64,000 bases of DNA, taken from contig CAZHAR010000010.1 in assembly GCA_964530615.1 (NCBI GenBank), forward strand, positions 17,151 through 81,150, in the 5' to 3' direction. Below, one piece after another: positions 1 through 64,000 of this stretch. How positions within the stretch are numbered: position 1 is the stretch's first letter; each line of letters starts with the position of its first letter. The notes beneath the pieces are model-generated. The model saw only the letters and a program-made list of their open reading frames with translations. It ran no database searches and was not told the DNA's origin. A program made the position numbers and the translations under genes. Source of the DNA: an uncultured Planctomycetota bacterium (lineage in GTDB: Bacteria > Planctomycetota > JBBTDB01).

Positions 1-2039
1 CCAAGAGAACTCTGATTTTTGATTTCTGAGACTCCAATATTAGACGTCATAATCAAAATTATATTTTTGAAATCGATTTTTCTGCCCACATTATCCGTGA
101 GCCGTCCTTCTTCCATAATCTGGAGAAGCATATTAAAGACATCGGGATGAGCCTTTTCGATTTCATCTAAAAGAACGACTGCATAAGGGCGCCTTCGAAT
201 CTTTTCGGTGAGTTGTCCGCCTTCATCATATCCAACATAACCCGGAGGAGCGCCGACCAGTCGGGAAATATTGTGTTTTTCCATAAATTCCGACATATCG
301 ACTTGAATGAGTGCGTCTTCTTCTCCAAACATAAATTTAGCCAGGGCTCGAGCGAGCAGGGTTTTTCCTACGCCGGTAGGACCGACGAAAACAAAGGATC
401 CCATTGGACGGCGAGGATCTTTTAATCCAGCACGAGAACGACGAACGGCTTTGGCGATGGTATGAACGGCATCTTCCTGGCCAACGACCGTTTTTTTCAA
501 TTCTTCTTCCATATTCAAGAGTCGTTCCGCTTCATTTTTTTCGAGTCGAGTCAGCGGAATTCCGGTCATCTTGGAAACCGTTTCCGAAACGACGTTTTCA
601 TCAACGATCCCATCGACTTCCTGGTTGGATTCGCGCCATTTTTTTTGAATTTCTTCCCGTTTTTTTCGTAATTTATAGGCCTTATCTCGAAGTTGAGCGG
701 CCCATTCAAAATTTTGGTTCGCGACCGATTCTTCTTTATCTTTGTCGAGTTTACGAATTTCTTCATCTAATTCTTTGAGATCTGGGGGGTGAGTCAATGC
801 TTTCATGCGGACACGCGCTCCTGCTTCGTCCATCACGTCAATCGCTTTATCTGGGAGAAAACGGCCAGAAATATAGCGAGAGGAGAGTTTAATCGATTGC
901 TCTAAGGCTTTTTCCGTATATTGAACTCGATGATGCGCTTCATAGCGATCGCGCAACCCCAAAAGAATTTCCATCGCTTCTTCTTCGGTCGGAGGTTCAA
1001 CCATAATCGTTTGGAAGCGACGTTCTAATGCCCCATCTTTTTCAATATATTTTCGATATTCGTCTAAAGTAGTGGCTCCAATGCATTGGAGTTCTCCACG
1101 GGCTAGGGCCGGTTTTAAAACGTTTGAAGCGTCAATCGCACCTTCAGCACCACCTGCGCCAACAAGGGTATGCAATTCGTCGATAAACAAGATAATATTT
1201 TTTGCGCGACGAACTTCGGTCATCACGGCTTTAATTCGTTCTTCAAATTGTCCGCGGTATTTGGTTCCAGCGACCATTTGGGCTAAATCTAAAACGACCA
1301 CCCGACGATCTTTGAGTAAATCCGGAACTTCATTGGAAATGATACGTTGAGCCAAACCTTCGACGATCGCTGTTTTTCCAACCCCTGCTTCTCCAAGCAG
1401 AACCGGGTTATTTTTTTGACGTCGGCTCAAAATCGTGATGACTCGTTCAATTTCTCGGGTTCGTCCAATTACCGGATCTAATTTTTGTTCTCGTGCGAGT
1501 TCGGTCAGATCGCGTCCAAAAGAATCTAAAGCGGGTGTTTTAGATTTTGGATTGGTGGTAGGAGGAGTCACAGACGCTTTTTCGGTGTTCGGATTTAAAG
1601 GCTCCGCACCCAAAAAATCTAACACTTCATCTCGAACATCTTCTAGTTTTAATCCTAGATTTGTTAATACTTTGGCCGCCACACTTTCGCTTTCGCGTAA
1701 TAAGCCTAACAACAAATGTTCCGTTCCAATATAGTTATGACCCAAGTTGTTCGCTTCTTCAAGAGAAAGCTCTAAAACTTTTTTAGCGCGAGGCGTAAAA
1801 GGAAGTTGTCCCATTGTGACCAAATTATTTCCGGTCTGGACCAGCTTTTCGACTTCTTGCCGAATTTTTTTCAAATCCACGTCCATATTTTTCAAAACAT
1901 TAGCCGCAACTCCGCTTCCCTCCTGAACGAGTCCCAGCAAAATATGCTCGGTACCAATATACTCATGATTAAAGCGTTGAGCTTCTTGTCGAGCTAGCCC
2001 CATCACTTTTCTGGCTCGATCCGTAAAACGATCAAACAT
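1..2039 (-). CDS. clpC: ATP-dependent Clp protease ATP-binding subunit ClpC, cut by the window start (N-terminal ~680 aa present)
   Basis: Minus-strand translation from the ATG at 2037-2039 reads [49 protein letters not shown]..., a Clp_N domain typical of ClpC. A GGAGAA RBS sits upstream. Walker A/B segments are seen as antisense to the plus-strand ORFs in the track at 1072-1734. The plus-strand ORFs listed for 213-1997 are antisense artefacts. Confidence 0.85.
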
Positions 2040-2273
2040 ATAATTCTCCGAATAAAATTAAGCATTAATATTAGAGACACTTATGACAGATGGGATGGAG
2101 ATAAATCCATATTTTTCAAAAATCCTATCTTAACCGCTATGGATTTTAATATGATTGGGAAGTCACTGTCAAGGCAACCGCATTTTCTTTTCACCTTCTC
2201 CTTTTTTAGTTTTTTTTGCAGATGATTGATAGTCTAACCTGATCTTTCCGATTTGCCCAATTCTAGAAATAAA

Positions 2274-2297
2274 AAAAGCCGCTTCTGCGGCTTTTAG
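2274..2297. terminator. Bidirectional intrinsic terminator-like hairpin (GCCGC-TTCT-GCGGC flanked by an A-run and a T-run)
   Basis: aaaaaaaGCCGCttctGCGGCtttt lies between the clpC start and the stop of the lipoprotein gene at 2332. Confidence 0.5.
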
Positions 2298-2331
2298 AAA
2301 TTAAATTTTTTTAAATGAAAAAGAGAACGGA

Positions 2332-3576
2332 TTATTCTGTTTTTAATTCGGATTTTGCGTCATTTCCTTTACCCACAAGAAGAACTTCCGATTTTGCTTT
2401 CATTCCCCCTTGCATTGTAGTATCGGTGGTCGTTTTTACCATTCCGCTTAATGGAACATCAGCACAAGTGTAGCTCAGCGATTCTGCTTGATAAGCACCG
2501 TCTTTTTTGCTCATTTTAATCTGTTTTACGGTACAACTAAATTCGCCAGCGGGAACTTTAACGTCTTCTCCTGAAAGCTCTTCTTCTGCATATTCATAAT
2601 CATCGGAAGTTTGTGGGTCGCTTCCTGCGTCCGAAATTCCGATTTCTTTTCCTTTTCCATCAACAGCGCCTGCATAGGCCTTCTGAACTTTATGATCTGT
2701 GGAACTATCCACCAAAAACTTCATCACATATTCCATTTTTTGGGCAGGCATTTTATAGCGCATTTCTACCCAGAAATTGCCGCCATCTTCACCGACTATC
2801 GCCATTCGGTAGCTTACATCTGAACCCGCAGAATATTCGGTCCATTGCCCGGCAGAAATATTTTCGCCTAAGGGTCCTAATTTATAAGGAGCTTTCATAT
2901 TGGCAAGCATCGCAGTCATCATCGGATTTTCGACTTCGACATCAATTTTTCCAGTGGTGAACGAAGCCGATTTTTTGAGAGTTCCATCAACGGTTGCTTC
3001 CCAAGTATATTTTGTATTGGCTTCCAGACGACCTGTTGTAGAAATACTACCCCAGCCTTGTACAGAGGGATCAAATAACTTAAATTTGTAAGATTTTTTT
3101 AGATCGCTAATGGCGGCAGAGTAGACTTGTGTTCCTTGACTCGTGATTTGAAACATCACAATAGAATTAGGATTATTGCTCAAATCCCATGCAAATTCTG
3201 GAATGACAGAAACTTCAGTAGCCCCTTCCGCTGGAGATTTTAAAGTAATTCCAGAAGCGGTATTGGAGGTGTTGGAAGTGTTGGAGGTATTTGAGGTATT
3301 TGAGGTATTGGAGGTATTGGAGGTATTGGAGGTATTGGAAGTATTTGAAGTATTCGACGACGTTTTAGAGGTATTGGAGGTATTGGAAGTATCGTCTTTT
3401 TTAGCTGTATTGGAAGTATCGTCTTTTTTAGCCGTATTGGAAGTATCGTCTTTTTTAGCTGTGTTCTTATCTTCATGAGTTGATTTATTAAGATTTTCCG
3501 CGTTTTGTTGAAAATTTTCGCAACCCACGATAAAAACAATGGCAAGTGCCATAATAAGAATTGTTCGAAATAGCAT
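2332..3576 (-). CDS. Lipoprotein with a low-complexity TSN/KKDDTSN repeat region and a conserved C-terminal domain
   Basis: 414 aa ORF with a signal peptide plus lipobox (LAIVFIVGC). It has three copies of TAKKDDTSN followed by a long (TSNTSN)n tract, then a non-repetitive ~300 aa domain. Confidence 0.7.
   Translation of the reverse strand: MLFRTILIMALAIVFIVGCENFQQNAENLNKSTHEDKNTAKKDDTSNTAKKDDTSNTAKKDDTSNTSNTSKTSSNTSNTSNTSNTSNTSNTSNTSNTSNTSNTSNTASGITLKSPAEGATEVSVIPEFAWDLSNNPNSIVMFQITSQGTQVYSAAISDLKKSYKFKLFDPSVQGWGSISTTGRLEANTKYTWEATVDGTLKKSASFTTGKIDVEVENPMMTAMLANMKAPYKLGPLGENISAGQWTEYSAGSDVSYRMAIVGEDGGNFWVEMRYKMPAQKMEYVMKFLVDSSTDHKVQKAYAGAVDGKGKEIGISDAGSDPQTSDDYEYAEEELSGEDVKVPAGEFSCTVKQIKMSKKDGAYQAESLSYTCADVPLSGMVKTTTDTTMQGGMKAKSEVLLVGKGNDAKSELKTE
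3240..3470. repeat. Tandem DNA repeats inside the lipoprotein gene (9/18-nt ggaggtatt/ggaagtatt units and three copies of a ~27-nt unit)
   Basis: The repeats are directly visible, for example ggtattggaggtattggaggtattggaagtatt and three copies of tattggaagtatcgtcttttttagc. The antisense ORF VLEVLEV... at 3176-3478 is an artefact of this repeat. Confidence 0.75.
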
Positions 3577-3698
3577 AAAATCGCCTTATAAAGAACAGGA
3601 AATGACAAGTTACACAAGCACCCAGAAATTTAAAAGGGTTATTTTAACTTCAAAGGTTGGAACAGATCAACAAAAATCTGGAAAAACAATCTCAAGCG

Positions 3699-6005
3699 TT
3701 ATCGCAAAACTTTACGTGTAAATGTTGTAACAAAAAGAGTTACAAAAAAAAGACCCAATAATCCTTCAAAAGCGACTCCATATTTTAGCCATCCTTTGTA
3801 ACTTGCATGAGAATCGCCTCCACTGAGGGCGATAAAATTACAAAAACTAAAGTAAAGATAGTGTTCAAAAGGGGAAGGAGAGAAAAGCGTAAGTGTTTCG
3901 GCAAATTCTTCTCCAGAAAAGATAATTTGAGGTTTATGCTGTTCAAGGAAAAAATCGCCATATTGAAAAAATAAAGCAAAAACAAGCACTACAAAGAATC
4001 CAGAGAACACTAATCGAAAGGGTTTTGTGCAGTATCCGCAACCGAGATCATAGATCAAAAAATCTAGCCAATGCGGTATTTTAGCCCAAGGTTTATACCA
4101 AGGAACCGCTTTTTGCTTCGATTTTCGTTCATATTTTTTAAAGAAATAATAGGCCCAATCCATTTCATCGTAAAGATTTTGGCCCTCAAACATATTTTTG
4201 AGAAAACCAAATTCTTGTTTCGCAATTTCGAAGTTTCGTTCCTCAACAGATAGAAGATGATCTTCAATTTGTTCTTTGCGTATCAACAAATTCTGAACAT
4301 GAATATCTTCCAGCGAAATTTGATGAAATCGGCTCCTTTCAAGCGAGAACTCATCTTTACACTCCGATTTTTTTAAGGAGAACAGGTTGTGAAATTCGTT
4401 TTCAATAAAAAAGCCTTTGCCTAGAAAAGCGCAGGCCTCAAATAGCGCTTTTTTCAAAAATTTCGCTTGATGGAAGTAAATATCTTCTTTAAAGAGGGCT
4501 TGGGTGAAAATGGCGTCTTGATGGAACGTGACTTGAGTAAAATCCACTTTATCCCAGGTACGTATTTTTTGAAAATCAGCTTGCTGTTGAAAAATAGTTT
4601 CTTGAAAACTAATTTTTTCCAAAAATTCACTCTGGGAAAAATAGACGGTTTGGAGAAAATGGATTTGAGAAAAATCGACGATACCGGCAAAATAAGCTCT
4701 TTGAAAAGAAACAGATTGTTCAAAACGACATCGATTCAAATCCGTTCTTTCTTTGACTTGCAATTCTTCCGCATAACACTCATGGCAAACTCTTCCATGA
4801 AGAAAGCTTAAGGATCCGTTCAGAGAGGTGCGACGTAGTGAGATTTTCCCTTGAAAGTCCCCTTCGTCCAGATTCAGTTTACCGTGAATCAAACAACGAG
4901 AAAAATCGGCGTCTCCGTGAACTTGAATTCGTCGAAAATCGGTGTCTCCGTGAACCTGAATTCCTGAGAAATCGAGACCGCGTTTAAAGAGGGTTTGAGA
5001 AGCGAAAAGATGTTCTTTACAGATGATACTGGAAAAGTCGGCCCATTCCGAAAATTCGGATTGGGTCAGACGCAAACAGGTAAAAGTCGCCTGAAGAAAT
5101 TCCGCACCCGCTTTGAACCGACAATCATCAAAGGAGGCTTCTCCTAAAAAAAAAGTTTTCGAGAAATTAGCTTCTTCTTCAAAATAGCATCCGTTAAAAA
5201 TGGCTCCTCGATTGAAGGTCGTTTGTTTAAAAACAGCTCGTTGTTGAAAAACGGACTCGGTAAAACAGCATTCTTCTTGAAAAAACGATCCTTGGCAAGA
5301 AGCAGGTTGGAGAAATGTTGAATTTTGGAAAACCGCTTTTCCAAAACAAAATCCTCCGTCAAAGAAAAAAGAATTAAGAAATCGACAGGCTCGAAAATCA
5401 ATTCCTTGGTAGAAATGACAATGATTGAACGAAACTTTTTTAGAGAACGTAATTTCCGAGAAATCGGCCTCTTCCAGAAATAGAGCGTCTTCAAAACAAG
5501 CTTCTTGAGTACAACGTAAGCCTGAAATTTTTCGTGTTTCGTGCTGATTTTGTGCATAGCTAGAACCGAAGCGGGCCGTTTTAAGAAATAAAGTTCCAGA
5601 GAAATCAAGGGGGCCTTCACAAACGGTTTGTTGTAAACAAATTTCGTGAATAATCGAGTGACGAATCTGTAAGGGTTTCTCCAAAATCATTCCAGAAAGA
5701 TTTAACTTTCGAATTCTGACATTTTCTAGAGGTTCTCCTGCTAAAATTTTCTTGAGCGCCTCTTCTTCGGATATCGCTCTAAAGGGGGCAGGATTCTTTC
5801 CTTCCAGTAAGGAAAGAATCCATTCTGCTTGCTCCGGATCCATTTTTTTTAGCAGAGCCTCACAGAGCAGATAGGGCGGTTGTTGAACCTGTTGAAATGT
5901 CTCTAAATATTCGAGAGCCTTGCTCGGAGAAATAAATCTTCGATTAACGGCAAGTTTTGTAATGAGACGCAGAGAGAAGGTTTCATGAAGCAAGGACAGG
6001 TTCAT
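3699..6005 (-). CDS. Pentapeptide-repeat protein with an N-terminal helical domain and a C-terminal two-helix membrane segment
   Basis: 768 aa. Roughly 450 aa are tandem pentapeptide repeats (A[DN]FSx / xxFxx pattern such as ADFSEITFSKKVSFNHCHFYQGIDFRACRF...). The C-terminus carries hydrophobic helices FRLVFSGFFVVLVFALFF and GLLGLFFVTLFVTTF. Confidence 0.7.
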   Translation of the reverse strand: MNLSLLHETFSLRLITKLAVNRRFISPSKALEYLETFQQVQQPPYLLCEALLKKMDPEQAEWILSLLEGKNPAPFRAISEEEALKKILAGEPLENVRIRKLNLSGMILEKPLQIRHSIIHEICLQQTVCEGPLDFSGTLFLKTARFGSSYAQNQHETRKISGLRCTQEACFEDALFLEEADFSEITFSKKVSFNHCHFYQGIDFRACRFLNSFFFDGGFCFGKAVFQNSTFLQPASCQGSFFQEECCFTESVFQQRAVFKQTTFNRGAIFNGCYFEEEANFSKTFFLGEASFDDCRFKAGAEFLQATFTCLRLTQSEFSEWADFSSIICKEHLFASQTLFKRGLDFSGIQVHGDTDFRRIQVHGDADFSRCLIHGKLNLDEGDFQGKISLRRTSLNGSLSFLHGRVCHECYAEELQVKERTDLNRCRFEQSVSFQRAYFAGIVDFSQIHFLQTVYFSQSEFLEKISFQETIFQQQADFQKIRTWDKVDFTQVTFHQDAIFTQALFKEDIYFHQAKFLKKALFEACAFLGKGFFIENEFHNLFSLKKSECKDEFSLERSRFHQISLEDIHVQNLLIRKEQIEDHLLSVEERNFEIAKQEFGFLKNMFEGQNLYDEMDWAYYFFKKYERKSKQKAVPWYKPWAKIPHWLDFLIYDLGCGYCTKPFRLVFSGFFVVLVFALFFQYGDFFLEQHKPQIIFSGEEFAETLTLFSPSPFEHYLYFSFCNFIALSGGDSHASYKGWLKYGVAFEGLLGLFFVTLFVTTFTRKVLR

Positions 6006-6687
6006 GATGTTTGAGTCCTTTTAAATTTAATCCCATCCATTCACAATACGCATCAATCTCATGAAACACTTTAAATCCTAACATTTTGAATTTTTCGATG
6101 GCATAGAGATGATCTTCTTGTTTGGGGCTAGCGCATAGAGGTTCACAGACGGCGATATGGTTGAAATACGGAGCCAAAGTTCTTAGGCAAATCAGTAGAT
6201 ATTCGACTTTCACGTGGGTCCAAACGCCCATCACACCCACACGAATATGTTCCGTTTTGGTTTTACCTCGAATTTCTTCCATCACACTATAGTAGCGTTT
6301 ATCCGCGATCGGATTGATTGAATTTGCTCGAATAATGTATGTTTTGGGGCTCCAGCGATACTCTTCCAATTCTCCGGCAAGTTTTGCTCCATCGGTTCCT
6401 TTTACGCAGTGTTCGCCAAAAATAGGGAATTCTTCACAAGACTTCGCGTGCCAGTCTTCATCAATCACAATAGAGACTTTTTCAGATCCGGAAATTTTAG
6501 GATCAAAAAAACGCGAAACCACTGTGACAAACGGATCCGGCTTCCCTTCGAGGCCCCGAAGTTTTAACGCGGATTCATATCCAATATGTAACCGATTTGG
6601 AGGCTCTTGTCCTTTGGCGATCTTGTCAATAAAATCTCTTTGAGGACAAACTAGGAATTGAATACTTTTCTCGATTTGTTCCGCCAT
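5983..6687 (-). CDS. Isochorismatase-family (cysteine-hydrolase-like) protein, tentative
   Basis: The N-terminus FLVCPQRDF resembles the isochorismatase VIDMQNDF motif, and K-x-Y-S resembles KRYYS. The usual catalytic Cys is not obvious, so the assignment is weak. It overlaps the pentapeptide gene by 23 nt. Confidence 0.4.
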   Translation of the reverse strand: MAEQIEKSIQFLVCPQRDFIDKIAKGQEPPNRLHIGYESALKLRGLEGKPDPFVTVVSRFFDPKISGSEKVSIVIDEDWHAKSCEEFPIFGEHCVKGTDGAKLAGELEEYRWSPKTYIIRANSINPIADKRYYSVMEEIRGKTKTEHIRVGVMGVWTHVKVEYLLICLRTLAPYFNHIAVCEPLCASPKQEDHLYAIEKFKMLGFKVFHEIDAYCEWMGLNLKGLKHHEPVLAS

Positions 6688-6882
6688 AAAACACTCTTTT
6701 CAATTTTTGTTACACTACTTCTCTTTCGAGCAAAATATCTTCATTTTTAGACGTTATGTTCATCTTAGTTATTTTTTGGATTCTGTTCAACTTCAAGAAA
6801 ATTTTTGATCTTTTTCTCCTTTCCGCTGGTTTATTTTTTTATTATTTTTTTATTACCATTTAGATTGAATCTCAAAGTATTT

Positions 6883-9258
6883 ATGCACTCCAATTCTCCT
6901 TCAAAAAACATTTCTACTCCTCAGAGTCAAACCGCTCCTGAAAAAAAACATCCAGAACGATTTCTTTTTTTTCATCAAAAACCGATGGATCCAGAGATTT
7001 TTTTAAATTTGTTTCCAGAGGGAGTTGACTTGTATGACCTTCCCTCATGTGAACTATGTCGAAGTACCCTCGCAGAATCACAGATAGAGCGAATCAGGCA
7101 AATTGATGTTTATTTACGACTCCATGAATCGGAACTTAAAACCATTTCAGGAAAAATTCGAAAGAAAGCGGAAAAGTGGCTCAAAAAATATCTCTTTTCC
7201 TCAATTGAAGCGCATTTTTTAGGTGCCTTAAAAGAAGCACAAACGTACCATCAAAAACTTCAAGAAAAAAGTATTCCTTCGTATCCACAGTTCTGTTATT
7301 GTACTCAATGTAAAACCCAAGTAGAAGACTGGAAAGAGAAACGACTAGAACAAGTTCGCGCGGTGGCGCGAAAATTTGATATTCGTAATAAAGATGTGGA
7401 TTCGTTTTCGAGCTATTGTCTTCATCATCCCCAAGAATCACCGACTTCTCTTCTCTTTCCTTATTGGGAAGAAACACCCAAGGGAAAGAAATTTTTTCTT
7501 GAAGCCTTACAAAAACTTTTAAAAAGGCCCGTTCTCGCCCCCTTACTAAAAAAGTATACGCTTCCTTCCACGAGTATGAACGCGCTTCTTCAGAAGTTTC
7601 CAGAAACCCTAACAAAGGGACTGGTTAAGGAGCTTCTAAAAACGCCAACCCATGCGGAATGGTTTGCTCAGATCGCCCCTGATATGGAAGCGTATATGGC
7701 CCAGTTCGCTCAAGATAATCCAGATTTGGTCCACATTGAACTGGAGCGTAGCGAATTGGAACGACGGCTAAATTTAGCGACCAATATGAAGTCACCTCAT
7801 CTTTTTTATAAAAAAGCGCGTCAATCCTATCGCGATATTATTTTTCATATTGGCCCGACGAATGCCGGAAAGACCTATCACGCATTTGAAGCGTTACGTC
7901 GCGCCAAAGATGGACAATATCTAGCTCCGTTAAGGTTATTGGCACAAGAAGGTCAAGATAAGTTGGCTCAGCATTCGGTTAGAACTAGCTTGATTACCGG
8001 AGAAGAACGAGATCTGGTGCCTGAGGCCACCCATATTTCCTCCACAATCGAAATGGCGGATTTAAATCATCCCAAAGAAATCGCGGTCATCGATGAAATT
8101 CAGATGATTAACGATAAAGATCGAGGATGGGCGTGGACACGAGCTTTACTTGGATTTCCAGCCAAAGAAATTCATCTTTGTGGAAACGAAGAAGCCGTCC
8201 CGATTGTGGAAACACTGGTTCAAATTTGCGGAGACTTCTTGACGAAAAAATACTATAAACGTCTCACTCCCTTACGAGTCACTGAGCATCCTGTCCCCCT
8301 AGAAAAACTAGAACCCGGAGACGCAGTCATCGCGTTTTCGAGAAGGGCTCTCCATGAACTAAAATATGCCCTCAAACAAAGGGGATTTTTAACTTCTATG
8401 GTGTATGGCGCTCTTCCTCCAGAAGTTCGACGTTCGCAAGCCGCACTCTTTAATGCACGAAAAAATGAAATCCTTTTGGCAACGGATGCCATTGGAATGG
8501 GATTGAATTTGAATATCAATCGAATCATCTTCTGGGAGTTAACCAAACATTATAATCTTCAAGTCTATGACTTAACCCCCGCGGAAATCCTTCAAATCGG
8601 AGGACGGGCCGGACGTTATGGATACCATGATATTGGCTATGTTTCCGGAGTTAATCATCATTTGCATCGTAAAATTCAAGACGCATTTGAATCGTCTGTG
8701 ACTCCAAATGAAAAAATGAGAGCTGGACTCAAGCCTGAATTTACTCATATTCAAGCTCTTCAAGAAGCCGCAGGCTACGGAGATTTACCCGCACTCCTTC
8801 TGGAATTCAGACGAAGAGCCACAACCGATCGTTCGGTTTATCAGCTTTGTCGTATGGATGATATGATTGAATTGGCTCAACTCACCCACCCGGCGATGCC
8901 ACTCGAAGAACGATTCCTTTTTTGTTGCGCACCCGTCGATATGCGATGTACGTTGCCGATTCAGCTTTTCCAACAAATGGTTCATGCGAGAGCTCAAAAA
9001 TCAGTCCTGCCCCTAGTTCTGAAAGCACCGAAATTTCAGAAAAAAGATCCGGATGAAGAAAATGTCATTCTTCAGGTTTTCGAAGAACGTATTAAGACGA
9101 TTGATGTGTATTTATGGTTGGCGTATCGTTACCCTGAAACCTTCCCGAGTCTAGAGGACGGTATTAAACAGAGGGTGGAACTATCGACTCAGATTAGCGA
9201 AATTTTGGCTCAAACCCGTCCTAAAGAAAAACGAAAGCACAAACAGAAACGGTTTTAA
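6883..9258 (+). CDS. SUV3-like ATP-dependent RNA helicase (superfamily 2) with a ~300 aa Cys-containing N-terminal extension
   Basis: Helicase core motifs are present: GPTNAGKT (motif I), DEIQM (DExH-like motif II) and LATDAIGMGLNL (motif V-like). The overall architecture matches Suv3/SUPV3L1. The N-terminal extension contains CELC...CYCTQC...CLHH. The start is taken at the ATG at 6883 (MHSNSPSK) rather than the track start at 6805. Confidence 0.7.
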   Translation: MHSNSPSKNISTPQSQTAPEKKHPERFLFFHQKPMDPEIFLNLFPEGVDLYDLPSCELCRSTLAESQIERIRQIDVYLRLHESELKTISGKIRKKAEKWLKKYLFSSIEAHFLGALKEAQTYHQKLQEKSIPSYPQFCYCTQCKTQVEDWKEKRLEQVRAVARKFDIRNKDVDSFSSYCLHHPQESPTSLLFPYWEETPKGKKFFLEALQKLLKRPVLAPLLKKYTLPSTSMNALLQKFPETLTKGLVKELLKTPTHAEWFAQIAPDMEAYMAQFAQDNPDLVHIELERSELERRLNLATNMKSPHLFYKKARQSYRDIIFHIGPTNAGKTYHAFEALRRAKDGQYLAPLRLLAQEGQDKLAQHSVRTSLITGEERDLVPEATHISSTIEMADLNHPKEIAVIDEIQMINDKDRGWAWTRALLGFPAKEIHLCGNEEAVPIVETLVQICGDFLTKKYYKRLTPLRVTEHPVPLEKLEPGDAVIAFSRRALHELKYALKQRGFLTSMVYGALPPEVRRSQAALFNARKNEILLATDAIGMGLNLNINRIIFWELTKHYNLQVYDLTPAEILQIGGRAGRYGYHDIGYVSGVNHHLHRKIQDAFESSVTPNEKMRAGLKPEFTHIQALQEAAGYGDLPALLLEFRRRATTDRSVYQLCRMDDMIELAQLTHPAMPLEERFLFCCAPVDMRCTLPIQLFQQMVHARAQKSVLPLVLKAPKFQKKDPDEENVILQVFEERIKTIDVYLWLAYRYPETFPSLEDGIKQRVELSTQISEILAQTRPKEKRKHKQKRF

Positions 9259-9358
9259 GGTCCCCCTCTGGAGGAAAAGTGGACGGAAAGCGGGTCCTAT
9301 TACAATATCCCGTGGATTAGAGCAATTTTACTCTATTAAGAAGAGATTCAACAAACAA

Positions 9359-9395
9359 AAAGGCACTTCAGCGATTGAAGTGCCTTTTGTTTATG
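9359..9395. terminator. Bidirectional intrinsic terminator between convergent genes
   Basis: aaaaaGGCACTTCAgcgaTTGAAGTGCCttttgttt, a 10-bp stem with flanking A-run and T-run. Confidence 0.55.
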
Positions 9396-9465
9396 TTAGA
9401 TTGAGATGCAAAGGTTTGCGTCTCTGTGGTAAAGACACAAATCCTGCGTCTTTATACAACAGTCA

Positions 9466-11052
9466 TTATTTGTAGAACGTGGTCGGTTCTTGTTTTTGGA
9501 ACGGTTTGGAGAATTCAGCAAAAGTTACCGTTGCGGTTCCGAGAGCAGAACCAGCCTCTAAGGCTTTCGCAGTAATTTTATAGCTTGCTTGATCTCCTGG
9601 ATTCATTGTAACTATTACATCAAAGGTCACTACGTTTCCAGAAACATTTCCTTGAAGTGTACGACCCAAAAAGGTCGCTTCATGAGAAATATATCCGGCT
9701 TCTTCGTCGAGGGTAAATACTAACTGCATATTAGTTGCAGCTTTTTTACCTTCGTTGCGAACATCAATCACATAGGTCGTTGTATCACCAACTTGGACGG
9801 GATCTTCTGTGTCATATCCGTCAATATGCATTGCGGGTACAGCTTCCACAATAGTACACGCTTGAGCATCTTTCGCGGGAACTTCGTTACTACGAACAGA
9901 TGCCACGTTGCACCAACCCGGAGCTCCTTTTTCCAGAACAGCTTTAACACTGACAGTCAATTCTTTGGTTGCGCCCGGGGCCAGATCACCCAAACTCCAT
10001 TGAACGCTTCTATTCGAAGAATTGTAAGAACCCCCATCCGATGCTTCCGCGAATTCCAAACCTTCAGGTAAGGAATCGTTCACCATCACATTGGTATTCG
10101 TCGATTCGCTAGGGTTGGAAACTTCAATCTTGAATTTGAAGCGACTGTTAATATTAACCTGAGAAGGACCTGTTTTTATGATCGCTAGGTCAGGAGTTGC
10201 CACTTGAACGGTTTTTCCGCAAGTTGCGGCTTGAGCGCCACCCGACATACGAACGACGGCTTGAATCTCGCCATTTCCATCGGTTGTTCCTCGGAGTGTC
10301 CAACATTCACGAGCAGAACGGCCCGCCGCAATGGTTACATTACTCCAAGTACGAGAAGCACTTCCATCCGAGAATTCTAATCCAGTGAGGCTGATTTCGA
10401 CGCTGACGCTTGTCGCATCGCCATCGCCTGTATTCGTAATTTCGATACAAGCTTCAAAATCGCTTCCTTTGCGAACACGTTCAGGGGCAGTCCAGTTACA
10501 AGCTAAGACAGGCTCAGCAACGCGGGTTTCAATACAATCAAGGAATCGAGCGCTCGCATAAACGCAGTTTCGATAGACTCCAGATTCGGGAAGAATAATT
10601 TCATAGCTGACGGTTAATTCATCGCCTGCGCCTAATTCACGGAAATGCCAGGTAATCATATCGCCAGAATTTTGTCCACCATCAGAAGATCCAACAAATT
10701 GAACCCCATTAGGTAAATACGCGTAAACTTCAATATCGCGTCCAGGACAATTTGTCACATTGGCAACTTTTACTTGGTAAGTAGTGTTTGCGCCACGAAT
10801 TGCATTTGAGGGGCCGTTCGCTGAAACTCGCAGTCCACCATTACTTCCACAAGTAATCCCAGTACTACCACCCCCTTTAGACATACTTCGAATCAGGGCT
10901 TCCATTTCAGCTTTATCTTTATTATGTTGCTGTTCGAGCATCTGGATCTTTGTGCGCAGGGTACCATCATCTTTTATTTCAGTGGTAGTGCACCCCAAAA
11001 CCATCAGCATGGTGATAATATAGGCGAATACCAATCGACTAAAATAGTTCAT
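9466..11052 (-). CDS. Surface lipoprotein with repeated beta-rich modules, tentatively read as DUF11-type conserved-repeat domains
   Basis: 528 aa with signal peptide plus lipobox (MLMVLGCTT). It contains several ~100 aa repeats rich in T/V/N/G. The DUF11-type call is from memory and tentative. The upstream region at 11053-11245 is very AT-rich and promoter-like. Confidence 0.5.
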   Translation of the reverse strand: MNYFSRLVFAYIITMLMVLGCTTTEIKDDGTLRTKIQMLEQQHNKDKAEMEALIRSMSKGGGSTGITCGSNGGLRVSANGPSNAIRGANTTYQVKVANVTNCPGRDIEVYAYLPNGVQFVGSSDGGQNSGDMITWHFRELGAGDELTVSYEIILPESGVYRNCVYASARFLDCIETRVAEPVLACNWTAPERVRKGSDFEACIEITNTGDGDATSVSVEISLTGLEFSDGSASRTWSNVTIAAGRSARECWTLRGTTDGNGEIQAVVRMSGGAQAATCGKTVQVATPDLAIIKTGPSQVNINSRFKFKIEVSNPSESTNTNVMVNDSLPEGLEFAEASDGGSYNSSNRSVQWSLGDLAPGATKELTVSVKAVLEKGAPGWCNVASVRSNEVPAKDAQACTIVEAVPAMHIDGYDTEDPVQVGDTTTYVIDVRNEGKKAATNMQLVFTLDEEAGYISHEATFLGRTLQGNVSGNVVTFDVIVTMNPGDQASYKITAKALEAGSALGTATVTFAEFSKPFQKQEPTTFYK

Positions 11053-11245
11053 TCAAATCTCCTTAAACTAACTTCTACAATAAAAACTAACAATAAAAAA
11101 ATTTTTGTTAGCTATAGAAACAAAAATAACCTTATTTTCATAAATTGTGAAGGTTATATAAACAATATATAAACAAAAAAATATAAGCCGGAATAATAAC
11201 AAAAAATCGCCATTTGTCAAGAAAAAAAATGGATCGAGAGCCCCT

Positions 11246-11587
11246 TTATCCGGGAGGCCAATTGAGACGGCGACCCGCAAGAATATGAAGATGTAAATGA
11301 AACACTTCCTGACCCGCATTCTTGCCATTGTTAATCACTACACGAAAACCCTCTTGAATTTTCTCTTGCTGAACGATTTTTGAAACAACCCACAGCAGAT
11401 GCCCTAATAAGGGGGTATCTTCTTTTTGAGCGTCGCTTAGTTTGGAAATCCCTTTTTTAGGGATGAGTAAAATATGAACGGGAGCCTGAGGGTTAATATC
11501 ACGAAATGCCATACACTGCTCATCTTCGTAAACAATATCCGCAGGAATTTCTCGCCGAAGAATCTTTCCAAAAACAGTATCTGCCAT
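11246..11587 (-). CDS. HIT-family (HINT-like) nucleotide hydrolase
   Basis: The histidine triad HLHLHIL is present, together with the N-terminal FGKILRREIPADIVYEDE signature. Confidence 0.8.
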   Translation of the reverse strand: MADTVFGKILRREIPADIVYEDEQCMAFRDINPQAPVHILLIPKKGISKLSDAQKEDTPLLGHLLWVVSKIVQQEKIQEGFRVVINNGKNAGQEVFHLHLHILAGRRLNWPPG

Positions 11588-11622
11588 AAAACCTCCTACG
11601 AAAAAACGATTTCCTAATCGAT

Positions 11623-12189
11623 CTAAAATTTATGAGGTTCGGACGTCATATATCCACCCGTTCCAAAAGAAGTAGAGATTCCACTAGGACTTCCCGCATG
11701 TTTCCCTTTGTAATGATCCCTCGGATCTTGAGAAGGAACTCTCACTGTCAACACAGGAGATTCTGAATAACGCACCACTTTTTCCGCGACACTTCCTAAT
11801 AGGAGATGCGCAACTCCGGTACGACCATGAGTTCCCATCACCACTAGATCAAAATGTTTTTCTATTGCCATTTTGACAATTTCTTCATAAGGATTTCCAT
11901 AAACCACATAATCCTTAACGGTTACCGTATTTTCTTGAGGAAGATGTTTCATAAAATTTTTCATATGAAGATTCGTCTCTTTTTCCAAATAGGATTGAAG
12001 CGACTGAGGAGCATCTCCAGGTTTTGCTAGCTGTGTTTCCGCATAAATATAAGGACTATGTTCACAAATATGAACCAGATCAATCCCTGCCCCTATTTTT
12101 TTAGCCAACGAGAACGCATACTCAAATGCGATCCGGGAACCCTCAGAAAAATCGGTAGGAACAAGAATTTTTTTAATATCAGGAACCAT
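11623..12189 (-). CDS. Universal stress protein UspA family
   Basis: KKILVPTDFSE...VVMGTHGRTGVAHLLLGSVAEKVVRYSESPVLTV is a typical Usp fold signature. The start is taken at the ATG at 12189, which has a GGAGAA RBS. Confidence 0.75.
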   Translation of the reverse strand: MVPDIKKILVPTDFSEGSRIAFEYAFSLAKKIGAGIDLVHICEHSPYIYAETQLAKPGDAPQSLQSYLEKETNLHMKNFMKHLPQENTVTVKDYVVYGNPYEEIVKMAIEKHFDLVVMGTHGRTGVAHLLLGSVAEKVVRYSESPVLTVRVPSQDPRDHYKGKHAGSPSGISTSFGTGGYMTSEPHKF

Positions 12190-12305
12190 TCTAATTCTCC
12201 TCAAGACAGGGATTAAAGAAAAAATATACTTATCAGAAGTTTCAGCAAATTCAAGACCAAAAAAAATAACTATTTATAAAAAAAAGGAATAGAAAGAACG
12301 TCGAC

Positions 12306-13229
12306 TCACTGAGAACGATACCACTCGTAAGTTTCTCGAATTCCTTCTTCTAACGGTGTTTTCGCTCGCCATCCCAGTTGACTTAGTTTCTGAACATCGA
12401 GTAATTTTCGAGGGGTTCCATCCGGCATCAAAGGATCAAAAATCAATTTCCCTGAAAAGCCCACAATACGAGCGATTAACTCGGCCAGTTCCCGAATCGA
12501 AATATCTTCACCTATGCCGACATTCACAATCTCAGAATCGTGATAATTCTGCATAAGGAAAATAAGGCCCTCCGCGAGATCCTCCGCAAAAATAAATTCA
12601 CGACGAGGCGTTCCTGTTCCCCATAACACGACTTCCGAATGTTTCGAAATCATCGCTTCATGAAATTTTCGGATCAGTGCCGGTAAAACATGACTGCTCT
12701 GTAGATCAAAATTGTCCTGGATTCCATAAACATTCGTTGGCATCGCGGAAATAAACTGAGTTCCATATTGCCGATTATAGGACTGACATAAGACAATTCC
12801 CGCAATTTTCGCGATGGCATAGGCTTGATTAGTCGGTTCCAGAGGTCCAGAAAGGAGATACTCCTCTTTCATGGGTTGTGGAGCCAAACGCGGATAAATA
12901 CAAGAGCTTCCTAAAAATAGCAATTTTTTCACTTGAAAATGATAAGCATTTTCGATGAGGTTCAACTGGATTTTCAAATTTCTCTGCAAAAAATCAACGG
13001 GGTAGGTGTTATTTGCATGAATGCCTCCCACTTTAGCCGCCGCTAAAAAGACATAATCCGGCTTTTCTTGCTGAAAAAAACCTTTCACTACAGAATCGTC
13101 TTCCAAATCTAATTCGTGATGAGTCTTCATCAAAAGACGCGTAAATCCTTGCTTCTGTAAATTCCGAACAATAGCCGATCCCACTAGGCCACGATGTCCG
13201 GCCACAAATATTTTGTCTTGCGGATGCAT
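12306..13229 (-). CDS. fcl: GDP-L-fucose synthase (GDP-4-keto-6-deoxy-D-mannose 3,5-epimerase/4-reductase)
   Basis: [17 protein letters not shown]...[20 protein letters not shown]...[10 protein letters not shown]...YAIAKIAG... aligns closely with E. coli Fcl. The ATG at 13229 is preferred over the TTG at 13250. Confidence 0.85.
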
Positions 13230-13246
13230 TGAAACAGCGCCTTTCT

Positions 13247-14305
13247 TCAAGAAACACGATAATTACTAGCCGCTAACTCTCTTTGGGCCAGTTCATAATC
13301 CTGTTCGGTCATTAAACGCACCAGATCTTCAAATTTCATTTTCGGCATCCATCCTAAAATTCGTCTCGCTTTGGAGGCATCTCCTAACAGGAAATCGACT
13401 TCGGTGGGTCGAAAATATTTTGGATCAATCTGGACTCGCACATTTCCTTCAGAATCCACTCCTTTTTCGTCCACCCCGCTTCCTTTCCAGGAAATCGGCA
13501 TCTTCAGACAAGCAAAGGATTTTTCTATCAATTCTCGCACCGAATGAGATTCCCCAGTTGCCGCAATATAATCGTCTGGAGTTTTTTGTTGGAGCATCAA
13601 CCACATCATTTCAACGTAATCTTTCGCATAGCCCCAATCGCGCTTAGCATCAAGGTTTCCCATATAAAGAGATTTTTGTTGCCCTGTTTTAATACGTCCC
13701 ACCGCACGGGTGACCTTTCTCGAGACAAAAGTTTCTCCGCGTCTCGGACTTTCATGATTAAAAAGGATTCCATTAGAAGCATGCAATCCGTAGGCTTCTC
13801 GATAATTAACAACCGTCCAATAGGCAAATAACTTCGCCGACGCATAAGGCGAACGCGGATAAAAAGGAGTTTTTTCGGTTTGAGGAATTTCTTGAACCTT
13901 GCCGTATAATTCGCTCGTAGATGCCTGATAAAACCTTGTATTAATTCCTGTATTTTTAATCGCGTCCAACAACCTCAAGGTTCCTAAAGCATCTACATCC
14001 GCGGTATATTCCGGCATATCAAAAGAAACCTTGACATGAGATTGAGCCGCCAGATTATAAATTTCATCGGGTCTCACTCGTTCTAGAATGCGATTCAAGT
14101 TGCTACTATCCGTTAAATCTCCATAATGAAGAAGAAAGCGAACCTTCTCCTCATGAATATCCTGATAAAGATGCTCAATTCGGCCCGTATTAAATTGGCT
14201 CGAACGACGGTTAATTCCGTGAACCTCGTATCCTTTTTCAAGAAGGAACTCGGCCAGATAAGAACCATCTTGGCCCGTAATTCCAGTAATCAATGCTTTT
14301 TTCAT
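13247..14305 (-). CDS. gmd: GDP-mannose 4,6-dehydratase
   Basis: [31 protein letters not shown]... with the canonical Gmd motifs. The start is the ATG at 14303-14305 with an AAAGAGGA RBS. The track start at 14407 is a spurious upstream extension. Confidence 0.9.
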
Positions 14306-14316
14306 CGCAATCCTCT

Positions 14317-14580
14317 TTATTTTTTTGAGGAAATATTCAATTGATCTACCCGTTGAATATAGGATTCCATCGCTTTTTCTTTCGAGAGTCCTTTTTTCTT
14401 CACCCAAGCTTCATATTTAGCGCGAGCTTTAATATCAAGCATCCCCGGCTTCTTTCCAGAGACGTCGCCTGCAGTGGCTTGCTTATAAAGGGAGTACATC
14501 TCTAACAAAGTTTCATTCGACTGTGGAGGAAGTTGTTTAGCACGTCCTTGAGCTTCTTCAAATTTTTCTGTCAACGACAT
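14317..14580 (-). CDS. Acyl-CoA-binding protein (ACBP)
   Basis: The 87 aa sequence matches the ACBP signature throughout: KFEEA...KQLP...[14 protein letters not shown]....[14 protein letters not shown]...KG.SKE.AM..YI. Confidence 0.75.
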
Positions 14581-14737
14581 AAATCCTCTTTTCTAACCAA
14601 AACAGCCGTACATTTTTCTTGAGAAGTATTGAACTCCAGAGACAACCGACCCATAATAGAGCTTTTCAGGAAAAAATAAAGAGAAGATATTTAACGTGAA
14701 AGCAAGGAAAAGAGTTGTCGCCAGAAGGAAGAAAAAA

Positions 14738-15673
14738 ATGATGCCGATTTTAGCAGTCGAGGCCCTCAGTAAAAAATTTGGAACCTTACAAGCCGTTCAA
14801 TCGGTCCAGTTCCACATTAATCCCGGCGAAATTTATGGACTACTTGGACCCAACGGAGCCGGAAAGACCACGACTATTTCCATGATTTGCGGTTTGCTTA
14901 AACCCGATACAGGGAAAATCTCGATTCTGGGAGAAAATTTCTGGCTCTCTCCTAAAAAAGCACAAAAGCAAATGGGCGTGGTTCCGCAAGAAATCGCGCT
15001 TTATGAAGAACTCTCTGGAGAAGAAAATCTCGTTTTTTGGGGAAAAATCGCGGGACTTCAAAAAAAACAAGCAGAACTTCGGGCTCAAGAACTTTTAGAG
15101 GCTCTTGGATTACTGGATCGGCGCAAAGAAGCCGTCAAAAATTATTCGGGCGGAATGAAACGTCGGATCAATCTCGGATGCGCTTTAATGCACCAACCCA
15201 AACTCTTATTATTAGATGAACCCACTGTCGGAATTGATCCCCAAGCACGACTCACCATCCTCGAATTTATTCAGAATTTAGCCAAACAGGGAAACGCGAT
15301 TTTATATACGACTCACTATCTTGAAGAAGCTGAAAAACTCTGTCACCGCATGGGGATCATCGATCAAGGACGCCTCTTAGCAGAAGGAACCCTCACACAA
15401 CTTCAGAATCAGTTGAATGCTTCTCAGATCTTTTTAATAGAAGCACCTTTCCAAAAGGAATCCTACCAAGAATGGCCCGATTTAATGAATCATTTTAAAA
15501 TTCTTCAAACGTCAGATTCCCAGATGATTGTTTCGCCCAAAAACGATCAGACTCCAGCAGAATCGCTACAATTAATTCTAAAACTTCCGTTGACCATCCA
15601 AAATATTACCCTAAAAAAGCCAACGCTGAATGATGTATTTCTCCAATTAACGGGTAGAGAGTTGAGGGATTAA
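14738..15673 (+). CDS. ABC transporter ATP-binding protein (ABC-2 / DrrA-like)
   Basis: Walker A GPNGAGKTT, signature LSGGMKRR and Walker B LLLLDEP are all present. The start is taken at the ATG at 14738, which has an AAGGAAG RBS. Confidence 0.85.
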   Translation: MMPILAVEALSKKFGTLQAVQSVQFHINPGEIYGLLGPNGAGKTTTISMICGLLKPDTGKISILGENFWLSPKKAQKQMGVVPQEIALYEELSGEENLVFWGKIAGLQKKQAELRAQELLEALGLLDRRKEAVKNYSGGMKRRINLGCALMHQPKLLLLDEPTVGIDPQARLTILEFIQNLAKQGNAILYTTHYLEEAEKLCHRMGIIDQGRLLAEGTLTQLQNQLNASQIFLIEAPFQKESYQEWPDLMNHFKILQTSDSQMIVSPKNDQTPAESLQLILKLPLTIQNITLKKPTLNDVFLQLTGRELRD

Positions 15674-15675
15674 GT

Positions 15676-16953
15676 ATGCTCTGGAACTTAATCACAAAAG
15701 ATTTACTCCGAGTCAAAAAAACACCGGGGGTTTATCTCCTTAAACTCGCGTTTCCACTGGTGATTACGCTTCTCATTGGATTTACTTTTGGAACCGGAGA
15801 CGGGGACAACTCATTTCCTAAAATCAAAGTCGGTTGGGTCGATGAAGATGAGGACTTTTTAAGCCAATTTCTCGCGGGTGCCTTTGAACAAGAGGAAATG
15901 CAAAAACATGTGAAACTTCAAAAACTCACTTGGGAAGAGGCAAAGCAAGCGATTGAAAACCAAGAGTTAAGTGCGATTATTCGTATTCCACCGAACTTCT
16001 CTAAACATTTTCTTAAAGCGCAAAAATCCTTGCCTATCGAGGTCCTCAAAAATCCGTCCGAATCTTTTTTTCCTAGAATCATCGAAGAAGGCGTTTTGAT
16101 CGCCGTTGAATTTCTCAACGCTTTGTCTAGAAACCTAAAAGAAGAACTTCCTGAAATTGTGGAAATAACCTCCCAAAAATACTTTCCAAGCACCCAAAAA
16201 ATTGCCGAGCTCGCTGAAAAAATCGCTAAAAAATTTAAATCCGCTGAAAAATATCTCTTTCCCCCTATTATTACTCTGAAAACCCCTTCAGATGCGAAGG
16301 AAGATGCATCAAAAGAAGAAAAGAAAAAAGCCCCCAGTATCAATATTTTTACTTTGATTCTTCCGGGACTTAGCGCGCTTTTTTTGTTATTCATCGCGGA
16401 ACAAGCGATGTCGGATCTCCTGAAAGAACGTCAAATGAAAACTTTGGCCCGCTATCAGACCTTACAATCCAGCCTCTTTTCTCTGGTCTTTGCCAAGATA
16501 TTGTTCGGAGTTTGCTTGCTGATTATTTCTGGAATTATCCTCATTGGCGGAGGGGGCCTCATTTTTCGGATTCAATGGCAGTCGCCTTTTGAACTCTTGT
16601 TGATCTTAGTGAGCTATTCTTTTATTGGAACCGGTTTAGTAAGTTTGCTCATCTCGCTCGTTCAAAATGAACGACAGATGGGTGCCTTAAATTCGATTGT
16701 GATTATGGGAGGCGGTTTTCTTGGAGGGAGTATGATTCCCGTTTCAGAACTTCCGGCGGTTATTCGAGATCATATCAGTATTTATCTTCCTAATTACTGG
16801 TTTATCGAAAGCATTGTTCAGCTTCAGCAGGGAACGCTAAGCACCCACGATCTCGCTTTAGTAAGCACTGCGTTTCTGTTCGGAGGTCTCCTCCTGAGTC
16901 TTCTTTCTTCTGTATTCCTTCAAAAACGCCTTCGTGCAGGAGGTCATCCATGA
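15676..16953 (+). CDS. ABC-2 family transporter permease
   Basis: It has an N-terminal TM helix, a large extracytoplasmic loop and five C-terminal TM helices. It is coupled to the ATPase through a 2-nt gap. Confidence 0.7.
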   Translation: MLWNLITKDLLRVKKTPGVYLLKLAFPLVITLLIGFTFGTGDGDNSFPKIKVGWVDEDEDFLSQFLAGAFEQEEMQKHVKLQKLTWEEAKQAIENQELSAIIRIPPNFSKHFLKAQKSLPIEVLKNPSESFFPRIIEEGVLIAVEFLNALSRNLKEELPEIVEITSQKYFPSTQKIAELAEKIAKKFKSAEKYLFPPIITLKTPSDAKEDASKEEKKKAPSINIFTLILPGLSALFLLFIAEQAMSDLLKERQMKTLARYQTLQSSLFSLVFAKILFGVCLLIISGIILIGGGGLIFRIQWQSPFELLLILVSYSFIGTGLVSLLISLVQNERQMGALNSIVIMGGGFLGGSMIPVSELPAVIRDHISIYLPNYWFIESIVQLQQGTLSTHDLALVSTAFLFGGLLLSLLSSVFLQKRLRAGGHP

Positions 16954-18089
16954 ATTTAATTTTGACCCTTGCTTTCAATGATGTGAAACTTTTTTTGAGA
17001 GATAAATCTGGATATGTCTGGCTCTTTGTAATGCCGGTGGTATTCGTTTATTTTTTCGGAATCGCGTTTAAGGCTCCGAACCCAGAAGTACAGGTAAGGA
17101 TCTGGGTTCACAATCAGGATACGGGGCCCTTGGGCAAATGTTTATTGACGGAAATGGAGGCGCAAGGATTATCTTTGATGTCTTGGCAAGAAAAAAAAGA
17201 ATCGGACTCCGTCCTGCGTAAAATTGAAATCCCGGCAGACTTTACAACCAAAATAAACGCTGGAGAACAAGTCTCTGTCGAGTATACAAAAGATCCAAAA
17301 GGAAAGAGCGAGGCTCATTTTCTGGTCGAGATTCGTCTCTTCCGAGCGATTGTTGCATTAACCTCAACTCTCATTGAATTGGCAGAAAAACCTCCAGAAT
17401 CGGATACGACTTATCAACAATTTCGCCAAAAACAGGAAAATACGGTAAGCGTTAAAATAGACTATGCTGGAGAGGGTGCCAAAATTCCCGGAGGTTTTCA
17501 ACAAACGCTCCCAGGAACCCTTGTTTTGTTTCTTCTCATCAACTTGTTAATTTACGGTGGAACCGGACTCGCAGAAGAACGTCAATCCGGAGTCTTTCGG
17601 AGAATGGCCATTTATCCCCTCTCCAAGTTTCAATTTGTCGCTGGAAAAATTTTAGGACGAATGTTTTTAGCCGTGGTGATGATTCTTTATTTTCTCGCAC
17701 TCTCTCCGGTTTTTGGCGTTTCTCTCGGAAACGATTATCTAGCGCTAGCCGGTGTTCTTTTCATGTACTCTTGGGCTTGCTCGGCACTCAGTGTCGTCAT
17801 TGGTACTCTTGTGACGAACCCTGAAAAAATTATCGGCTTGGGGGTATTGATAGGAAACACGATGGGCGCTCTGGGTGGATGCTGGTGGCCCATGGAAATT
17901 GTGCCCGAAACGCTTCAAAAGATTGGACACCTCTTCCCCACCGCTTGGGCTATGGACGCGCTTCACAAAATTATCAATTTTGGAGGTTCTTGGCAAAAGA
18001 TCACTTCAGAAATGCTTGTCTTAATGGCTTTTGGAACCCTATTTACAATCATCGCGACACGTTATTTGCGCTATCAGAATCAGTCTTGA
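16950..18089 (+). CDS. ABC-2 family transporter permease (second subunit)
   Basis: Same topology as the preceding permease. A 4-nt overlap with it suggests translational coupling. Confidence 0.7.
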   Translation: MNLILTLAFNDVKLFLRDKSGYVWLFVMPVVFVYFFGIAFKAPNPEVQVRIWVHNQDTGPLGKCLLTEMEAQGLSLMSWQEKKESDSVLRKIEIPADFTTKINAGEQVSVEYTKDPKGKSEAHFLVEIRLFRAIVALTSTLIELAEKPPESDTTYQQFRQKQENTVSVKIDYAGEGAKIPGGFQQTLPGTLVLFLLINLLIYGGTGLAEERQSGVFRRMAIYPLSKFQFVAGKILGRMFLAVVMILYFLALSPVFGVSLGNDYLALAGVLFMYSWACSALSVVIGTLVTNPEKIIGLGVLIGNTMGALGGCWWPMEIVPETLQKIGHLFPTAWAMDALHKIINFGGSWQKITSEMLVLMAFGTLFTIIATRYLRYQNQS

Positions 18090-18146
18090 TACAAAAATTA
18101 TCGCAACACTCTGAAGAGAACTAAATACGGGAAAGAAGGAACTTGT

Positions 18147-19127
18147 ATGGAAACGGCAACACTCACTCTCCCCAAAACTCCTGATCGAAAAATTTCGAAA
18201 AAACGACGATGGATCAAGCGAATCAGCATCCTTCTGCTGACCCTCTTTCTTCTTTATGCCCCCCTACCTTATTTGCTTCGCGGGCCCTCGGAAATTTCGC
18301 CTCCCATTGAAACCGTTTTGCTCAATCCCGCCGGAGTCGCACTCGCCCCGCCCCATCCACAACTCTTGACGGTGATGACTTTGAATTTGGCTCATGGACG
18401 AAAAGATAAAGAACATCAGGCACTCCTCAGCAAAGAAGAAATTGAGGAAAATCTCAAGGATATCGCAGAGGTCTTCAAACGAGAGAATCCAGATGTAGTT
18501 GCGCTTCAAGAAGCAGATGGGCCATCGATCTGGAGCGGAAAATTCAACCATGTTGAATATTTAGCTCAAAAGGCTTCTTTCAATTATTGGGTTCGCGGGG
18601 AACATGTCAAAAAATTCGATCTTTCTTATGGAACGGCGCTCCTTTCTAAATGGCCACTCTCCAATACGCTAGCTGTCACTTTCGCGCTCTCTTGGCCAAC
18701 GCCTCCTAAAGGATTTACAGTCAGTACTATTACCCTCCCCACGGATCCTCCATTCGAAGCCGACTTTGTTTCGGTTCATCTCGATTTTTCACGAGAATCG
18801 TTACGAAAAAAACAAATTCAGGAAATCATTCAACACCTCCAATCCCGAAATCGGCCTTTGATCGTGATGGGCGATTTTAATAATAGTTGGGCGTTGGATG
18901 AAAATAAAACGGCAGTGCAACAACTAGCGGAAAAATTGAATCTAAAAGCGTATCAACCCATTCTCATCGGACATGAAACCCATCCCACCACGAAGAAATT
19001 CCTGCTTCCCCCCAAACGAATGGATTGGATTTTAATTTCGGATCATTTCCAGTTTTCCGAATATAAGACGCTCTCTGATTTGCTTTCCGACCATCGAGCC
19101 GTTGTAGCGGTTTTAGAACGAAAATAG
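18147..19127 (+). CDS. Endonuclease/exonuclease/phosphatase (EEP) family protein, membrane-anchored
   Basis: An N-terminal TM helix is followed by LNLAHGRK...VVALQEADG...VMGDFNN...SDHRAV, which are EEP catalytic motifs. Confidence 0.65.
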   Translation: METATLTLPKTPDRKISKKRRWIKRISILLLTLFLLYAPLPYLLRGPSEISPPIETVLLNPAGVALAPPHPQLLTVMTLNLAHGRKDKEHQALLSKEEIEENLKDIAEVFKRENPDVVALQEADGPSIWSGKFNHVEYLAQKASFNYWVRGEHVKKFDLSYGTALLSKWPLSNTLAVTFALSWPTPPKGFTVSTITLPTDPPFEADFVSVHLDFSRESLRKKQIQEIIQHLQSRNRPLIVMGDFNNSWALDENKTAVQQLAEKLNLKAYQPILIGHETHPTTKKFLLPPKRMDWILISDHFQFSEYKTLSDLLSDHRAVVAVLERK

Positions 19128-19233
19128 GAATACTGTACTTCTTAAAAAAGCGATTTAAAATAAACGCATAAATAATTCAAGGATCGAGGGCGATTCGTGA
19201 ACCCCCAGAGAAAATTTTGGAGATATACAAAAA

Positions 19234-19668
19234 ATGGAAAAAAAATTAACGTACCAAGATGCTGACTTAATCATTAAACTTTACGATTTGCGTCGTGAAG
19301 ACGTTATGAGGGCGTCTCGAAAAGCTATCAATGAACGCTTTTGGCCCAAGAACTACGAAGAAATGATCGCGGTCACTGGGCCCACCCATGAATTAAATAC
19401 TCCGTTTGGCCAGACTTCCAGCTATTGGGAAATGGTGTATGGAATGGCCAAAAACGGAATCATTGACGCGGATTATCTTGTAGAAAATAATGCGGAAGGA
19501 TTATTTCTTTATGCCAGAGTACTTCCTTATCTAGAACAATTTCGGAAAGATATGTCTCCCAAAGCGTTTCGCCATGCGGAATGGATCTGTCAGAACTCCA
19601 AAAACGGAGCCGAAATGCTAGAGTGGTTCAAGAGTCGTATTCAAAAACGAATGGGAATCAAATCTTAA
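19234..19668 (+). CDS. Hypothetical protein
   Basis: 144 aa ORF with an RBS-like aaaaaatggaaaaa context. No family is recognised. Confidence 0.45.
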   Translation: MEKKLTYQDADLIIKLYDLRREDVMRASRKAINERFWPKNYEEMIAVTGPTHELNTPFGQTSSYWEMVYGMAKNGIIDADYLVENNAEGLFLYARVLPYLEQFRKDMSPKAFRHAEWICQNSKNGAEMLEWFKSRIQKRMGIKS

Positions 19669-19682
19669 GAAGTTATTTCTAG

Positions 19683-20495
19683 ATGCCTAGTATTGAAGAA
19701 AATCGAAAGCTCTGGAACGAAGAATTTTCGTGGAAGCAACAGGGGGACGAATGGTCCCGTTATTGGGGCACGACCGATCTGCAATGGTACGCAACCCTGC
19801 TTCCTCGAATTCATACCTTTGTTCCAACTCCGTCTATTTTAGAGATTGCGCCGGGCTTTGGGCGCTGGACTCAATATTTAAAGAATTTAACGCAACATCT
19901 TTCGATTGTGGATCTTTCCGAAAAATGTATTCAGGCGTGTCAGCAACGATTTTCAAAAGACTCCCATATTTCCTACTATGTCAATAATGGACGTTCTCTG
20001 GAAATGATTCCAGACGGGTCCATTGATTTTGTCTTTAGTTTTGATTCACTTGTTCATGCAGAAGACGAAGTGATTGAGAGCTATTTAAAGGAACTTGCGT
20101 GCAAATTCACGGACGAGGGAATCGGATTTATTCATCATTCTAATTTGGGTTCCTATTCTACCTACTATCACTATGTCAAAAAGATCCCGGCTCTGGGAAA
20201 AAGGATTTTAGCGAAAGCGGGATGGCAAGATGTCCAGGATCATTGGCGAGCGCAGAGTATGACTGCTGAAAAATTTCAACAATTTGCTCAAAATGCCGGG
20301 TTATGCTGTATCCGACAAGAGTGTGTCAACTGGGGATCCAAACGAATGATTGATTGTTTTTCTATTTTTACTCGTCGTGGATCTAAATGGGTCACACCCA
20401 ATCAAATCTTCCGAAACCGCCATTTTATGAAGGAAGCCGCTACTGTGACGCAATTAGCCCAAATATATAGTTCTCAAACTTTTGGATCGCTTTGA
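19683..20495 (+). CDS. Class I SAM-dependent methyltransferase
   Basis: ILEIAPGFGRWTQYL resembles the glycine-rich SAM-binding motif I. Confidence 0.55.
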   Translation: MPSIEENRKLWNEEFSWKQQGDEWSRYWGTTDLQWYATLLPRIHTFVPTPSILEIAPGFGRWTQYLKNLTQHLSIVDLSEKCIQACQQRFSKDSHISYYVNNGRSLEMIPDGSIDFVFSFDSLVHAEDEVIESYLKELACKFTDEGIGFIHHSNLGSYSTYYHYVKKIPALGKRILAKAGWQDVQDHWRAQSMTAEKFQQFAQNAGLCCIRQECVNWGSKRMIDCFSIFTRRGSKWVTPNQIFRNRHFMKEAATVTQLAQIYSSQTFGSL

Positions 20496-20592
20496 GGCTC
20501 CGAAATAATGTTTTCTTTGTTTCAGAGTCCGATATAATGACACTTTTATTAAATAATAGGTCTCTGTTAAAATTCTTTGAAAGGAACCTTCT

Positions 20593-20931
20593 ATGAAATT
20601 AGTTTCCCTAATCCTTCCTTGTTTAGTTGTTTTCTTCTGTTGTCTAGGATGTGGGGGCGGAGTTGATCCCAAAACCACTGATCCCAAAACTGTTGAGCCT
20701 AAAACAGGAAAACGCACTGTTCAGGTTAACAAATCCGCAATGAGTCCAGAAGAATTGGAAAAAATCACTAAAGAATTCGAAGCGAACAAAGAAAAAATCG
20801 AAGCCGATCTTAAAGCCAAAGAACCCGCTATCGAAGCGATGAAAAAGCAAATGGAAGAATTAAAAAAGAAACAAGAACTTCAGAAAGCGGAACTAGAAAA
20901 ACAGAAAGCGGAACGAGAGAAAAAAGAATAA
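20593..20931 (+). CDS. Small lipoprotein with a K/E-rich coiled-coil tail
   Basis: Signal peptide plus lipobox (FFCCLGCGG), followed by a lysine/glutamate-rich coiled coil. Confidence 0.5.
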   Translation: MKLVSLILPCLVVFFCCLGCGGGVDPKTTDPKTVEPKTGKRTVQVNKSAMSPEELEKITKEFEANKEKIEADLKAKEPAIEAMKKQMEELKKKQELQKAELEKQKAEREKKE

Positions 20932-20950
20932 CGCAACAGCAAAAGAAGCA

Positions 20951-22150
20951 TTAGCGCGAAGATTTCCGAATAACTCCTTCTCGAATTGCTTGTTCTCGGA
21001 CGGCTTGTGCAACGATTTGAGCCACTGTCGGATCTAGGGTATCTGGAATAATACAATCCGCGGTTGGCTCTGGAACCATTGAAGCTAGGGCTTTTGCGGC
21101 GGCAAACTTCATTCCATCCGTAATTCGGACAGCGCGGGCATCTAACGCTCCGCGAAAAATACCGGGGAAGGCTAAAGAATTATTGACCTGATTCGGGTAA
21201 TCGCTTCGTCCTGTGGCAATAATCACGGCCCCGCCCGCTTTAGCTTCTTCTGGCGAGATTTCAGGAGTTGGATTCGAGAGTGCAAAAATGATTCGTGTCG
21301 ATGTCATTTCCTGGATATCGTTCGCTTTGAGCAGATTTGCCTGAGAAACTCCAATAAACACATCGGCTCCACGTAAAGCGTCTTTTAAGGTTCCCGATTG
21401 ATTATCCGGATTTGTAAAATTCAGTAAATCTTGTTTGTAAGGTTGCAAATCGGTGCGACGACGTGAAACAATCCCTTGAGTATCACACATATAAACATTT
21501 TTGACAGATGGATTTTCGCTAGTATTACTACTGACACCCGTAAGCATCCGCGCGATAGCAGTCCCTGCGGCACCCGCTCCGTTTAAAACAACTTTAAGGT
21601 TCGTCATCGGTTTTCCAACGACTTTACAGGCATTTAACAGCGCGGCATAGACGGCAATCGCTGTTCCATGTTGATCGTCATGAAAAACCGGAATACCAAT
21701 ATTTTGTAGCGATTCTTCAATAATAAAGCATTGAGGAACCGCAATATCTTCGAGATTGATTCCTCCAAAGGTGGGGGCTATCGCTAAAATAGTCTGAATA
21801 ATTCCTTCGATTGAGTGCGTGTTTAAAACAATTGGAACCCCATCAATGTTGGCAAATTTTTTGAAAAGAATCGCTTTCCCTTCCATCACAGGAAGAGCGG
21901 CTTCAGGGCCAATGTTTCCAAGACCTAAAACACGGCTCCCATCCGAAACAATCGCAATCGAGTTTCCTTTCATCGTTAAATCATAGGCTCGAACCGGATC
22001 TCGTGCAATCGCATTTGCAACACCTGCGACTCCGGGAGTATAAGCGATGGCAAGTTGTTCACGTGTCTCTAGGGGAAATTTAGAAACCGTCGCCCATTTG
22101 CCATGATGCTTTAGATGTTCTTCGATGGAAAGCGAAAAAAAATCCGTCAT
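20951..22150 (-). CDS. NAD(P)-dependent malic enzyme (short ~400 aa form)
   Basis: AIAYTPGVA..., GNIGPEAALPVMEGKAILFK, VFHDDQHGTAIAV and VLNGAGAAGTAIA are malic-enzyme signature segments. Confidence 0.85.
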   Translation of the reverse strand: MTDFFSLSIEEHLKHHGKWATVSKFPLETREQLAIAYTPGVAGVANAIARDPVRAYDLTMKGNSIAIVSDGSRVLGLGNIGPEAALPVMEGKAILFKKFANIDGVPIVLNTHSIEGIIQTILAIAPTFGGINLEDIAVPQCFIIEESLQNIGIPVFHDDQHGTAIAVYAALLNACKVVGKPMTNLKVVLNGAGAAGTAIARMLTGVSSNTSENPSVKNVYMCDTQGIVSRRRTDLQPYKQDLLNFTNPDNQSGTLKDALRGADVFIGVSQANLLKANDIQEMTSTRIIFALSNPTPEISPEEAKAGGAVIIATGRSDYPNQVNNSLAFPGIFRGALDARAVRITDGMKFAAAKALASMVPEPTADCIIPDTLDPTVAQIVAQAVREQAIREGVIRKSSR

Positions 22151-22302
22151 AAAACTTAATCTCTAAATTGTTGAACTATTTGGTTTTATAGGATATATTA
22201 AACTATTTACGGGAAATATCCTCTTTCTAATGGGGTTATTATAAGAAAAAATGAAAAATTGTCACCTTAGAAATTCTTAAATCTCTTAAATATTTTTTTC
22301 AA

Positions 22303-22776
22303 CTAGGAAACCAAATATATTCCAGAATATAGTTTTTGAGCCATTTTAACGGCAATTGAACAAGAATTTCCAATCCCTAAATCGTTTCTTTTTAAATACG
22401 TCCGCAAAGAAACTCCTAACCGAATTGCTTGAAGTTCTTCGTCTACCGAGGAAAAAAATAAACCTTCAGAAACGCCTAAAAAACGGAACCATTTATGCTC
22501 CTGAAAAGTCGCCAGAGCCAAACTCAGGGGAAGTTGATCGGGTAAAGATTCAAGCTCAGAAGAAAACTCGTCCCAGTCCAGACCAAATTCGAGAAAACAT
22601 TCTGAAGAACGCAGTTTTCCTAATCGGACGTTCCACCAACGTTTTAATTCTTCTTCCGTGAATATTTCAAGCGCCTGAACGAGTGAATACAAAACAGTTC
22701 GGGTTCGAGTCCGCAACATCTCTTTCTCCTCAATAGGGGTCGAAAAAACCTTCCTATTACGCAAGAAAGAGACCAA
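22303..22776 (-). CDS. Hypothetical protein
   Basis: 157 aa ORF. A competing plus-strand ORF exists at 22356-22661, so the strand assignment is uncertain. Confidence 0.35.
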   Translation of the reverse strand: MVSFLRNRKVFSTPIEEKEMLRTRTRTVLYSLVQALEIFTEEELKRWWNVRLGKLRSSECFLEFGLDWDEFSSELESLPDQLPLSLALATFQEHKWFRFLGVSEGLFFSSVDEELQAIRLGVSLRTYLKRNDLGIGNSCSIAVKMAQKLYSGIYLVS

Positions 22777-22967
22777 ACTAGCGTTCCCGTAAAAAAAAAT
22801 TTTGAGGATTGAAAAAATTTCCGGAAATCGTTTATTGAAGCGTTCTCATAAAATTCGTTCTCCTTAAAGCAAACCACAAAATGGGCGATTTTTACAAAAG
22901 AATGGTGCGTTTTCGCAACAACTGCAGATCGATTCCACAGAAACCGATCCTTAAAATACCCTTTCCT

Positions 22968-23444
22968 TCAATTTTTTTTTAACGTTTGTGTTCCAGAATT
23001 CAGATATTTCAAACCTTCAAGTGTTAGCCAGTTTTTTGATAAGGGAAGCATTTCTTTCAATGAAGACGATTTTGTGGGGACTATAGACGTTTGCTTCTCA
23101 GAAGAAGTCCGTTCGGGAAGCAGATTCGTTTTCTGGGTCCCCATCCAAAATCCTAAAACAAAAAAAAGAATCGCCGCGACCCTAGAAAACCAGGAAAATC
23201 GTGGAGGAGCGGAGTACGATTTTTTCCAATCCAATTCCCGATAAAGTTGATGCTGAAGGGCTTCAATCGCTTCGATAGAAGGAGATTGAGAAGCTTGTTT
23301 CAACTCTGTTTTTAAGGTTTCAAGTTCCTGAAAATGTTTTTGACAGTCCCTACATTCTGAAAGGTGTTGCGTTAATTTTTGCGGAGGAGTTTCGTAGACA
23401 TAAGCGCCCATCTCTTCCTGAAATTCACGACAGAACAGATTCAT
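22968..23444 (-). CDS. Putative anti-sigma factor (zinc-finger type, single TM)
   Basis: It has a 4-nt overlap with the upstream ECF sigma gene. The N-terminus carries the HLSECRDCQKHF zinc-binding-like motif, and a central TM helix is present. Confidence 0.55.
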   Translation of the reverse strand: MNLFCREFQEEMGAYVYETPPQKLTQHLSECRDCQKHFQELETLKTELKQASQSPSIEAIEALQHQLYRELDWKKSYSAPPRFSWFSRVAAILFFVLGFWMGTQKTNLLPERTSSEKQTSIVPTKSSSLKEMLPLSKNWLTLEGLKYLNSGTQTLKKN

Positions 23445-23941
23445 TGGGGTTCCTCCTGTTTTAAGCGTATTCGTAATTTATCAAGCGCGCGACTGAGTTG
23501 TTTTTTAACACTCCCTTCCGAAATATGAAGTACTTGGGCAATTTCTTTGATCGCCATTTCTGCTTCATGACGAAGCAAAAAAATCATTTTTTGATTTTCC
23601 GAAAGTGTTTCAAGCGAGTTTTGAAGACGTTCTCGTAATTCTTGTTGTGTTAAAGAGTTCCCGGGTTCTTGGGAAAATGTTTCCGATTGGCTTTTTTCTT
23701 CCTCACGATATTTTCGATTCCATTGTTTTTTTCGATGATTGAGGGCTTGATTCATTGTCGCGCGATAGAGCCATGCCGATTTTTCACGAATATGGGGCGT
23801 AACCAGAAGTTTCAAAAAAACTTCCTGACAGACATCTTTTGCTTCTTCGAGTTCAGGAAGAATACTCAACGCGATACGCAACAACCTCGGAGTGCATTGC
23901 TGAATCAACTTCTCATACTCTTCCTGAAGTTCCGGAGTCAT
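23441..23941 (-). CDS. ECF (sigma-70 family) RNA polymerase sigma factor
   Basis: Region 2 (...LVTPHIREKSAWLYRATMNQALNHRKKQ) and region 4 with the helix-turn-helix IKEIAQVLHISEGSVKKQLSRALDKLR are both present. Confidence 0.8.
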   Translation of the reverse strand: MTPELQEEYEKLIQQCTPRLLRIALSILPELEEAKDVCQEVFLKLLVTPHIREKSAWLYRATMNQALNHRKKQWNRKYREEEKSQSETFSQEPGNSLTQQELRERLQNSLETLSENQKMIFLLRHEAEMAIKEIAQVLHISEGSVKKQLSRALDKLRIRLKQEEPQ

Positions 23942-23944
23942 AAA

Positions 23945-25000
23945 TTATTCTTTTTCCACAACGGAAATCGCTTCCATGGGAATATGTCGGTTATTTAGGT
24001 CCTTTCCATCAAACTCCCAAAAAATTAATTTTTCTTGAGTTTTAGAGGGACGGAGACCATTGGTGTAGAGTAATTTTCCTGGAAGTTCAAGACGAAATTC
24101 GAAACGTTCATCGGAGAGGTCCTCCGTGAAGTGGAACGATTCTTTCATATTCTGAAGATATTTAGCATAAGGAAGTTGAGGGGAATTCTGAAATATTTCT
24201 TTTAAAGTGTTTTGTTCCGCTTTTGCGAATTCTTCTTCGATTTGAGCCAATTGTTGTGTTATTTGTTCTTCCAATAACTTTTGTTTCGAGGAATCTTCTT
24301 TATTTTTCTTCGCATTTTCGAGTTGTTGAATCAGATTCAGCCAAGATTCAATCCGAGTCACATTCAAAATTTTTTCATACGCCGAAAGCAGTTGAGTTTC
24401 AGATTCAACCAACAGGTCTGCTGAAAATACATATTCAAGAGCCATTTGGCCAAGCGCATCGATTACGAGCAGGATTCTTTTTTTGCACTCAAAACGCGCT
24501 AATCCCTGTAAAAACTGCTTTTGTTCTTGAACGTTCAAATCTTTTAAACCGTTTTCTGAAACACGTTTAGAAATATTTTCATCTACATTTTTTTTACGAA
24601 GTTGGTCCATTTTCCAAAAATCACGTGCGAAATAGGTTCGTTTAAAATGATAGAACGTTCGATTTCCCTCGATCTTGATGTCTAGCGAGGTTTTTAGTTG
24701 AAGATCCGGTGGTACAAAATGAGCCTCCAGTGTTTTTTGATACGCTTCTACTGAAGAAAAGGTATTTTCAGTGTGATAATGATAGGTTTTTTTTTGCTCG
24801 TGTTGCTCGATAGACTCTTGCTGTTTCCATCCAGCACCCCCCGGAAGCTTTAGCCCTGTTTTAGCGTCGTCTTCGTCCCCTGAAATCTCCCAATAGACGT
24901 AAATCGAGCCATCCGGTGCGATCACCAATTTTTCTTTTCGCTCTAGACAACCAAAGAGGCTCAAAAAGAATAATCCGAAAAAAATAAAATTAAATTTCAT
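23945..25000 (-). CDS. Lipoprotein of unknown function, co-transcribed upstream of the ECF sigma gene
   Basis: Signal peptide plus lipobox (FLSLFGCLE). A 4-nt gap separates it from the sigma gene. Confidence 0.5.
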   Translation of the reverse strand: MKFNFIFFGLFFLSLFGCLERKEKLVIAPDGSIYVYWEISGDEDDAKTGLKLPGGAGWKQQESIEQHEQKKTYHYHTENTFSSVEAYQKTLEAHFVPPDLQLKTSLDIKIEGNRTFYHFKRTYFARDFWKMDQLRKKNVDENISKRVSENGLKDLNVQEQKQFLQGLARFECKKRILLVIDALGQMALEYVFSADLLVESETQLLSAYEKILNVTRIESWLNLIQQLENAKKNKEDSSKQKLLEEQITQQLAQIEEEFAKAEQNTLKEIFQNSPQLPYAKYLQNMKESFHFTEDLSDERFEFRLELPGKLLYTNGLRPSKTQEKLIFWEFDGKDLNNRHIPMEAISVVEKE

Positions 25001-25113
25001 AGTTTCTCCTGAAAATAAAGGTTATCAATTCCTATTTAAAGACAATTTCAGGAGAAAAAGGTTGACAAAAAAAAGACTAAAGATGAAATTTTTTGAAACA
25101 GTTTCTTGTTGGG

Positions 25114-25620
25114 CTATTGTTTTTGAATTTGGAGAAGCGCCTCCAAAACATTTTCTCTGACAAAATAATTTTCTTCCGCTAATAACAAAGTCTTAAGAGG
25201 GAGAATTGCCTCGATGGCAGTAGACCCCATATTTCCCAATATTTTAGTGATATAGCCTCGCACAGAAATCGATTGATCTTGAAGGAGGGGAACAATTTTC
25301 AGAACAAGTTCTTTATCTTTGGGTTGAATATACAGGAACATCAAAGACGCTCGCTCTCGTCGCCAAAGATTCTCTTCTTGAAGAAGGTCTCTTAAGAGAA
25401 ACGAGGTCAATTCTTTTTGTTTTTCGTTCGGAAGTTTTTTGAGTTGAGTAATTGCAATTCCACTAACGACTATATTTTTAGATAATAATTTTTCCACAAA
25501 TCGTTCTTCCCGTTTAGGAAGAGAGTCTTCTAAAAAAAAACAAAAAAAGAGACAGCTACAACGCAAAAAAAGAGTCTGCAATTTATGAGAAATCGCGTAA
25601 GAAGAAGCTTGGAGCAACAT
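25114..25620 (-). CDS. HEAT/ARM-like repeat protein
   Basis: The helical-repeat pattern (LLQDQSISVRGYITKILGNMGSTAIEAILPLKTLLLAEENYFVRENVLEAL) is typical of HEAT repeats. Confidence 0.45.
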   Translation of the reverse strand: MLLQASSYAISHKLQTLFLRCSCLFFCFFLEDSLPKREERFVEKLLSKNIVVSGIAITQLKKLPNEKQKELTSFLLRDLLQEENLWRRERASLMFLYIQPKDKELVLKIVPLLQDQSISVRGYITKILGNMGSTAIEAILPLKTLLLAEENYFVRENVLEALLQIQKQ

Positions 25621-25688
25621 ATAAAACCTTTTTTTTAACGGAGGGTATTTTAGGGATCAAAGAATTATTTATTAGAGAAAATCAGAAA

Positions 25689-26546
25689 ATGAGTTATAAT
25701 GGACAGCTTAGAGAATACAGAGGGTGGCGCAAGTTAAATCGGCTGATTTTTTTAAACAAATGTATGGAACTTGAACAAGAATTTTTTGATTATTTAATTC
25801 AACAAAATTATATCACTCCAGAAACACTCACTCAATGGACTCAGGAATACCAAAAATATCGCAATATTTTTGACTCGCTTCCTTCAAGCCAACTCGCCCA
25901 CAGCCTTAAACCTCATGAAAAAACGCAAATCCTTCGAAAATCACATTCCCCAAATAAAAATAGAACCGCGATTATTTCTTCCGAAATTTTAGGAAAAATG
26001 AACAAAGAGGCTGAGGAAGTTTCTAATGAACCCCTTCAGGCGCCTTCCTCTAAAGATGAAATCGATTTGCTCATGGAAATTGAAAAATATTCTCAAACCC
26101 ACTCGTCTAAAGCAGAATTAGAAGAAAGCATTTTTTCGACAGAGCAAGCCTCCAGAATCACCATTAAAGACTCCCAAAATAACGAATCAAACAAAACAAA
26201 AACAGAGTCGCGAGCCCTTGTGATCGATCCGTCTACAGTCATTTTTAATCTTCAAAATTCCTCCCCAAAAAAAGCGATTGAGGAATTTGATCCCTTACTA
26301 CAACCGACTCGACTTTCGGTAGACAACGAGGTCAAATATTTTGAATGGGCTCTACAAGAGAAACAAAAAGCCTTTGAATTCTCCAAAACAAATCATCATT
26401 CAGAAGTCTTGAACTGTCTTTTGAAAGCATTTTCGTTTTTAAGTATCGTTCATTTTTTAAATACGGAAAACTCAGTCATTACTCACGAAAAACAATTGAT
26501 CGCTCAATGGATCGAGTCCTTTTTAGTCGACAATTCAGAATCATAA
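25689..26546 (+). CDS. Hypothetical protein
   Basis: 285 aa ORF with no recognised family. Confidence 0.4.
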   Translation: MSYNGQLREYRGWRKLNRLIFLNKCMELEQEFFDYLIQQNYITPETLTQWTQEYQKYRNIFDSLPSSQLAHSLKPHEKTQILRKSHSPNKNRTAIISSEILGKMNKEAEEVSNEPLQAPSSKDEIDLLMEIEKYSQTHSSKAELEESIFSTEQASRITIKDSQNNESNKTKTESRALVIDPSTVIFNLQNSSPKKAIEEFDPLLQPTRLSVDNEVKYFEWALQEKQKAFEFSKTNHHSEVLNCLLKAFSFLSIVHFLNTENSVITHEKQLIAQWIESFLVDNSES

Positions 26547-26647
26547 CCTTTTTACAAGTCGATCCTATCCTTTCGCCAGTATCCTCACGTCTGGCTACAA
26601 TTAACGCAACAAATCGTTTCCTCATTTTCTTGAGAATTTATAAACTT

Positions 26648-27811
26648 ATGCAAAAATCATTGTTTTTTCAAATGCTCCTGCTATTGATGCTCTCTGTTGT
26701 ATTGGCATTCGTCAATAATTTCCGCTCGGCAGTTTCCCTCGATTGGCTCCAATACTGGACCCCTATGTCTGAGTTAAAAAATAATAACCAGGTTGATCTA
26801 GAACTTGAAGAAATCAATGAATGGGAAGAGTTAGACGCAACAATGCTTCCCAATGAAATAGAAATGTTTTTACGATATAACGAGGGAAAAAGCTCCACAC
26901 TTATTGGTTCGAAAAAGGCCGCCAAAATACATGAATATGCTTTTGATAAAATTCTTTGGATCGATGCTCGCTCGCCTGAACTTTATGAAGAGGGACATAT
27001 TCAAGGAGCCACGCTGTTGCATTTTTATGAAAAACCTAAATATTTACCTGAAGTTCAACAAAAAATTCAAGAGAATCAACCGATATCTCTCCTCATTTAT
27101 TGCCGAGGTAAAGAGTGTACAGATTCTAAATTATTAGCAGAAGACTTCGAACGACTCGGATATCGAAACATTTTCATTTATAGCGGTGGCTATGATCAAT
27201 GGAAAAGAGAAGGATATCCCACCGAAGGAAATCCGAAAAATACGGCAAACTCAACGACCAATTCTTCGGAAAAACCGCCCGGAATGTATTTAGAGCATCT
27301 CGTTTTGGATTTGATTCCCTGTGCCTTCGGAATCCTTTTTGTGCTGGGTTGGAAAAAGATGAAAACAAACATGGGCCTCTGGATCGCGTCCCTCTTTGTG
27401 GGTCTTTTTTTCCTGTATGCCTCGGTTCCAAAAGTGCTAAATCCGCTTATCTTCGCGAAAAATATTTGGAACTATGATTTGATTCCGGGTCAATGGATCA
27501 ACGGAATGGCCCTTATTTTACCTATTTTGGAAGTCATTGCAGGGCTTTGTTTAATGACAGATTTTTTTCGGAAAGGCTCTAGCGGAACGATTAGCTTGCT
27601 TCTCATCGTTTATATGATCGCCGTAAGCACAAACATGATTCGCGGGCATGAATTTCAATGTGGCTGTTTCACAGAAACAACATGGATCACCCCCCTTTAC
27701 CTTGAAGGGTGGAACGACAAAATAACTTTGCTCTTACGGGATATAGCCTTATTGATTCTCTCATTATTCACTTTTTTTTATCCCTCAAAAAAATCGTTAC
27801 TCCAAGAGTAA
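26648..27811 (+). CDS. Rhodanese-domain protein fused to a MauE/DoxX-like four-helix membrane domain
   Basis: After a signal/TM segment, the rhodanese fold contains the active-site loop YCRGKECTD. The C-terminal half has four hydrophobic helices. The start is taken at the ATG at 26648; the track ORF begins at 26507. Confidence 0.6.
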   Translation: MQKSLFFQMLLLLMLSVVLAFVNNFRSAVSLDWLQYWTPMSELKNNNQVDLELEEINEWEELDATMLPNEIEMFLRYNEGKSSTLIGSKKAAKIHEYAFDKILWIDARSPELYEEGHIQGATLLHFYEKPKYLPEVQQKIQENQPISLLIYCRGKECTDSKLLAEDFERLGYRNIFIYSGGYDQWKREGYPTEGNPKNTANSTTNSSEKPPGMYLEHLVLDLIPCAFGILFVLGWKKMKTNMGLWIASLFVGLFFLYASVPKVLNPLIFAKNIWNYDLIPGQWINGMALILPILEVIAGLCLMTDFFRKGSSGTISLLLIVYMIAVSTNMIRGHEFQCGCFTETTWITPLYLEGWNDKITLLLRDIALLILSLFTFFYPSKKSLLQE

Positions 27812-27913
27812 TCTCTTTTTTGTGAAAGAAAAATTGCTATTTTGCAAGGATATCTTATATAGTATCAACAGATCAAAATGAAGCGTACCGTTTAAAATTT
27901 TAAAGAGGAACCT

Positions 27914-29380
27914 ATGCTTGAATATCTTCAATATATTAATGGAGAATGGCGACGAGGAACTTCGGCTCGTTCCGATGAAAATATCAATCCCGCAAACTAC
28001 GAAGAAATTTTGGGAACTGCGAAACTGGCCAGTAAAGGGGATACTATTGACGCTATACTCGCGGCAAAAAAGGCATTACCCGCTTGGAAAGCGCTACCCG
28101 GCCCTAAACGAGGTCAGATTCTCTTCAAATTTCAACGCTTGCTAGAACGAGATACCGAAGCACTCGCTCGAATGCTCACCCAAGAAGAAGGAAAAATCTT
28201 GCGTGAGAGTCGAGGAGAAGTTCAAAAAGCGATTAATATTGTCGAATTTCAAGCCGGCGAAGGCCGAAGGTGGGGCGGAATTACTCGTGGATCCGAACTC
28301 CCTAATAATTTTTGTTATACGCTAAAACAACCCCGCGGTGTAGTAGCGGTCATTACTCCCTGGAACTTTCCAGTCGCGATTCCGGTCTGGAAATTAGTCG
28401 CGGCACTAGTGACCGGAAATACATGTATTTTCAAACCCGCCTCGCTGACTCCGGCTTGCGCAGTAAAACTAGTCCAACTTTTAGAAGAAGCGGGTGTTCC
28501 AGCAGGTGTGGTAAACCTCGTGATTGGCTCAGGCTCGGAAGTGGGTAACACCCTCGTGAACGCTCCTGATGTTCACGCAGTGACCTTTACCGGATCCAAT
28601 GAAATCGGCTTACAACTCTATATCGACGCGGCCAAGCGCGGAATTCCGGTCCAATGTGAAATGGGTGGAAAAAACGCGCTGGTCGTGCTAAAAGATGCAG
28701 ACTTGAATCTTGCGGCAGAAGCAACCATTCAAGGTGCCTATGGTTCTACCGGACAACGTTGTACAGCGACTTCTCGTGTCGTTGTCGAAGAACCTGTCGC
28801 AGACGCTTTCCGAAAACTTCTCATCGAAAAAATGGATAAAATCGTCGTGGGCGATGGACTCGATGAACGAACAACAATGGGCCCCGCTGTCGATCGCAAT
28901 CAATTTGAAACGGTACTACGCTATATTATGACCGGAGAAGAGCAAGCGGAACTCGTCAAAGGGGGAAAAGAAATCTACGGAATGAAAGGATTCTTTCTCC
29001 AACCGACCCTCTTTGATCAGGTCGATTCCCAAATGATTATCGCTCAAGAAGAAATTTTTGGTCCCGTTCTGTCTATGATTCGTGTGAAAGATTTTGAGGC
29101 CGCCTTAAAAGCCGCAAATGATAGCCGTTATGGACTTTCGTCTTCGGTCTATACTAATGATAACGCAAAAATCTTCCGATTTATTAATGAAATTCAAACG
29201 GGAATCACTCATGTGAACTCTCCAACAATGGGGGGTGAGGCCCATCTCCCGTTTGGTGGAATGAAAGCCACGGGTGTCGGACATCGAGAAATCAACGAAG
29301 AAGCACTTGAATTCTTCACCGAAACTAAAACCGTTTATATTGACTATACGGGAAGCAAACGCGAAGGAAATTTATATTAA
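27914..29380 (+). CDS. NAD(P)-dependent aldehyde dehydrogenase
   Basis: ITPWNFP, the catalytic region QCEMGGKNALVVL...EIFGPV and GTVHVNS-like segments are present. The 488 aa length fits the family. Confidence 0.9.
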   Translation: MLEYLQYINGEWRRGTSARSDENINPANYEEILGTAKLASKGDTIDAILAAKKALPAWKALPGPKRGQILFKFQRLLERDTEALARMLTQEEGKILRESRGEVQKAINIVEFQAGEGRRWGGITRGSELPNNFCYTLKQPRGVVAVITPWNFPVAIPVWKLVAALVTGNTCIFKPASLTPACAVKLVQLLEEAGVPAGVVNLVIGSGSEVGNTLVNAPDVHAVTFTGSNEIGLQLYIDAAKRGIPVQCEMGGKNALVVLKDADLNLAAEATIQGAYGSTGQRCTATSRVVVEEPVADAFRKLLIEKMDKIVVGDGLDERTTMGPAVDRNQFETVLRYIMTGEEQAELVKGGKEIYGMKGFFLQPTLFDQVDSQMIIAQEEIFGPVLSMIRVKDFEAALKAANDSRYGLSSSVYTNDNAKIFRFINEIQTGITHVNSPTMGGEAHLPFGGMKATGVGHREINEEALEFFTETKTVYIDYTGSKREGNLY

Positions 29381-29390
29381 TTGTTTTCTT

Positions 29391-29438
29391 CCGGGCACGG
29401 CACGCCGTGCCCCTACAGAGGAAAATGCTTTATTTTTT
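29391..29438. repeat. GC-rich palindromic dispersed repeat, copy 1
   Basis: GGGCACGGcacgCCGTGCCCCTACAGAGGAAAATGCTTTATTTT sits between convergent genes. A near-identical copy is found at 63661-63709. Confidence 0.65.
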
Positions 29439-30812
29439 CTCTTCCGTCAAAGGCTTTAGAGAAATTTTCAATCCAACATCTAAAAAGTCTCCTGACGGGG
29501 CATCAATCTTCCCCCCATCATCGATAGTATTCAGCCCATTGCTATAAATTAAAATGGCCTCTGGGGTGAGTGAATAATGTAAATCCTGTTGCGTTGACGG
29601 ATCGCAAGGAACGTCTAAAAATTCACCTTTTAATGCTTCCAAATTTTCTGGATAATGGCTTTTTTTATAATGAAACTGACGAACTTGCAAATAAAGAGAC
29701 AGACAACAAATACTCATTTGGTTTTGCTTAATACGAGGCCAAATATCAGAAATGCTCCCGTAAATCATTGAATTTAGCGGAGTTTCAAAAGGAAGTTTTG
29801 TCGTTGTATCATAAACCTGATTCAGTGCGCTTTCAAGCTCGACATCCGATTTTTTATACTGTTGCATCAAATTAATACTGTTTTTGTAATAGAGACAGCG
29901 ATCCTTGTATTTGGTTGAATCCAGTGCCATACTGACCTTTATATTATCCCAGAATTTATCTTGAGATAAAGGAGATTCAAGGAGCTTCATCACCTTTTCA
30001 GTTGAATATTCCCCTGTTTTCCAACGTTCTAAAAGAAAAGATCCGCAGTAAATTTCACCTTTCAAACCTCTAAAAAACATCTCTTGCGGATTGATTTTTT
30101 TCAATTGTTGCATTAATTGTTCTTCAAGTTTTTGATGATAAGGACTTTGGCTCAAAATTAAGGATGCGGCCTCAATACCCAAGCTTCGTATGGGTAAAGA
30201 AACAAGAACCGATAATATTACATAATCTTCGTCCAAAGGTTGAGTCAAGCGAAATATCTGATCTACCGTTTGAAGACTCGCTTCATAATTTTTCTCATCG
30301 AGTTGAAAGAACGCTTTACAAATCAATAACCGTGCGAGCGTTTTTAAGTTAAAAAGATGAGGCATTTCCATCTCAGATAAATCCTCATATTTTAAAGGAA
30401 AAACGGTTCTTTCTTTCGTGGTTGCTTGCGAAAGCAACTCGAAAAGAGGAGCAAATTGGTTCAATTCTTCACGAATTTTCTTTTCGTCAAGCGGTTCTTC
30501 TAGGACAGTCGTATCAAATGTTCCAAGCCTAAAATCCACATAGTAGTCGAGGTTTTCGGAAACCGGAGTTTTGTCAAGCAAAGCAAATATTTGCGCATAA
30601 AGGTCTTTCCCATTTTGTTCGGGTGGAACCTCTGGAGCAGTTAACGGTTTTTCTAAAGAAAGGCCCGCTTTTAAAGCGACTTCTTTAAGTTGGGTTAATA
30701 ATTGGTCTCCTTTTCGCTCTTCTTCCCATTGAGCGTGTTTATAAGACCAGAAGGCCACAAGAATAGCAATGCAAATGAGAAGTATTAATGCTAAAAAAAT
30801 TTTCTTAAACAT
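29430..30812 (-). CDS. Membrane-anchored hypothetical protein
   Basis: 460 aa with an N-terminal TM helix (IFLALILLICIAILVAFW). No family is recognised. Confidence 0.45.
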   Translation of the reverse strand: MFKKIFLALILLICIAILVAFWSYKHAQWEEERKGDQLLTQLKEVALKAGLSLEKPLTAPEVPPEQNGKDLYAQIFALLDKTPVSENLDYYVDFRLGTFDTTVLEEPLDEKKIREELNQFAPLFELLSQATTKERTVFPLKYEDLSEMEMPHLFNLKTLARLLICKAFFQLDEKNYEASLQTVDQIFRLTQPLDEDYVILSVLVSLPIRSLGIEAASLILSQSPYHQKLEEQLMQQLKKINPQEMFFRGLKGEIYCGSFLLERWKTGEYSTEKVMKLLESPLSQDKFWDNIKVSMALDSTKYKDRCLYYKNSINLMQQYKKSDVELESALNQVYDTTTKLPFETPLNSMIYGSISDIWPRIKQNQMSICCLSLYLQVRQFHYKKSHYPENLEALKGEFLDVPCDPSTQQDLHYSLTPEAILIYSNGLNTIDDGGKIDAPSGDFLDVGLKISLKPLTEEKK

Positions 30813-31097
30813 TTTAAACCTATTACTTAATCGAAAAGAATTTATTTTTTTTTGATCTTTTAAGAATAAAATCGATTATAATACATCCGCAATAAATTCG
30901 GAAGTCCATCCTTCCAGCTACAGAACGTTGGATTTTGAATGCGGAGAACCTTTTTGGGAAGTTACACTTTTTAAAATCAGGAACTCCACGAAAATCTCAA
31001 TCTTCCATCACGGACTGTATTCGAAAATTTATCGCGATTTCAAGGGGTGCGGCCCTTTGAAATAACAGATTTTAAATCTGTCGAACGAAAGTTCACC

Positions 31098-31122
31098 TTG
31101 GGTTCGATTCCCAAATCCATTA
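31098..31122 (+). other. tRNA-like T-arm plus 3-prime acceptor fragment inside a 620-nt non-coding region
   Basis: TTGGG-TTCGATT-CCCAA forms a perfect 5-bp T-stem with the canonical GTTCGAtTCC loop, followed by ATCCATT. No D-arm or anticodon arm can be folded upstream, so this is not a complete tRNA. Confidence 0.3.
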
Positions 31123-31433
31123 AACTGGATAATTGGTTTATTAGACTGTTAGATTAAACAAAGAGAAGAAACCTGTTTAAAGAAAGTGGCTCCAAGGTTC
31201 GTCCTGGAACTGTTTTTTTTGAACAACAAAAAGGAGACTTGAGTCGATTTGGATACCGAAACGGACGCTTTAAATTTGCTGGAGTTGTTTTAGAACCGAG
31301 ATTAGGTCGCTCGAAAACCCTGCTAGAAATTTAGTGCCTCTCTTTCTTAAAAATGGACCCGTTGATTTTTTGGGGAGTTCTTCTCTACGTTTTTTTCTCA
31401 TTCCCATTTTTCTCCCAAAACTAGGTAAATTTT

Positions 31434-32567
31434 ATGATCCGTCGTATTTTTATTGGTAATCAAGAACGTGGTTTTTTATACCAATTCGCTAGTTTCTATA
31501 AGTACTTAACTCCCGGGAATCACTGGTTTTTTGATCCTTTTTATCGGATTCAAATCTTTAAAATTTCGACAAAAATTCCTAAATTAACCCATACCGATGC
31601 CCAGATCTTTCTAAAAAATCCCGATGTCCAAAAGGATTTGAAGCTAATAGAAATTCAGGATACACAATGCGGTTTTCTTTTTTTCGATGGACGATTTCAG
31701 GAAATTCTTGCTCCGGGAAAATATGGATTTTTCCAAGATATTTATAAAGTAGATGTCGAAATCATAGAGGTAAAAACTCCAGAATTCGAACATGAGAAGC
31801 TGGATATTATTTTAAACAGAGCCAACTATCAAAACTTTTTAGAAGTTTGCCAAGTGATTCAAAACCATGTTGCGTTAATGATCTTTAAAGGAAAATACAT
31901 CAAAACCTTATCTCCGGGAAGATATGTTTTCTGGCGCACTCTTGGAGAACTCAAATTTGTTCATGTTCGTATCGGAGATCAACAAATCGATATCTCGGGT
32001 CAAGAAATTATGACCCTAGATAAAGTGACGCTACGAATGAATGTTCATTGCACTTATCAGATCAATGATCCTGTAAAAACCGCGCTAGAAGTCGATCAGA
32101 GCCGAGATATCCTGTATCGGGAAATCCAGTTAATTTGCCGGCAAGAAGTTGCTAGCCGTAAACTGGATGATCTTTTAACAGAACGCGAAAAACTGGCAGA
32201 AGCGCTCCTTCAAGGCATTCAAGCAAGAGCATTAGAACTTGGCTACCGCGTAAAAAGTATTGGGTTAAGAGACATCATTTTGCCGGGAGAAATGAAAACC
32301 ATCTTGAATCAAGTCGTCGAAGCGGAAAAGAAAGCACAAGCCAATTTAATTCGCCACAGAGAAGAAACCTCCGCCACTCGTTCTTTGTTGAATACCGCAA
32401 AATTAATGGAAAACAATCCTATTTTGTTGCGTTTAAAAGAACTCGAAATTTTAACGGAAGTCGCTTCGCATATTGGTACTATCCAAGTTGTAGGCGGGTT
32501 GGGTGCTTTACTCAATCAGCTAAAAATTGAGGATATCCCACTCCTTCCGAAAAAAGAAATTCCGTAG
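31434..32567 (+). CDS. SPFH/band-7 (stomatin/HflC-like) domain protein with an N-terminal extension
   Basis: The C-terminal ~200 aa show the SPFH signature (...ILPGEMKTILNQVVEAEKKAQANLIRHREETSATRSLLNTAKLMENNPILLRLKELE...). Confidence 0.6.
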   Translation: MIRRIFIGNQERGFLYQFASFYKYLTPGNHWFFDPFYRIQIFKISTKIPKLTHTDAQIFLKNPDVQKDLKLIEIQDTQCGFLFFDGRFQEILAPGKYGFFQDIYKVDVEIIEVKTPEFEHEKLDIILNRANYQNFLEVCQVIQNHVALMIFKGKYIKTLSPGRYVFWRTLGELKFVHVRIGDQQIDISGQEIMTLDKVTLRMNVHCTYQINDPVKTALEVDQSRDILYREIQLICRQEVASRKLDDLLTEREKLAEALLQGIQARALELGYRVKSIGLRDIILPGEMKTILNQVVEAEKKAQANLIRHREETSATRSLLNTAKLMENNPILLRLKELEILTEVASHIGTIQVVGGLGALLNQLKIEDIPLLPKKEIP

Positions 32568-32593
32568 TCCATTCTGGAGGGGTAATTCACGAA

Positions 32594-33721
32594 TTACCCC
32601 ATTTTACTTTTTTCTGGAAACAGCTTTAAAATCGAATTTTCGTCCGCCTTGCAAATCCCTCGTTCTGTAATGAGGCCGGTAATCAATCGAGCGGGGGTCA
32701 CATCAAAACCATAATTAAGCACTGGACTTGTCGCTGGAGTGATTTGAACCTTTCCGAGCGTCCCTTCGGGTAAAAGCCCTTCAATCCAACGAACTTCTTC
32801 AGCGCACCGCTCTTCAATAGGAATTTCTCGAATTCCGTCTCGTTTTTCCCAATCGAACGTCGAGGAGGGAAAGGCGACATAGAAAGGGACCCTGTTATCC
32901 TGAGCCGCTAAGGCTTTTAAATAGGTCCCTATTTTATTAGCGACATCGCCGGTACGTGTCACACGATCGGCTCCGGTAAAAACTAAATCGACGCGATGGT
33001 GTTGCATTAAATGTCCGCCCGTATTATCCACAATGATCGTATGAGGAATACCTTGTTGATGAAGTTCCCAGGCGGTTAAACTACTTCCCTGACAGCGCGG
33101 ACGCGTTTCATCGACCCACACATGAACAGGAATTTTCTCCTGAAATGCCTGATAAATTGGGCTTGTCGCTGTACCATATTCGACAAACGCGAGCCAACCC
33201 GCATTACAGTGCGTTAGAATATGAACGGGTCCTTGTTTTTTTTTGGCAATCTGACGAATCAGTTCGACTCCGTATTCGCCAATTTTTTTGCAAGCGTGGA
33301 CATCTTCTTCAGCGATTTGGAGGGCCATCCCTTTGGATGCTTTGACCCGTTCTTCTAATGAAGTAATCGGTTTTAGATGTTCCAGTTGACGATACACGGC
33401 CCACGCCAAATTAACCGCCGTAGGACGAGTCGCTATCAATTGCTGTCCCCAAGTCTCCAGAAATGAAAACGCTGAAATCTTTTGTTTATATGCCTCAAGT
33501 GTCGCTAGATACATTCCAAATCCGGCAGTCACTCCAATGAGTCCAGCCCCTCGCACTTTCATTTGTTGTATCGCCTGAACTGTTTCCGCCACCGTATAAA
33601 GAGGCATTTTTAGATCCTCTACCGGAAGATGAGGCAATTTTGTCTGATCCAGAATCCAAACAACATTTTCCGCTTGAGGCGCTAACCAAATGGTTCTTAA
33701 GATAGTTTTTGTTTTTTTCAT
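32594..33721 (-). CDS. mtnA: S-methyl-5-thioribose-1-phosphate isomerase (MtnA / eIF-2B alpha-beta-delta family)
   Basis: ILDQTKLP...VRGAGLIGVTAGFG...HCNAGWLA...CDTRP... follows the family pattern. The start is taken at MKKTKTI, the ATG at 33721. Confidence 0.75.
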   Translation of the reverse strand: MKKTKTILRTIWLAPQAENVVWILDQTKLPHLPVEDLKMPLYTVAETVQAIQQMKVRGAGLIGVTAGFGMYLATLEAYKQKISAFSFLETWGQQLIATRPTAVNLAWAVYRQLEHLKPITSLEERVKASKGMALQIAEEDVHACKKIGEYGVELIRQIAKKKQGPVHILTHCNAGWLAFVEYGTATSPIYQAFQEKIPVHVWVDETRPRCQGSSLTAWELHQQGIPHTIIVDNTGGHLMQHHRVDLVFTGADRVTRTGDVANKIGTYLKALAAQDNRVPFYVAFPSSTFDWEKRDGIREIPIEERCAEEVRWIEGLLPEGTLGKVQITPATSPVLNYGFDVTPARLITGLITERGICKADENSILKLFPEKSKMG

Positions 33722-33867
33722 AAAAAACTCGTTTCTCTGAGTTTGACTCCTCAAAAATCCGTTCTTAGAATACTTTAAATTTGTTGTTTTCTCAAATTCG
33801 TTTCACATATGCTCGCAGAACAAAAAAGATTTTAAGTATTTTTTCGTCGGTTTTATGGAGCTTTATT

Positions 33868-34818
33868 ATGCACATTAAAAAACTTCTCCTCCTTTTGATT
33901 CTTTTTTCGACCGCAAATTGGGCCGAAAATTTCATTCTTCACTCTGGAACTTGTATTCAGGGAACCGTCATTAAAGAAACAGAATTTTCGATCTTTATTG
34001 ATTTAGGATATACCGTTTTCGAGCTTCCTAAAAAAGAAATTGCGCAAAGGATCGAAGAAGAAAAATCAACGACTCTTCAAACCAATGAAACCGTTTCGGA
34101 GCAAGGGCTATACACCGAAAAAGAGTTTCCAGCTTCTTCAATCCAGAAATTGGTTCAAGAACATGGAAGCGGAGTCGTAAAAATTATGTCTCCGGGAGGG
34201 CTAGGATCAGGCTGGATTATTCATCCAGACGGTTATGTGATCACGAATCAGCATGTCATTACAGGAGAACGATTACTCTCCGTTACCGTTTACGAAAAAG
34301 GAGAAAAAGGACTTGTCACCGAAAAATTTGATCAGATTAAAATTATCGCCATGAATCCCGGTTTTGACTTGGCTCTTCTAAAAATAGAGCCTCCGAAACC
34401 TCGAAAATTCGCCTATGTTTATTTAGCGCCTTACGACCTCTTAAAAGAAGGAGATACGGTGTTTGCGATTGGAGCCCCGCTTGGGCTTGATCGTTCCGTT
34501 TCTCAAGGAATTGTCTCTAATCGAAGTCGAAACGTAGATGATAAGCTTTATATTCAAACCACGACCGCAATCAATCCCGGAAATTCGGGGGGGCCCTTAT
34601 TCAATCTTAAGGGTCAAGTGATTGGGGTCACGAATATGAAAATGGGTGGCTTCATGATCGAAGGCTTAGGGTATGCCATTCCAGTACGTTATGTTAAAGA
34701 ATTTTTACTCCATCGGGATTCTTATGCCTTTGATAAGCAATCGCCCAACGCGGGATATCGTTACCTTCCTCCTCCTAAAAAAGGAGAACCGGAATTGGCC
34801 GAACTGTCTAAAGAATAA
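33868..34818 (+). CDS. Secreted trypsin-like serine protease (S1C, HtrA/Do-like catalytic domain, no obvious PDZ)
   Basis: A signal peptide is followed by ITNQHVI (His), DLALLKI (Asp) and NPGNSGGPLFN (Ser), which are the catalytic triad motifs. Confidence 0.7.
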   Translation: MHIKKLLLLLILFSTANWAENFILHSGTCIQGTVIKETEFSIFIDLGYTVFELPKKEIAQRIEEEKSTTLQTNETVSEQGLYTEKEFPASSIQKLVQEHGSGVVKIMSPGGLGSGWIIHPDGYVITNQHVITGERLLSVTVYEKGEKGLVTEKFDQIKIIAMNPGFDLALLKIEPPKPRKFAYVYLAPYDLLKEGDTVFAIGAPLGLDRSVSQGIVSNRSRNVDDKLYIQTTTAINPGNSGGPLFNLKGQVIGVTNMKMGGFMIEGLGYAIPVRYVKEFLLHRDSYAFDKQSPNAGYRYLPPPKKGEPELAELSKE

Positions 34819-34868
34819 TGTGTTTTCAAAATATTTTTTCTTTATTTTAAAAAGGTAAAGGAGCATTC

Positions 34869-36593
34869 ATGATCTCTCGTATTATTTTAAGTGTTGCATT
34901 ATTAACCCTATTCAACAATTTTTTGGTTGCGCAAATTCGTATTGAATCCATGATCTCAGATCGGACGATTGCTTACTGGACCCTTAATCATTTGAACGAT
35001 TTGAAGAAAATGGCCAGCACACACCCACTGCTCAAAGTGGTTTATGAATCTTGGTTTCAGACCCTCATTCAGGGACCGATTCAAAAATTCGATCAGGAAT
35101 TTTACTCCAAAATACAACCTCAAATTGGACTCTCGATGGAGGAATTTTTCTCGATTCCGTCAGGCCAAATCTCTCTTGTCTGGCACGATTTTTCTTATCA
35201 ATCCGGCATGAGCGCTGGACCTGAACATATCTCGGCCAGTGTGGTTCTAGAATTTTCGCCCGACTATGCAAAAAAAGTTCAGGAACTCTTGGATAAACTC
35301 GCCAACTTTATTGATGAAAATGTTCGCAAATCCGGAGAAGAACTTGTCACTAATGAATCTCAAATTTATGGCGGAAAAATAGTGGAGTTTTCCTTTGTTC
35401 AAAATGATGGGGCTCCGCGAGCAGAAAAAATATATTACGGAATTCATCAAAATTATTTGATCTTGGGACTTCAAAATAAAGAAGCGTTAGAAATGATGTT
35501 TCAAGCTTTATCTGGAAAAACTCTTTCTAATTCCTTAGTTCAAAGCGATATTGCAAAAGAAAGTGTTTCGCTCCTTCCTAAAAATTCATTTACTCGTGGA
35601 TTTGTAAACTTGCGCCGAGTGTATGATATCATTTTAATGTCTGTAGGCGAGATGGCTCCTATGGTGGAAATGTACGCGCCTATTTTGGGGCTTCATAATC
35701 TGAATAGCGCTAGCTTCGCACTCACCGCCCAAGAAGAGATGCTAGAAACGACCATTTTCGTGAGTTGCCCCGGAGAGAAACAAGGCGTGATGAAATTTTT
35801 AGACGTGAAACCCGGAGATCTCACTCCACAAAATTTCGTGAGCAATCAGATCATGTCTTATATGACTTGCTATTACAGTCTAACCGAACTCTATCGAGAG
35901 ATCCTCAAAAAAGTCGGAGAAATCGATCCCAATACCTTAGCCCAATTGGAAGCCGGACTGCAACAAATTAAAGAAGCCTCACAAATGGATATTGAGCAAG
36001 ATATTTTGGGCTCTTTAGGACAACGCTTTAGCCTGATTCTTTACGGGATGTTGAATAAAGAGATGCCGGATATGGTGGTTTTAATGGAAGTTGCCAATAT
36101 GGAGAAATTTATTCGCGCTCGAGAACTTCTCTTGCAAATGATCGGTGCGGACAGCCTTTTTCTTCAGGAAGAATATTTAGGAAAAACCTTATGGACCCTT
36201 AAACCGGAAATGATGCCGGCTCCGTTAAGTCCTTGTTTTATGACAGATAATAATCTTTTTTGTGTGAGTTTAACCCAAAACTCGCTTAAGAATTTTATTC
36301 GTCAATCTAATGAACAGAGCGCTCTGATCACGGAATTACCCGCTTATCAAAAATTGCTGACCTATCAGATTCCTCATGCTGGAATGTTAATTTTTTCTAA
36401 TGCCACGAGTGAAGAATATTGGCAGGGAATTCTTAATGCTTCGGAACCCTCACAATTTGAACAGTTCGGAATCAATGTCTCCCAACTTCCTGATTATGCC
36501 CAAATTCGACCCTATTTACCTTCAAACTTGATGACCTATCGTTGTGATGAACACGGTTTTTTCATTCGTAGTCTTTATCTGCCACAGAAATAA
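34869..36593 (+). CDS. Secreted hypothetical protein
   Basis: 574 aa with a signal peptide and no recognised family. Confidence 0.45.
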   Translation: MISRIILSVALLTLFNNFLVAQIRIESMISDRTIAYWTLNHLNDLKKMASTHPLLKVVYESWFQTLIQGPIQKFDQEFYSKIQPQIGLSMEEFFSIPSGQISLVWHDFSYQSGMSAGPEHISASVVLEFSPDYAKKVQELLDKLANFIDENVRKSGEELVTNESQIYGGKIVEFSFVQNDGAPRAEKIYYGIHQNYLILGLQNKEALEMMFQALSGKTLSNSLVQSDIAKESVSLLPKNSFTRGFVNLRRVYDIILMSVGEMAPMVEMYAPILGLHNLNSASFALTAQEEMLETTIFVSCPGEKQGVMKFLDVKPGDLTPQNFVSNQIMSYMTCYYSLTELYREILKKVGEIDPNTLAQLEAGLQQIKEASQMDIEQDILGSLGQRFSLILYGMLNKEMPDMVVLMEVANMEKFIRARELLLQMIGADSLFLQEEYLGKTLWTLKPEMMPAPLSPCFMTDNNLFCVSLTQNSLKNFIRQSNEQSALITELPAYQKLLTYQIPHAGMLIFSNATSEEYWQGILNASEPSQFEQFGINVSQLPDYAQIRPYLPSNLMTYRCDEHGFFIRSLYLPQK

Positions 36594-36618
36594 AAAATCG
36601 ATATTTCTATTCTATGAT

Positions 36619-36641
36619 GGGCGTATGCCATACGCCCCTAC
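36619..36641. terminator. Perfect 19-nt GC-rich palindrome (GGGCGTATGcCATACGCCC) followed by CTAC, between tandem plus-strand genes
   Basis: The palindrome is directly visible. It shares the GCCCCTAC end with the repeat at 29391 and 63661. Confidence 0.45.
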
Positions 36642-36686
36642 TAAATATCTCCGAATCCTACATTTTCCCTTTAATTTGAGGTCCTC

Positions 36687-38978
36687 GTGATTTATAGAAA
36701 TTTTATTTTCTGTTGCATTATTACGCTCCTGTGTCCTTTTTCGGCTCAATCTCCAGAAGACAAAAGCGCATTGTCTTACGGATTTTCCGGGATGGAAATC
36801 TATAAATTTTCATATGATACCCATCTCCTAAAACCCATTGATATGAACGGAGATCAGTTGACCGATCTGGTTCTAGTCGACAATAAAAAAGCTAAAATTG
36901 AATTTTTAATCCAAACTCGTGAAAAACTTCCTCCTAAAAACGAAACCTCTAAACCTTTGAATGAACGTGACCTTGAAGACAATTCGTTTCAGAGAAGCAG
37001 TTTTTATACTGAAAAATGGATACAGAGCATGGAAATTGGCGATCTAAATGGGGATCAGAAAAAAGATCTGCTGGTCACGGATGATAAAAAAAATGTCTGG
37101 CTCTATTTTCAAAAAAATAATCTTGATTTCACAGCACCCACCAAATTGGGAACCAAAGGAAAAGACGTTTTACTCTATGATTTCTCGAATGATGGACTCC
37201 TTGATATTTTGATCGCGAATGAAACGGAATTTTCTATTTTGAATCAACAAAAAGAGGGTCTATTCACGGACCCCACGACCTATCTCAATCTAAAGTTTTC
37301 TCAGTGTGTGCTTGCGGATATGAATGGGGATCAACAAATGGATCTGGTCTTTTTGAGAGATCATCCCGATCAACCTATTAGTATTCGCTTTATGAATAAT
37401 GCTCATCAATTTGGTCCTGAATGTGCCTTTGAAGCGGAAAGTATTCGTGATTTGCTCCCGATAAAAACGCCCTTCTCTTCCAATACGACCCTCCTTACAC
37501 TCAATGATAAAACGGCTTCTGTCAAACTTTATCAATATCAACGCACCGATCCCTCTCCTCAAAAACGTTTCCATTTTAGCGCTCTGCGCCTCTATCCTGT
37601 TTCGGGGAGCGCGAATCGAGAAGTCTCTCTGGTCAGTATCAATAACGATCCAACGGTGGAAATTTTGCTCAGCGATCCCGAAACTTCTCAAATCAACGTT
37701 TTTTTTCAAACTCAAGGAGAACTTGAGCCGAGCAAAAATTATCCTTCGTTACTCGCCTTGAATAGCCTTGCTCCGGGATATTATCGAGATCTCAAGAAGT
37801 GTGAACTTTTAATTACCAGCCAGAAAGAGCAAAGTCTTGGACTCTCTTCTTGGGAAGCCTCGGGTCGTTTAAGTTTTCCGGAACTCCTTCCGACACAAGG
37901 AAAAGTCGTGATCGCTACGTCCGCTTCCCTTCTCGGAGATGAACGCCATGAGATTGTTTATATTACAGAAGAAAACGCTCGTCAATATACAGTAAAAATA
38001 ATCAGCTTTGAAGAGAATAACTGGATCGAAAAAAGATCTCTGTCGCTTCCTTCAAATGAGAGCTCTGCTCGTCCCCGAGAAATCTTCGTCGAGGATGTCA
38101 ATCGAGATGGAAAACCCGATTTATTAGTCATTTGGCCATCAAAACCTTTAATGATTTTCCTAAATCAAGGAGATCTGAACTTTAAAAATATGTCCGAATT
38201 TCCAGAGTATCGTGAAGGCTTGATTTCAGATGTTGGCGTTGGCGCTCTCAGTTTGGAAGATCTAGATCAAGACGGTTTTAAAGAGATCCTCTTTTGCCAA
38301 CAAAACTTTGTTCGAGTGATTACCATTGATTCTCATCAGAAATTTCAAATTTTAGATCAACTCAACGGAAGTCAATCGACTTCGGAACTTTTAAGTGCCT
38401 GTCTTGGCGATTTTAACGGCGATCAGAAACGAGAGTTGGCGGTATTTAATAAGAGTACGAAATCCATTGACATCCTTGAAAAACAAGACAATGGGAGTTT
38501 TCGTTGCGTTAATGAAATTCCAGTCGGTGCCTTCCAGTTCCGAAAAATGATGGCAGTCGATCTTTCTGGAGATGGAAAAACCGATTTATTTCTCATGGGA
38601 AAAGATCAATTTGGTATTATTTTGGGAGAATCCTCTGAGGAAAAACTCATTTTAACGGATTCTCATATTTCAGAACTAAACAATGGAAACGCGCGATTTT
38701 CAACGGTTACGTCTGGAGATTTTAACCACGATCAACAACTCGATTTAGCCCTAGTGGAAATTTCTGAAAACTATATTGTTTTTTTAAATTGGAGCTTCGA
38801 ACAAAAATTACAGCATATCCGAAAATTTAGAGTGTTCCAAATCGATGGCCTCCATGGGCAAAGCGAGAAAAAATTAAATGAACCTCGAGAATTGGCCACT
38901 GGAGATTTTAACCACGATGGGAAAACCGATTTAGTGGCACTGATTCATGATCGAGTCATTTTCTATTTTCAAGATTAA
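36687..38978 (+). CDS. FG-GAP/VCBS repeat protein (integrin-alpha-like beta-propeller), secreted
   Basis: A signal peptide is followed by at least 10 calcium-binding-loop repeats, including DMNGDQLTDLVLVD, DLNGDQKKDLLVTD, DFSNDGLLDILIAN, DVNRDGKPDLLVIW, DLDQDGFKEILF, DFNGDQKRELAVF, DLSGDGKTDLFLMG, DFNHDQQLDLALV and DFNHDGKTDLVAL. Confidence 0.75.
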   Translation: MIYRNFIFCCIITLLCPFSAQSPEDKSALSYGFSGMEIYKFSYDTHLLKPIDMNGDQLTDLVLVDNKKAKIEFLIQTREKLPPKNETSKPLNERDLEDNSFQRSSFYTEKWIQSMEIGDLNGDQKKDLLVTDDKKNVWLYFQKNNLDFTAPTKLGTKGKDVLLYDFSNDGLLDILIANETEFSILNQQKEGLFTDPTTYLNLKFSQCVLADMNGDQQMDLVFLRDHPDQPISIRFMNNAHQFGPECAFEAESIRDLLPIKTPFSSNTTLLTLNDKTASVKLYQYQRTDPSPQKRFHFSALRLYPVSGSANREVSLVSINNDPTVEILLSDPETSQINVFFQTQGELEPSKNYPSLLALNSLAPGYYRDLKKCELLITSQKEQSLGLSSWEASGRLSFPELLPTQGKVVIATSASLLGDERHEIVYITEENARQYTVKIISFEENNWIEKRSLSLPSNESSARPREIFVEDVNRDGKPDLLVIWPSKPLMIFLNQGDLNFKNMSEFPEYREGLISDVGVGALSLEDLDQDGFKEILFCQQNFVRVITIDSHQKFQILDQLNGSQSTSELLSACLGDFNGDQKRELAVFNKSTKSIDILEKQDNGSFRCVNEIPVGAFQFRKMMAVDLSGDGKTDLFLMGKDQFGIILGESSEEKLILTDSHISELNNGNARFSTVTSGDFNHDQQLDLALVEISENYIVFLNWSFEQKLQHIRKFRVFQIDGLHGQSEKKLNEPRELATGDFNHDGKTDLVALIHDRVIFYFQD

Positions 38979-38984
38979 TTTATG

Positions 38985-40232
38985 TCACGCTGTAAACAGG
39001 GTCCCTTTGGACAAGCAATGGCTTAACTTACGATAAACATGTCGCAAATTTTCTCGCGAAAGGTCGTTATTAAGCGCCTTAATAATGCGAGTCGAGAGTG
39101 TGCCCTGATTAAAAATGATATCTAGGGCCGGTTTCCAGCGTTGTGCAAAACGATCCTGATCTTTTTGAAAAAGACGATCCGTGAGTTGTTTCCAAACGTC
39201 TCCGGCTGTACAAGATTTAGCAGAAGAAATTCCTAGAGTTTGTAAATAAGAAATATCGGAAATAACTGTATTTTCTGCGTCTTGAATACAAGCAAGGAAT
39301 AAAGGTTCAAGCGCTTCAACCGGCCAGGATTTTTGTTTTTCGTAAGAAATCCATTCTTCGCTAACGAGGGCTTTTAAGAGTTGAACAATCAGCGCCATAA
39401 TCGAGAGATCGGCGAGCGGGCACTCTTGAATATCTAAAATACGGATTTCAATTGCGTAGCGATCGAACCGGACAATGGCTCCACGAGAGTTGAGCCATTC
39501 GTAGCGGAGAAGTCCTTTCGGATCATAAGGTGCGATATCGTTCCAAATGCGGTGGAAAATTTTTTCTTCATACTCGCGACGAGTAAAGACTTGTTCCGGG
39601 ATAATTTTTCCGGCGATAGAAGGCACTTTAATCTGATTTTTTCGATAGATATCGAGCCGAGTATCCCGTTTCCCAGAGAGTTTTTCTTCCATGACAGGAG
39701 AACTTGCGGAAAGGGCAGGGAGAATCGGGAGAATGAGGCGAATAGCGGCATGAAGTCTTCCGAGTTCTTCATCATTAGCGAAGGGGAGATTTAAATGAGT
39801 ACTTTGAAGGTTAGAGAATCCATGATGTCGGCAATTGAAGATGCGGTCGTAGGTTTCATAAACTTCATTATAGCCATGGGGCCATAGTTGCATTTCTTTA
39901 GTGGGGTTCATCCATGGATGCATCCCGCTCCCCAGAAGTTGGCCATGTTTGGAGGATAAGATCTGATTAATTTCGGCAATACTCGTTTGAAATTTTTCGG
40001 GAAGTCCCTCTAATAGTGGCGAAGGGCCATTGGTTTTCAGTTCAATTAAGTGAAGAACAAGTTCATTAGACCAAGCGATAGGGCCACGTTCAACATCTTC
40101 GACAAATTCTCCGGCGATGCTATATAAAATCTGATCGGAAATGGGGAGAACCGAGAGGGTTTCATTATGGACAATCATGTATTCCATCTCGATTCCATAA
40201 CCTTCGAACAAGTGAAGGAATTGATCGCTCAT
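38985..40232 (-). CDS. GCS2-family carboxylate-amine ligase (YbdK-like glutamate-cysteine-ligase family 2)
   Basis: GIEMEYMIV corresponds to YbdK GIELEMQVV, GSGMHPW to GGGTHPF, and LILPILPALSASSPVMEEKLSGKRDTRLDIY to [30 protein letters not shown]. Confidence 0.8.
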   Translation of the reverse strand: MSDQFLHLFEGYGIEMEYMIVHNETLSVLPISDQILYSIAGEFVEDVERGPIAWSNELVLHLIELKTNGPSPLLEGLPEKFQTSIAEINQILSSKHGQLLGSGMHPWMNPTKEMQLWPHGYNEVYETYDRIFNCRHHGFSNLQSTHLNLPFANDEELGRLHAAIRLILPILPALSASSPVMEEKLSGKRDTRLDIYRKNQIKVPSIAGKIIPEQVFTRREYEEKIFHRIWNDIAPYDPKGLLRYEWLNSRGAIVRFDRYAIEIRILDIQECPLADLSIMALIVQLLKALVSEEWISYEKQKSWPVEALEPLFLACIQDAENTVISDISYLQTLGISSAKSCTAGDVWKQLTDRLFQKDQDRFAQRWKPALDIIFNQGTLSTRIIKALNNDLSRENLRHVYRKLSHCLSKGTLFTA

Positions 40233-40238
40233 AAAAAA

Positions 40239-41720
40239 TTACCTTCTTTTATTGCGTTTTCCCTCTTTCAATTTAATAATGCGATTCAGGAAAACTTCCA
40301 TAATACGATTGTATAAATTCTCTTTAGTGGCTAAATCTTCTACGTCCCCGTCAATATTAGGATTATCATTAATTTCAATCACATAAAATTTTCCGTTCAC
40401 TTCTTTTAAATCGACTCCATAAAGACCATCGCCGACGAGATTTGCGGCCTTTGTTGCCACAGAGATCAATTTTTTTGGAGCCTTTTCTATGGCGAATGTT
40501 TCGGCACCCCCATGGAATCCTTTTTCATTTTCTTGTTTGCTCCAGTTGAGAATCTGCCAATGTTCTTCGGCCATAAAATATTTGCAGACATAAAGAGGTT
40601 TTTGGTCAACGATTCCAACGCGCCAATCAAACGAAGTGGGCAAAAATTCTTGAATCAGAATCAAATCCGATTTTTGAAAGAGTCGATCTAATTCGCGGGC
40701 GAGTTGTTCTTCATTAACGACTTTCATGACTCCTAGCGAAAAGGAACTATCGGGTTGCTTAAGAATACAGGGGAATCCGATGGTTTCAGTGATAGTCGTC
40801 AATTCTGTTTTTTTGTGAATAATGAGGGTTTTGGGGGTTAGAATTTCATGTCGACTCATTAATTCGGCCAAATACACTTTATTTGAGCATTTGAGAATAG
40901 ATTCCGGATCATCCATAACAACGAGTCCTTCGGCTTCTGCGCGTTGTGCAAAGCGGAAGGTATGATGATTGACTTTGGTCGTTTCTCGAATAAAGAGTGC
41001 ATCGAATTCGGCCAAACGGCCGTAATCATCTTTACTAATAAATTCGGTAAACAGTTCCATTTTTTCCGCCGCTTTAATAAAGCGTTTCAAAGCGTCCGCA
41101 TCGGAAGGAGGGTGAGCCTCAGATTCATTCACTAAAATAGCTAAATCATAACGATAGGCCGCTCGTTTTTGACGACCGGAGCGCCGAAGAAAATATTCTT
41201 GAGCAAATTCAACGATATAGAGTCGGTGTTCTTCAGAAATTTCATCGGTTGGAATAGGGCCTATACTTTGTAAGTACCATTGTCCATCGAAAGCAAATTG
41301 AGCTCGTAGGAGAGGCGCTTCAAACTGATTAAAGAGTTGTAAGCTCAGACGATCGTATTTTTTCGCCATATTTTTCCCGAAATAAATACTGAGCGTAAAC
41401 TCTTTAGATTGAATAGGCGCTAAGATTTTTTGAATTAATTCATCCAGATCCTCGGAAACGATTCGAATAATAGCTTGAGATTTGAAGTCCTGGATTGTAG
41501 AAACACTGGGAATCGCACGATGTCCTCGCGCCGCGGCTAAAAGAGATACATAGTATCCTATGCTTTGATAACGATAAGAACGGCACAAATTAAAGACTTT
41601 TGCGCCTCGTATTTTGTGATATTCTGTATTAGTGATGTAACTTTTTGCCGCAACAATTTCAATTCCGTCCAACTTAAATGGCCATTCGGTAGGATTATCT
41701 ACAATAATGAGGGTCGGCAT
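40239..41720 (-). CDS. RimK-type ATP-grasp ligase with an N-terminal ~200 aa domain of unknown function
   Basis: The C-terminal ATP-grasp region reads ...GFPCILKQPDSSFSLGVMKVVNEEQLARELDRLFQKSDLILIQEFLPTSFDWRVGIVD...YGVDLKEVNGKFYVIEINDNPNID. The N-terminal domain resembles what I recall being described as the RimK-like ATP-grasp N-terminal (RLAN) domain; that recollection is from memory only. A 6-nt gap separates it from the GCS2 gene. Confidence 0.75.
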   Translation of the reverse strand: MPTLIIVDNPTEWPFKLDGIEIVAAKSYITNTEYHKIRGAKVFNLCRSYRYQSIGYYVSLLAAARGHRAIPSVSTIQDFKSQAIIRIVSEDLDELIQKILAPIQSKEFTLSIYFGKNMAKKYDRLSLQLFNQFEAPLLRAQFAFDGQWYLQSIGPIPTDEISEEHRLYIVEFAQEYFLRRSGRQKRAAYRYDLAILVNESEAHPPSDADALKRFIKAAEKMELFTEFISKDDYGRLAEFDALFIRETTKVNHHTFRFAQRAEAEGLVVMDDPESILKCSNKVYLAELMSRHEILTPKTLIIHKKTELTTITETIGFPCILKQPDSSFSLGVMKVVNEEQLARELDRLFQKSDLILIQEFLPTSFDWRVGIVDQKPLYVCKYFMAEEHWQILNWSKQENEKGFHGGAETFAIEKAPKKLISVATKAANLVGDGLYGVDLKEVNGKFYVIEINDNPNIDGDVEDLATKENLYNRIMEVFLNRIIKLKEGKRNKRR

Positions 41721-41829
41721 ATTATTTTTTTAGTATCCCTTAATCAGAAGAAAAAATAGGTTTTGTTGATGAATTTAATTTAGATGTATTTAATTTAAAC
41801 ACTTTCAGAAAGGAAGAAAAGAGAGAATT

Positions 41830-43242
41830 TTAAGAGAACGAAAAAGATTCATTCATTTTAGGGATATAAATTTCTTTTAAATCCATTGTTTCCTTTAGTT
41901 TTTCTGCAAAAGCCGTCGCGGCAATTTCTTCTCCATGAATAAGAAATGTTTTTTCCGGTTTTTTTTTGAGAGAGTGGGTCCACCTCAATAAATCATGTTG
42001 GTCCGCGTGTCCGCTTAAACTAGTAAGCACTTCGACTTGAGCTTTGAGCTTATAAAATTCTCCAAAAATTTTGACTTCCGGTTGTTGTTCCCAAATATAA
42101 CGGCCCAGAGTATTCGGTGCCTGCCATCCCGTAATCAGGATGGTATTTCGAGCGTCCTCAATCCGATACTTCAAATGATGTAAAATTCGTCCGTTCTCCA
42201 TCATTCCGCTAGCACTAATAATAATCGCGGGCTCTTTTAAGTGGTTTAATTCTTTCGATTTTTGTACCGAAGAAACATAATGGACTCCCGGAAAATCGAA
42301 AGGATTTTGATCTTCATCTCCTAATAAAAAATTCTGGAGTTCAGAATCATAGAGTTCTGGATGAAGCAAAAAGATTTCGGTCGCGCGAATCGCCAAGGGG
42401 CTATCGATATAAATGGGTAGAAAGGGAATCTTTTTTTGAGTGTGTAATCGATGAAGTAGATAAAGAATTTGTTGCGTTCGTTCTATAGCGAATGCGGGAA
42501 TCAAGAGACATCCTTGTCGCTCATAAGTTTGCGAAACAATCCGTTGTAATTCTTTTTCTAGATCCGCGAGTGGCGGGTGAATACGATTGCCGTAAGTGCT
42601 TTCAATCAAAAGGATATCGGCTCCTTCTGGAACTGTTTTTGGATCGCGAATGATGGGGAGTCCGGGACGTCCTAAATCTCCTGTAAAAACCAGACGAATT
42701 TCTTTTCCAGATTGGTTTTCGTGAATATCGAGGAGGGTGATAGCGCTTCCTAGGATGTGTCCCGCATCGATAAAAGTGAGGGTGATTCCGGGAAAAATTT
42801 CCAGTTTTCGATCATAAGGGAGCCCGATAAATTGTCTCAAGGATTGAAATACATCTTCTTCTGTATAAAGAGGCTCAAAAAGATTCTTTTTTTGTTTTTC
42901 TCGTTTACGATTGACATATTCCACGTCACGCTGTTGGATTTTAGCACTATCTAAAAGCATCACTGCCGATAAATCGCGTGTGGCGGCAGTGCAAAAAATA
43001 GTTCCGCGAAATCCTCGTTTGACGAAAGAAGGGATATTTCCGGAGTGGTCGATATGGGCATGAGAGAGGATCACGGCATCTACCGTTTTGGCATCGCAGA
43101 AGCCTCTTCGATTGAGTTCAAACGATTCTTTTCGTTTCCCTTGAAAGAGGCCACAATCTAATAAAATTCGTCGGTCATTCACTTCAATTAAATGTTGAGA
43201 ACCGGTGACGGTACGAGCCGCTCCATAAAAAGTAATTTTCAT
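41830..43242 (-). CDS. MBL-fold beta-CASP hydrolase (RNA-metabolising metallo-beta-lactamase, CPSF73/RNase J-like)
   Basis: MKITFYGAARTVTGSQHLIE...ILLDCGLFQG...LSHAHIDHSG carries the HxHxDH motif II. The C-terminal beta-CASP motifs D, H and H are appropriately spaced (TGDLG, HASGH-like). Confidence 0.75.
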   Translation of the reverse strand: MKITFYGAARTVTGSQHLIEVNDRRILLDCGLFQGKRKESFELNRRGFCDAKTVDAVILSHAHIDHSGNIPSFVKRGFRGTIFCTAATRDLSAVMLLDSAKIQQRDVEYVNRKREKQKKNLFEPLYTEEDVFQSLRQFIGLPYDRKLEIFPGITLTFIDAGHILGSAITLLDIHENQSGKEIRLVFTGDLGRPGLPIIRDPKTVPEGADILLIESTYGNRIHPPLADLEKELQRIVSQTYERQGCLLIPAFAIERTQQILYLLHRLHTQKKIPFLPIYIDSPLAIRATEIFLLHPELYDSELQNFLLGDEDQNPFDFPGVHYVSSVQKSKELNHLKEPAIIISASGMMENGRILHHLKYRIEDARNTILITGWQAPNTLGRYIWEQQPEVKIFGEFYKLKAQVEVLTSLSGHADQHDLLRWTHSLKKKPEKTFLIHGEEIAATAFAEKLKETMDLKEIYIPKMNESFSFS

Positions 43243-43266
43243 ATCGCTATTCGTCTTTTCCTTGGG

Positions 43267-44685
43267 TTATCGCAAATTTTGAGAACGATCTTGCATAATA
43301 TGATATCTTTTTAAGATTCGATCCTTTGATTTTTTGACGCTCTCCATTTCTAAAATAATTAAACTATTACTAGAAGTTCTTAATTCCAGCGAGTCCTGGG
43401 TCTTTTCAAGTTTTTCGACAAAATCCTGAATGTGACGAGGTTTTTCGCCATTCACGGTCGAAATACATTCATTATAAAGATTCTCATAACCGACATTAAT
43501 TTCATCGGAAAGAATTTGTGTGACCAGAATCACCTCTTCCCGATCTTCCGTACAGTTTCCAGAATAATATTGATAGAGAAGTTCAGGTGGAGCTTTATCC
43601 CACCATTCTTCCCATGTGTTCAGGAAATTATAAGTCAGTGGCTGAAAGACGAGTCCAGCAAAAATAAAATAACTAGGCGTTTGATCATATTGGCTGTAAG
43701 GAACTAAATGTTTTAAAGGTTGAAGTTTTAGGCGAATTTTTTTAATTTTACCCTGTCGCAGAATTTTTAATTGGATGGTGTCGCCCACATACTTTTGTCC
43801 TAAAACGACATCATATCGAGTACGATAGCGATTCAGATACAAAATGGTTCCATTGTTGGCGATAGAAGCCCCTTCAATTTCTAATAGAACATCTCCCGGG
43901 TTCAGATGACCCCAGGCTGATCCTCCGTACGCCACGGTTTTAACCATCACTCCGGTCATTCCTGCTTTCATGGATAAATGTTTTCTCAGCAGAGGGTTTT
44001 CCAGTTTTTGAGTAATGACACTTAATGCAGGAACTACAGGAGATTTTTTCGAATCAATTCCTTTTAAAAAGTGTCGAATGATATTTGCGGGAACCATTTC
44101 TCCAATATTTTCGGCATGATTGAGTTTTTGGAAAGCGATTCCAGCAATTTTTCCGTCTTTAAAGACAGGACCCCCGCTATTTCCTTTATTAATAGCCGCA
44201 TCAACGGTTACGGCTAAAATTTTTCGTTGAGAATGGCTATATTGCTGAACTTCAATTCGAGAAACGACCCCCTCGGTGATTGAAATTTCTTCGCCTCCAA
44301 TCGGAAAACCAACCACGGAGACTTTGTCTCGTAAATTGGGAATCTCTCCGAGCGTTGCGGGTTCGACTTCTTTTAAAAAATCTTGATCTTCGATGGTTAA
44401 GAGCGCTAAATCACAATCATGGCAAACGGATTTCACATGCACAACGGTTTTATTCGGATCTGCATTTTTTTGAATCTTTAAAAAAGTGGAATTCGCGATG
44501 ACATGGGCACCCGTTAAAATTTCATTGGGTCGAATTAAAACACCAGAACCCGTACAATTGGCGGTCCGTAAAGATTGCCAAGGACAATCATAATCGGGGT
44601 CCTGAACGGTTGCAAAAATTCGTACCACTTGGGGATAAGAGGTTGCTTGATTTTCAGAATGAAAATTACTCAAAATGGCTTCCAA
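43267..44685 (-). CDS. Cytoplasmic trypsin-like serine protease (S1 family) with a C-terminal extension
   Basis: There is no signal peptide. ILTGAHVI (His), DLALLTI (Asp) and NKGNSGGPVF (Ser) are present, followed by a C-terminal ~250 aa domain. Confidence 0.7.
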   Translation of the reverse strand: MEAILSNFHSENQATSYPQVVRIFATVQDPDYDCPWQSLRTANCTGSGVLIRPNEILTGAHVIANSTFLKIQKNADPNKTVVHVKSVCHDCDLALLTIEDQDFLKEVEPATLGEIPNLRDKVSVVGFPIGGEEISITEGVVSRIEVQQYSHSQRKILAVTVDAAINKGNSGGPVFKDGKIAGIAFQKLNHAENIGEMVPANIIRHFLKGIDSKKSPVVPALSVITQKLENPLLRKHLSMKAGMTGVMVKTVAYGGSAWGHLNPGDVLLEIEGASIANNGTILYLNRYRTRYDVVLGQKYVGDTIQLKILRQGKIKKIRLKLQPLKHLVPYSQYDQTPSYFIFAGLVFQPLTYNFLNTWEEWWDKAPPELLYQYYSGNCTEDREEVILVTQILSDEINVGYENLYNECISTVNGEKPRHIQDFVEKLEKTQDSLELRTSSNSLIILEMESVKKSKDRILKRYHIMQDRSQNLR

Positions 44686-44743
44686 TCTTCTTTAGGGTTA
44701 TCCGGAAAGTGAATTGTTTTTGTTTTTTTCTCAGAGCTCGTTT

Positions 44744-45376
44744 TCATTTGTTTTCTGGTTTCAGTGAGGAAGAAATGATTCCCAGTCGTTCAAGAAGGCT
44801 TCGACGCAATTCATCAAAATAGATCCACCATTGATCCGGGAGAGACTTTCGAAGTTGGTGTTGATTCCAACACCGTTCTGTAAAGGCATAAGCCAGAGAA
44901 AAGTGACCCATCGCGATTAAGGATTCAATATTAGAAATTGCGTTTTTTGGGTCATCGGTTTCGTCCACAGACGCTCCTATTTCTTGTTGAAGAACGTGTC
45001 GAATGGTATCAAATTGAGAAAGTTGATGAATCTGAAGGCTAAGCGAAATTTCTTTCGGCCAAGGATTATAAGAACTATCGAACAATTGGCAAAGGATTGA
45101 ACCTTCAGAAACCGTCACTTCCAAAGAAAATTGTATATTATAGAGATCGGTGTTTTCTCCTTGAGCTTTAACTCGAAACCAAAGTTGAGAATGCTCCGCT
45201 TCCCAAATTTCTTCTCGAAGGGAGTATCCTTGCGGATGAGATGCTTCCAAATCCTGAAACGCGGTCAATTGGAAAGGAAGGCGTTCTTTTTGTTGGAGTT
45301 GTGCCGCAATCTGTTGAAAAATATCCAACATCGATTCGACAGAAATCTCGGATCGAAAATAGAGTCCTAAATTCAT
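44744..45376 (-). CDS. Hypothetical protein
   Basis: 210 aa, co-directional with the upstream protease operon genes. Confidence 0.4.
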   Translation of the reverse strand: MNLGLYFRSEISVESMLDIFQQIAAQLQQKERLPFQLTAFQDLEASHPQGYSLREEIWEAEHSQLWFRVKAQGENTDLYNIQFSLEVTVSEGSILCQLFDSSYNPWPKEISLSLQIHQLSQFDTIRHVLQQEIGASVDETDDPKNAISNIESLIAMGHFSLAYAFTERCWNQHQLRKSLPDQWWIYFDELRRSLLERLGIISSSLKPENK

Positions 45377-45397
45377 AATTTTTTGCTGTAAGACGAT

Positions 45398-45865
45398 TTA
45401 CTTCGATTCGAATAAATTTCGTATCGTATCCACCCGTTTTCGATTGACTCCAAAATCACTGTAGCCCAAACGAGAAGACGCTCGAATCTGGATTTTCCCT
45501 TCTTCCAAATAAAACTCGGTATCATCAATAAAGCCTAATAACGAAGACCGTGTTTCGACACGAATATAGTTCTCTTTTTGCAAAAGAATCGTTGCGGTTG
45601 GAATTTGTTGAATACATTGAAGCAATTTTTGACGAGCGTTCGCGATTGGACCTTGAAAAGACAAGGGTTCCACTTTTTTTTCGGAAACCTCTGTTTGCGA
45701 AGAAACACAATTCGGACGATTGGGAAGCGGAGTGAATTTACCTTCTTGTACCCCAAGACTTGGTGCCGAACTCATGGCTTTGATACCATAACGGGCTCCA
45801 AAAAACCCAATGACAAGCAAAAGAATCGCAAAACCAAACCATTGCATTTTTTTTCTCTGCACCAT
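45398..45865 (-). CDS. Hypothetical membrane/exported protein (N-terminal TM anchor)
   Basis: 155 aa with N-terminal FGFAILLLVIGFFGA. No confident family assignment. Confidence 0.4.
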   Translation of the reverse strand: MVQRKKMQWFGFAILLLVIGFFGARYGIKAMSSAPSLGVQEGKFTPLPNRPNCVSSQTEVSEKKVEPLSFQGPIANARQKLLQCIQQIPTATILLQKENYIRVETRSSLLGFIDDTEFYLEEGKIQIRASSRLGYSDFGVNRKRVDTIRNLFESK

Positions 45866-45928
45866 GAATTGTTCCTTAATAAAGAGAGGGGGATGAAATT
45901 CGAGATTTTATTTGATCAATCACTTGTT

Positions 45929-46468
45929 TCATTTTAATTTTCCGATTTCTTCTAACAAGTGAGTCTCTGAAAATCCGCGAATTTTTTTATTATTAATTAA
46001 AATTACGGGAACTCCTCCGCCTCCCAATTTTTTAAACTGGGAGGAATATTCGGGTTGGGTCACATCATAATCCACAAACACAACACGGTGTTTTTTTAAG
46101 AAGGCTTTTGCTGATTGACAAGGGACTCAGGTTGGAGAGCTAAAAACGACCGCTTGTACCACTCGGTCGGTTGGAAAAAATTCCGCAAATTTTTGGGCAT
46201 CAATTTCACTGACTTCCGTATTAGAAGAGCGCGTCAGAAACACAATAAGCGCAGAAAAAATAAAAAAAGAAAGGACAAGCCAAGAAATTAAATGTCCTGA
46301 ATCTATTTTTTCGAAATTTGCGGGAGTTTTTTCGAGGAAGGGCTCGGGTACAGAATTAGGATTTTCTAAAGGATCTTGCCATTGATTTTCGTTGTCCATA
46401 AGATATCTCCTGAGCGTTTTTCTAGTATTTTGGGGAAGTAAATCCAACATGAACAATACGATGGCCAA
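45929..46468 (-). CDS. Membrane-anchored glutaredoxin/thioredoxin-fold protein interrupted by an in-frame TGA at the first Cys of the redox motif. It is either a candidate selenoprotein (UxxC) or a Cys-to-stop pseudogene.
   Basis: The track ORF at 46127-46468 ends ...VVQAVVFSSPT then TGA. Reading on gives VPCQSAKAFLKKHRV(C)FVDYDVTQPEYSSQFKKLGGGGVPVILINNKKIRGFSETHLLEEIGKLK and a stop at about 45929-45931. Together these form a complete glutaredoxin fold in which T-U-VPCQSAKAFL aligns with the Grx motif S-C-PYCQRAKALL. Whether the downstream part stays in frame depends on the length of an A-run/GT-run at about 46074-46090, which I could not count with certainty. The distance implied by the ORF-track coordinates is 195 nt (65 codons), which favours the in-frame reading. 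Confidence 0.5.
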
Positions 46469-47303
46469 TCCATTTTTTGATTCTGGGAAAACGAGTACTC
46501 CACCAAATCCATTTCCAACGGTGTGGATACAAATCGAACATATGCCATTCTTGAAATAATTGAATTCTTGGATCCCAGAGCGTCAGGTTTTGAGTGTTTC
46601 GTAAGCCCCATAAGAACTGAGGAATCGGCTTTTGCATTTTAGCAACACTCGGAACCCAATTGCTTCGCCCCACTGCTCCTGGACCAATCGCTTCAAAAAT
46701 TATTTCTCCTTGGGGAAAATACGAAAGAATCTGTTGGATAAGTTGCTGAACATCTGGCGGGGAAAGGTACATAAATAGCCCTTCCGCAATAATTAAAACG
46801 GGTGATTTGGGAACCGCGATTTTTTTTAGCCATGAAAAATCAAGTACCGATTGACCCATCCATCGATACCGCTCTGTTTCTTGAAAAAAATGATGTTTCA
46901 ATTGGATCACTTCGGGTTGATCGAGTTCATACCAGAGAATCTGTCCATTATCAAGACGCGAAAAACGGGTATCCAGTCCAGCGCCTAAGTTAATCACCGT
47001 AGATTGCGGATATTTTTGGAGAAAGGCCAGAGTTTGTTGATCAATCAGGTGCGTACGAATTGCAATAGAAAGTTGAGTGGCCCAGTCCTTTTGGAACTTG
47101 GAGAAATCGTAGTTAAGAGTTTCCAGCAACTCGACCGATTTAGGATCGCGGATGATGGGTTGAGGATGCTTGGTTTCTTTAGCACGTGCCCAAAGAGGAA
47201 TTAAAAGGGTTTCGGCAACTCCGGAAAGGATGGGGTCCACTGATATTACCGTAAGTTTAACTGTTGAGTTGATCTTTAATTTTCTCGAACGCTTCATCGA
47301 CAA
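46422..47303 (-). CDS. Class I SAM-dependent methyltransferase, TcmP/LCMT (leucine carboxyl methyltransferase)-like
   Basis: VINLGAGLDTRFSRL matches the conserved NLGAGxDTR motif of this family. Confidence 0.65.
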   Translation of the reverse strand: MSMKRSRKLKINSTVKLTVISVDPILSGVAETLLIPLWARAKETKHPQPIIRDPKSVELLETLNYDFSKFQKDWATQLSIAIRTHLIDQQTLAFLQKYPQSTVINLGAGLDTRFSRLDNGQILWYELDQPEVIQLKHHFFQETERYRWMGQSVLDFSWLKKIAVPKSPVLIIAEGLFMYLSPPDVQQLIQQILSYFPQGEIIFEAIGPGAVGRSNWVPSVAKMQKPIPQFLWGLRNTQNLTLWDPRIQLFQEWHMFDLYPHRWKWIWWSTRFPRIKKWIGHRIVHVGFTSPKY

Positions 47304-47610
47304 CGGCCGCGGTCACTTCGTCAACAATCACGTCCGTCAGATCTTCACATTTTCCCTTGGTGTATTTTTCGACTTCTGTTTGGACCAATTCCGACGTTTT
47401 CAAGGTCACTGCTTCTTTCAGTTGTTCTTCCGCTACTTCGGCCCAAGACGAGTCTGAAAGTAGTTTTTTCATCACAATCCCGGTGATCTGGGTTACGGCT
47501 TCGGTTTTCAGTTTGTCTTTTGCTTTTTCTTTTAAAGAGGCTTCTACTTTATTTTTAGACTGGTCTAACGTACTTTCCATTTTCGCTTTTAGTTTATCAA
47601 AAAGTCCCAT
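47257..47610 (-). CDS. Small K/E-rich alpha-helical protein of unknown function
   Basis: 117 aa, highly charged and helical (phasin-like composition). It overlaps the start of the downstream methyltransferase by 47 nt. Confidence 0.35.
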   Translation of the reverse strand: MGLFDKLKAKMESTLDQSKNKVEASLKEKAKDKLKTEAVTQITGIVMKKLLSDSSWAEVAEEQLKEAVTLKTSELVQTEVEKYTKGKCEDLTDVIVDEVTAAVVDEAFEKIKDQLNS

Positions 47611-47671
47611 ATAATTCTCCTGAACAACGAATGGTTTTCTTCGATTTCATCTTACCGTTTGAAAAAAATTA

Positions 47672-48628
47672 TTGCAAGCAAAAGAAGATTTTATCATGGA
47701 AACGCAATATCCAATTCCCAATAAACTCAATGGGTTTCTGCTCATTTTGTTTTTCTTCGCCTATTTGGTATTACTGTGGGTGGCTTCTCACGTAGAAAGC
47801 AGATGGGATTTAGCTGGAATTACACTGGCGTTTACAATTTTAATGATTCCGATCTATTCGCTCTTACATGAATCTACCCACGGGATTTTATTTTCTTCTC
47901 CTCGATGGAATGAATTCTTTGGACTTTTACTCGCCGCGATGTTTTGGGCCCCGTTTACTTTTTTGCGCCGGATTCATGTGGGACACCATCGAAAAAATCG
48001 GACCGATTTTGAAATATTTGATTTATATTATCCTCAAGATAGTCGCTCTAAAAAAATATTTTTTCTCTATTTTAATATGATTGGCATTCACTGGCTATCG
48101 CTCCCATTATCGGTTTTTATTTTTTTTATTTGGCCCCCTTTATTGCGAAATCCTCTTTTTTTAAGTTCAGTCTCCATTGCTTCAAAAGTTGAGGATATTA
48201 CACCCGAATGGGTTCCACGAATCCGTTTGGAAAGTGTTGGGGTTCTTTTTTTTCAAGGACTTCTCTTTTGGGGGCTTTCTTTACGATGGGAAGCCTATCT
48301 TACCCTGTTTTTATTTCATGCGTTGATTTGGTCTTCGCAAAATTATGTGAATCATGCGTTTTCCCCAAGAGATATTTTAAAAGGGGCCCATAATCATTCT
48401 CTTGGACCCATTACGCGTCGTCTTTATTTAAATTTCAACTGCCATTTGGCTCATCATCAATATCCAACGATTTCTTGGAAATATCTGCCCCACCTCGTCG
48501 AACCCGATCCCAAACGAATTTCCTATTGGAAAGCTTGGCTCCGTTTGTGGAAAGGACCCATCGCCGTTACAGAATCCTCGCCACGCGGGAAAGAAGAATT
48601 TTTTCAAAATATTCCTGAACTTCAATAA
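47672..48628 (+). CDS. Membrane fatty-acid desaturase family protein (three His-box di-iron enzyme)
   Basis: The three His boxes are HESTHG, HVGHHRKN and HLAHHQYP, and TM helices are present. A TTG start is used in the track. Confidence 0.75.
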   Translation: MQAKEDFIMETQYPIPNKLNGFLLILFFFAYLVLLWVASHVESRWDLAGITLAFTILMIPIYSLLHESTHGILFSSPRWNEFFGLLLAAMFWAPFTFLRRIHVGHHRKNRTDFEIFDLYYPQDSRSKKIFFLYFNMIGIHWLSLPLSVFIFFIWPPLLRNPLFLSSVSIASKVEDITPEWVPRIRLESVGVLFFQGLLFWGLSLRWEAYLTLFLFHALIWSSQNYVNHAFSPRDILKGAHNHSLGPITRRLYLNFNCHLAHHQYPTISWKYLPHLVEPDPKRISYWKAWLRLWKGPIAVTESSPRGKEEFFQNIPELQ

Positions 48629-48638
48629 CGGTTTGGGC

Positions 48639-50966
48639 TCACTCTTTTTTAGGAGGAGAAGGACTTTTTAGAGCGTCCTGAATTTTTTGAAACAGATCCG
48701 CTTGAGTAAACGGTTTTTGAAGAAAATGAACCCCTTTTTCTAAAATGCCTTGATGATCAATGACATCAGAAGAGTATCCAGACGCATAGACTACCTTTAA
48801 CTGAGGATATTGCAGATTCAGTTTTTTAAAAAGCTCTTTTCCATTCATCGAAGGCATTACCACATCGGTAAACAAAAGATCCAGAGGAAGGGTGGTATTG
48901 CGAAACATCTCTAACGCGTTCACTCCATTCTCCGCTTCAAGGACTCGATAATGTTGAGAGGTCAGCATCGTGCAAATTAATTTGCGAACGATTTCTTCAT
49001 CCTCAACGACTAAAATGGTTTCATTCGATCCGGGTTCTTTTTCTGGAACAAGCAGAGTCGGTTCTGAAGGAGGGCGCTTTTCTAAAGCCAATCCTGGAAA
49101 ATAAATATGAAAAGTGGTTCCTTTTCCGAATTCGCTTTCTACATAAATGGCTCCGTTATGTTGTTTGATAATTCCATAAACGGTGGAAAGCCCTAAACCC
49201 GTTCCTTTGCCTAGTGATTTCGTCGTAAAGAAGGGCTCAAAAATGTGGGGGAGAATTTCAGGTTTAATCCCTTGTCCATTATCGATCACCGAAAGCAATA
49301 TATAGGGACCCGGAGCGAGTTCTGTAGGAGCCGTTTTTTCATCAAAAACCACATTTTCTGTTTGAAGGATCAAATTCCCGCCATTCGGCATCGCATCTCG
49401 AGCATTCACGGAAAGATTCATTAAAACCTGTTGAATTTGCGACGGATCGGCTTTAATAAAACAGAGCGGATGTTCCAGACGCGTCTCTAGCCGGATATCT
49501 TCTCCAATGAGGCGGCTGATCATTTTTTCGAAATCTAGAACTTCAAGATTCAAGTCTAAAAATTTTACTTTCAAAACTTGTTTTCGACTAAAGGCAAGAA
49601 GTTGATGAGTTAAGCCTTCCGCACGCTTTCCAGCTTCATAAATTTTTTGAAATAGTTCATAATGGGGATGAGTAGAAGGAAGATCCATTAGCGCGATTTC
49701 TGAATAGCCAAGAATAGCAGAGAGCAAATTATTAAAGTCATGGGCCACCCCACCCGCGAGATGTCCAATCGCTTCCATTTTTTGCGCCTGTCGATATTCT
49801 TCTTCTAATTGCTTGCGATATGTAATATCTACAAACATCACGATCGAGCCTTGAATTTCACCGCTCTCCGGATTTTTTAGGGGAACCGCCTGATAAATCG
49901 CCCAAGAGATCTTTCCATCAAGACGTCTGACCCCGATTGTTGTCGCTGGCTGAGGTTGTCCTGTTTTCAAACATTTAGAAACAGGATATTCTTCCACCGG
50001 ACAAGGACTTCCATCTTCCCAAAGGGTTTCTGGAGCGAAGTCGTTCACATATCGAGACGTTAATTGATTAAAGGAGAGTCCAAGAATTTTTTGAGCTTGT
50101 AAGTTGGCTTTTTCAATCGAGCCATCGGGACGTATTTGAATAATTCCACCGGGCATCGCTTCAATAATACTTCGATTGAGTTCTCCATTGGCGCGTTGGA
50201 TCGCTTCCGCTTGCTTTCGCTTAGTGATATCTTTTCCAATCGCTAAAATGGCGGGTTTCCCGTCAAAAATAATTTCTTGCGCGGCGACTTCAACATCAAT
50301 AATTTGTCCATCAAATCGGATAAATTTTTCTTCTAAAAAATTCGTTCGAATCTTTTTTTTCTGAATATTTTTTATCCGTTCGTGAACCGATTGATGATAA
50401 CTCGAGTGCAAAATTTCAAAAATCTTTTTTCCAATCACTTGCTGTAAGCTAGAGGCGCCTAAAAGCGCCATTGCCGCGGTATTGATATAAATAAATTTTT
50501 CGTCGCGATGAATCATAATGGCATCTGGACAAAATTCGACAAGCGAACGATAGCGTTCCTCGCTTTCTCGAAGCGCAGTTTCGGCTCGTTGTTGCTCGCT
50601 GAATTCATGGGCAATCACCATCACCGATTCCACGTTTCCAGTCGAGGAACGAATCGGAATTAAGCGGGAAAACCACTTGGATTCTAAAACAGAGCCAAAT
50701 TCGATGGATTGAATCTCTCCGGTTTGAATCGCTTTTTGAAAGACTCGTTGATATTCTTTTCCATCTTCTTCCGATAAATAAACGAGTGGTGTTTGTCCTA
50801 AAACCTGACTAAACGTATATTGAGGATAAATACGATTAATGAATAAAATTTTAAGATCCAAATCCAGCAGAAGGATAGTATCCGGAGCGTGTTCAATTAA
50901 AAGACGAAACAAATGTTCAAGATTTTTGAAAAGGCTTTTATCGTAAGGAAAATTTTCTAGGGTCAC
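48639..50966 (-). CDS. Hybrid sensor histidine kinase with multiple PAS domains, HisKA, HATPase and a C-terminal receiver domain
   Basis: The H-box reads GVAHDFNNLLSAILGYSE. The N, G1 and G2 boxes are present (NLSVNARDAMPNGG, DNGQGI, GTGLGLS). The receiver reads ILVVEDEEIVR...DLLFTDVVMPSMNGKEL...K. Confidence 0.85.
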   Translation of the reverse strand: MTLENFPYDKSLFKNLEHLFRLLIEHAPDTILLLDLDLKILFINRIYPQYTFSQVLGQTPLVYLSEEDGKEYQRVFQKAIQTGEIQSIEFGSVLESKWFSRLIPIRSSTGNVESVMVIAHEFSEQQRAETALRESEERYRSLVEFCPDAIMIHRDEKFIYINTAAMALLGASSLQQVIGKKIFEILHSSYHQSVHERIKNIQKKKIRTNFLEEKFIRFDGQIIDVEVAAQEIIFDGKPAILAIGKDITKRKQAEAIQRANGELNRSIIEAMPGGIIQIRPDGSIEKANLQAQKILGLSFNQLTSRYVNDFAPETLWEDGSPCPVEEYPVSKCLKTGQPQPATTIGVRRLDGKISWAIYQAVPLKNPESGEIQGSIVMFVDITYRKQLEEEYRQAQKMEAIGHLAGGVAHDFNNLLSAILGYSEIALMDLPSTHPHYELFQKIYEAGKRAEGLTHQLLAFSRKQVLKVKFLDLNLEVLDFEKMISRLIGEDIRLETRLEHPLCFIKADPSQIQQVLMNLSVNARDAMPNGGNLILQTENVVFDEKTAPTELAPGPYILLSVIDNGQGIKPEILPHIFEPFFTTKSLGKGTGLGLSTVYGIIKQHNGAIYVESEFGKGTTFHIYFPGLALEKRPPSEPTLLVPEKEPGSNETILVVEDEEIVRKLICTMLTSQHYRVLEAENGVNALEMFRNTTLPLDLLFTDVVMPSMNGKELFKKLNLQYPQLKVVYASGYSSDVIDHQGILEKGVHFLQKPFTQADLFQKIQDALKSPSPPKKE

Positions 50967-51006
50967 AATAGATATCCTTCTTGTAGAGCTAAAGAGACCT
51001 TTTTAT

Positions 51007-51588
51007 TTAGGGCATTTTTTCGACAAATTCAATCAATTTTTGATACCACTCTTCTCCATAACAACGAATCAGTGGTTCCTGAAGAAATCGATAGAGTGGA
51101 AGCGCGCATTGTTTTCCCAATTCACAAGCACTAGAACAGATATCCCACGTTTCATAATAGAGAAATTCCCAAGGTATTTTTGGTTGACGACGCAAGGGGT
51201 AAAGATGGCAAGAAATGGGCTTTTGGAAAGAAATTTTTTTTTGATGGAACGCGACCTCTATCGCACATTTTGCAGTCCCGTTCTCCTCATAGCAGACATA
51301 CGCGCATGCTTGATTGTTCTGACCATTCCTCTTTAACGTCGGTGTGACAAATTTGCCTTTCATCAAAGCAACCGAAGTCCCTTGCTCTTCTACAGCAAGT
51401 CGTCCTTCTGGAGTCAAAAAGGGAAGTATTATTTCCTGAATTTCTTCTAAAACTTCAACTTCTTCCACTTCCAGAGGCGCTCCTTGTTTTCCCGAAACGC
51501 AACAGCCTCCTTTACATCGTTCTAGAGCGCACACGAACTGTTGCGTTATAATTTGAGGATCAATCACAATATTTTCAATCAAAATCAT
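51007..51588 (-). CDS. Cys-rich hypothetical protein
   Basis: 193 aa with a CALERCKGGCC cluster plus additional Cys residues. The family is not confidently recognised. Confidence 0.45.
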   Translation of the reverse strand: MILIENIVIDPQIITQQFVCALERCKGGCCVSGKQGAPLEVEEVEVLEEIQEIILPFLTPEGRLAVEEQGTSVALMKGKFVTPTLKRNGQNNQACAYVCYEENGTAKCAIEVAFHQKKISFQKPISCHLYPLRRQPKIPWEFLYYETWDICSSACELGKQCALPLYRFLQEPLIRCYGEEWYQKLIEFVEKMP

Positions 51589-51611
51589 TTTCGCACTCTA
51601 GTGTTTTAAAC

Positions 51612-54035
51612 TTAGCGATTTGCTTCGTTATGGAGCAATTCATCTGGAAGAGGTTTGGGGAGTCTGGAAACCATTAAAATTGGGATTAAAAGAAATGCAG
51701 AACCAATAAAATAAGGCCATTGTGAGCCAAATCGCCAAAAAATAACAGAGGCTAGAATAGGGCCCAACACACGCCCCAACGCGCCAAGAGAACGAAAAAT
51801 TCCAATCGTTTTTCCTTGGTGTTCTGCCGGCGTGTAAATGGACACGAGTGAGGTAAGACAAGGAATCGTTAAGGAAGAACCCACCGCGAGAAAGAAAAGT
51901 CCAGAATAAAGGATCCAGTTGTTTCGAGTCAAAGCAATTAGAATTAATCCGGGAACCAACGTAATCAGTCCCATTAGAGCCATTTTTCGCTCTCCGACTT
52001 GCGCGGCTTTTCTTCGGACAATTCCGCCTTGAACAATCGCGATTAAAAAACCAATAAAGATAAACATAAAGCCATTCTGAAGCGAAGTGTAGTGGAGTCG
52101 CTCAAACGCAAGAAATGTCAACGTAAACTCCATTCCAGAAAAAGCGGTAATAAATAAAAAGTTGCTCAGGTTTGTTTGATTCACTCCTTTAAACGGGAAC
52201 GGTTTAAAAAGTTGAAGAGGATTAGCTTTTCGGTCACTTAATTGTTGGCCTCGTTTTTCAGGAGGGAGTGTTTCGTTAAATTTACGATAGATCCAGAAAA
52301 AATTAAAAAGCGATAACACAAGCGCAATGAGTGCAGGCATGGAAAATGGATTGACTCCATAGACTTCCCACCCGGGAAAATAACGCAACAAATTGATTTG
52401 TGATAGAATTCCTCCAAACGCGGGGCCGATGATGAATCCGAGTGCAAAGGCGATCCCAATAATAGCCATTCCACGCGATCTGCTTTCTCTGGGTGTGATA
52501 TCCGCGACCACCGCAGTCGCCGTAGAAATATTTCCACCCATGATTCCCCCAATAAAACGCGCCAAAATCAAGAGGGTGAAACTTCCTGAAAAAAACCAGA
52601 GTCCATAACTCGAGGCAAGTCCGACGAGAGAAATTAATAAAACCGGACGGCGTCCAATCTTATCCGAAAGGGCACCCCAAAAGGGCGCGGCCAAAAATTG
52701 TAAAAAAGAATAGATGGCTCCTAAAATTCCTCCAAAAAGTACAATATGCGCTAAATGATCCGCGCTCGTGTTCCCGGGCGTTCCTGTTAGCGAAACCACC
52801 GCATTCAGCATCGTTTTAAGAAAGAAATTTTGCGGATCTTTTTCCACATAATATTTTAAAAGCTCTGGAAATAAGGGAAAAATAATCGAAAATCCGACGA
52901 GGTCCAGAAACAAAGTTAAAAACATAATTTTCAAACATTGTTTAGCGGAATCGGATAACGGAGGCGATTGCATTTTGACTTCAGGCATAGTTGTTTTCTC
53001 GATAATAGGGGAATAAAACAATTCAGAACGCTTCAGAGGGCCTTCTATCACCCAAGAAGAAAGAAATTGAGCAAATCCCTTGACCCAGGAATCTTGATCG
53101 TTCAAGCAAGGAATAAGGTACAACGATCCGCCCTTCTCCTCAACTTGCCTAGATAATTCGTGTCCAAGCTCATCAAGAGTTTCCAGACAGTCCGTTACAA
53201 AACTTGGAGAGCAAATGGCAATTCCTTTTCCGCCCTGATCTAACAAGCGAAAAACCATCTCCTCTGTGTAGGGTGTCAACCACTCTTCCGAACCAAAACG
53301 AGACTGGAACGAAAGATGAATCTGATTGGAATTCAGAGATAAAATTCGGCTTCGTAAGAGATGAAACGTTTCATAGCACTGTTGAAAATAAGGATCTTGT
53401 TTCACCATCACTCGCCGCTTGGGAATTCCATGAAATGATACGACAAGATGATCTATCGTCTTTCCTTGCATTCGAAGTGTTTCAAGAAAATTCTCAATTT
53501 GCGCCACACTCTGATCAATGAAAAATTTAGAATGATAAAAAAAGGGTAAAAATTCAAATGCTGGAACAAGGGTTCGTCGTTTCGCTTCATGGAAAAATCG
53601 ATCCAACACCGAAAGGGTTGTACTTTCAGAATATTGAGGAAACAAAGGAATCACAAGCCAAAAATCTGCAGACGATCCGGAACGCTTCTGCTGTTCCCAT
53701 TGATCCCACAGTTCATTCAGTCGAGGCACCGATAATAAAAAAACGAGATCGACTTCGATTCCTGAGGGTGCCAGTTCTTGATGAAGTTTTTTTGCGAAGC
53801 TCTGGCTCAGTTCTACCAGCGGGAAGCCAGAACCGTTCCAAATACGACGATAAAGTCGGGCCGATCTTCTGGGTCGAAACGGAAGAACAAATAGGTTCAG
53901 AATGATTTTCCAGGCTATCGGAGAAAGATCAACAACACGAGGATCTCCTAAAAATTCCTTCAGATAGCGTCGAACCGCTGAAACCTCCGGAGATCGTGGA
54001 GAGCCTAATTGAACTAAAACAATCTTGATTTTCAC
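51612..54035 (-). CDS. hemH: Ferrochelatase (HemH) fused to a C-terminal 12-TM MFS transporter
   Basis: The N-terminal ~350 aa read LVQLGSPRSPEVSAVRRYLKEFLGDPRVVD..., VVSFHGIP and QSRFGSEEWLTPYTEE, which are ferrochelatase signatures. The C-terminal ~450 aa have 12 hydrophobic helices with MFS motifs (GALSDKIGRRPVLL). Confidence 0.75.
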   Translation of the reverse strand: MKIKIVLVQLGSPRSPEVSAVRRYLKEFLGDPRVVDLSPIAWKIILNLFVLPFRPRRSARLYRRIWNGSGFPLVELSQSFAKKLHQELAPSGIEVDLVFLLSVPRLNELWDQWEQQKRSGSSADFWLVIPLFPQYSESTTLSVLDRFFHEAKRRTLVPAFEFLPFFYHSKFFIDQSVAQIENFLETLRMQGKTIDHLVVSFHGIPKRRVMVKQDPYFQQCYETFHLLRSRILSLNSNQIHLSFQSRFGSEEWLTPYTEEMVFRLLDQGGKGIAICSPSFVTDCLETLDELGHELSRQVEEKGGSLYLIPCLNDQDSWVKGFAQFLSSWVIEGPLKRSELFYSPIIEKTTMPEVKMQSPPLSDSAKQCLKIMFLTLFLDLVGFSIIFPLFPELLKYYVEKDPQNFFLKTMLNAVVSLTGTPGNTSADHLAHIVLFGGILGAIYSFLQFLAAPFWGALSDKIGRRPVLLISLVGLASSYGLWFFSGSFTLLILARFIGGIMGGNISTATAVVADITPRESRSRGMAIIGIAFALGFIIGPAFGGILSQINLLRYFPGWEVYGVNPFSMPALIALVLSLFNFFWIYRKFNETLPPEKRGQQLSDRKANPLQLFKPFPFKGVNQTNLSNFLFITAFSGMEFTLTFLAFERLHYTSLQNGFMFIFIGFLIAIVQGGIVRRKAAQVGERKMALMGLITLVPGLILIALTRNNWILYSGLFFLAVGSSLTIPCLTSLVSIYTPAEHQGKTIGIFRSLGALGRVLGPILASVIFWRFGSQWPYFIGSAFLLIPILMVSRLPKPLPDELLHNEANR

Positions 54036-54057
54036 GAGCAGATCATTTCCTTATGCT

Positions 54058-56037
54058 TTATTTAGAAGCATTTTGAGAGAGACGTTTAATTTGTTGGAAA
54101 ATAGATTTGGAATCTAATCCTTGAAACGGTATTTGTTCGCTAAGTCCACAGTTCCCGCCTCGAACCGTTCCCATATAATGATATTTAGGAGCGTAACCTC
54201 TTTCCAAGAGCCACGTTCCATAACGAATCCCCAAACCAGTCACACGATTTTGACTCTCAACCACTAACACAAAAGCGCTTCGCCCTATCTTCTCAAGCAT
54301 CTCTTCGTCTACAATATTTAAAGTCGGCTTGTTAATGAGTCCCACCGAAATTCCTTCTTCCCTTGCCATTTCTACAGCGTCCAAAGCGCGATATAACATT
54401 TCGCCGTAACTCACCACATAACCCGCCGATCCTTCACGAATGACTTCTTCTTTTCCGGGACAAAATTTATATCCTTCTCCAAAAAAAAGGGAACCCTTTG
54501 AGTTGAGAATTTCAGGAACCGCCGATCGTGTTGAAAAGAGAAACCGTAACCCTGATTGAAAAAAGATAGTTTCTAGAACGGCTTTCATTTGATGCGGGTC
54601 CGCAGGAAAATATAAGCGAGTCGAATCGTTTTCTGGCAAGCCATTCGCCGCAAAAAAATTATTGATTCCAAAGTGGCAGGTGTTATCTGCCATCTCGTCT
54701 ACCCCTGCGTGAGAAAAATGAGCCAACACATTACATTCATTTAAACGAGCCATAGTAATTTCCGAAACAATCATTTCCAGAAACGCAGAGAACGTCGCAA
54801 AGAGGCCCTGTTTTCCCGGAGTACTCCCAAAACCTGCGGCCGCGGAAAAGTTTCCGCGTTCCATAATGCCACCCATTCGATAGATTTCTGGAAATTTTTC
54901 TCGAATCGGCGTTAAGCCACAAGAGCCTTCAAGGTCGCTATCAATAACAAATGTACTCGATTTCCGCTCTTCTACAGTCTTGTTTTGTAGAAGTTGGCAC
55001 ACGATTTGGCCGAAGTATTCCCGATTTTTAGCCATTTTAGGACCACTTCCGCGAAAACTAAAAGCGGTTTTAGGTTTGGTAAGGCCCGCTAGAAATTCCG
55101 AGGCACTCGGGTGCCTTGCTTTTAAATAATCTATCGCGACCGAAACTTTTATGGCATCATGCGCTTTATGAGAGCCTTCTAGACCTGCAATTCCGGGAGC
55201 AATCCGGCGCTGATTAAGGACTGCAACAGGCCCAGAAAAGTGGATCGCTTGTTGCATACGACGATAAAGTTCAGACACGTTTTCTCCAGATCCTTTTGAA
55301 ACTTGAAGGCCGTGGCCTAGGAGCGTTTTTTCTAAATCAAATCCGTGAAGATACTGACTCGGATGTCCTGCAATCGTGACATCATTATCATCAATCAACA
55401 GTTTCACTGAAAGCTTTTGACTCACCGCAAAGCGTGCCGCTTCTGCTTCATTTCCTTCCTGCTGAGAACCATCTGAACCTAATAAAAAAATAATTTTTTG
55501 GGGATTCGCTAGGGCTACTCCATTCACATAGGGCCAGAGATGTCCTAACCGTCCAGATGAGAAATCGATTCCCGGCGTAAAATGTCGCTCAGGATGTCCG
55601 GGAAGCTTAAAACCAAATTCTCGATAATGTAACAGAGCGTCCGCAGGTAAATGTCGATGTAAAACCGCTATCAGATATTGGAGCGCCACTCGATGACCCG
55701 CTTCGTCAAAATACACCGGAAAAAATCGATCACTTCCAGAAACAAATCCGTCCGCAATCAATACTTCAGGGACCACGTCATAAGCACCTCCCGTATGACC
55801 CCCTAATCCTTTCGCTTCAGCAACAGCAGTAAAAAATACAATCGCATCTCGACACAACTGAATATTTGCTTTCAGGATTTTTTCTTGCTCCATAGAAAGC
55901 TCCTTTTGGTCCATATCCAGTTTTAACGGCTGAAACGCCTCTAGAGCAAGCGGAAACTTCATGAGAACCCCAATAAATAGTGAATAATAGACAAGGGAGA
56001 AGAGACAAGATCTTAATTGTCCATTCTCCATTGTCAA
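54058..56037 (-). CDS. Transketolase-family protein (single-chain, about 620-660 aa)
   Basis: GGHTGG..., LPGHPERHFTPGIDFSSGRLGHLWPYVNGVALA corresponds to TktA TPGHPE...TTGPLGQGIANAVGMAIA, and LLGSDGSQQEGNEAEA...LIDDNDVTIAGH to FMGDGCMMEGISHEV...FYDDNGISIDGH. The true start is probably internal, for example MDQKEL at about 55914. Confidence 0.7.
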   Translation of the reverse strand: MTMENGQLRSCLFSLVYYSLFIGVLMKFPLALEAFQPLKLDMDQKELSMEQEKILKANIQLCRDAIVFFTAVAEAKGLGGHTGGAYDVVPEVLIADGFVSGSDRFFPVYFDEAGHRVALQYLIAVLHRHLPADALLHYREFGFKLPGHPERHFTPGIDFSSGRLGHLWPYVNGVALANPQKIIFLLGSDGSQQEGNEAEAARFAVSQKLSVKLLIDDNDVTIAGHPSQYLHGFDLEKTLLGHGLQVSKGSGENVSELYRRMQQAIHFSGPVAVLNQRRIAPGIAGLEGSHKAHDAIKVSVAIDYLKARHPSASEFLAGLTKPKTAFSFRGSGPKMAKNREYFGQIVCQLLQNKTVEERKSSTFVIDSDLEGSCGLTPIREKFPEIYRMGGIMERGNFSAAAGFGSTPGKQGLFATFSAFLEMIVSEITMARLNECNVLAHFSHAGVDEMADNTCHFGINNFFAANGLPENDSTRLYFPADPHQMKAVLETIFFQSGLRFLFSTRSAVPEILNSKGSLFFGEGYKFCPGKEEVIREGSAGYVVSYGEMLYRALDAVEMAREEGISVGLINKPTLNIVDEEMLEKIGRSAFVLVVESQNRVTGLGIRYGTWLLERGYAPKYHYMGTVRGGNCGLSEQIPFQGLDSKSIFQQIKRLSQNASK

Positions 56038-56150
56038 TTCTCCATTATTTATTGCACACGAAGCCGATTAGGAGATATTGATTTTCTTCGGGAATTATTT
56101 CAGAATGTTCTTTTCATTTATTTTTATGTTCTTTTTCAAGGAGTTTCTCT

Positions 56151-57038
56151 GTGAAAACGTTTTTCTGGACAATCTTATTGGGATTATGGGTTTCAGGAAT
56201 GGGGGTTCTTGCTCAAGATGAAGGCTCTTTACCCGCAAAAGAAGATGCAGAAGATCCGGTGTTTGTCGTGACCACCTCTATGGGCGAAATTTATATCGAA
56301 TTATTTGCAAAAGAAGCTCCGAAAACGGTTGAAAATTTTATCGGATTAGCAGAAGGCACAAAAGAATTTACGGATTCTACAACCCAACAAAAAATCAAAC
56401 GACCTTTTTTTGACAATTTGATTTTTCATCGCGTGATTAAAGATTTTATGATTCAGGGCGGATGTCCTCAAGGAACAGGGACGGGCGATCCGGGTTATAA
56501 ATTCGAAGATGAAATTAGCGCGGAAGCGCTTGGTCTTCATGAAATTCAAATTATGCAAGGCTCTTTGCAAGGGGGACAGATTCAACTGAATCCACAAGCG
56601 ATGCAAATGATGGGACTCCAGGGCCAACAACAATTTAACCAAATGGTGATGAGTCCATTGATTAGTAAACTGGGGATCACAGGCCAAGATCAACTTCATG
56701 AACGGATGAAAGAAGTAGAACAAAATTTGATGGGACTTACCATTAAAGCCTGTTATGAAAATCTGGGCTACAAATATAATTCACAATTGAAATCGCATCC
56801 ACCCAAACGAGGGGTCATTGCCATGGCAAATAGTGGCCCCAATACCAACGGGAGCCAATTTTTTATTAATCTTATCGATACGCCATGGTTGACTGGAAAA
56901 CATACCGTATTCGGGAAAGTTCTCAAAGGCATGGAAATTGTGGATAAAATTGGACTTGTGGCTGTAGGGGCACAGGCGAAGCCCACTACGGACATTAAAA
57001 TTATTTCAATTCGCCTCCATCAAGAAGCTCCAAAATAA
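56151..57038 (+). CDS. Secreted cyclophilin-type peptidyl-prolyl cis-trans isomerase with a ~90 aa insertion
   Basis: A signal peptide is followed by FHRVIKDFMIQGGCPQGTGTGDPGYKFEDE... and ...MANSGPNTNGSQFFINL. A Q/M-rich insertion separates these conserved blocks. Confidence 0.85.
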   Translation: MKTFFWTILLGLWVSGMGVLAQDEGSLPAKEDAEDPVFVVTTSMGEIYIELFAKEAPKTVENFIGLAEGTKEFTDSTTQQKIKRPFFDNLIFHRVIKDFMIQGGCPQGTGTGDPGYKFEDEISAEALGLHEIQIMQGSLQGGQIQLNPQAMQMMGLQGQQQFNQMVMSPLISKLGITGQDQLHERMKEVEQNLMGLTIKACYENLGYKYNSQLKSHPPKRGVIAMANSGPNTNGSQFFINLIDTPWLTGKHTVFGKVLKGMEIVDKIGLVAVGAQAKPTTDIKIISIRLHQEAPK

Positions 57039-57052
57039 GGCCGCGTTGCAGA

Positions 57053-58855
57053 TTACCGATTGCTTTCTTGAAGCATTTTTTGGAAGGCCCCTAAAGAATC
57101 GGGTGCTAATTCTTTCAGGTCTAGAAAAAGGTACTCTGCGAAAAAATTATCTTTATTTTCACAGACGAGTTGAAATAGAAAGCGCTCCACTTCTTCTTTT
57201 TTCTTCTTTAACGAAGATAAGTGGGGCGCTTTTAAGAGTGCCGCATTTGTGACACCCCACATTTTTATTAGACAAACCACTTTTTCCTCTGGTAAAGAAA
57301 ATTGCTCTAGTTTCTTTTGCTCCTGATCAAGAATGTCCCATGTTTTTACAAGGAATTGGGTATCAGAAATATCCTGAGGAATGTTTATTTTGTTTTGATG
57401 AGTCTTTCGATACATCCAGATCTGACTGAACAGAAGCAAACAGAGGAGCAAGATAAAATTCGCGCCCAACAGAAGTTGTGGATTTCGCTTGATCCATTTC
57501 AGAATTTTTTCTAGCCAACCCGAAGGCTTTGCTTTAATCGGGTATCCTTGTAAAAACAAATCTAAATCTTCCGCAAAATGACCCGCGGAGCGATAACGCT
57601 TATGTCTCAATTTCTCCATCGCTTTGAGCGTAATCGTATCCAGATCGCGATGGATTTCAGGATTTATACGAGAAGGTAAACGGGCTTCTTCCTTAAAAAT
57701 TTTTTCATATAAAAGCGCGTCTGTTTCCGCTCGAAATGGGCGCATTCCTGTCAAAACTTCATATAAACACACCCCCATAGAATACACATCGCTTTTGGCG
57801 TCTAGTTTGTCAATTTCTCCACTCACCTGTTCAGGCGGCATATAAGCGGTAGTTCCCAAAATATAACCGCTTTTCGTAAGATTTTGAGATTTTTGATTCT
57901 GATCCTTAGCCAATCCAAAATCGGTGAGTTTGGGGATGCCTTCTTTGGTAATTAAAATATTGTCTGGCTTGATATCTCGATGAATAACGCCTTCGGTATG
58001 CGCATAATGTAAAGCCTCAAGACTCTGTTGAATGACGCGAACACGGTCCCGAATCGGATGTTTTTCTTTGAGCCAATCCGCAAGTGTTTTCCCCCCTTCA
58101 ATAAATTCCATTACAAAATAATGTTCTTGCCCTTTTTGCCCGGAGTCAAAAACACGAATAATATGAGGGTGTTGTAACCGCGCGGTTGCTTGAATTTCAC
58201 GGAAAAATCGCTGGAGCGAATCTTCGGAAGCGTCACTCCCTTTCAAGAGAACCTTCAATGCAAAAGTTTGATTGAGTCCCGGATGATAGGCTCGATAAAC
58301 AATGCCCATTCCCCCACGAGCAATTTCTTCCAGAATGTTATAGTTCCCATAAATACGGTCGTCTTGTTGATATTCAATATAAAATTCCGGACGTTCTTGA
58401 GCCGAACGAATACGATAGAAATTTTGATTTTCTCCGGCGTAGGTCCAATTTCCTTGCTCCAATTCCAAAAATTCGTCAATCGTGATTTTTTTCTGTTGAA
58501 GTAAACTTTGAAGAAGAGTGCGCGCGCTTACCTTGCCTCGTGGTAAGCTATTGACCAAGTTATTGAGTTCTCCAACAGAGACTTTAGTATCTAAGAGCAA
58601 TTTTAATCCTATTTTTTCGAGCGCTTCCATTTCGGAAAGAGTCTCCGAAATTTTTTCAAGATTCAATTCGCTTGAAGCGCTCTCTTTTTCTACATGAGAA
58701 AGGGCTCGATAGGTATTCCCTAAATAGCTATAGTAGTCTTCTGAGCTAATTCCCTTAGCCTGCAGTTCTTCAGTTATTTTTTTAAAATCATCGTCCATAG
58801 TTTTTTTTCGAAACTTTAAAGAACTCGAAATTCGTTTATTGAGAACCTCGTTCAT
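57053..58855 (-). CDS. Hanks-type Ser/Thr protein kinase with a C-terminal TM helix and extracytoplasmic tail
   Basis: GRGGMGIVYRA (Gly loop), ALK (Lys), HRDIKPDNIL (catalytic loop), DFG and APE motifs are present. A TM helix LLLGANFILLLCLLLF follows. Confidence 0.85.
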   Translation of the reverse strand: MNEVLNKRISSSLKFRKKTMDDDFKKITEELQAKGISSEDYYSYLGNTYRALSHVEKESASSELNLEKISETLSEMEALEKIGLKLLLDTKVSVGELNNLVNSLPRGKVSARTLLQSLLQQKKITIDEFLELEQGNWTYAGENQNFYRIRSAQERPEFYIEYQQDDRIYGNYNILEEIARGGMGIVYRAYHPGLNQTFALKVLLKGSDASEDSLQRFFREIQATARLQHPHIIRVFDSGQKGQEHYFVMEFIEGGKTLADWLKEKHPIRDRVRVIQQSLEALHYAHTEGVIHRDIKPDNILITKEGIPKLTDFGLAKDQNQKSQNLTKSGYILGTTAYMPPEQVSGEIDKLDAKSDVYSMGVCLYEVLTGMRPFRAETDALLYEKIFKEEARLPSRINPEIHRDLDTITLKAMEKLRHKRYRSAGHFAEDLDLFLQGYPIKAKPSGWLEKILKWIKRNPQLLLGANFILLLCLLLFSQIWMYRKTHQNKINIPQDISDTQFLVKTWDILDQEQKKLEQFSLPEEKVVCLIKMWGVTNAALLKAPHLSSLKKKKEEVERFLFQLVCENKDNFFAEYLFLDLKELAPDSLGAFQKMLQESNR

Positions 58856-58951
58856 TTTCTCAAGAATGGATTATAAAAGAATGACAACAGATAAACAACG
58901 TTGTGAGGCTCTTCCCTAAGAAGCTTTTTTTTTTTAAAGTAGGAAGTTGTC

Positions 58952-60331
58952 TTGTTTCAAAGGGGGAACTCCATGACAACTGAACAAACACCGCTCCATG
59001 AAGAATCTTGTGCACAAGAAACCTTAGTGAACGAAAGCACTCCCATCATAGATTCAGTCTCTAACATTCTTCAAAATGGAATGTGTGTTGGAGATCAACT
59101 ACAATATCAAATTCAAGGACGAATCGGAAAAGGGGGAATGGGAAGTGTTTTTCTCGCGCTGAATAAGCAAACGCAAGAACAAGTAGCCATTAAATTTGTT
59201 CGTTTTTCGAGTAAGGCCTCCCCAGAATTAATGACGATTTTTCGACAAAGATTTGAACGAGAAATTGAAATTCTCTCTCGAATTGACCATCCGAACATCA
59301 TCAAAATTTTGGGTTCTGGTGTACACGCTTATAAAAATGTTACCCTTCCTTATTTTTGTATGGAGTATGTTCGAGGAGAAGCATTAGATCGCTTGCGTTC
59401 AAAAGGTTCTTTGTCTATTTCGGCGATTTTAGAAATGATTATTGCCTTATCTAACGCGCTAGCACTGATCCACCAGAAAAAAATTGTGCATCGAGATATC
59501 AAACCCGCGAACATTTTTATTACTGAATCTGGAGTTCCTAAACTCATTGATTTCGGATTAGCAAAAGTTTATGAAGAAACGGAAGACGGGAGTTCTCGAC
59601 TGACATTTTCTCAAATGATTTTAGGAACCTTCGAATTTATGGCTCCAGAACAGGGAACGAATCCGAAAGAGGTTCATCCGCAAAGTGACATTTATTCGTT
59701 AGGACACGTTCTTTACTGGCTCCTCACTGGAAAACTGGCGGTCGATACCAGTCTTTTAAGGCAATGTCTAGAAGAACGAGATTTTTCTCGTTTATTCAAG
59801 GAGTTATCGTCTCAATTAACCCGGCAAAATCTACAGTTTGACCACTTTATTGATACTGAACTACGAAATATTTGTCAAAAAGCGTTACATCTTAATCTCC
59901 AAGAACGATACGCCACAGCTAAAGATTTCGGAGACGCACTTCGCTCTTATCAATCTCACTTAACACAAAAAGAGCAATGGGAGCATCATTTTCTCTTTCC
60001 GACCTCGCAATCTCGTCCTCAGGTTCCAATTTCTATTGATATGGCAGGTTGGTTCGAAGCCCAGTTGGAACACGTCGCTCTCAAAAATGAAAATCCCTCA
60101 AGCGAAGAAGCGAATTGGGCCGAATTTGTTCCTTTTGGGAACTCTTGCCTTTTGGAAGCGAAAAAAACGATTCAGGTCAACCAACAACTCTTGAATCCCG
60201 GAGACAGTATTTATTTGCAAGACGGAGACTTTATCCAAATTCACTCCAGCACTTTTATTTATAAAAAAGCGCCAGAGGATCACTATTTTATGAATAAAAA
60301 AGAAGACGACGATCCTCCAAAAAAAATATAG
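58952..60331 (+). CDS. Hanks-type Ser/Thr protein kinase (soluble, with an unassigned C-terminal ~120 aa domain)
   Basis: GKGGMGSVF, AIK, HRDIKPANIF, DFG and APE motifs are present. Confidence 0.85.
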   Translation: MFQRGNSMTTEQTPLHEESCAQETLVNESTPIIDSVSNILQNGMCVGDQLQYQIQGRIGKGGMGSVFLALNKQTQEQVAIKFVRFSSKASPELMTIFRQRFEREIEILSRIDHPNIIKILGSGVHAYKNVTLPYFCMEYVRGEALDRLRSKGSLSISAILEMIIALSNALALIHQKKIVHRDIKPANIFITESGVPKLIDFGLAKVYEETEDGSSRLTFSQMILGTFEFMAPEQGTNPKEVHPQSDIYSLGHVLYWLLTGKLAVDTSLLRQCLEERDFSRLFKELSSQLTRQNLQFDHFIDTELRNICQKALHLNLQERYATAKDFGDALRSYQSHLTQKEQWEHHFLFPTSQSRPQVPISIDMAGWFEAQLEHVALKNENPSSEEANWAEFVPFGNSCLLEAKKTIQVNQQLLNPGDSIYLQDGDFIQIHSSTFIYKKAPEDHYFMNKKEDDDPPKKI

Positions 60332-60340
60332 GAGTTTCAG

Positions 60341-63300
60341 ATGGAAGTCCATAAACTGGTTCTGGAAGCCTATCGCAGAAAGTTTCTTTCAAAGGAACAA
60401 CTGACAGAAATTCAACAATTCAAGTCAAAAAATCCGTCTCCCGAAGCACTTTCTGAAATGATTTTTCAGCGCGGATTCCTTTCAAAAGAACAATGGACAC
60501 AATTACAACCCACCCCGCGTTCAACGGCAATTCAAGTGATTGTGGATACCCAAAATACACCTCAAATGCTTGCACCTAAAGAACTTCAAGAATGTCTGGA
60601 ACTATTTTCGGGGGGAACCAACCCCCATTCTTCCCTTTTAAACACACTCTTCGCCAATCGCTATCAAATCAAATCGCTGTTAGGAGAAGGAGGAATGGGG
60701 ACGGTCTATGGAGTAGACGATCAAAAATTACAGCGTGAGGTTGCTTTAAAACTCATTAAATTCGGACATCAAACCCCAGAAGCTCAAAAACGCTTCTTCA
60801 AGGAAGCTCGCGCCATTGCGAAGATGGAACATCCGAACATTATTCGAATTTATGAAGTCGATGAAGATCCGCAACCTTATTTCACGATGGAATATGTTCG
60901 AGGAGAAACTCTTTCTAGCGCACTCCAGAAAAAAGGGGCTCCCTTTTCCTCAAAAGAATCCGCTCAACTCACAAAAAAATTGGCGCAAGCACTCGCTTAT
61001 ATCCACCAGAAAAATATATTTCATCTCGATATTAAGCCCTCCAATGTGTTACTCACAGAGTCCAGAGAACCCAAACTCATGGATTTTGGATTGGCTCAAG
61101 AAACCGAACATAAACTCTCAAAGATTAGCCGAATCGCGGGAACTCCGTCTTATATTTCTCCAGAGCAAGTCTTGGGAGTCGCCTCTCAAATTAACGCACG
61201 AACGGATATTTATCTATTGGGAGGAACGCTCTACGAAATGTTGACAGGAAAGCCTCCCTTTAGTGGGACGAGCGCGAATCATATTTATTATCAAGTGCTT
61301 TCTTCGGAACCCATACGTCCGAGGCAACGCTCTCCGCAGATTCATCCTGATTTGGAGGCCATTTGTTTAAAAGCGCTCGAAAAAGAACAACTTCAGCGTT
61401 ATGCTTCCGCGAACGAATTGGCTCAAGATCTGGACCATTTTTTAGAGCATCGTCCTGTAATAGCAGTACTTCCGAACCGCTGGATTTATCTAAAAAAATG
61501 GATCGGGCGCAACAAATCGATATCGATGCTGATCCTCTGTTTTCTAGTACTCTCGTTTTCCTTAGGGGGCTATTTTCAATGGCGACACTATCAAACTCTG
61601 CAGAAGCAATATTATTCGGCGCTACAGAGAGCCACTGAAGCGCTGGAAAAAACGCAATCGTTTCAAGAGACTACGGATTTAACGCAACAGCTTCAATCTC
61701 TATTTCGAGCCTTAAACGCAGTAAATGAAGCCTTACAAATTAAGCCATTTTATCGATCCGCCGAAGAGAAGAAATGGCAAATCGCGGAACAATTCTTAGC
61801 GATCTGTCTGAAAACTCAAAATTATGATACTGCGGAATATATTGCCAACGAAATACAATCCTTACAATTTTTATCCGATCTTACAAAATCCGAACTCCAG
61901 AAAAATGTGGATCTCGCAAAAACGCAACAATTACGTGAACATCAACAATCTCTAGAGATCTGGGTGGATCGTCTTCAAGAGAAATCAGGAAACACGCTCA
62001 TTCGAGCCGGGGATCGGGAAGAATTTATTTTTGAAGTTTCCCAGATGAAGGAAAAAGAAATTTTACAACGGTTATTATCACTTCTAGAAGAAGGAAAAAT
62101 TTATTTTTTACAATCGAAGCGAACGGTGTTACAAGATTATTTTTTTCTCGATTTGGTTCAAGTCTTGGGACGATTAGGAAATACTCAAGCGTCTGAGCCT
62201 CTGCGTAAGGTTCTGGATATTTCATATCAAACACTTTTAAAGGACTCCTCAAAAAATAAGGATATCAATTATATCCAATGGATGTCTTCTTTAACAAAAG
62301 CGCTCTGTCAATTGAAAGACGTGGATTCTGCGGTTCTCATTCAAACGATTCGTCATAACCCTGAAATGAATACCCTGTTTAATTCCAATCTCCATCTCCA
62401 TCTCTATTCCTACCACAAAATTTTGAGTGCTTTAATTCATCGACCCGCTCAATCCGTAAAAGAGCGTCATACACGAGGAGTTGCTCGGCTAGATTATGGA
62501 GATTTAGAGGGTGCGATTGCCGATTTTTCTCAAGAGATCCAAGAGATCCAAGAATATTCAAATCGTGCGGATGCTTATTGTAATCGTGGTTTAGCGTGGA
62601 TGAGAAAATCAGAGTGGGCGCAAGCGAACAACGATTTTACGGAGGCTATTCGACTCCAGCCAAAATTCTTTGGGGCGTATAACAATCGAGGACTCGTACG
62701 CTTGGAAACTGAGGATTTTCAAGGAGCGATTGCCGATTTTTCGGAAGTGATCGTGCTGGACGCTCACTTTAGTCCGGGATTCAATAACCGAGGATTAGCC
62801 AAATTTAAAAGTCAGGATTTTCAAGGAGCGATTGCCGATTATACGCAAGCGATTCTCTTCAATGATCATTATTTGGAAGCGTATCTCCAGCGAGGAATTT
62901 CCCGTTTTATTTTAAAACAATATAAGGAAGCGATCGAGGACTATACGACAGCCCTCAATCTTAGCCCCAATAATGCGAATGTTTACTATAATCGGGGAAA
63001 TGTAAAAGATGAGTTTCAAGATTGGGAAGGCGCGATTCAAGACTATACGATAGCTATTCATTTAGATTCAAATCAGGTCAAGGCCTATTTAAATCTGGCC
63101 ATATTAAAAGAAAAACGAAACGATTGGCTCGGAGCGATTCGGGACTATACGGAAGCGATCCGTATCAAACCACAGGCCCTGTTTTACTATAACCGTGCTT
63201 GTTGTCAATTCGCGCTGGGAAACCTCGACGAGGCTCTGAACGATACTACGGAAGCGATTTATTTGAATCCTCAGTATGGGGAAGCCTATTTAAATCGTGG

Positions 63301-63568
63301 ATTGTTGCGTCGCGACAAGGGCGATTTTGCTGGAATGATTGCGGATTGGGAGTACGGATTATCGCTTCAATCCAATCCGGAAGTAGCGAACGAGTTGGTC
63401 ACTTTGCTGTTGCGTCAAGCGAAAGTCCAGATTCTGAAAAAAGAGTACGAATCTGCAAGGGACAGCCTGATTCGCGCCCAAAAATATCTGTCGCCAGACG
63501 ATCCAAGGCGACCTTCACTGGAACAGAAATGTCAAGAATTAACGCAACAGTTATTAAAGAAGGACTAG
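60341..63568 (+). CDS. Ser/Thr protein kinase with a TM helix and a large C-terminal TPR-repeat domain (at least 10 TPRs)
   Basis: The kinase motifs are GEGGMGTVY, ALK, HLDIKPSNVL, DFG and PE. A TM helix ISMLILCFLVLSFSLGGYF follows. The C-terminal repeats (...AYCNRGLAWMRKSEW..., ...AYNNRGLVRLETEDFQGAIADFSE..., and so on) fit the TPR consensus. A 9-nt gap separates it from the upstream kinase gene. Confidence 0.85.
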   Translation: MEVHKLVLEAYRRKFLSKEQLTEIQQFKSKNPSPEALSEMIFQRGFLSKEQWTQLQPTPRSTAIQVIVDTQNTPQMLAPKELQECLELFSGGTNPHSSLLNTLFANRYQIKSLLGEGGMGTVYGVDDQKLQREVALKLIKFGHQTPEAQKRFFKEARAIAKMEHPNIIRIYEVDEDPQPYFTMEYVRGETLSSALQKKGAPFSSKESAQLTKKLAQALAYIHQKNIFHLDIKPSNVLLTESREPKLMDFGLAQETEHKLSKISRIAGTPSYISPEQVLGVASQINARTDIYLLGGTLYEMLTGKPPFSGTSANHIYYQVLSSEPIRPRQRSPQIHPDLEAICLKALEKEQLQRYASANELAQDLDHFLEHRPVIAVLPNRWIYLKKWIGRNKSISMLILCFLVLSFSLGGYFQWRHYQTLQKQYYSALQRATEALEKTQSFQETTDLTQQLQSLFRALNAVNEALQIKPFYRSAEEKKWQIAEQFLAICLKTQNYDTAEYIANEIQSLQFLSDLTKSELQKNVDLAKTQQLREHQQSLEIWVDRLQEKSGNTLIRAGDREEFIFEVSQMKEKEILQRLLSLLEEGKIYFLQSKRTVLQDYFFLDLVQVLGRLGNTQASEPLRKVLDISYQTLLKDSSKNKDINYIQWMSSLTKALCQLKDVDSAVLIQTIRHNPEMNTLFNSNLHLHLYSYHKILSALIHRPAQSVKERHTRGVARLDYGDLEGAIADFSQEIQEIQEYSNRADAYCNRGLAWMRKSEWAQANNDFTEAIRLQPKFFGAYNNRGLVRLETEDFQGAIADFSEVIVLDAHFSPGFNNRGLAKFKSQDFQGAIADYTQAILFNDHYLEAYLQRGISRFILKQYKEAIEDYTTALNLSPNNANVYYNRGNVKDEFQDWEGAIQDYTIAIHLDSNQVKAYLNLAILKEKRNDWLGAIRDYTEAIRIKPQALFYYNRACCQFALGNLDEALNDTTEAIYLNPQYGEAYLNRGLLRRDKGDFAGMIADWEYGLSLQSNPEVANELVTLLLRQAKVQILKKEYESARDSLIRAQKYLSPDDPRRPSLEQKCQELTQQLLKKD

Positions 63569-63660
63569 AAAGCCTCTCCATCTTGAAGCAAATGCTTCTT
63601 TTGTTTATGATAATGGGTATCTTATACCATTTCCAATTCCATATCCTCATAAAATGTTGT

Positions 63661-63709
63661 GGTAGGGGCACGGCGCGCCGTGCCCCTACGAGAGGAAATG
63701 CTTTATTTT
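63661..63709. repeat. GC-rich palindromic dispersed repeat, copy 2
   Basis: GTAGGGGCACGGCGCGCCGTGCCCCTACGAGAGGAAATGCTTTATTTT contains a 28-nt perfect palindrome. Allowing one indel and two substitutions, it is about 90% identical to 29391-29438. Confidence 0.65.
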
Positions 63710-63769
63710 AAACAGGAATTGGTATTATTTGAGGTTTTGAGACATTATGCTTTTTCTGTGAGTCAAAAA

Positions 63770-64000
63770 ATGATGAATCCGATTGAGCGAAAAAAAATAG
63801 AAAAAATTCAAGATGAAATATCCACTGAAATACAAAAAACAAATGCAGAGGCTCAGCCTTCGGAATTTTCCAAAAGAACAGTGAAAGATTTTACAGATGT
63901 TTTCGAGAAAGAAGGGATACGAACCGAGGCCGTTCCTAGTAACATGAGTATCAATCCCACTGAAAAAATGTCACCCCCTCAAGAGGCTTCGACCCGAACT
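63770..64000 (+). CDS. Partial ORF cut by the window end (hypothetical)
   Basis: Open frame MMNPIERKKIEKIQDEISTEIQKTNAEAQPSEFSKRTVKDFTDVFEKEG... runs to the end of the window. It is not in the ORF track because it is incomplete. Confidence 0.35.
   Translation, partial: MMNPIERKKIEKIQDEISTEIQKTNAEAQPSEFSKRTVKDFTDVFEKEGIRTEAVPSNMSINPTEKMSPPQEASTRT

What the first reader, a model, noticed from the sequence alone, without database searches (positions are those of the whole stretch)
38985..45865. Co-directional run of six genes combining two unrelated amide-bond ligases (GCS2 and ATP-grasp) with a beta-CASP ribonuclease-like hydrolase and a cytoplasmic trypsin-like protease
Six minus-strand genes are separated by gaps of only 6, 109, 24, 58 and 21 nt. 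In transcriptional order they are:
- a membrane-anchored hypothetical protein;
- a second hypothetical protein;
- a signal-less S1 serine protease with an extra C-terminal domain;
- an MBL/beta-CASP hydrolase of the RNA-processing type;
- a RimK-type ATP-grasp ligase carrying a ~200 aa N-terminal domain;
- a YbdK-type GCS2 carboxylate-amine ligase.

Pairings of ATP-grasp and GCS2 ligases with peptidases have been predicted from comparative genomics to make or remodel small peptides or peptide tags. This recollection is from memory of the Aravind-group amidoligase analyses, and I cannot confirm that this exact architecture was covered. Finding a beta-CASP nuclease-like enzyme and a trypsin-fold protease in the same apparent operon is not a combination I recognise. 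The function is unknown. Possibilities include a ribosomal-protein or peptide tailing-and-trimming module, or a peptide metabolite pathway.
Basis: partly seen in the sequence, partly recalled or inferred. Interest (0 to 1): 0.72.

Follow-up and report, generated by a model that had tools for sequence, protein, structure and literature searches.

The report
Adjacent but unrelated genes; one ligase pair
The six genes are real and correctly identified, but they are a lineage-specific line-up of separate gene units: only the two ligases form a widely conserved pair, and the RNase-like hydrolase and the protease are ordinary stand-alone housekeeping genes.

Summary
All six minus-strand ORFs, their gaps and their domain assignments are confirmed.

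- **Ligase side.** In 80 species from about 12 phyla, orthologues of the RLAN+ATP-grasp ligase sit in a cassette: C39-like cysteine peptidase (66/76), then RLAN-ATP-grasp, then GCS2 (66/72), then an FGase-family amidohydrolase (37/59). None of the 80 has a beta-CASP, HtrA, DUF1499 or hyp210 gene within 10 kb.
- **Hydrolase and protease side.** None of 80 loci holding beta-CASP orthologues (45-64% identity) has an HtrA or either ligase nearby. HtrA orthologues at 66% and 60% identity stand alone.
- **Where the line-up does recur.** HtrA, beta-CASP, RLAN-ATP-grasp and GCS2 are adjacent only in the window's own narrow Planctomycetota lineage: two relatives, at 65-90% identity.
- **DUF1499 and hyp210.** They travel as their own pair.
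- **What the window holds.** Its cassette copy is reduced to two of four genes, with no C39-like peptidase or FGase anywhere in the 64 kb. It sits behind a 109-nt, 22% GC spacer.
- **Likely function (inferred).** The ligase pair probably makes a small glutamate-containing peptide in two ATP-dependent steps.
- **The neighbours.** They are a TTHA0252-like RNase and a Deg2/Deg9-type quality-control protease.

Interest is low. In passing: a glutaredoxin-like ORF with an in-frame TGA at its redox cysteine lies just upstream.

The parts
38985..40232 (-). GCS2-superfamily carboxylate-amine ligase (415 aa). It is the second gene of the conserved ligase pair.
   Evidence: Pfam GCS2 scores 90.5 bits. 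It falls below the YbdK/GshA equivalog cut-offs. Orthologues at 40-58% identity lie directly downstream of RLAN-ATP-grasp in 66/72 loci.
40239..41720 (-). RLAN domain plus RimK-like ATP-grasp ligase (493 aa). It is the first gene of the pair.
   Evidence: Pfam RLAN 163 bits, RimK 48.9 bits. The AF2 model has pLDDT 75, and its C-terminal ~300 residues match ArgX, LysX, RimK and Ddl. It is 51-60% identical to orthologues in about 12 phyla.
41721..41829 (-). 109-nt spacer at 22% GC, holding a 15-nt direct repeat x2 (41768-41797). It is the likely boundary or regulatory region in front of the ligase pair.
   Evidence: It has the lowest GC of all spacers in the run. The tandem repeat was found. In canonical cassettes the upstream C39-like gene abuts RLAN-ATP-grasp with a median gap of 2 nt. 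No terminator or strong sigma-70 match was found, so it is not proven to be a promoter.
41830..43242 (-). Beta-CASP metallo-beta-lactamase RNase (470 aa). It is a stand-alone housekeeping gene.
   Evidence: Pfam Beta-Casp, RMMBL and Lactamase_B. The closest solved structure is ribonuclease TTHA0252 (2dkf, E 6.6e-82). All metal and catalytic motif residues are invariant in the family alignment. None of 80 orthologous loci has HtrA or ligase neighbours.
43267..44685 (-). Deg2/Deg9-type HtrA serine protease (trypsin, PDZ, PDZ_3) with no signal peptide.
   Evidence: Pfam. PDB 4fln and 5il9 match at E about 1e-93. His, Asp and GNSGGP-Ser motifs are visible in the translation. Orthologues at 66% and 60% identity are solitary.
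44744..45376 (-). hyp210, a near-orphan protein that forms a conserved pair with DUF1499.
   Evidence: No Pfam or NCBIfam family. Only 7 homologues exist among 1.84 billion representatives. It follows DUF1499 in L170 and L171. In L171 it is followed by DoxX_3, not HtrA.
45398..45865 (-). DUF1499 protein with an N-terminal membrane anchor.
   Evidence: Pfam DUF1499 scores 107 bits. It is paired with hyp210 in three genomes.
45929..46399 (-). Upstream continuation of the run: a membrane-anchored glutaredoxin-like ORF with an in-frame TGA (46127-46129) at the first redox cysteine.
   Evidence: Translation. The Glutaredoxin domain (45.4 bits) spans the TGA. There are weak hits to Uxx-star (seleno)protein families.
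46422..47303 (-). LCM-family SAM-dependent methyltransferase. It is the furthest upstream co-directional gene, 22 nt before the glutaredoxin-like ORF.
   Evidence: Pfam LCM scores 67.6 bits. Gap.

Best explanation
The run is a lineage-specific juxtaposition of at least four separately inherited gene units, not one dedicated module.

**Unit 1: RLAN-ATP-grasp plus GCS2.** This is the only conserved functional pair.
- It is the two-ligase core of a widespread four-gene cassette: C39-like cysteine peptidase, RLAN-ATP-grasp, GCS2, FGase-family amidohydrolase.
- The window's copy has lost both hydrolases.
- Inferred mechanism: each ligase activates a carboxylate as an acyl-phosphate with ATP and joins it to an amine. 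Together they would build a small glutamate-containing peptide in two steps, formally like GshA plus GshB making glutathione, or GNAT/ATP-grasp enzymes making NAAG or NAGGN.
- In the full cassette the two hydrolases would process or recycle that product.

**Unit 2: the beta-CASP protein.** It is a TTHA0252-like housekeeping RNase.

**Unit 3: the protease.** It is a cytosolic Deg2/Deg9-type HtrA for protein quality control.

**Unit 4: DUF1499 plus hyp210.** They are a separate small pair of unknown role.

**Shown versus inferred.** Shown: gene identities, the conservation patterns and the absence of cross-association. Inferred: the chemistry of the ligase pair and independent transcription from the AT-rich 109-nt spacer.
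For: - **Domain identities:**
- **Ligase anchor:** 80 species-level loci from Planctomycetota, Bacteroidota, Thermodesulfobacteriota, Nitrospirota, Gammaproteobacteria, Fibrobacterota, Spirochaetota, Verrucomicrobiota, Acidobacteriota, Omnitrophota, Myxococcota and Sumerlaeota.
  - C39-like gene upstream in 66/76, GCS2 downstream in 66/72, FGase after GCS2 in 37/59.
  - Beta-CASP, HtrA, hyp210 and DUF1499 in 0/80. Of these loci, 72 have at least 1.6 kb and 63 at least 3 kb of upstream sequence.
- **Beta-CASP anchor:** 0/80 loci with HtrA, RLAN-ATP-grasp or GCS2. Of these, 52 have room upstream and 46 downstream.
- **HtrA anchor:** orthologues in L167/L168 (66% identity) and L169 (60%) are flanked by unrelated, mostly opposite-strand genes.
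- **RLAN-ATP-grasp at 66% identity (L086):** it is preceded by a 160-aa ORF, not by beta-CASP.
- **DUF1499-hyp210 pair:** it occurs without HtrA in L171.
- **Window content:** no C39-like or FGase gene anywhere in the 64 kb.
- **Boundary:** the spacer before RLAN-ATP-grasp is 109 nt at 22% GC, whereas the canonical cassette has a median 2-nt junction there.
- **Chemistry hints:** alternative partners in cassette variants are GNAT acetyltransferases, an AstE/AspA-type deacylase and a class-II amidotransferase. All are N-acyl-Glu or peptide-metabolite enzymes.
Against: - The order HtrA, beta-CASP, RLAN-ATP-grasp, GCS2 is kept in two relatives.
  - L170/L172 are 84-90% identical to the window.
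  - L085 is 65-78% identical. It keeps the order even though its flanks differ (a thioredoxin is inserted, a different upstream gene, FGase and S9 downstream).
- The lineage that has HtrA and beta-CASP upstream is also one that lacks the C39-like peptidase.
- Gaps are short and no terminator was detected, so read-through co-transcription is possible.
- No transcript data exist.
- The product of the ligase pair is unknown, and no experimental paper on the cassette was found.
Confidence: 0.75

Rival explanations
1. This is a lineage-specific functional operon. In this Planctomycetota clade the cassette's C39-like peptidase (and, in the window, FGase) has been functionally replaced by the Deg2/9-type protease and/or the beta-CASP hydrolase. 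HtrA, beta-CASP, RLAN-ATP-grasp and GCS2 would then work together on one peptide or tagged substrate.
For: - The block order is kept in L085 despite rearranged flanks, and in L170/L172.
- The C39-like gene is absent from the window and from L085.
- Gaps are short and no terminator was found.
Against: - The only supporting genomes are close relatives (65-90% identity), so the order may simply be inherited.
- L086, the next relative at 66% identity, also lacks the C39-like gene. It has a different 160-aa gene upstream, so loss of C39 does not track with gain of beta-CASP.
- HtrA at 66% identity is solitary.
- Association is 0/80 from each of the two anchors.
- The beta-CASP and HtrA proteins are 60-65% identical to stand-alone orthologues in other phyla, which shows no sign of specialisation.
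- A 109-nt AT-rich spacer separates the two halves.
Confidence: 0.12
2. This is a RimK-like protein-tailing and trimming system. The ATP-grasp enzyme would add glutamates to the C-terminus of a ribosomal or other protein, and the protease would trim the tail, as RimK and RimB do on ribosomal protein S6.
For: - RimK-family similarity of the ATP-grasp domain.
- The RLAN domain could recognise a substrate protein.
- RimK operons with a protease are known in Pseudomonas (abstracts of PMC11957791 and PMC4741518, listed).
Against: - It scores below the RimK family and S6-ligase equivalog cut-offs: TIGR00768 82 bits against 143, and NF007764 24 against 331.
- The conserved partners are a GCS2 ligase, a C39-like peptidase and FGase, not a retropepsin.
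- HtrA is not a conserved neighbour.
- No rpsF or carrier-protein gene was seen in the Pfam survey of the window.
Confidence: 0.07
3. The beta-CASP protein marks a defence or CRISPR-related system. Its best NCBIfam hit is the type VII Cas14 nuclease.
For: NF045584 (Cas14) scores 417 bits, and PDB Cas14 chains match at E about 1e-63.
Against: - The score is far below the 800-bit cut-off, and only model positions 1-435 of 612 (the shared MBL/beta-CASP core) match.
- TTHA0252 RNase is a closer match.
- The window has no CRISPR-like repeat array.
- Apart from generic trypsin-domain similarity of the protease, there are no PADLOC hits.
- Orthologues are solitary genes.
Confidence: 0.01

Closest known systems
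RLAN-ATP-grasp/GCS2 amidoligase cassette. As I recall, this is a predicted peptide-synthesis system from the Aravind-group amidoligase survey (Iyer et al. 2009, Mol Biosyst 5:1636) and the source of the Pfam RLAN family. The paper could not be opened here.
   Same: - The same two ligases in the same order and tightly coupled (6 nt here; -4 nt is the commonest gap elsewhere).
- 51-60% identity (RLAN-ATP-grasp) and 40-58% identity (GCS2) to orthologues across phyla.
   Different: The window's copy lacks the C39-like peptidase found upstream in 66/76 loci and the FGase-family amidohydrolase found downstream in 37/59. Unrelated genes lie upstream instead.
Glutathione biosynthesis (GshA gamma-glutamylcysteine ligase plus GshB ATP-grasp synthetase), and the NAAG/NAGGN dipeptide synthetases (RIMKLA/B, Ngg).
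   Same: A glutamine-synthetase-like or GCS-type ligase combined with an ATP-grasp ligase gives two sequential ATP-dependent amide bonds. GshB, LysX and MptN are among the ATP-grasp hits.
   Different: All equivalog models score far below their cut-offs. The substrates are unknown, and the RLAN domain has no counterpart in those enzymes.
RimK/RimB ribosomal protein S6 glutamylation system.
   Same: RimK-like ATP-grasp fold, and a protease encoded nearby.
   Different: The protease here is an HtrA, not a retropepsin, and it is not a conserved neighbour. The ATP-grasp protein carries an RLAN domain and has a GCS2 partner, and it scores below the RimK cut-offs.
Thermus thermophilus TTHA0252 and CPSF-73-type beta-CASP ribonucleases.
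   Same: Full-length match (E 6.6e-82), an RMMBL domain, and all catalytic motifs conserved.
   Different: Nothing notable. It is about 40 residues longer than TTHA0252.
Plant Deg2/Deg9-type HtrA proteases.
   Same: Protease plus PDZ1 plus PDZ_3 architecture. It matches 4fln and 5il9 over nearly the full length (E about 1e-93) and has no signal peptide.
   Different: It is bacterial. Oligomeric state and substrates are untested.

Membership tests
RLAN-ATP-grasp/GCS2 cassette | RLAN domain fused N-terminally to a RimK-like ATP-grasp domain | tested here: met
   PF14401 163.3 bits (residues 25-167) and PF08443 48.9 bits (residues 279-461). The AF2 model and Foldseek confirm an ATP-grasp fold.
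RLAN-ATP-grasp/GCS2 cassette | GCS2 ligase gene immediately downstream on the same strand | tested here: met
   6-nt gap. The same arrangement occurs in 66/72 orthologous loci.
RLAN-ATP-grasp/GCS2 cassette | C39-like cysteine peptidase gene immediately upstream | tested here: not met
   Present in 66/76 loci. No match anywhere in the window at E below 1; beta-CASP lies upstream instead.
RLAN-ATP-grasp/GCS2 cassette | FGase-family (PF05013) amidohydrolase downstream of GCS2 | tested here: not met
   Present in 37/59 loci, and in L085 and L086. Absent from the window, where a convergent FG-GAP gene ends 6 nt from the GCS2 stop.
YbdK family carboxylate-amine ligase (TIGR02050) | Score at or above the curated cut-off | tested here: not met
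   46.3 bits against a cut-off of 176.4. phmmer finds no PDB chain at E <= 0.001. This is a GCS2-superfamily member only.
RimK alpha-L-glutamate ligase (TIGR00768 / NF007764) | Score at or above the curated cut-off | tested here: not met
   81.8 bits against 143.4, and 24.1 against 331.
Beta-CASP ribonuclease | MBL motifs 1-4, beta-CASP motifs A-C and an RMMBL domain | tested here: met
   Pfam. H61, H63, D65, H66, H162, D189, E214, H412 and H436 are invariant in the alignment. Matches 2dkf at E 6.6e-82. RNase activity itself was not tested.
Type VII CRISPR Cas14 | Equivalog score, C-terminal extension, and cas or array context | tested here: not met
   417 bits against 800, covering model positions 1-435 of 612. 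No repeat array.
HtrA, Deg2/Deg9 type | Trypsin-fold protease with a His-Asp-Ser triad, followed by PDZ and PDZ_3 | tested here: met
   Pfam, PDB matches, and the AHV, DLALL and GNSGGP motifs in the translation.
Dedicated six-gene module (conserved operon) | Components are neighbours in genomes beyond the immediate lineage | tested here: not met
   0/80 from the ligase anchor, 0/80 from the beta-CASP anchor, and solitary HtrA orthologues.
Dedicated six-gene module (conserved operon) | Co-transcription | not testable with these tools
   Only consensus scans were possible, and they were not informative.

The most novel reading that the evidence does not exclude
In this uncultured groundwater Planctomycetota clade, the widespread RLAN-ATP-grasp/GCS2 peptide cassette has swapped its cysteine peptidase and amidohydrolase for a cytosolic cage-forming HtrA protease and a beta-CASP hydrolase. 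Thioredoxin or glutaredoxin-type partners may also take part: a thioredoxin gene lies between HtrA and beta-CASP in L085, and a possible seleno-glutaredoxin lies upstream in the window. This would create a new redox-linked peptide or tag-processing operon.
Probability: 0.1. Interest if true: 0.5.

Novelty: new member of a known kind. Interest (0 to 1): 0.22.

Why it matters
As a six-gene module it does not matter much, because the unusual combination that drew attention is best explained by neighbourhood accident within one lineage.

What remains of value is the cassette itself: C39-like peptidase, RLAN-ATP-grasp, GCS2, FGase. It is conserved at over 50% identity across about a dozen bacterial phyla, yet no product or experimental study could be found. 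Identifying its small-peptide product would close a gap left open by comparative genomics. It could be a thiol, a compatible solute or a cofactor tail.

The window's copy shows that the two ligases can persist without the two hydrolases.

Tried and rejected
- **Literature on the cassette.** The Iyer et al. 2009 amidoligase paper could not be opened by PMC id, PubMed id or DOI. Full-text searches for RLAN/GCS2/ATP-grasp, FGase+RimK, PF14401 and YbdK+RimK found nothing relevant. The 'already predicted' status therefore rests on my memory.
- **Missing cassette genes.** I looked for the C39-like peptidase, FGase or a class-II amidotransferase elsewhere in the window and found none.
- **Substitute peptidases.** The 160-aa ORF upstream in L086 is not a diverged C39-like or hyp210 protein. 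The papain-YEATS protein of L085 is not the cassette peptidase.
- **Defence or CRISPR reading of the beta-CASP protein.** Rejected.
- **RNA elements.** No Rfam family or tRNA in the window.
- **Promoter and terminator scans.** The counts were not above the shuffled expectation, so they are uninformative.
- **Intergenic comparison.** Aligning the beta-CASP|RLAN spacer in three relatives gave too few and too closely related sequences to reveal a promoter.
- **Fold search.** The full RLAN-ATP-grasp model returned only ATP-grasp matches and said nothing about the RLAN domain.
- **SECIS-like hairpin after the glutaredoxin TGA.** No structure better than shuffled sequence.

Full report
**1. Observation**

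The six minus-strand ORFs are present at exactly the stated coordinates, with gaps of 6, 109, 24, 58 and 21 nt. Profile searches confirm each assignment above Pfam gathering thresholds:
- GCS2 (38985-40232).
- RLAN plus RimK-like ATP-grasp (40239-41720).
- Lactamase_B, Beta-Casp and RMMBL (41830-43242).
- Trypsin_2, PDZ_2 and PDZ_3 (43267-44685).

- The 'membrane-anchored hypothetical' is a DUF1499 protein.
- The 210-aa protein has no family. It has only seven homologues among 1.84 billion representative proteins.
- The GCS2 and ATP-grasp proteins score well below the curated YbdK and RimK cut-offs. They belong to those superfamilies, not to those specific families.
- The closest solved relatives are ribonuclease TTHA0252 for the beta-CASP protein (E 6.6e-82) and plant Deg2/Deg9 for the protease (E about 1e-93).
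- Catalytic motifs are intact in both.

The run does not stop at six genes. A glutaredoxin-like ORF and an LCM methyltransferase continue it upstream with gaps of 63 and 22 nt. Runs of four to five co-directional genes occur elsewhere in the window. GC content of the region equals the window mean.

The source is a groundwater MAG labelled Planctomycetota bacterium.

**2. Neighbourhood test from the ligase side**

An alignment of RLAN-ATP-grasp homologues was used to scan one genome per species. The 80 best loci (51-60% identity) come from about a dozen phyla. I then ran tblastn with the window's proteins and with cassette proteins from a Pirellulales locus.

| Gene, relative to RLAN-ATP-grasp | Loci with it / loci with enough flank |
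|---|---|
| C39-like cysteine peptidase, directly upstream | 66/76 |
| GCS2, directly downstream | 66/72 |
| PF05013 (FGase) amidohydrolase, after GCS2 | 37/59 |
| Beta-CASP, HtrA, hyp210 or DUF1499, within 10 kb | 0/80 |

Of the 80 loci, 72 have room for a gene upstream and 63 have room for two.

Junctions in the cassette are tight. The commonest RLAN-to-GCS2 gap is -4 nt, and the median C39-to-RLAN gap is 2 nt. Variants that lack C39 and GCS2 carry a GNAT acetyltransferase upstream. Other occasional partners are an AstE/AspA deacylase, a class-II amidotransferase and an MFS transporter.

The window has neither the C39-like gene nor the FGase gene anywhere in its 64 kb.

**3. Test from the other sides**

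- *Beta-CASP.* It belongs to a very conserved ~469-aa family, 61-65% identical to Desulfobulbales proteins. In 80 metagenomic loci with orthologues at 45-64% identity, none has an HtrA, RLAN-ATP-grasp or GCS2 gene. Of these, 52 have room upstream and 46 downstream.
- *HtrA.* Orthologues at 66% identity (L167, L168) and 60% identity (L169) are flanked by unrelated genes.
- *hyp210.* Its homologues follow DUF1499 in L170 and L171. In L171 the next gene is DoxX_3, not HtrA.

**4. Where the arrangement does recur**

- L170 and L172 come from one sample and are 84-90% identical to the window. Together they repeat the window's order: DUF1499, hyp210, a 75-aa ORF and HtrA in L170; beta-CASP, RLAN-ATP-grasp and GCS2 in L172.
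- L085 is 65-78% identical. Its order is papain-YEATS protein, HtrA, thioredoxin, beta-CASP, RLAN-ATP-grasp, GCS2, FGase, S9 peptidase.
- L086 has RLAN-ATP-grasp at 66% identity. Its order is a 160-aa ORF, RLAN-ATP-grasp, GCS2, FGase, with no beta-CASP directly upstream.

The HtrA/beta-CASP/ligase order is therefore confined to a narrow clade. That is the pattern expected from inherited synteny.

Survival of the order in L085 despite changed flanks is the one observation in favour of a functional link. I assign that rival 0.12. One caveat applies: treating contigs from the same sample as the same organism (L085 with L171, L170 with L172) is plausible but unproven.

**5. What it is and how it most likely works**

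The run is a composite of four units.

*The ligase pair.* This is the only conserved module. The following is inferred from the known chemistry of the two superfamilies, not tested:
- GCS2 enzymes form a gamma-glutamyl (acyl) phosphate and join it to an amine.
- RimK, GshB, LysX and MptN-type ATP-grasp enzymes add an amino acid, usually glutamate, to a carboxylate.
- In tandem they would make a small Glu-containing peptide.
- The cassette's cysteine peptidase and N-acyl-glutamate-type amidohydrolase, and the GNAT or amidotransferase seen in variants, fit synthesis, processing and recycling of such a metabolite. They fit protein tailing less well.

*The spacer.* The 109-nt spacer in front of the pair has 22% GC and contains a 15-nt direct repeat. 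This is compatible with its own regulatory region, but no promoter is demonstrated.

*The other three units.* The beta-CASP RNase and the Deg2/9-type HtrA are generic RNA-turnover and protein-quality-control enzymes. The role of DUF1499 plus hyp210 is unknown.

**6. Comparison with what is known, and novelty**

- The RLAN-ATP-grasp/GCS2 association is, to my recollection, already described from comparative genomics (Iyer et al. 2009; the Pfam RLAN entry). I could not open the paper.
- I found no experimental work on the cassette.
- The window holds a reduced member, with two of the four usual genes. It is not a new kind of system.
- Defence and CRISPR readings were excluded.

**7. Verdict**

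The domain calls and the ligase pairing are right. The proposed module that includes the beta-CASP hydrolase and the protease is not supported. Interest is low (0.22).

The most novel reading still open is a clade-specific replacement of the cassette's hydrolases by HtrA and beta-CASP. Its probability is about 0.1.

**8. In passing**

The ORF at 45929-46399 encodes a membrane-anchored glutaredoxin domain that is interrupted by a single TGA exactly at the first cysteine of the redox motif (SSPT-U-VPC). It is either a selenoprotein candidate or a pseudogene. No SECIS-like hairpin was detected.

Noticed in passing
window 45929-46399 (-), TGA at 46127-46129: A membrane-anchored glutaredoxin-like ORF has one in-frame TGA exactly at the first Cys of the redox motif (SSPT-U-VPC). 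The Glutaredoxin domain (45.4 bits) spans the TGA. There are weak hits to Uxx-star (seleno)protein families. No SECIS-like hairpin and no homologue in the fetched loci. It is a candidate selenoprotein or a Cys-to-stop pseudogene.
   Followed up: partly
window 41768-41797: A 15-nt direct repeat x2 (GATGAATTTAATTTA on the + strand) lies inside the 22% GC spacer upstream of the RLAN-ATP-grasp gene. It is a possible regulator binding site. It is roughly kept in the close relative L172.
   Followed up: partly
window 51612-54035 (-): A single 807-aa ORF fuses a ferrochelatase domain (residues 5-324) to an MFS transporter (residues 371-675). This is an unusual fusion.
   Followed up: no
window 6805-9258 (+): An 817-aa Suv3-type DEXQ-box RNA helicase with Suv3 C-terminal domains. 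The family is best known from mitochondrial RNA degradosomes.
   Followed up: no
window 57053-63568: Three adjacent Ser/Thr protein kinase genes. One (1075 aa) carries a long TPR region.
   Followed up: no
L085 675-2513: In the 78%-identity relative, a 612-aa protein joins a papain-like (Peptidase_C1/C39_2) domain to two prokaryotic YEATS domains, directly upstream of HtrA. It is not related to the cassette's C39-like peptidase.
   Followed up: partly
L055 9511-9999, L076 2080-2637: In this variant of the RLAN-ATP-grasp system, a GNAT acetyltransferase replaces the C39-like gene upstream and no GCS2 follows. This hints at N-acetylated peptide products.
   Followed up: partly
L005-L084 (for example L045 12669-13412): An FGase-family (PF05013) amidohydrolase is a frequent fourth gene of the cassette (37/59 loci). 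The whole cassette is more than 50% identical across about 12 phyla, yet no published function was found.
   Followed up: partly
window 33781-34818 (+): A second, shorter trypsin-like (Trypsin_2) protease gene lies 8 kb from the HtrA gene, on the opposite strand.
   Followed up: no

What the first reader, a model, noticed from the sequence alone, without database searches (positions are those of the whole stretch)
45929..46468. Glutaredoxin-fold membrane protein with an in-frame TGA exactly at the first cysteine of the CxxC redox motif (UxxC): selenoprotein candidate or fresh pseudogene
The track ORF at 46127-46468 encodes an N-terminal TM anchor followed by beta-strand 1 of a thioredoxin fold (VVQAVVFSSPT) and then stops at TGA. 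The codons immediately after the TGA read VPCQSAKAFLKK..., and further on ...FVDYDVTQPEY...GGGGVPVILINNKKIRGFSETHLLEEIGKLK. Together these are the remainder of a glutaredoxin. The alpha-1 helix AKAFL aligns with AKALL, the cis-Pro loop is VPVILI, and the C-terminal helix is present. The TGA aligns with the first Cys of CPYC, giving U-V-P-C. TGA in that position of a thiol-oxidoreductase is the classic signature of a bacterial selenoprotein.

The alternative reading is a TGT/TGC to TGA point mutation that makes a pseudogene. The downstream part has no start codon of its own, so it is not an independent gene.

Caveat on frame: I could not count the A-run/GT-run at about 46074-46090 unambiguously. 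One reading puts the C-terminal half 1 nt out of frame. The 195-nt distance implied by the ORF-track coordinates puts it in frame. No SelA, SelB, SelD or tRNA-Sec genes are in this window, and I could not identify a convincing SECIS-like hairpin within ~40 nt downstream of the UGA.
Basis: seen in the sequence. Interest (0 to 1): 0.7.

Follow-up and report, generated by a model that had tools for sequence, protein, structure and literature searches.

The report
Membrane-anchored glutaredoxin-like selenoprotein candidate
A small membrane-anchored redox protein gene has a "stop" codon (TGA) exactly where its catalytic cysteine should be; three diverged bacteria keep that TGA and still conserve the protein after it, so it almost certainly encodes selenocysteine. 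This is a real but fairly ordinary new member of a known class, and public databases annotate it wrongly as two fragments.

Summary
On the minus strand, one gene (ATG 46399 to stop 45929-45931, 156 codons) encodes an acidic N-tail, one transmembrane helix and a glutaredoxin-fold domain (Pfam PF00462, E 9e-12). Codon 91 is TGA (46127-46129). It is in frame and aligns with the first Cys of CxxC, giving U-V-P-C.

It is not a fresh pseudogene:
- Two other lineages (L005 and L013, 54-64% identical over the N-terminal part) carry the same TGA (U-G-P-C).
- The 37-65 codons after it have dN/dS 0.10-0.15 at dS of at least 1.
- Independent assemblies of the same organism confirm the base.
- TGA is an ordinary stop here (12 of 49 genes).
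- All 12 aligned Cys-containing homologues have Cys in that column.

Gaps remain. No hairpin fits the bacterial SECIS consensus. The only conserved one (46076-46093, loop CGUGUU) is 39 nt from the UGA, is weak (about -3 kcal/mol) and shows no covariation. There is no selA, selB, selD or tRNA-Sec in the window, and the rest of the MAG could not be reached.

Verdict: a genuine selenoprotein candidate (confidence about 0.8) and a new member of the known UxxC thioredoxin-fold selenoproteins. It belongs to a very rare family in which every known member has TGA. Interest is moderate.

The parts
45929..46399 (-). Complete gene: 156 sense codons including one in-frame TGA (codon 91), plus a terminal TGA stop at 45929-45931. 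It encodes a single-pass membrane protein with a glutaredoxin-fold domain.
   Evidence: translation; Pfam; orthologues start at the same ATG; purifying selection over the whole length.
46407..46410 (-). GGAG Shine-Dalgarno-like motif 7 nt upstream of ATG 46399. GGAG is also present upstream of the ATG in L005 and L013.
   Evidence: read from the sequence.
46232..46294 (-). Transmembrane helix (about residues 36-56, HLISWLVLSFFIFSALIVFLT), preceded by a 35-residue acidic tail (net charge -6). Topology is not resolved by flanking charges.
   Evidence: Kyte-Doolittle 19-residue maximum of 2.66-2.85 in all three orthologues; the next best segment is below 1.0.
46127..46129 (-). In-frame TGA (codon 91), the proposed selenocysteine codon. 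It occupies the position of the first, nucleophilic Cys of the CxxC motif (U-V-P-C; C94 is at 46118-46120).
   Evidence: same codon in three lineages; Cys in this column in PDB glutaredoxins and in 12 of 12 homologues; same base in independent assemblies.
45932..46150 (-). Glutaredoxin-fold domain (residues 84-156): beta-1 VVFSS, U-x-P-C at the start of helix 1, VVFVDYDV, KKLGGGGVPVILI (cis-Pro loop), KKIRGF, and the C-terminal helix.
   Evidence: PF00462, residues 84-139; TIGR02196 and TIGR02194 below cutoff; alignment to 7c10_A residues 4-75.
46076..46093 (-). The only conserved hairpin after the UGA: AAACAC / CGUGUU / GUGUUU, with 39 nt between the UGA and the loop. It is a weak candidate for a SelB-binding element and is not established.
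   Evidence: It is present in all three lineages (5-6 bp) with G at loop position 2, at -3.2 kcal/mol, with no covariation. About 10% of random UGA sites in the window have an equal or better hairpin. Six invariant codons (KKHRVV) cover it, P about 0.06.
45929..46081 (-). The 50-aa ORF starting at an in-frame GTG that gene callers annotate separately. It is an artefact of stopping at the Sec codon, not an independent gene.
   Evidence: Codons 92-106, between the TGA and this GTG, are conserved at the protein level, and there is no SD-like motif upstream.
46422..47303 (-). Upstream neighbour, an LCM-family SAM-dependent methyltransferase. Its adjacency to the Grx gene is conserved in L005 and L013.
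45398..45865 (-). Downstream neighbour on the same strand, a DUF1499 protein (63-nt gap).

Best explanation
The gene at 45929-46399 (minus strand) encodes a 156-residue single-pass membrane protein whose glutaredoxin-fold domain carries a U-x-P-C redox centre.

Proposed mechanism:
- Codon 91 (UGA, 46127-46129) is recoded co-translationally to selenocysteine by SelB with Sec-tRNA(Sec). An mRNA element downstream of the UGA presumably directs this; the conserved weak hairpin at 46076-46093 is the only candidate.
- Translation then continues to the genuine UGA stop at 45929-45931.
- Sec91 takes the place of the N-terminal, nucleophilic Cys. It would attack substrate disulfides or mixed disulfides and be resolved by Cys94 through a selenenylsulfide. 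The protein would thus be a membrane-tethered thiol-disulfide oxidoreductase.
- Its Cys homologues carry N-terminal signal peptides or anchors, so the domain may face the periplasm.

Shown: the in-frame conserved UGA, translation past it (selection), the Grx fold, and Cys in homologues. Inferred: Sec as the inserted residue, the SECIS identity, the topology, and the substrate and reductant.
For: 1. The two halves are in frame, and the Pfam Glutaredoxin match spans the TGA.
2. Two further lineages carry TGA at the same codon. The sequence that follows is conserved: L005 ...LFSSPT*GPCKSAKNLLKKHRVVFADYD..., and L013 ...VFGSPT*GPCQSAKAFLKKHRVVFVDYD...EEIGKLK with a TAA stop. The neighbouring LCM methyltransferase is also conserved.
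3. dN/dS after the TGA is 0.15, 0.10 and not defined for the third pair (dS saturated, dN 0.11). Before the TGA it is 0.24-0.28, with dS 0.95-1.3.
4. The TGA is present in independent assemblies that are 99.93-100% identical.
5. The organism uses the standard code: 12 of 49 genes end in TGA, including this one.
6. All 12 aligned Cys homologues have Cys in the U column, and they share the KQLGGGGVP motif. PDB glutaredoxins align their first Cys there.
7. Sec-containing PF00462 glutaredoxins with UxxC are an established bacterial selenoprotein family (PMC13188914, PMC1088965, PMC1794560). Some Planctomycetes have complete Sec machinery (PMC4807772).
Against: [quoted passage not shown] With spacings of 10-45 nt scanned, the search returned only one conserved candidate, at 39 nt. 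Its own energy is -3.2 kcal/mol.
- Folding energies of the 55-65 nt after the UGA are no better than shuffles (z -1.7 to +1.3). No compensatory changes were seen.
- There is no Rfam hit.
- The 64-kb window has no selA, selB, selD or tRNA-Sec and no second selenoprotein candidate. The rest of the genome could not be examined.
- Only three lineages exist, so the power to test RNA structure is low.
Confidence: 0.8

Rival explanations
1. Recent pseudogene: a TGT/TGC-to-TGA point mutation (or a sequencing error) inactivated a Cys-glutaredoxin gene, and the downstream part is decaying.
For: The public annotation treats the locus as a 90-aa hypothetical protein plus a 50-aa ORF. No SECIS or Sec machinery was seen.
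Against: The same TGA occurs in three lineages with dS of at least 1. dN/dS downstream is 0.10-0.15, lower than upstream. There are no further stops or frameshifts in 65 codons. Independent assemblies agree. No orthologue with Cys at this codon exists among 1.84 billion representative proteins.
Confidence: 0.02
2. SECIS-independent read-through or other recoding of UGA91 that inserts a standard amino acid (near-cognate Trp or Cys, or a suppressor tRNA). This would give a full-length protein without selenium, possibly at low efficiency as a regulatory device.
For: There is no canonical SECIS and the candidate hairpin is weak. Sec machinery was not demonstrated. UGA is the leakiest stop codon (general knowledge).
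Against: The UGA sits exactly at the catalytic nucleophile, where all 12 aligned homologues have Cys. Trp there would destroy the redox centre, yet the resolving Cys and the whole domain are under strong purifying selection. Keeping UGA rather than UGU/UGC across dS of at least 1 makes sense if it encodes something Cys codons cannot. No natural precedent is known to me for a conserved non-Sec UGA at a CxxC cysteine in a bacterium using the standard code.
Confidence: 0.1
3. A split gene giving two separately translated products: a 90-residue membrane peptide ending at the TGA, and a 50-residue peptide started at GTG 46081.
For: Gene callers predict exactly these two ORFs in all three lineages. 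The GTG codon is invariant.
Against: Codons 92-106, between the TGA and the GTG (xPCxSAKxxLKKHRV), are conserved at the protein level with synonymous changes. There is no SD-like sequence before the GTG. Neither fragment could form a thioredoxin fold: the first has only beta-1, and the second lacks beta-1 and the active-site helix (alignment).
Confidence: 0.03

Closest known systems
Sec-containing glutaredoxins (PF00462, UxxC), e.g. Clostridium oremlandii Grx (PDB 4TR0/4TR1 family; Kim et al. 2011) and Geobacter sulfurreducens WP_010943784.1
   Same: Same Pfam family. Sec replaces the first Cys of CxxC. The SECIS would lie inside the coding region (PMC13188914, PMC1794560).
   Different: The known ones are small soluble cytoplasmic proteins with a canonical bSECIS. 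This one has a 35-residue acidic tail plus a transmembrane helix, a G/V-P dipeptide between U and C (thioredoxin/TlpA-like rather than P-Y/P-F), and the KQLGGGGVP motif. No consensus SECIS was found. Sequence similarity to 4tr0 is marginal (E 0.028).
NrdH / YruB-type glutaredoxin-like proteins (TIGR02194, TIGR02196)
   Same: These are the best NCBIfam matches (49.2 and 37.1 bits). Length and fold are similar, and an R-G-F motif sits where classical Grx has G-G-x-D-D (motif comparison from my own knowledge).
   Different: Scores are far below the curated cutoffs (88.6 and 85.8). The NrdH signature motifs CVQC and WSGFRP are absent. The known proteins have no membrane anchor and no Sec.
Unnamed group of Cys-containing, signal-peptide/anchor-bearing glutaredoxin-family proteins with the KQLGGGGVP motif (P0006-P0022; e.g. 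'glutaredoxin family protein [Undibacterium sp.]', some with DUF4124)
   Same: Same architecture: N-terminal hydrophobic segment, linker (Y-F-P), and a Grx domain with xQLGGGGVP and RGF. These are the closest homologues found (E 3e-13 to 1e-5).
   Different: They have Cys, not TGA, and only 25-38% identity. Their N-termini are classical positively charged signal peptides or anchors without the acidic tail. Their gene neighbourhoods are not shared.
Membrane-anchored periplasmic thioredoxin-like reductants (TlpA, ResA, CcmG) and the predicted exported selenoproteins 'DsbA-like' and 'thiol:disulfide interchange protein' (UxxC)
   Same: An N-terminal anchor plus a thioredoxin-fold domain. The x-P-C centre matches TlpA, whose motif is CVPC (from memory). 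Sec versions of exported thiol-disulfide oxidoreductases are already listed among bacterial selenoproteins (PMC13188914).
   Different: Those proteins have the longer thioredoxin/PF08534/PF13098 fold with extra elements. This one is a minimal Grx fold (PF00462). The periplasmic location here is only inferred.
Uxx-star glutaredoxin-like selenoproteins (NCBIfam NF041212/NF041211)
   Same: A Grx-like fold with Sec; weak matches of 26.6 and 22.6 bits.
   Different: Scores are below the cutoffs (66 and 100). This protein has no Uxx-stop ending: after the Sec codon the chain continues for 65 residues to ...EEIGKLK.

Membership tests
Bacterial selenoprotein (UGA decoded as Sec) | In-frame UGA conserved among orthologues, with coding conservation on both sides | tested here: met
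   Three lineages carry TGA at the same codon. dN/dS downstream is 0.10-0.15.
Bacterial selenoprotein (UGA decoded as Sec) | UGA aligns with Cys in homologues (Sec/Cys pair), at a redox-active site | tested here: met
   12 of 12 Cys homologues have C in that column, followed by xxC. PDB glutaredoxins agree.
Bacterial selenoprotein (UGA decoded as Sec) | [quoted passage not shown] | tested here: not met
   No candidate has spacing of 16-37 nt in the window or L005. The conserved hairpin has 39-nt spacing at -3.2 kcal/mol. L013's whole 55 nt folds at only -4.0. No covariation was seen. The review notes that a subset of real bSECIS elements also fail this model.
Bacterial selenoprotein (UGA decoded as Sec) | selA, selB, selC (tRNA-Sec) and selD in the same genome | not testable with these tools
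   None in the 64-kb window. The 114.8-kb NCBI contig and the rest of the MAG were not retrievable; only short ENA contigs were served. The genome-contig scan did not contain this organism.
Bacterial selenoprotein (UGA decoded as Sec) | Selenium physically present in the protein | not testable with these tools
   Needs 75Se labelling or mass spectrometry.
Glutaredoxin family (Pfam PF00462) | Profile match above the gathering threshold | tested here: met
   45.4 bits against 22.9, E 9.1e-12, residues 84-139, profile positions 2-59 of 60 (U read as C).
Glutaredoxin family (Pfam PF00462) | CxxC/UxxC after beta-1 at the N-terminus of helix 1, and a cis-Pro loop before beta-3 | tested here: met
   The alignment to 7c10_A puts TCVPC on TCPHC and GGVPVI on AVPVI.
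Glutaredoxin family (Pfam PF00462) | Glutathione dependence (classical GSH-binding motifs such as TVP and GG-x-DD) | tested here: inconclusive
   The sequence has GVP and RGF-S-E instead of GGxDD. The best NCBIfam matches are YruB and NrdH types, below cutoff. The motif definitions come from my own knowledge. The reductant is unknown.
NrdH / YruB glutaredoxin-like (TIGR02194 / TIGR02196) | Score at or above the curated NCBIfam cutoff | tested here: not met
   37.1 against 85.75, and 49.2 against 88.55.
Uxx-star Grx-like selenoproteins (NF041212 / NF041211) | Score at or above the curated cutoff | tested here: not met
   26.6 against 66, and 22.6 against 100. Separately, the protein does not end in Uxx-stop: 65 residues follow the U.

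The most novel reading that the evidence does not exclude
The UGA is decoded as Sec (or otherwise recoded) by a signal that is not the consensus bacterial SECIS. That signal could be the minimal A-U-rich hairpin 39 nt away or something not yet recognised. It would operate in a lineage annotated as Planctomycetota, for a family that exists only in the Sec form and whose redox domain is membrane-anchored and possibly extracytoplasmic. That would make it a handle on non-canonical bacterial Sec insertion and an exported Grx-type selenoprotein.
Probability: 0.2. Interest if true: 0.65.

Novelty: new member of a known kind. Interest (0 to 1): 0.42.

Why it matters
If it is a selenoprotein, three points follow:
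- It adds a membrane-anchored, Sec-only subfamily to the known UxxC thioredoxin-fold selenoproteins.
- It shows Sec use in a groundwater MAG lineage.
- It is a concrete case of database mis-annotation: MEK7483688.1 is truncated at Sec, and a spurious 50-aa ORF follows.

The poor fit to the bSECIS consensus makes this a useful test case for SECIS-dependent prediction tools. It does not open a new question: Sec-containing glutaredoxins and other UxxC oxidoreductases have been catalogued since 2005.

Tried and rejected
- **Locus and contig scans.** The genome-contig scan with the read-through protein found only distant CxxC glutaredoxins (L001-L004); the source organism is not in that collection. 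Two metagenome-contig scans found nothing, then one unrelated small Grx (L008, CPFC).
- **Profile search.** A profile search of 1.84 billion representatives with the N-terminal half returned only P0002, so no Cys orthologue with this N-terminus is known.
- **Rfam.** Gathering and permissive scans gave no SECIS or other credible family.
- **RNA folding.** RNAalifold on regions from -40 to +120 showed no covarying structure near the UGA.
- **Other selenoprotein genes.** A screen of the window for same-frame ORF pairs split by TGA gave only adjacent genes, opposite-strand shadows, or junk extensions such as the one after the 158-aa ORF at 22968-23444.
- **Walking out of the window.** The look-up of encoding contigs returned only 3-7 kb ENA contigs.
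- **Neighbourhoods of Cys homologues.** P0006, P0016 and P0021 share no conserved partner genes, so no functional inference was possible.
- **Strong hairpin at 46021-46046.** I considered it as a distal SECIS and rejected it. It is 83-111 nt from the UGA, its loop is AAA, and its register differs in L013.

Full report
**Observation**

Reading window 45929-46468 on the minus strand in one frame gives LAIVLF...VVQAVVFSSPT*VPCQSAKAFLKKHRVVFVDYDVTQPEYSSQFKKLGGGGVPVILINNKKIRGFSETHLLEEIGKLK*.

With that codon read as Cys, Pfam Glutaredoxin (PF00462) matches residues 84-139 across the TGA, with E 9.1e-12 and 45.4 bits against a gathering score of 22.9. Solved glutaredoxins such as 7c10_A (E 2e-5) align nearly end to end, with their CPHC/CPYC first Cys on the TGA and their cis-Pro loop on GGVPVI.

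**Gene limits**

The gene starts at ATG 46399, not at the TTG 46468 of the mechanical ORF. Three observations support this:
- A GGAG lies 7 nt upstream of the ATG.
- The N-terminus M-D/E-N-x-x-Q-W is shared by the orthologues.
- The extra 23 codons of the TTG ORF lie inside the preceding methyltransferase gene.

The product would be 156 residues: a 35-residue acidic tail (net charge -6), one transmembrane helix (residues 37-55, Kyte-Doolittle 2.66), a linker, and the Grx domain with U91-V-P-C94.

**Not an error and not a pseudogene**

The 90-residue truncated product is in GenBank as MEK7483688.1 ('MAG: hypothetical protein AABZ60_05060 [Planctomycetota bacterium]'). Two independent Hainich groundwater assemblies (L006 and L007) are 99.93% and 100% identical to the window and carry the same TGA.

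Two diverged orthologues were found.
- L005 is a 534-bp contig of GCA_040960315.1 (74% nucleotide identity). It reads ...VVLFSSPT*GPCKSAKNLLKKHRVVFADYDINKPEYASKFKQLGGGGI and then ends with the contig.
- L013 is a 1776-bp Logan contig from SRR33012322. It holds the whole gene...AVVFGSPT*GPCQSAKAFLKKHRVVFVDYDINHPEYAEKFKQLGGGGIPVILINNKKIRGFRESELLEEIGKLK, with a TAA stop. It has the same upstream neighbours, a 117-aa protein and an LCM methyltransferase.

Nei-Gojobori estimates show the selection pattern.

| Region | dN/dS | Notes |
|---|---|---|
| After the TGA | 0.15, 0.10 | third pair undefined: dS saturated, dN 0.11 |
| Before the TGA | 0.24-0.28 | dS 0.95-1.3 |

The region after the TGA has therefore been translated in frame throughout a divergence at which synonymous sites are about saturated. 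The TGA itself has been kept all that time.

The organism uses the standard code. Of 49 confident genes, 29 end in TAA, 12 in TGA and 8 in TAG, and this gene's own terminator is TGA.

The split-gene alternative (a 90-aa peptide plus a 50-aa ORF from GTG 46081, as gene callers predict) does not hold. It fails to explain the protein-level conservation of codons 92-106. Neither piece could fold as a thioredoxin fold.

**Sec/Cys pairing and family**

A profile of the three orthologues retrieved 20 or so Cys-containing relatives (E 3e-13 to about 1e-3). Typical lengths are 110-170 residues. Most have an N-terminal signal peptide or anchor, and some carry DUF4124. They share a distinctive xQLGGGGVP...RGF signature. 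In the alignment, all 12 examined have Cys in the column of the TGA, followed by xxC (CAFC, CGYC, CPYC, CGVC, CPHC, CGPC).

The family defined by the specific N-terminal region is tiny. A HMMER search of 1.84 billion cluster representatives returned only P0002, and no orthologue with Cys at codon 91 was found.

NCBIfam places the domain nearest to the YruB (49.2 bits) and NrdH (37.1 bits) glutaredoxin-like proteins. It is weakly similar to the Uxx-star Grx-like selenoproteins (26.6 bits). All of these scores are far below the curated cutoffs. It is therefore a PF00462 member outside every named subfamily.

**The recoding signal**

This is the weak point. The consensus bacterial SECIS, as quoted in PMC13188914, has four features:
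- a 4-16 bp upper stem;
- 16-37 nt between the UGA and the loop;
- MFE of -7.5 kcal/mol or lower.

A scan implementing these rules found no candidate at 16-37 nt spacing in the window or in L005. The only hairpin present in all three lineages is AAACAC/CGUGUU/GUGUUU (46076-46093). Its properties are:
- The loop has G at position 2, followed by U.
- The stem is 6 bp, or 5 bp in L013.
- The spacing is 39 nt.
- The hairpin energy is only -3.2 kcal/mol.
- No covariation was seen.
- About 10% of all 2,363 UGA triplets in the window have an equal or better hairpin.

The six codons that form the hairpin (KKHRVV) are invariant at the nucleotide level in all three lineages, but a run of that length has a permutation P of only about 0.06. 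Folding of the 55-65 nt after the UGA is no more stable than shuffled controls. Rfam gives nothing.

I therefore report the hairpin as a candidate only. The review notes that a subset of predicted bSECIS elements fall outside the consensus.

**Sec machinery**

ARAGORN finds no tRNA in the window. Pfam scans of 48 ORFs show no SelA, SelB or SelD. A screen for other TGA-interrupted genes found none that was credible.

The rest of the MAG could not be reached. The look-ups served only short ENA contigs, and the organism is not in the genome collection. The literature shows that complete Sec machinery and selenoproteins occur in some Planctomycetes, such as Gemmata, Isosphaera and two Porphyra-associated genomes (PMC4807772). 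The trait is therefore plausible for the phylum named in the record, but it is untested for this organism.

**Mechanism proposed**

1. SelB-dependent insertion of Sec at UGA91. This is inferred from the conserved UGA at the nucleophilic Cys position; Sec itself has not been shown.
2. Termination at UGA157.
3. A single-pass membrane protein whose Grx domain uses a selenolate nucleophile (U91) resolved by C94.

The G/V-P dipeptide resembles the thioredoxin motif (CGPC) and the TlpA motif (CVPC, from memory) rather than classical Grx. RGF in place of GGxDD resembles NrdH-type proteins. The reductant may therefore not be glutathione; this is an inference.

Topology is ambiguous from the flanking charges. 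The Cys homologues look exported, which suggests a periplasm-facing domain; this too is an inference.

The gene lies in a same-strand cluster:
- a 117-aa protein;
- an LCM methyltransferase;
- the Sec-Grx gene;
- DUF1499;
- a hypothetical protein;
- a DegP-like protease;
- a beta-CASP metallo-beta-lactamase (MBL) hydrolase;
- a RimK-like ATP-grasp protein;
- a GCS2 glutamate-cysteine ligase.

Only the adjacency of the 117-aa protein, the methyltransferase and the Grx gene is confirmed in another lineage. Neighbourhoods of the Cys homologues are unrelated.

**Comparison with what is known, and novelty**

Sec-containing glutaredoxins with UxxC (PF00462) have been known since 2005-2006. They were found in the Sargasso Sea data, Geobacter sulfurreducens, Alkaliphilus and Moorella, and the Clostridium oremlandii enzyme has been characterised experimentally (PMC1088965, PMC1794560, PMC13188914). 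Exported UxxC thioredoxin-fold selenoproteins (DsbA-like, thiol:disulfide interchange protein) are also catalogued.

This gene is a new member of that kind. It is distinguished by its membrane anchor, by belonging to a different Grx subfamily (the KQLGGGGVP type), by being known only in the Sec form, and by lacking a consensus SECIS.

**Scores**

| Explanation | Confidence |
|---|---|
| Selenoprotein | about 0.8 |
| Non-Sec read-through | about 0.1 |
| Split gene | about 0.03 |
| Pseudogene | about 0.02 |

Interest is moderate (0.42).

Noticed in passing
window 46021-46046 (-): A strong hairpin lies inside the Grx ORF, 83-111 nt after the Sec-UGA: CCUCCCAGUUU/AAA/AAAUUGGGAGG, -17.2 kcal/mol, z -3.2. 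L013 has a hairpin at the same place in a register shifted by 3 nt (-12.5 kcal/mol), and L005 has only a weak one (-5.5). Pyrimidine-rich codons pair with the four GGN glycine codons. It is not SECIS-like (loop AAA, too distant) and its function, if any, is unknown.
   Followed up: partly
window 45929-46399 (-); GenBank MEK7483688.1: Public annotation splits the gene into a 90-aa 'hypothetical protein' (AABZ60_05060) and a separate 50-aa GTG-started ORF. The same split is made by gene callers on all related contigs (L006, L007, L013).
   Followed up: yes
window 51612-54035 (-): An 807-aa ORF fuses a complete ferrochelatase domain (PF00762, residues 5-324) to a Major Facilitator Superfamily transporter (PF07690, residues 371-675). 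This is an unusual haem-synthesis/transporter fusion.
   Followed up: no
window 38985-41720 (-): A GCS2-family glutamate-cysteine ligase sits next to a RimK-like ATP-grasp ligase with an RLAN domain. Both are in the same-strand gene cluster as the Sec-Grx gene and may synthesise a gamma-glutamyl thiol or peptide.
   Followed up: no
window 6805-9258 (+): An 817-aa Suv3-type DEXQ-box RNA helicase with SUV3_C domains. This family is best known from mitochondria, yet here it occurs in a bacterial MAG.
   Followed up: no
window 26507-27811 (+): A 434-aa protein combines a rhodanese domain with a MauE-type membrane domain. Rhodanese-related proteins can be selenoproteins, but this one shows no in-frame TGA.
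   Followed up: partly
window 57053-63568 and L009 4727-7400: A run of at least five eukaryote-type Ser/Thr protein kinase genes, one of which has a long TPR array. The run continues beyond the window end.
   Followed up: no
window 1-2300 (-): A ClpC/ClpB-type AAA+ chaperone gene runs off the start of the window. It is not listed by the ORF tool because it is cut by the window edge.
   Followed up: no
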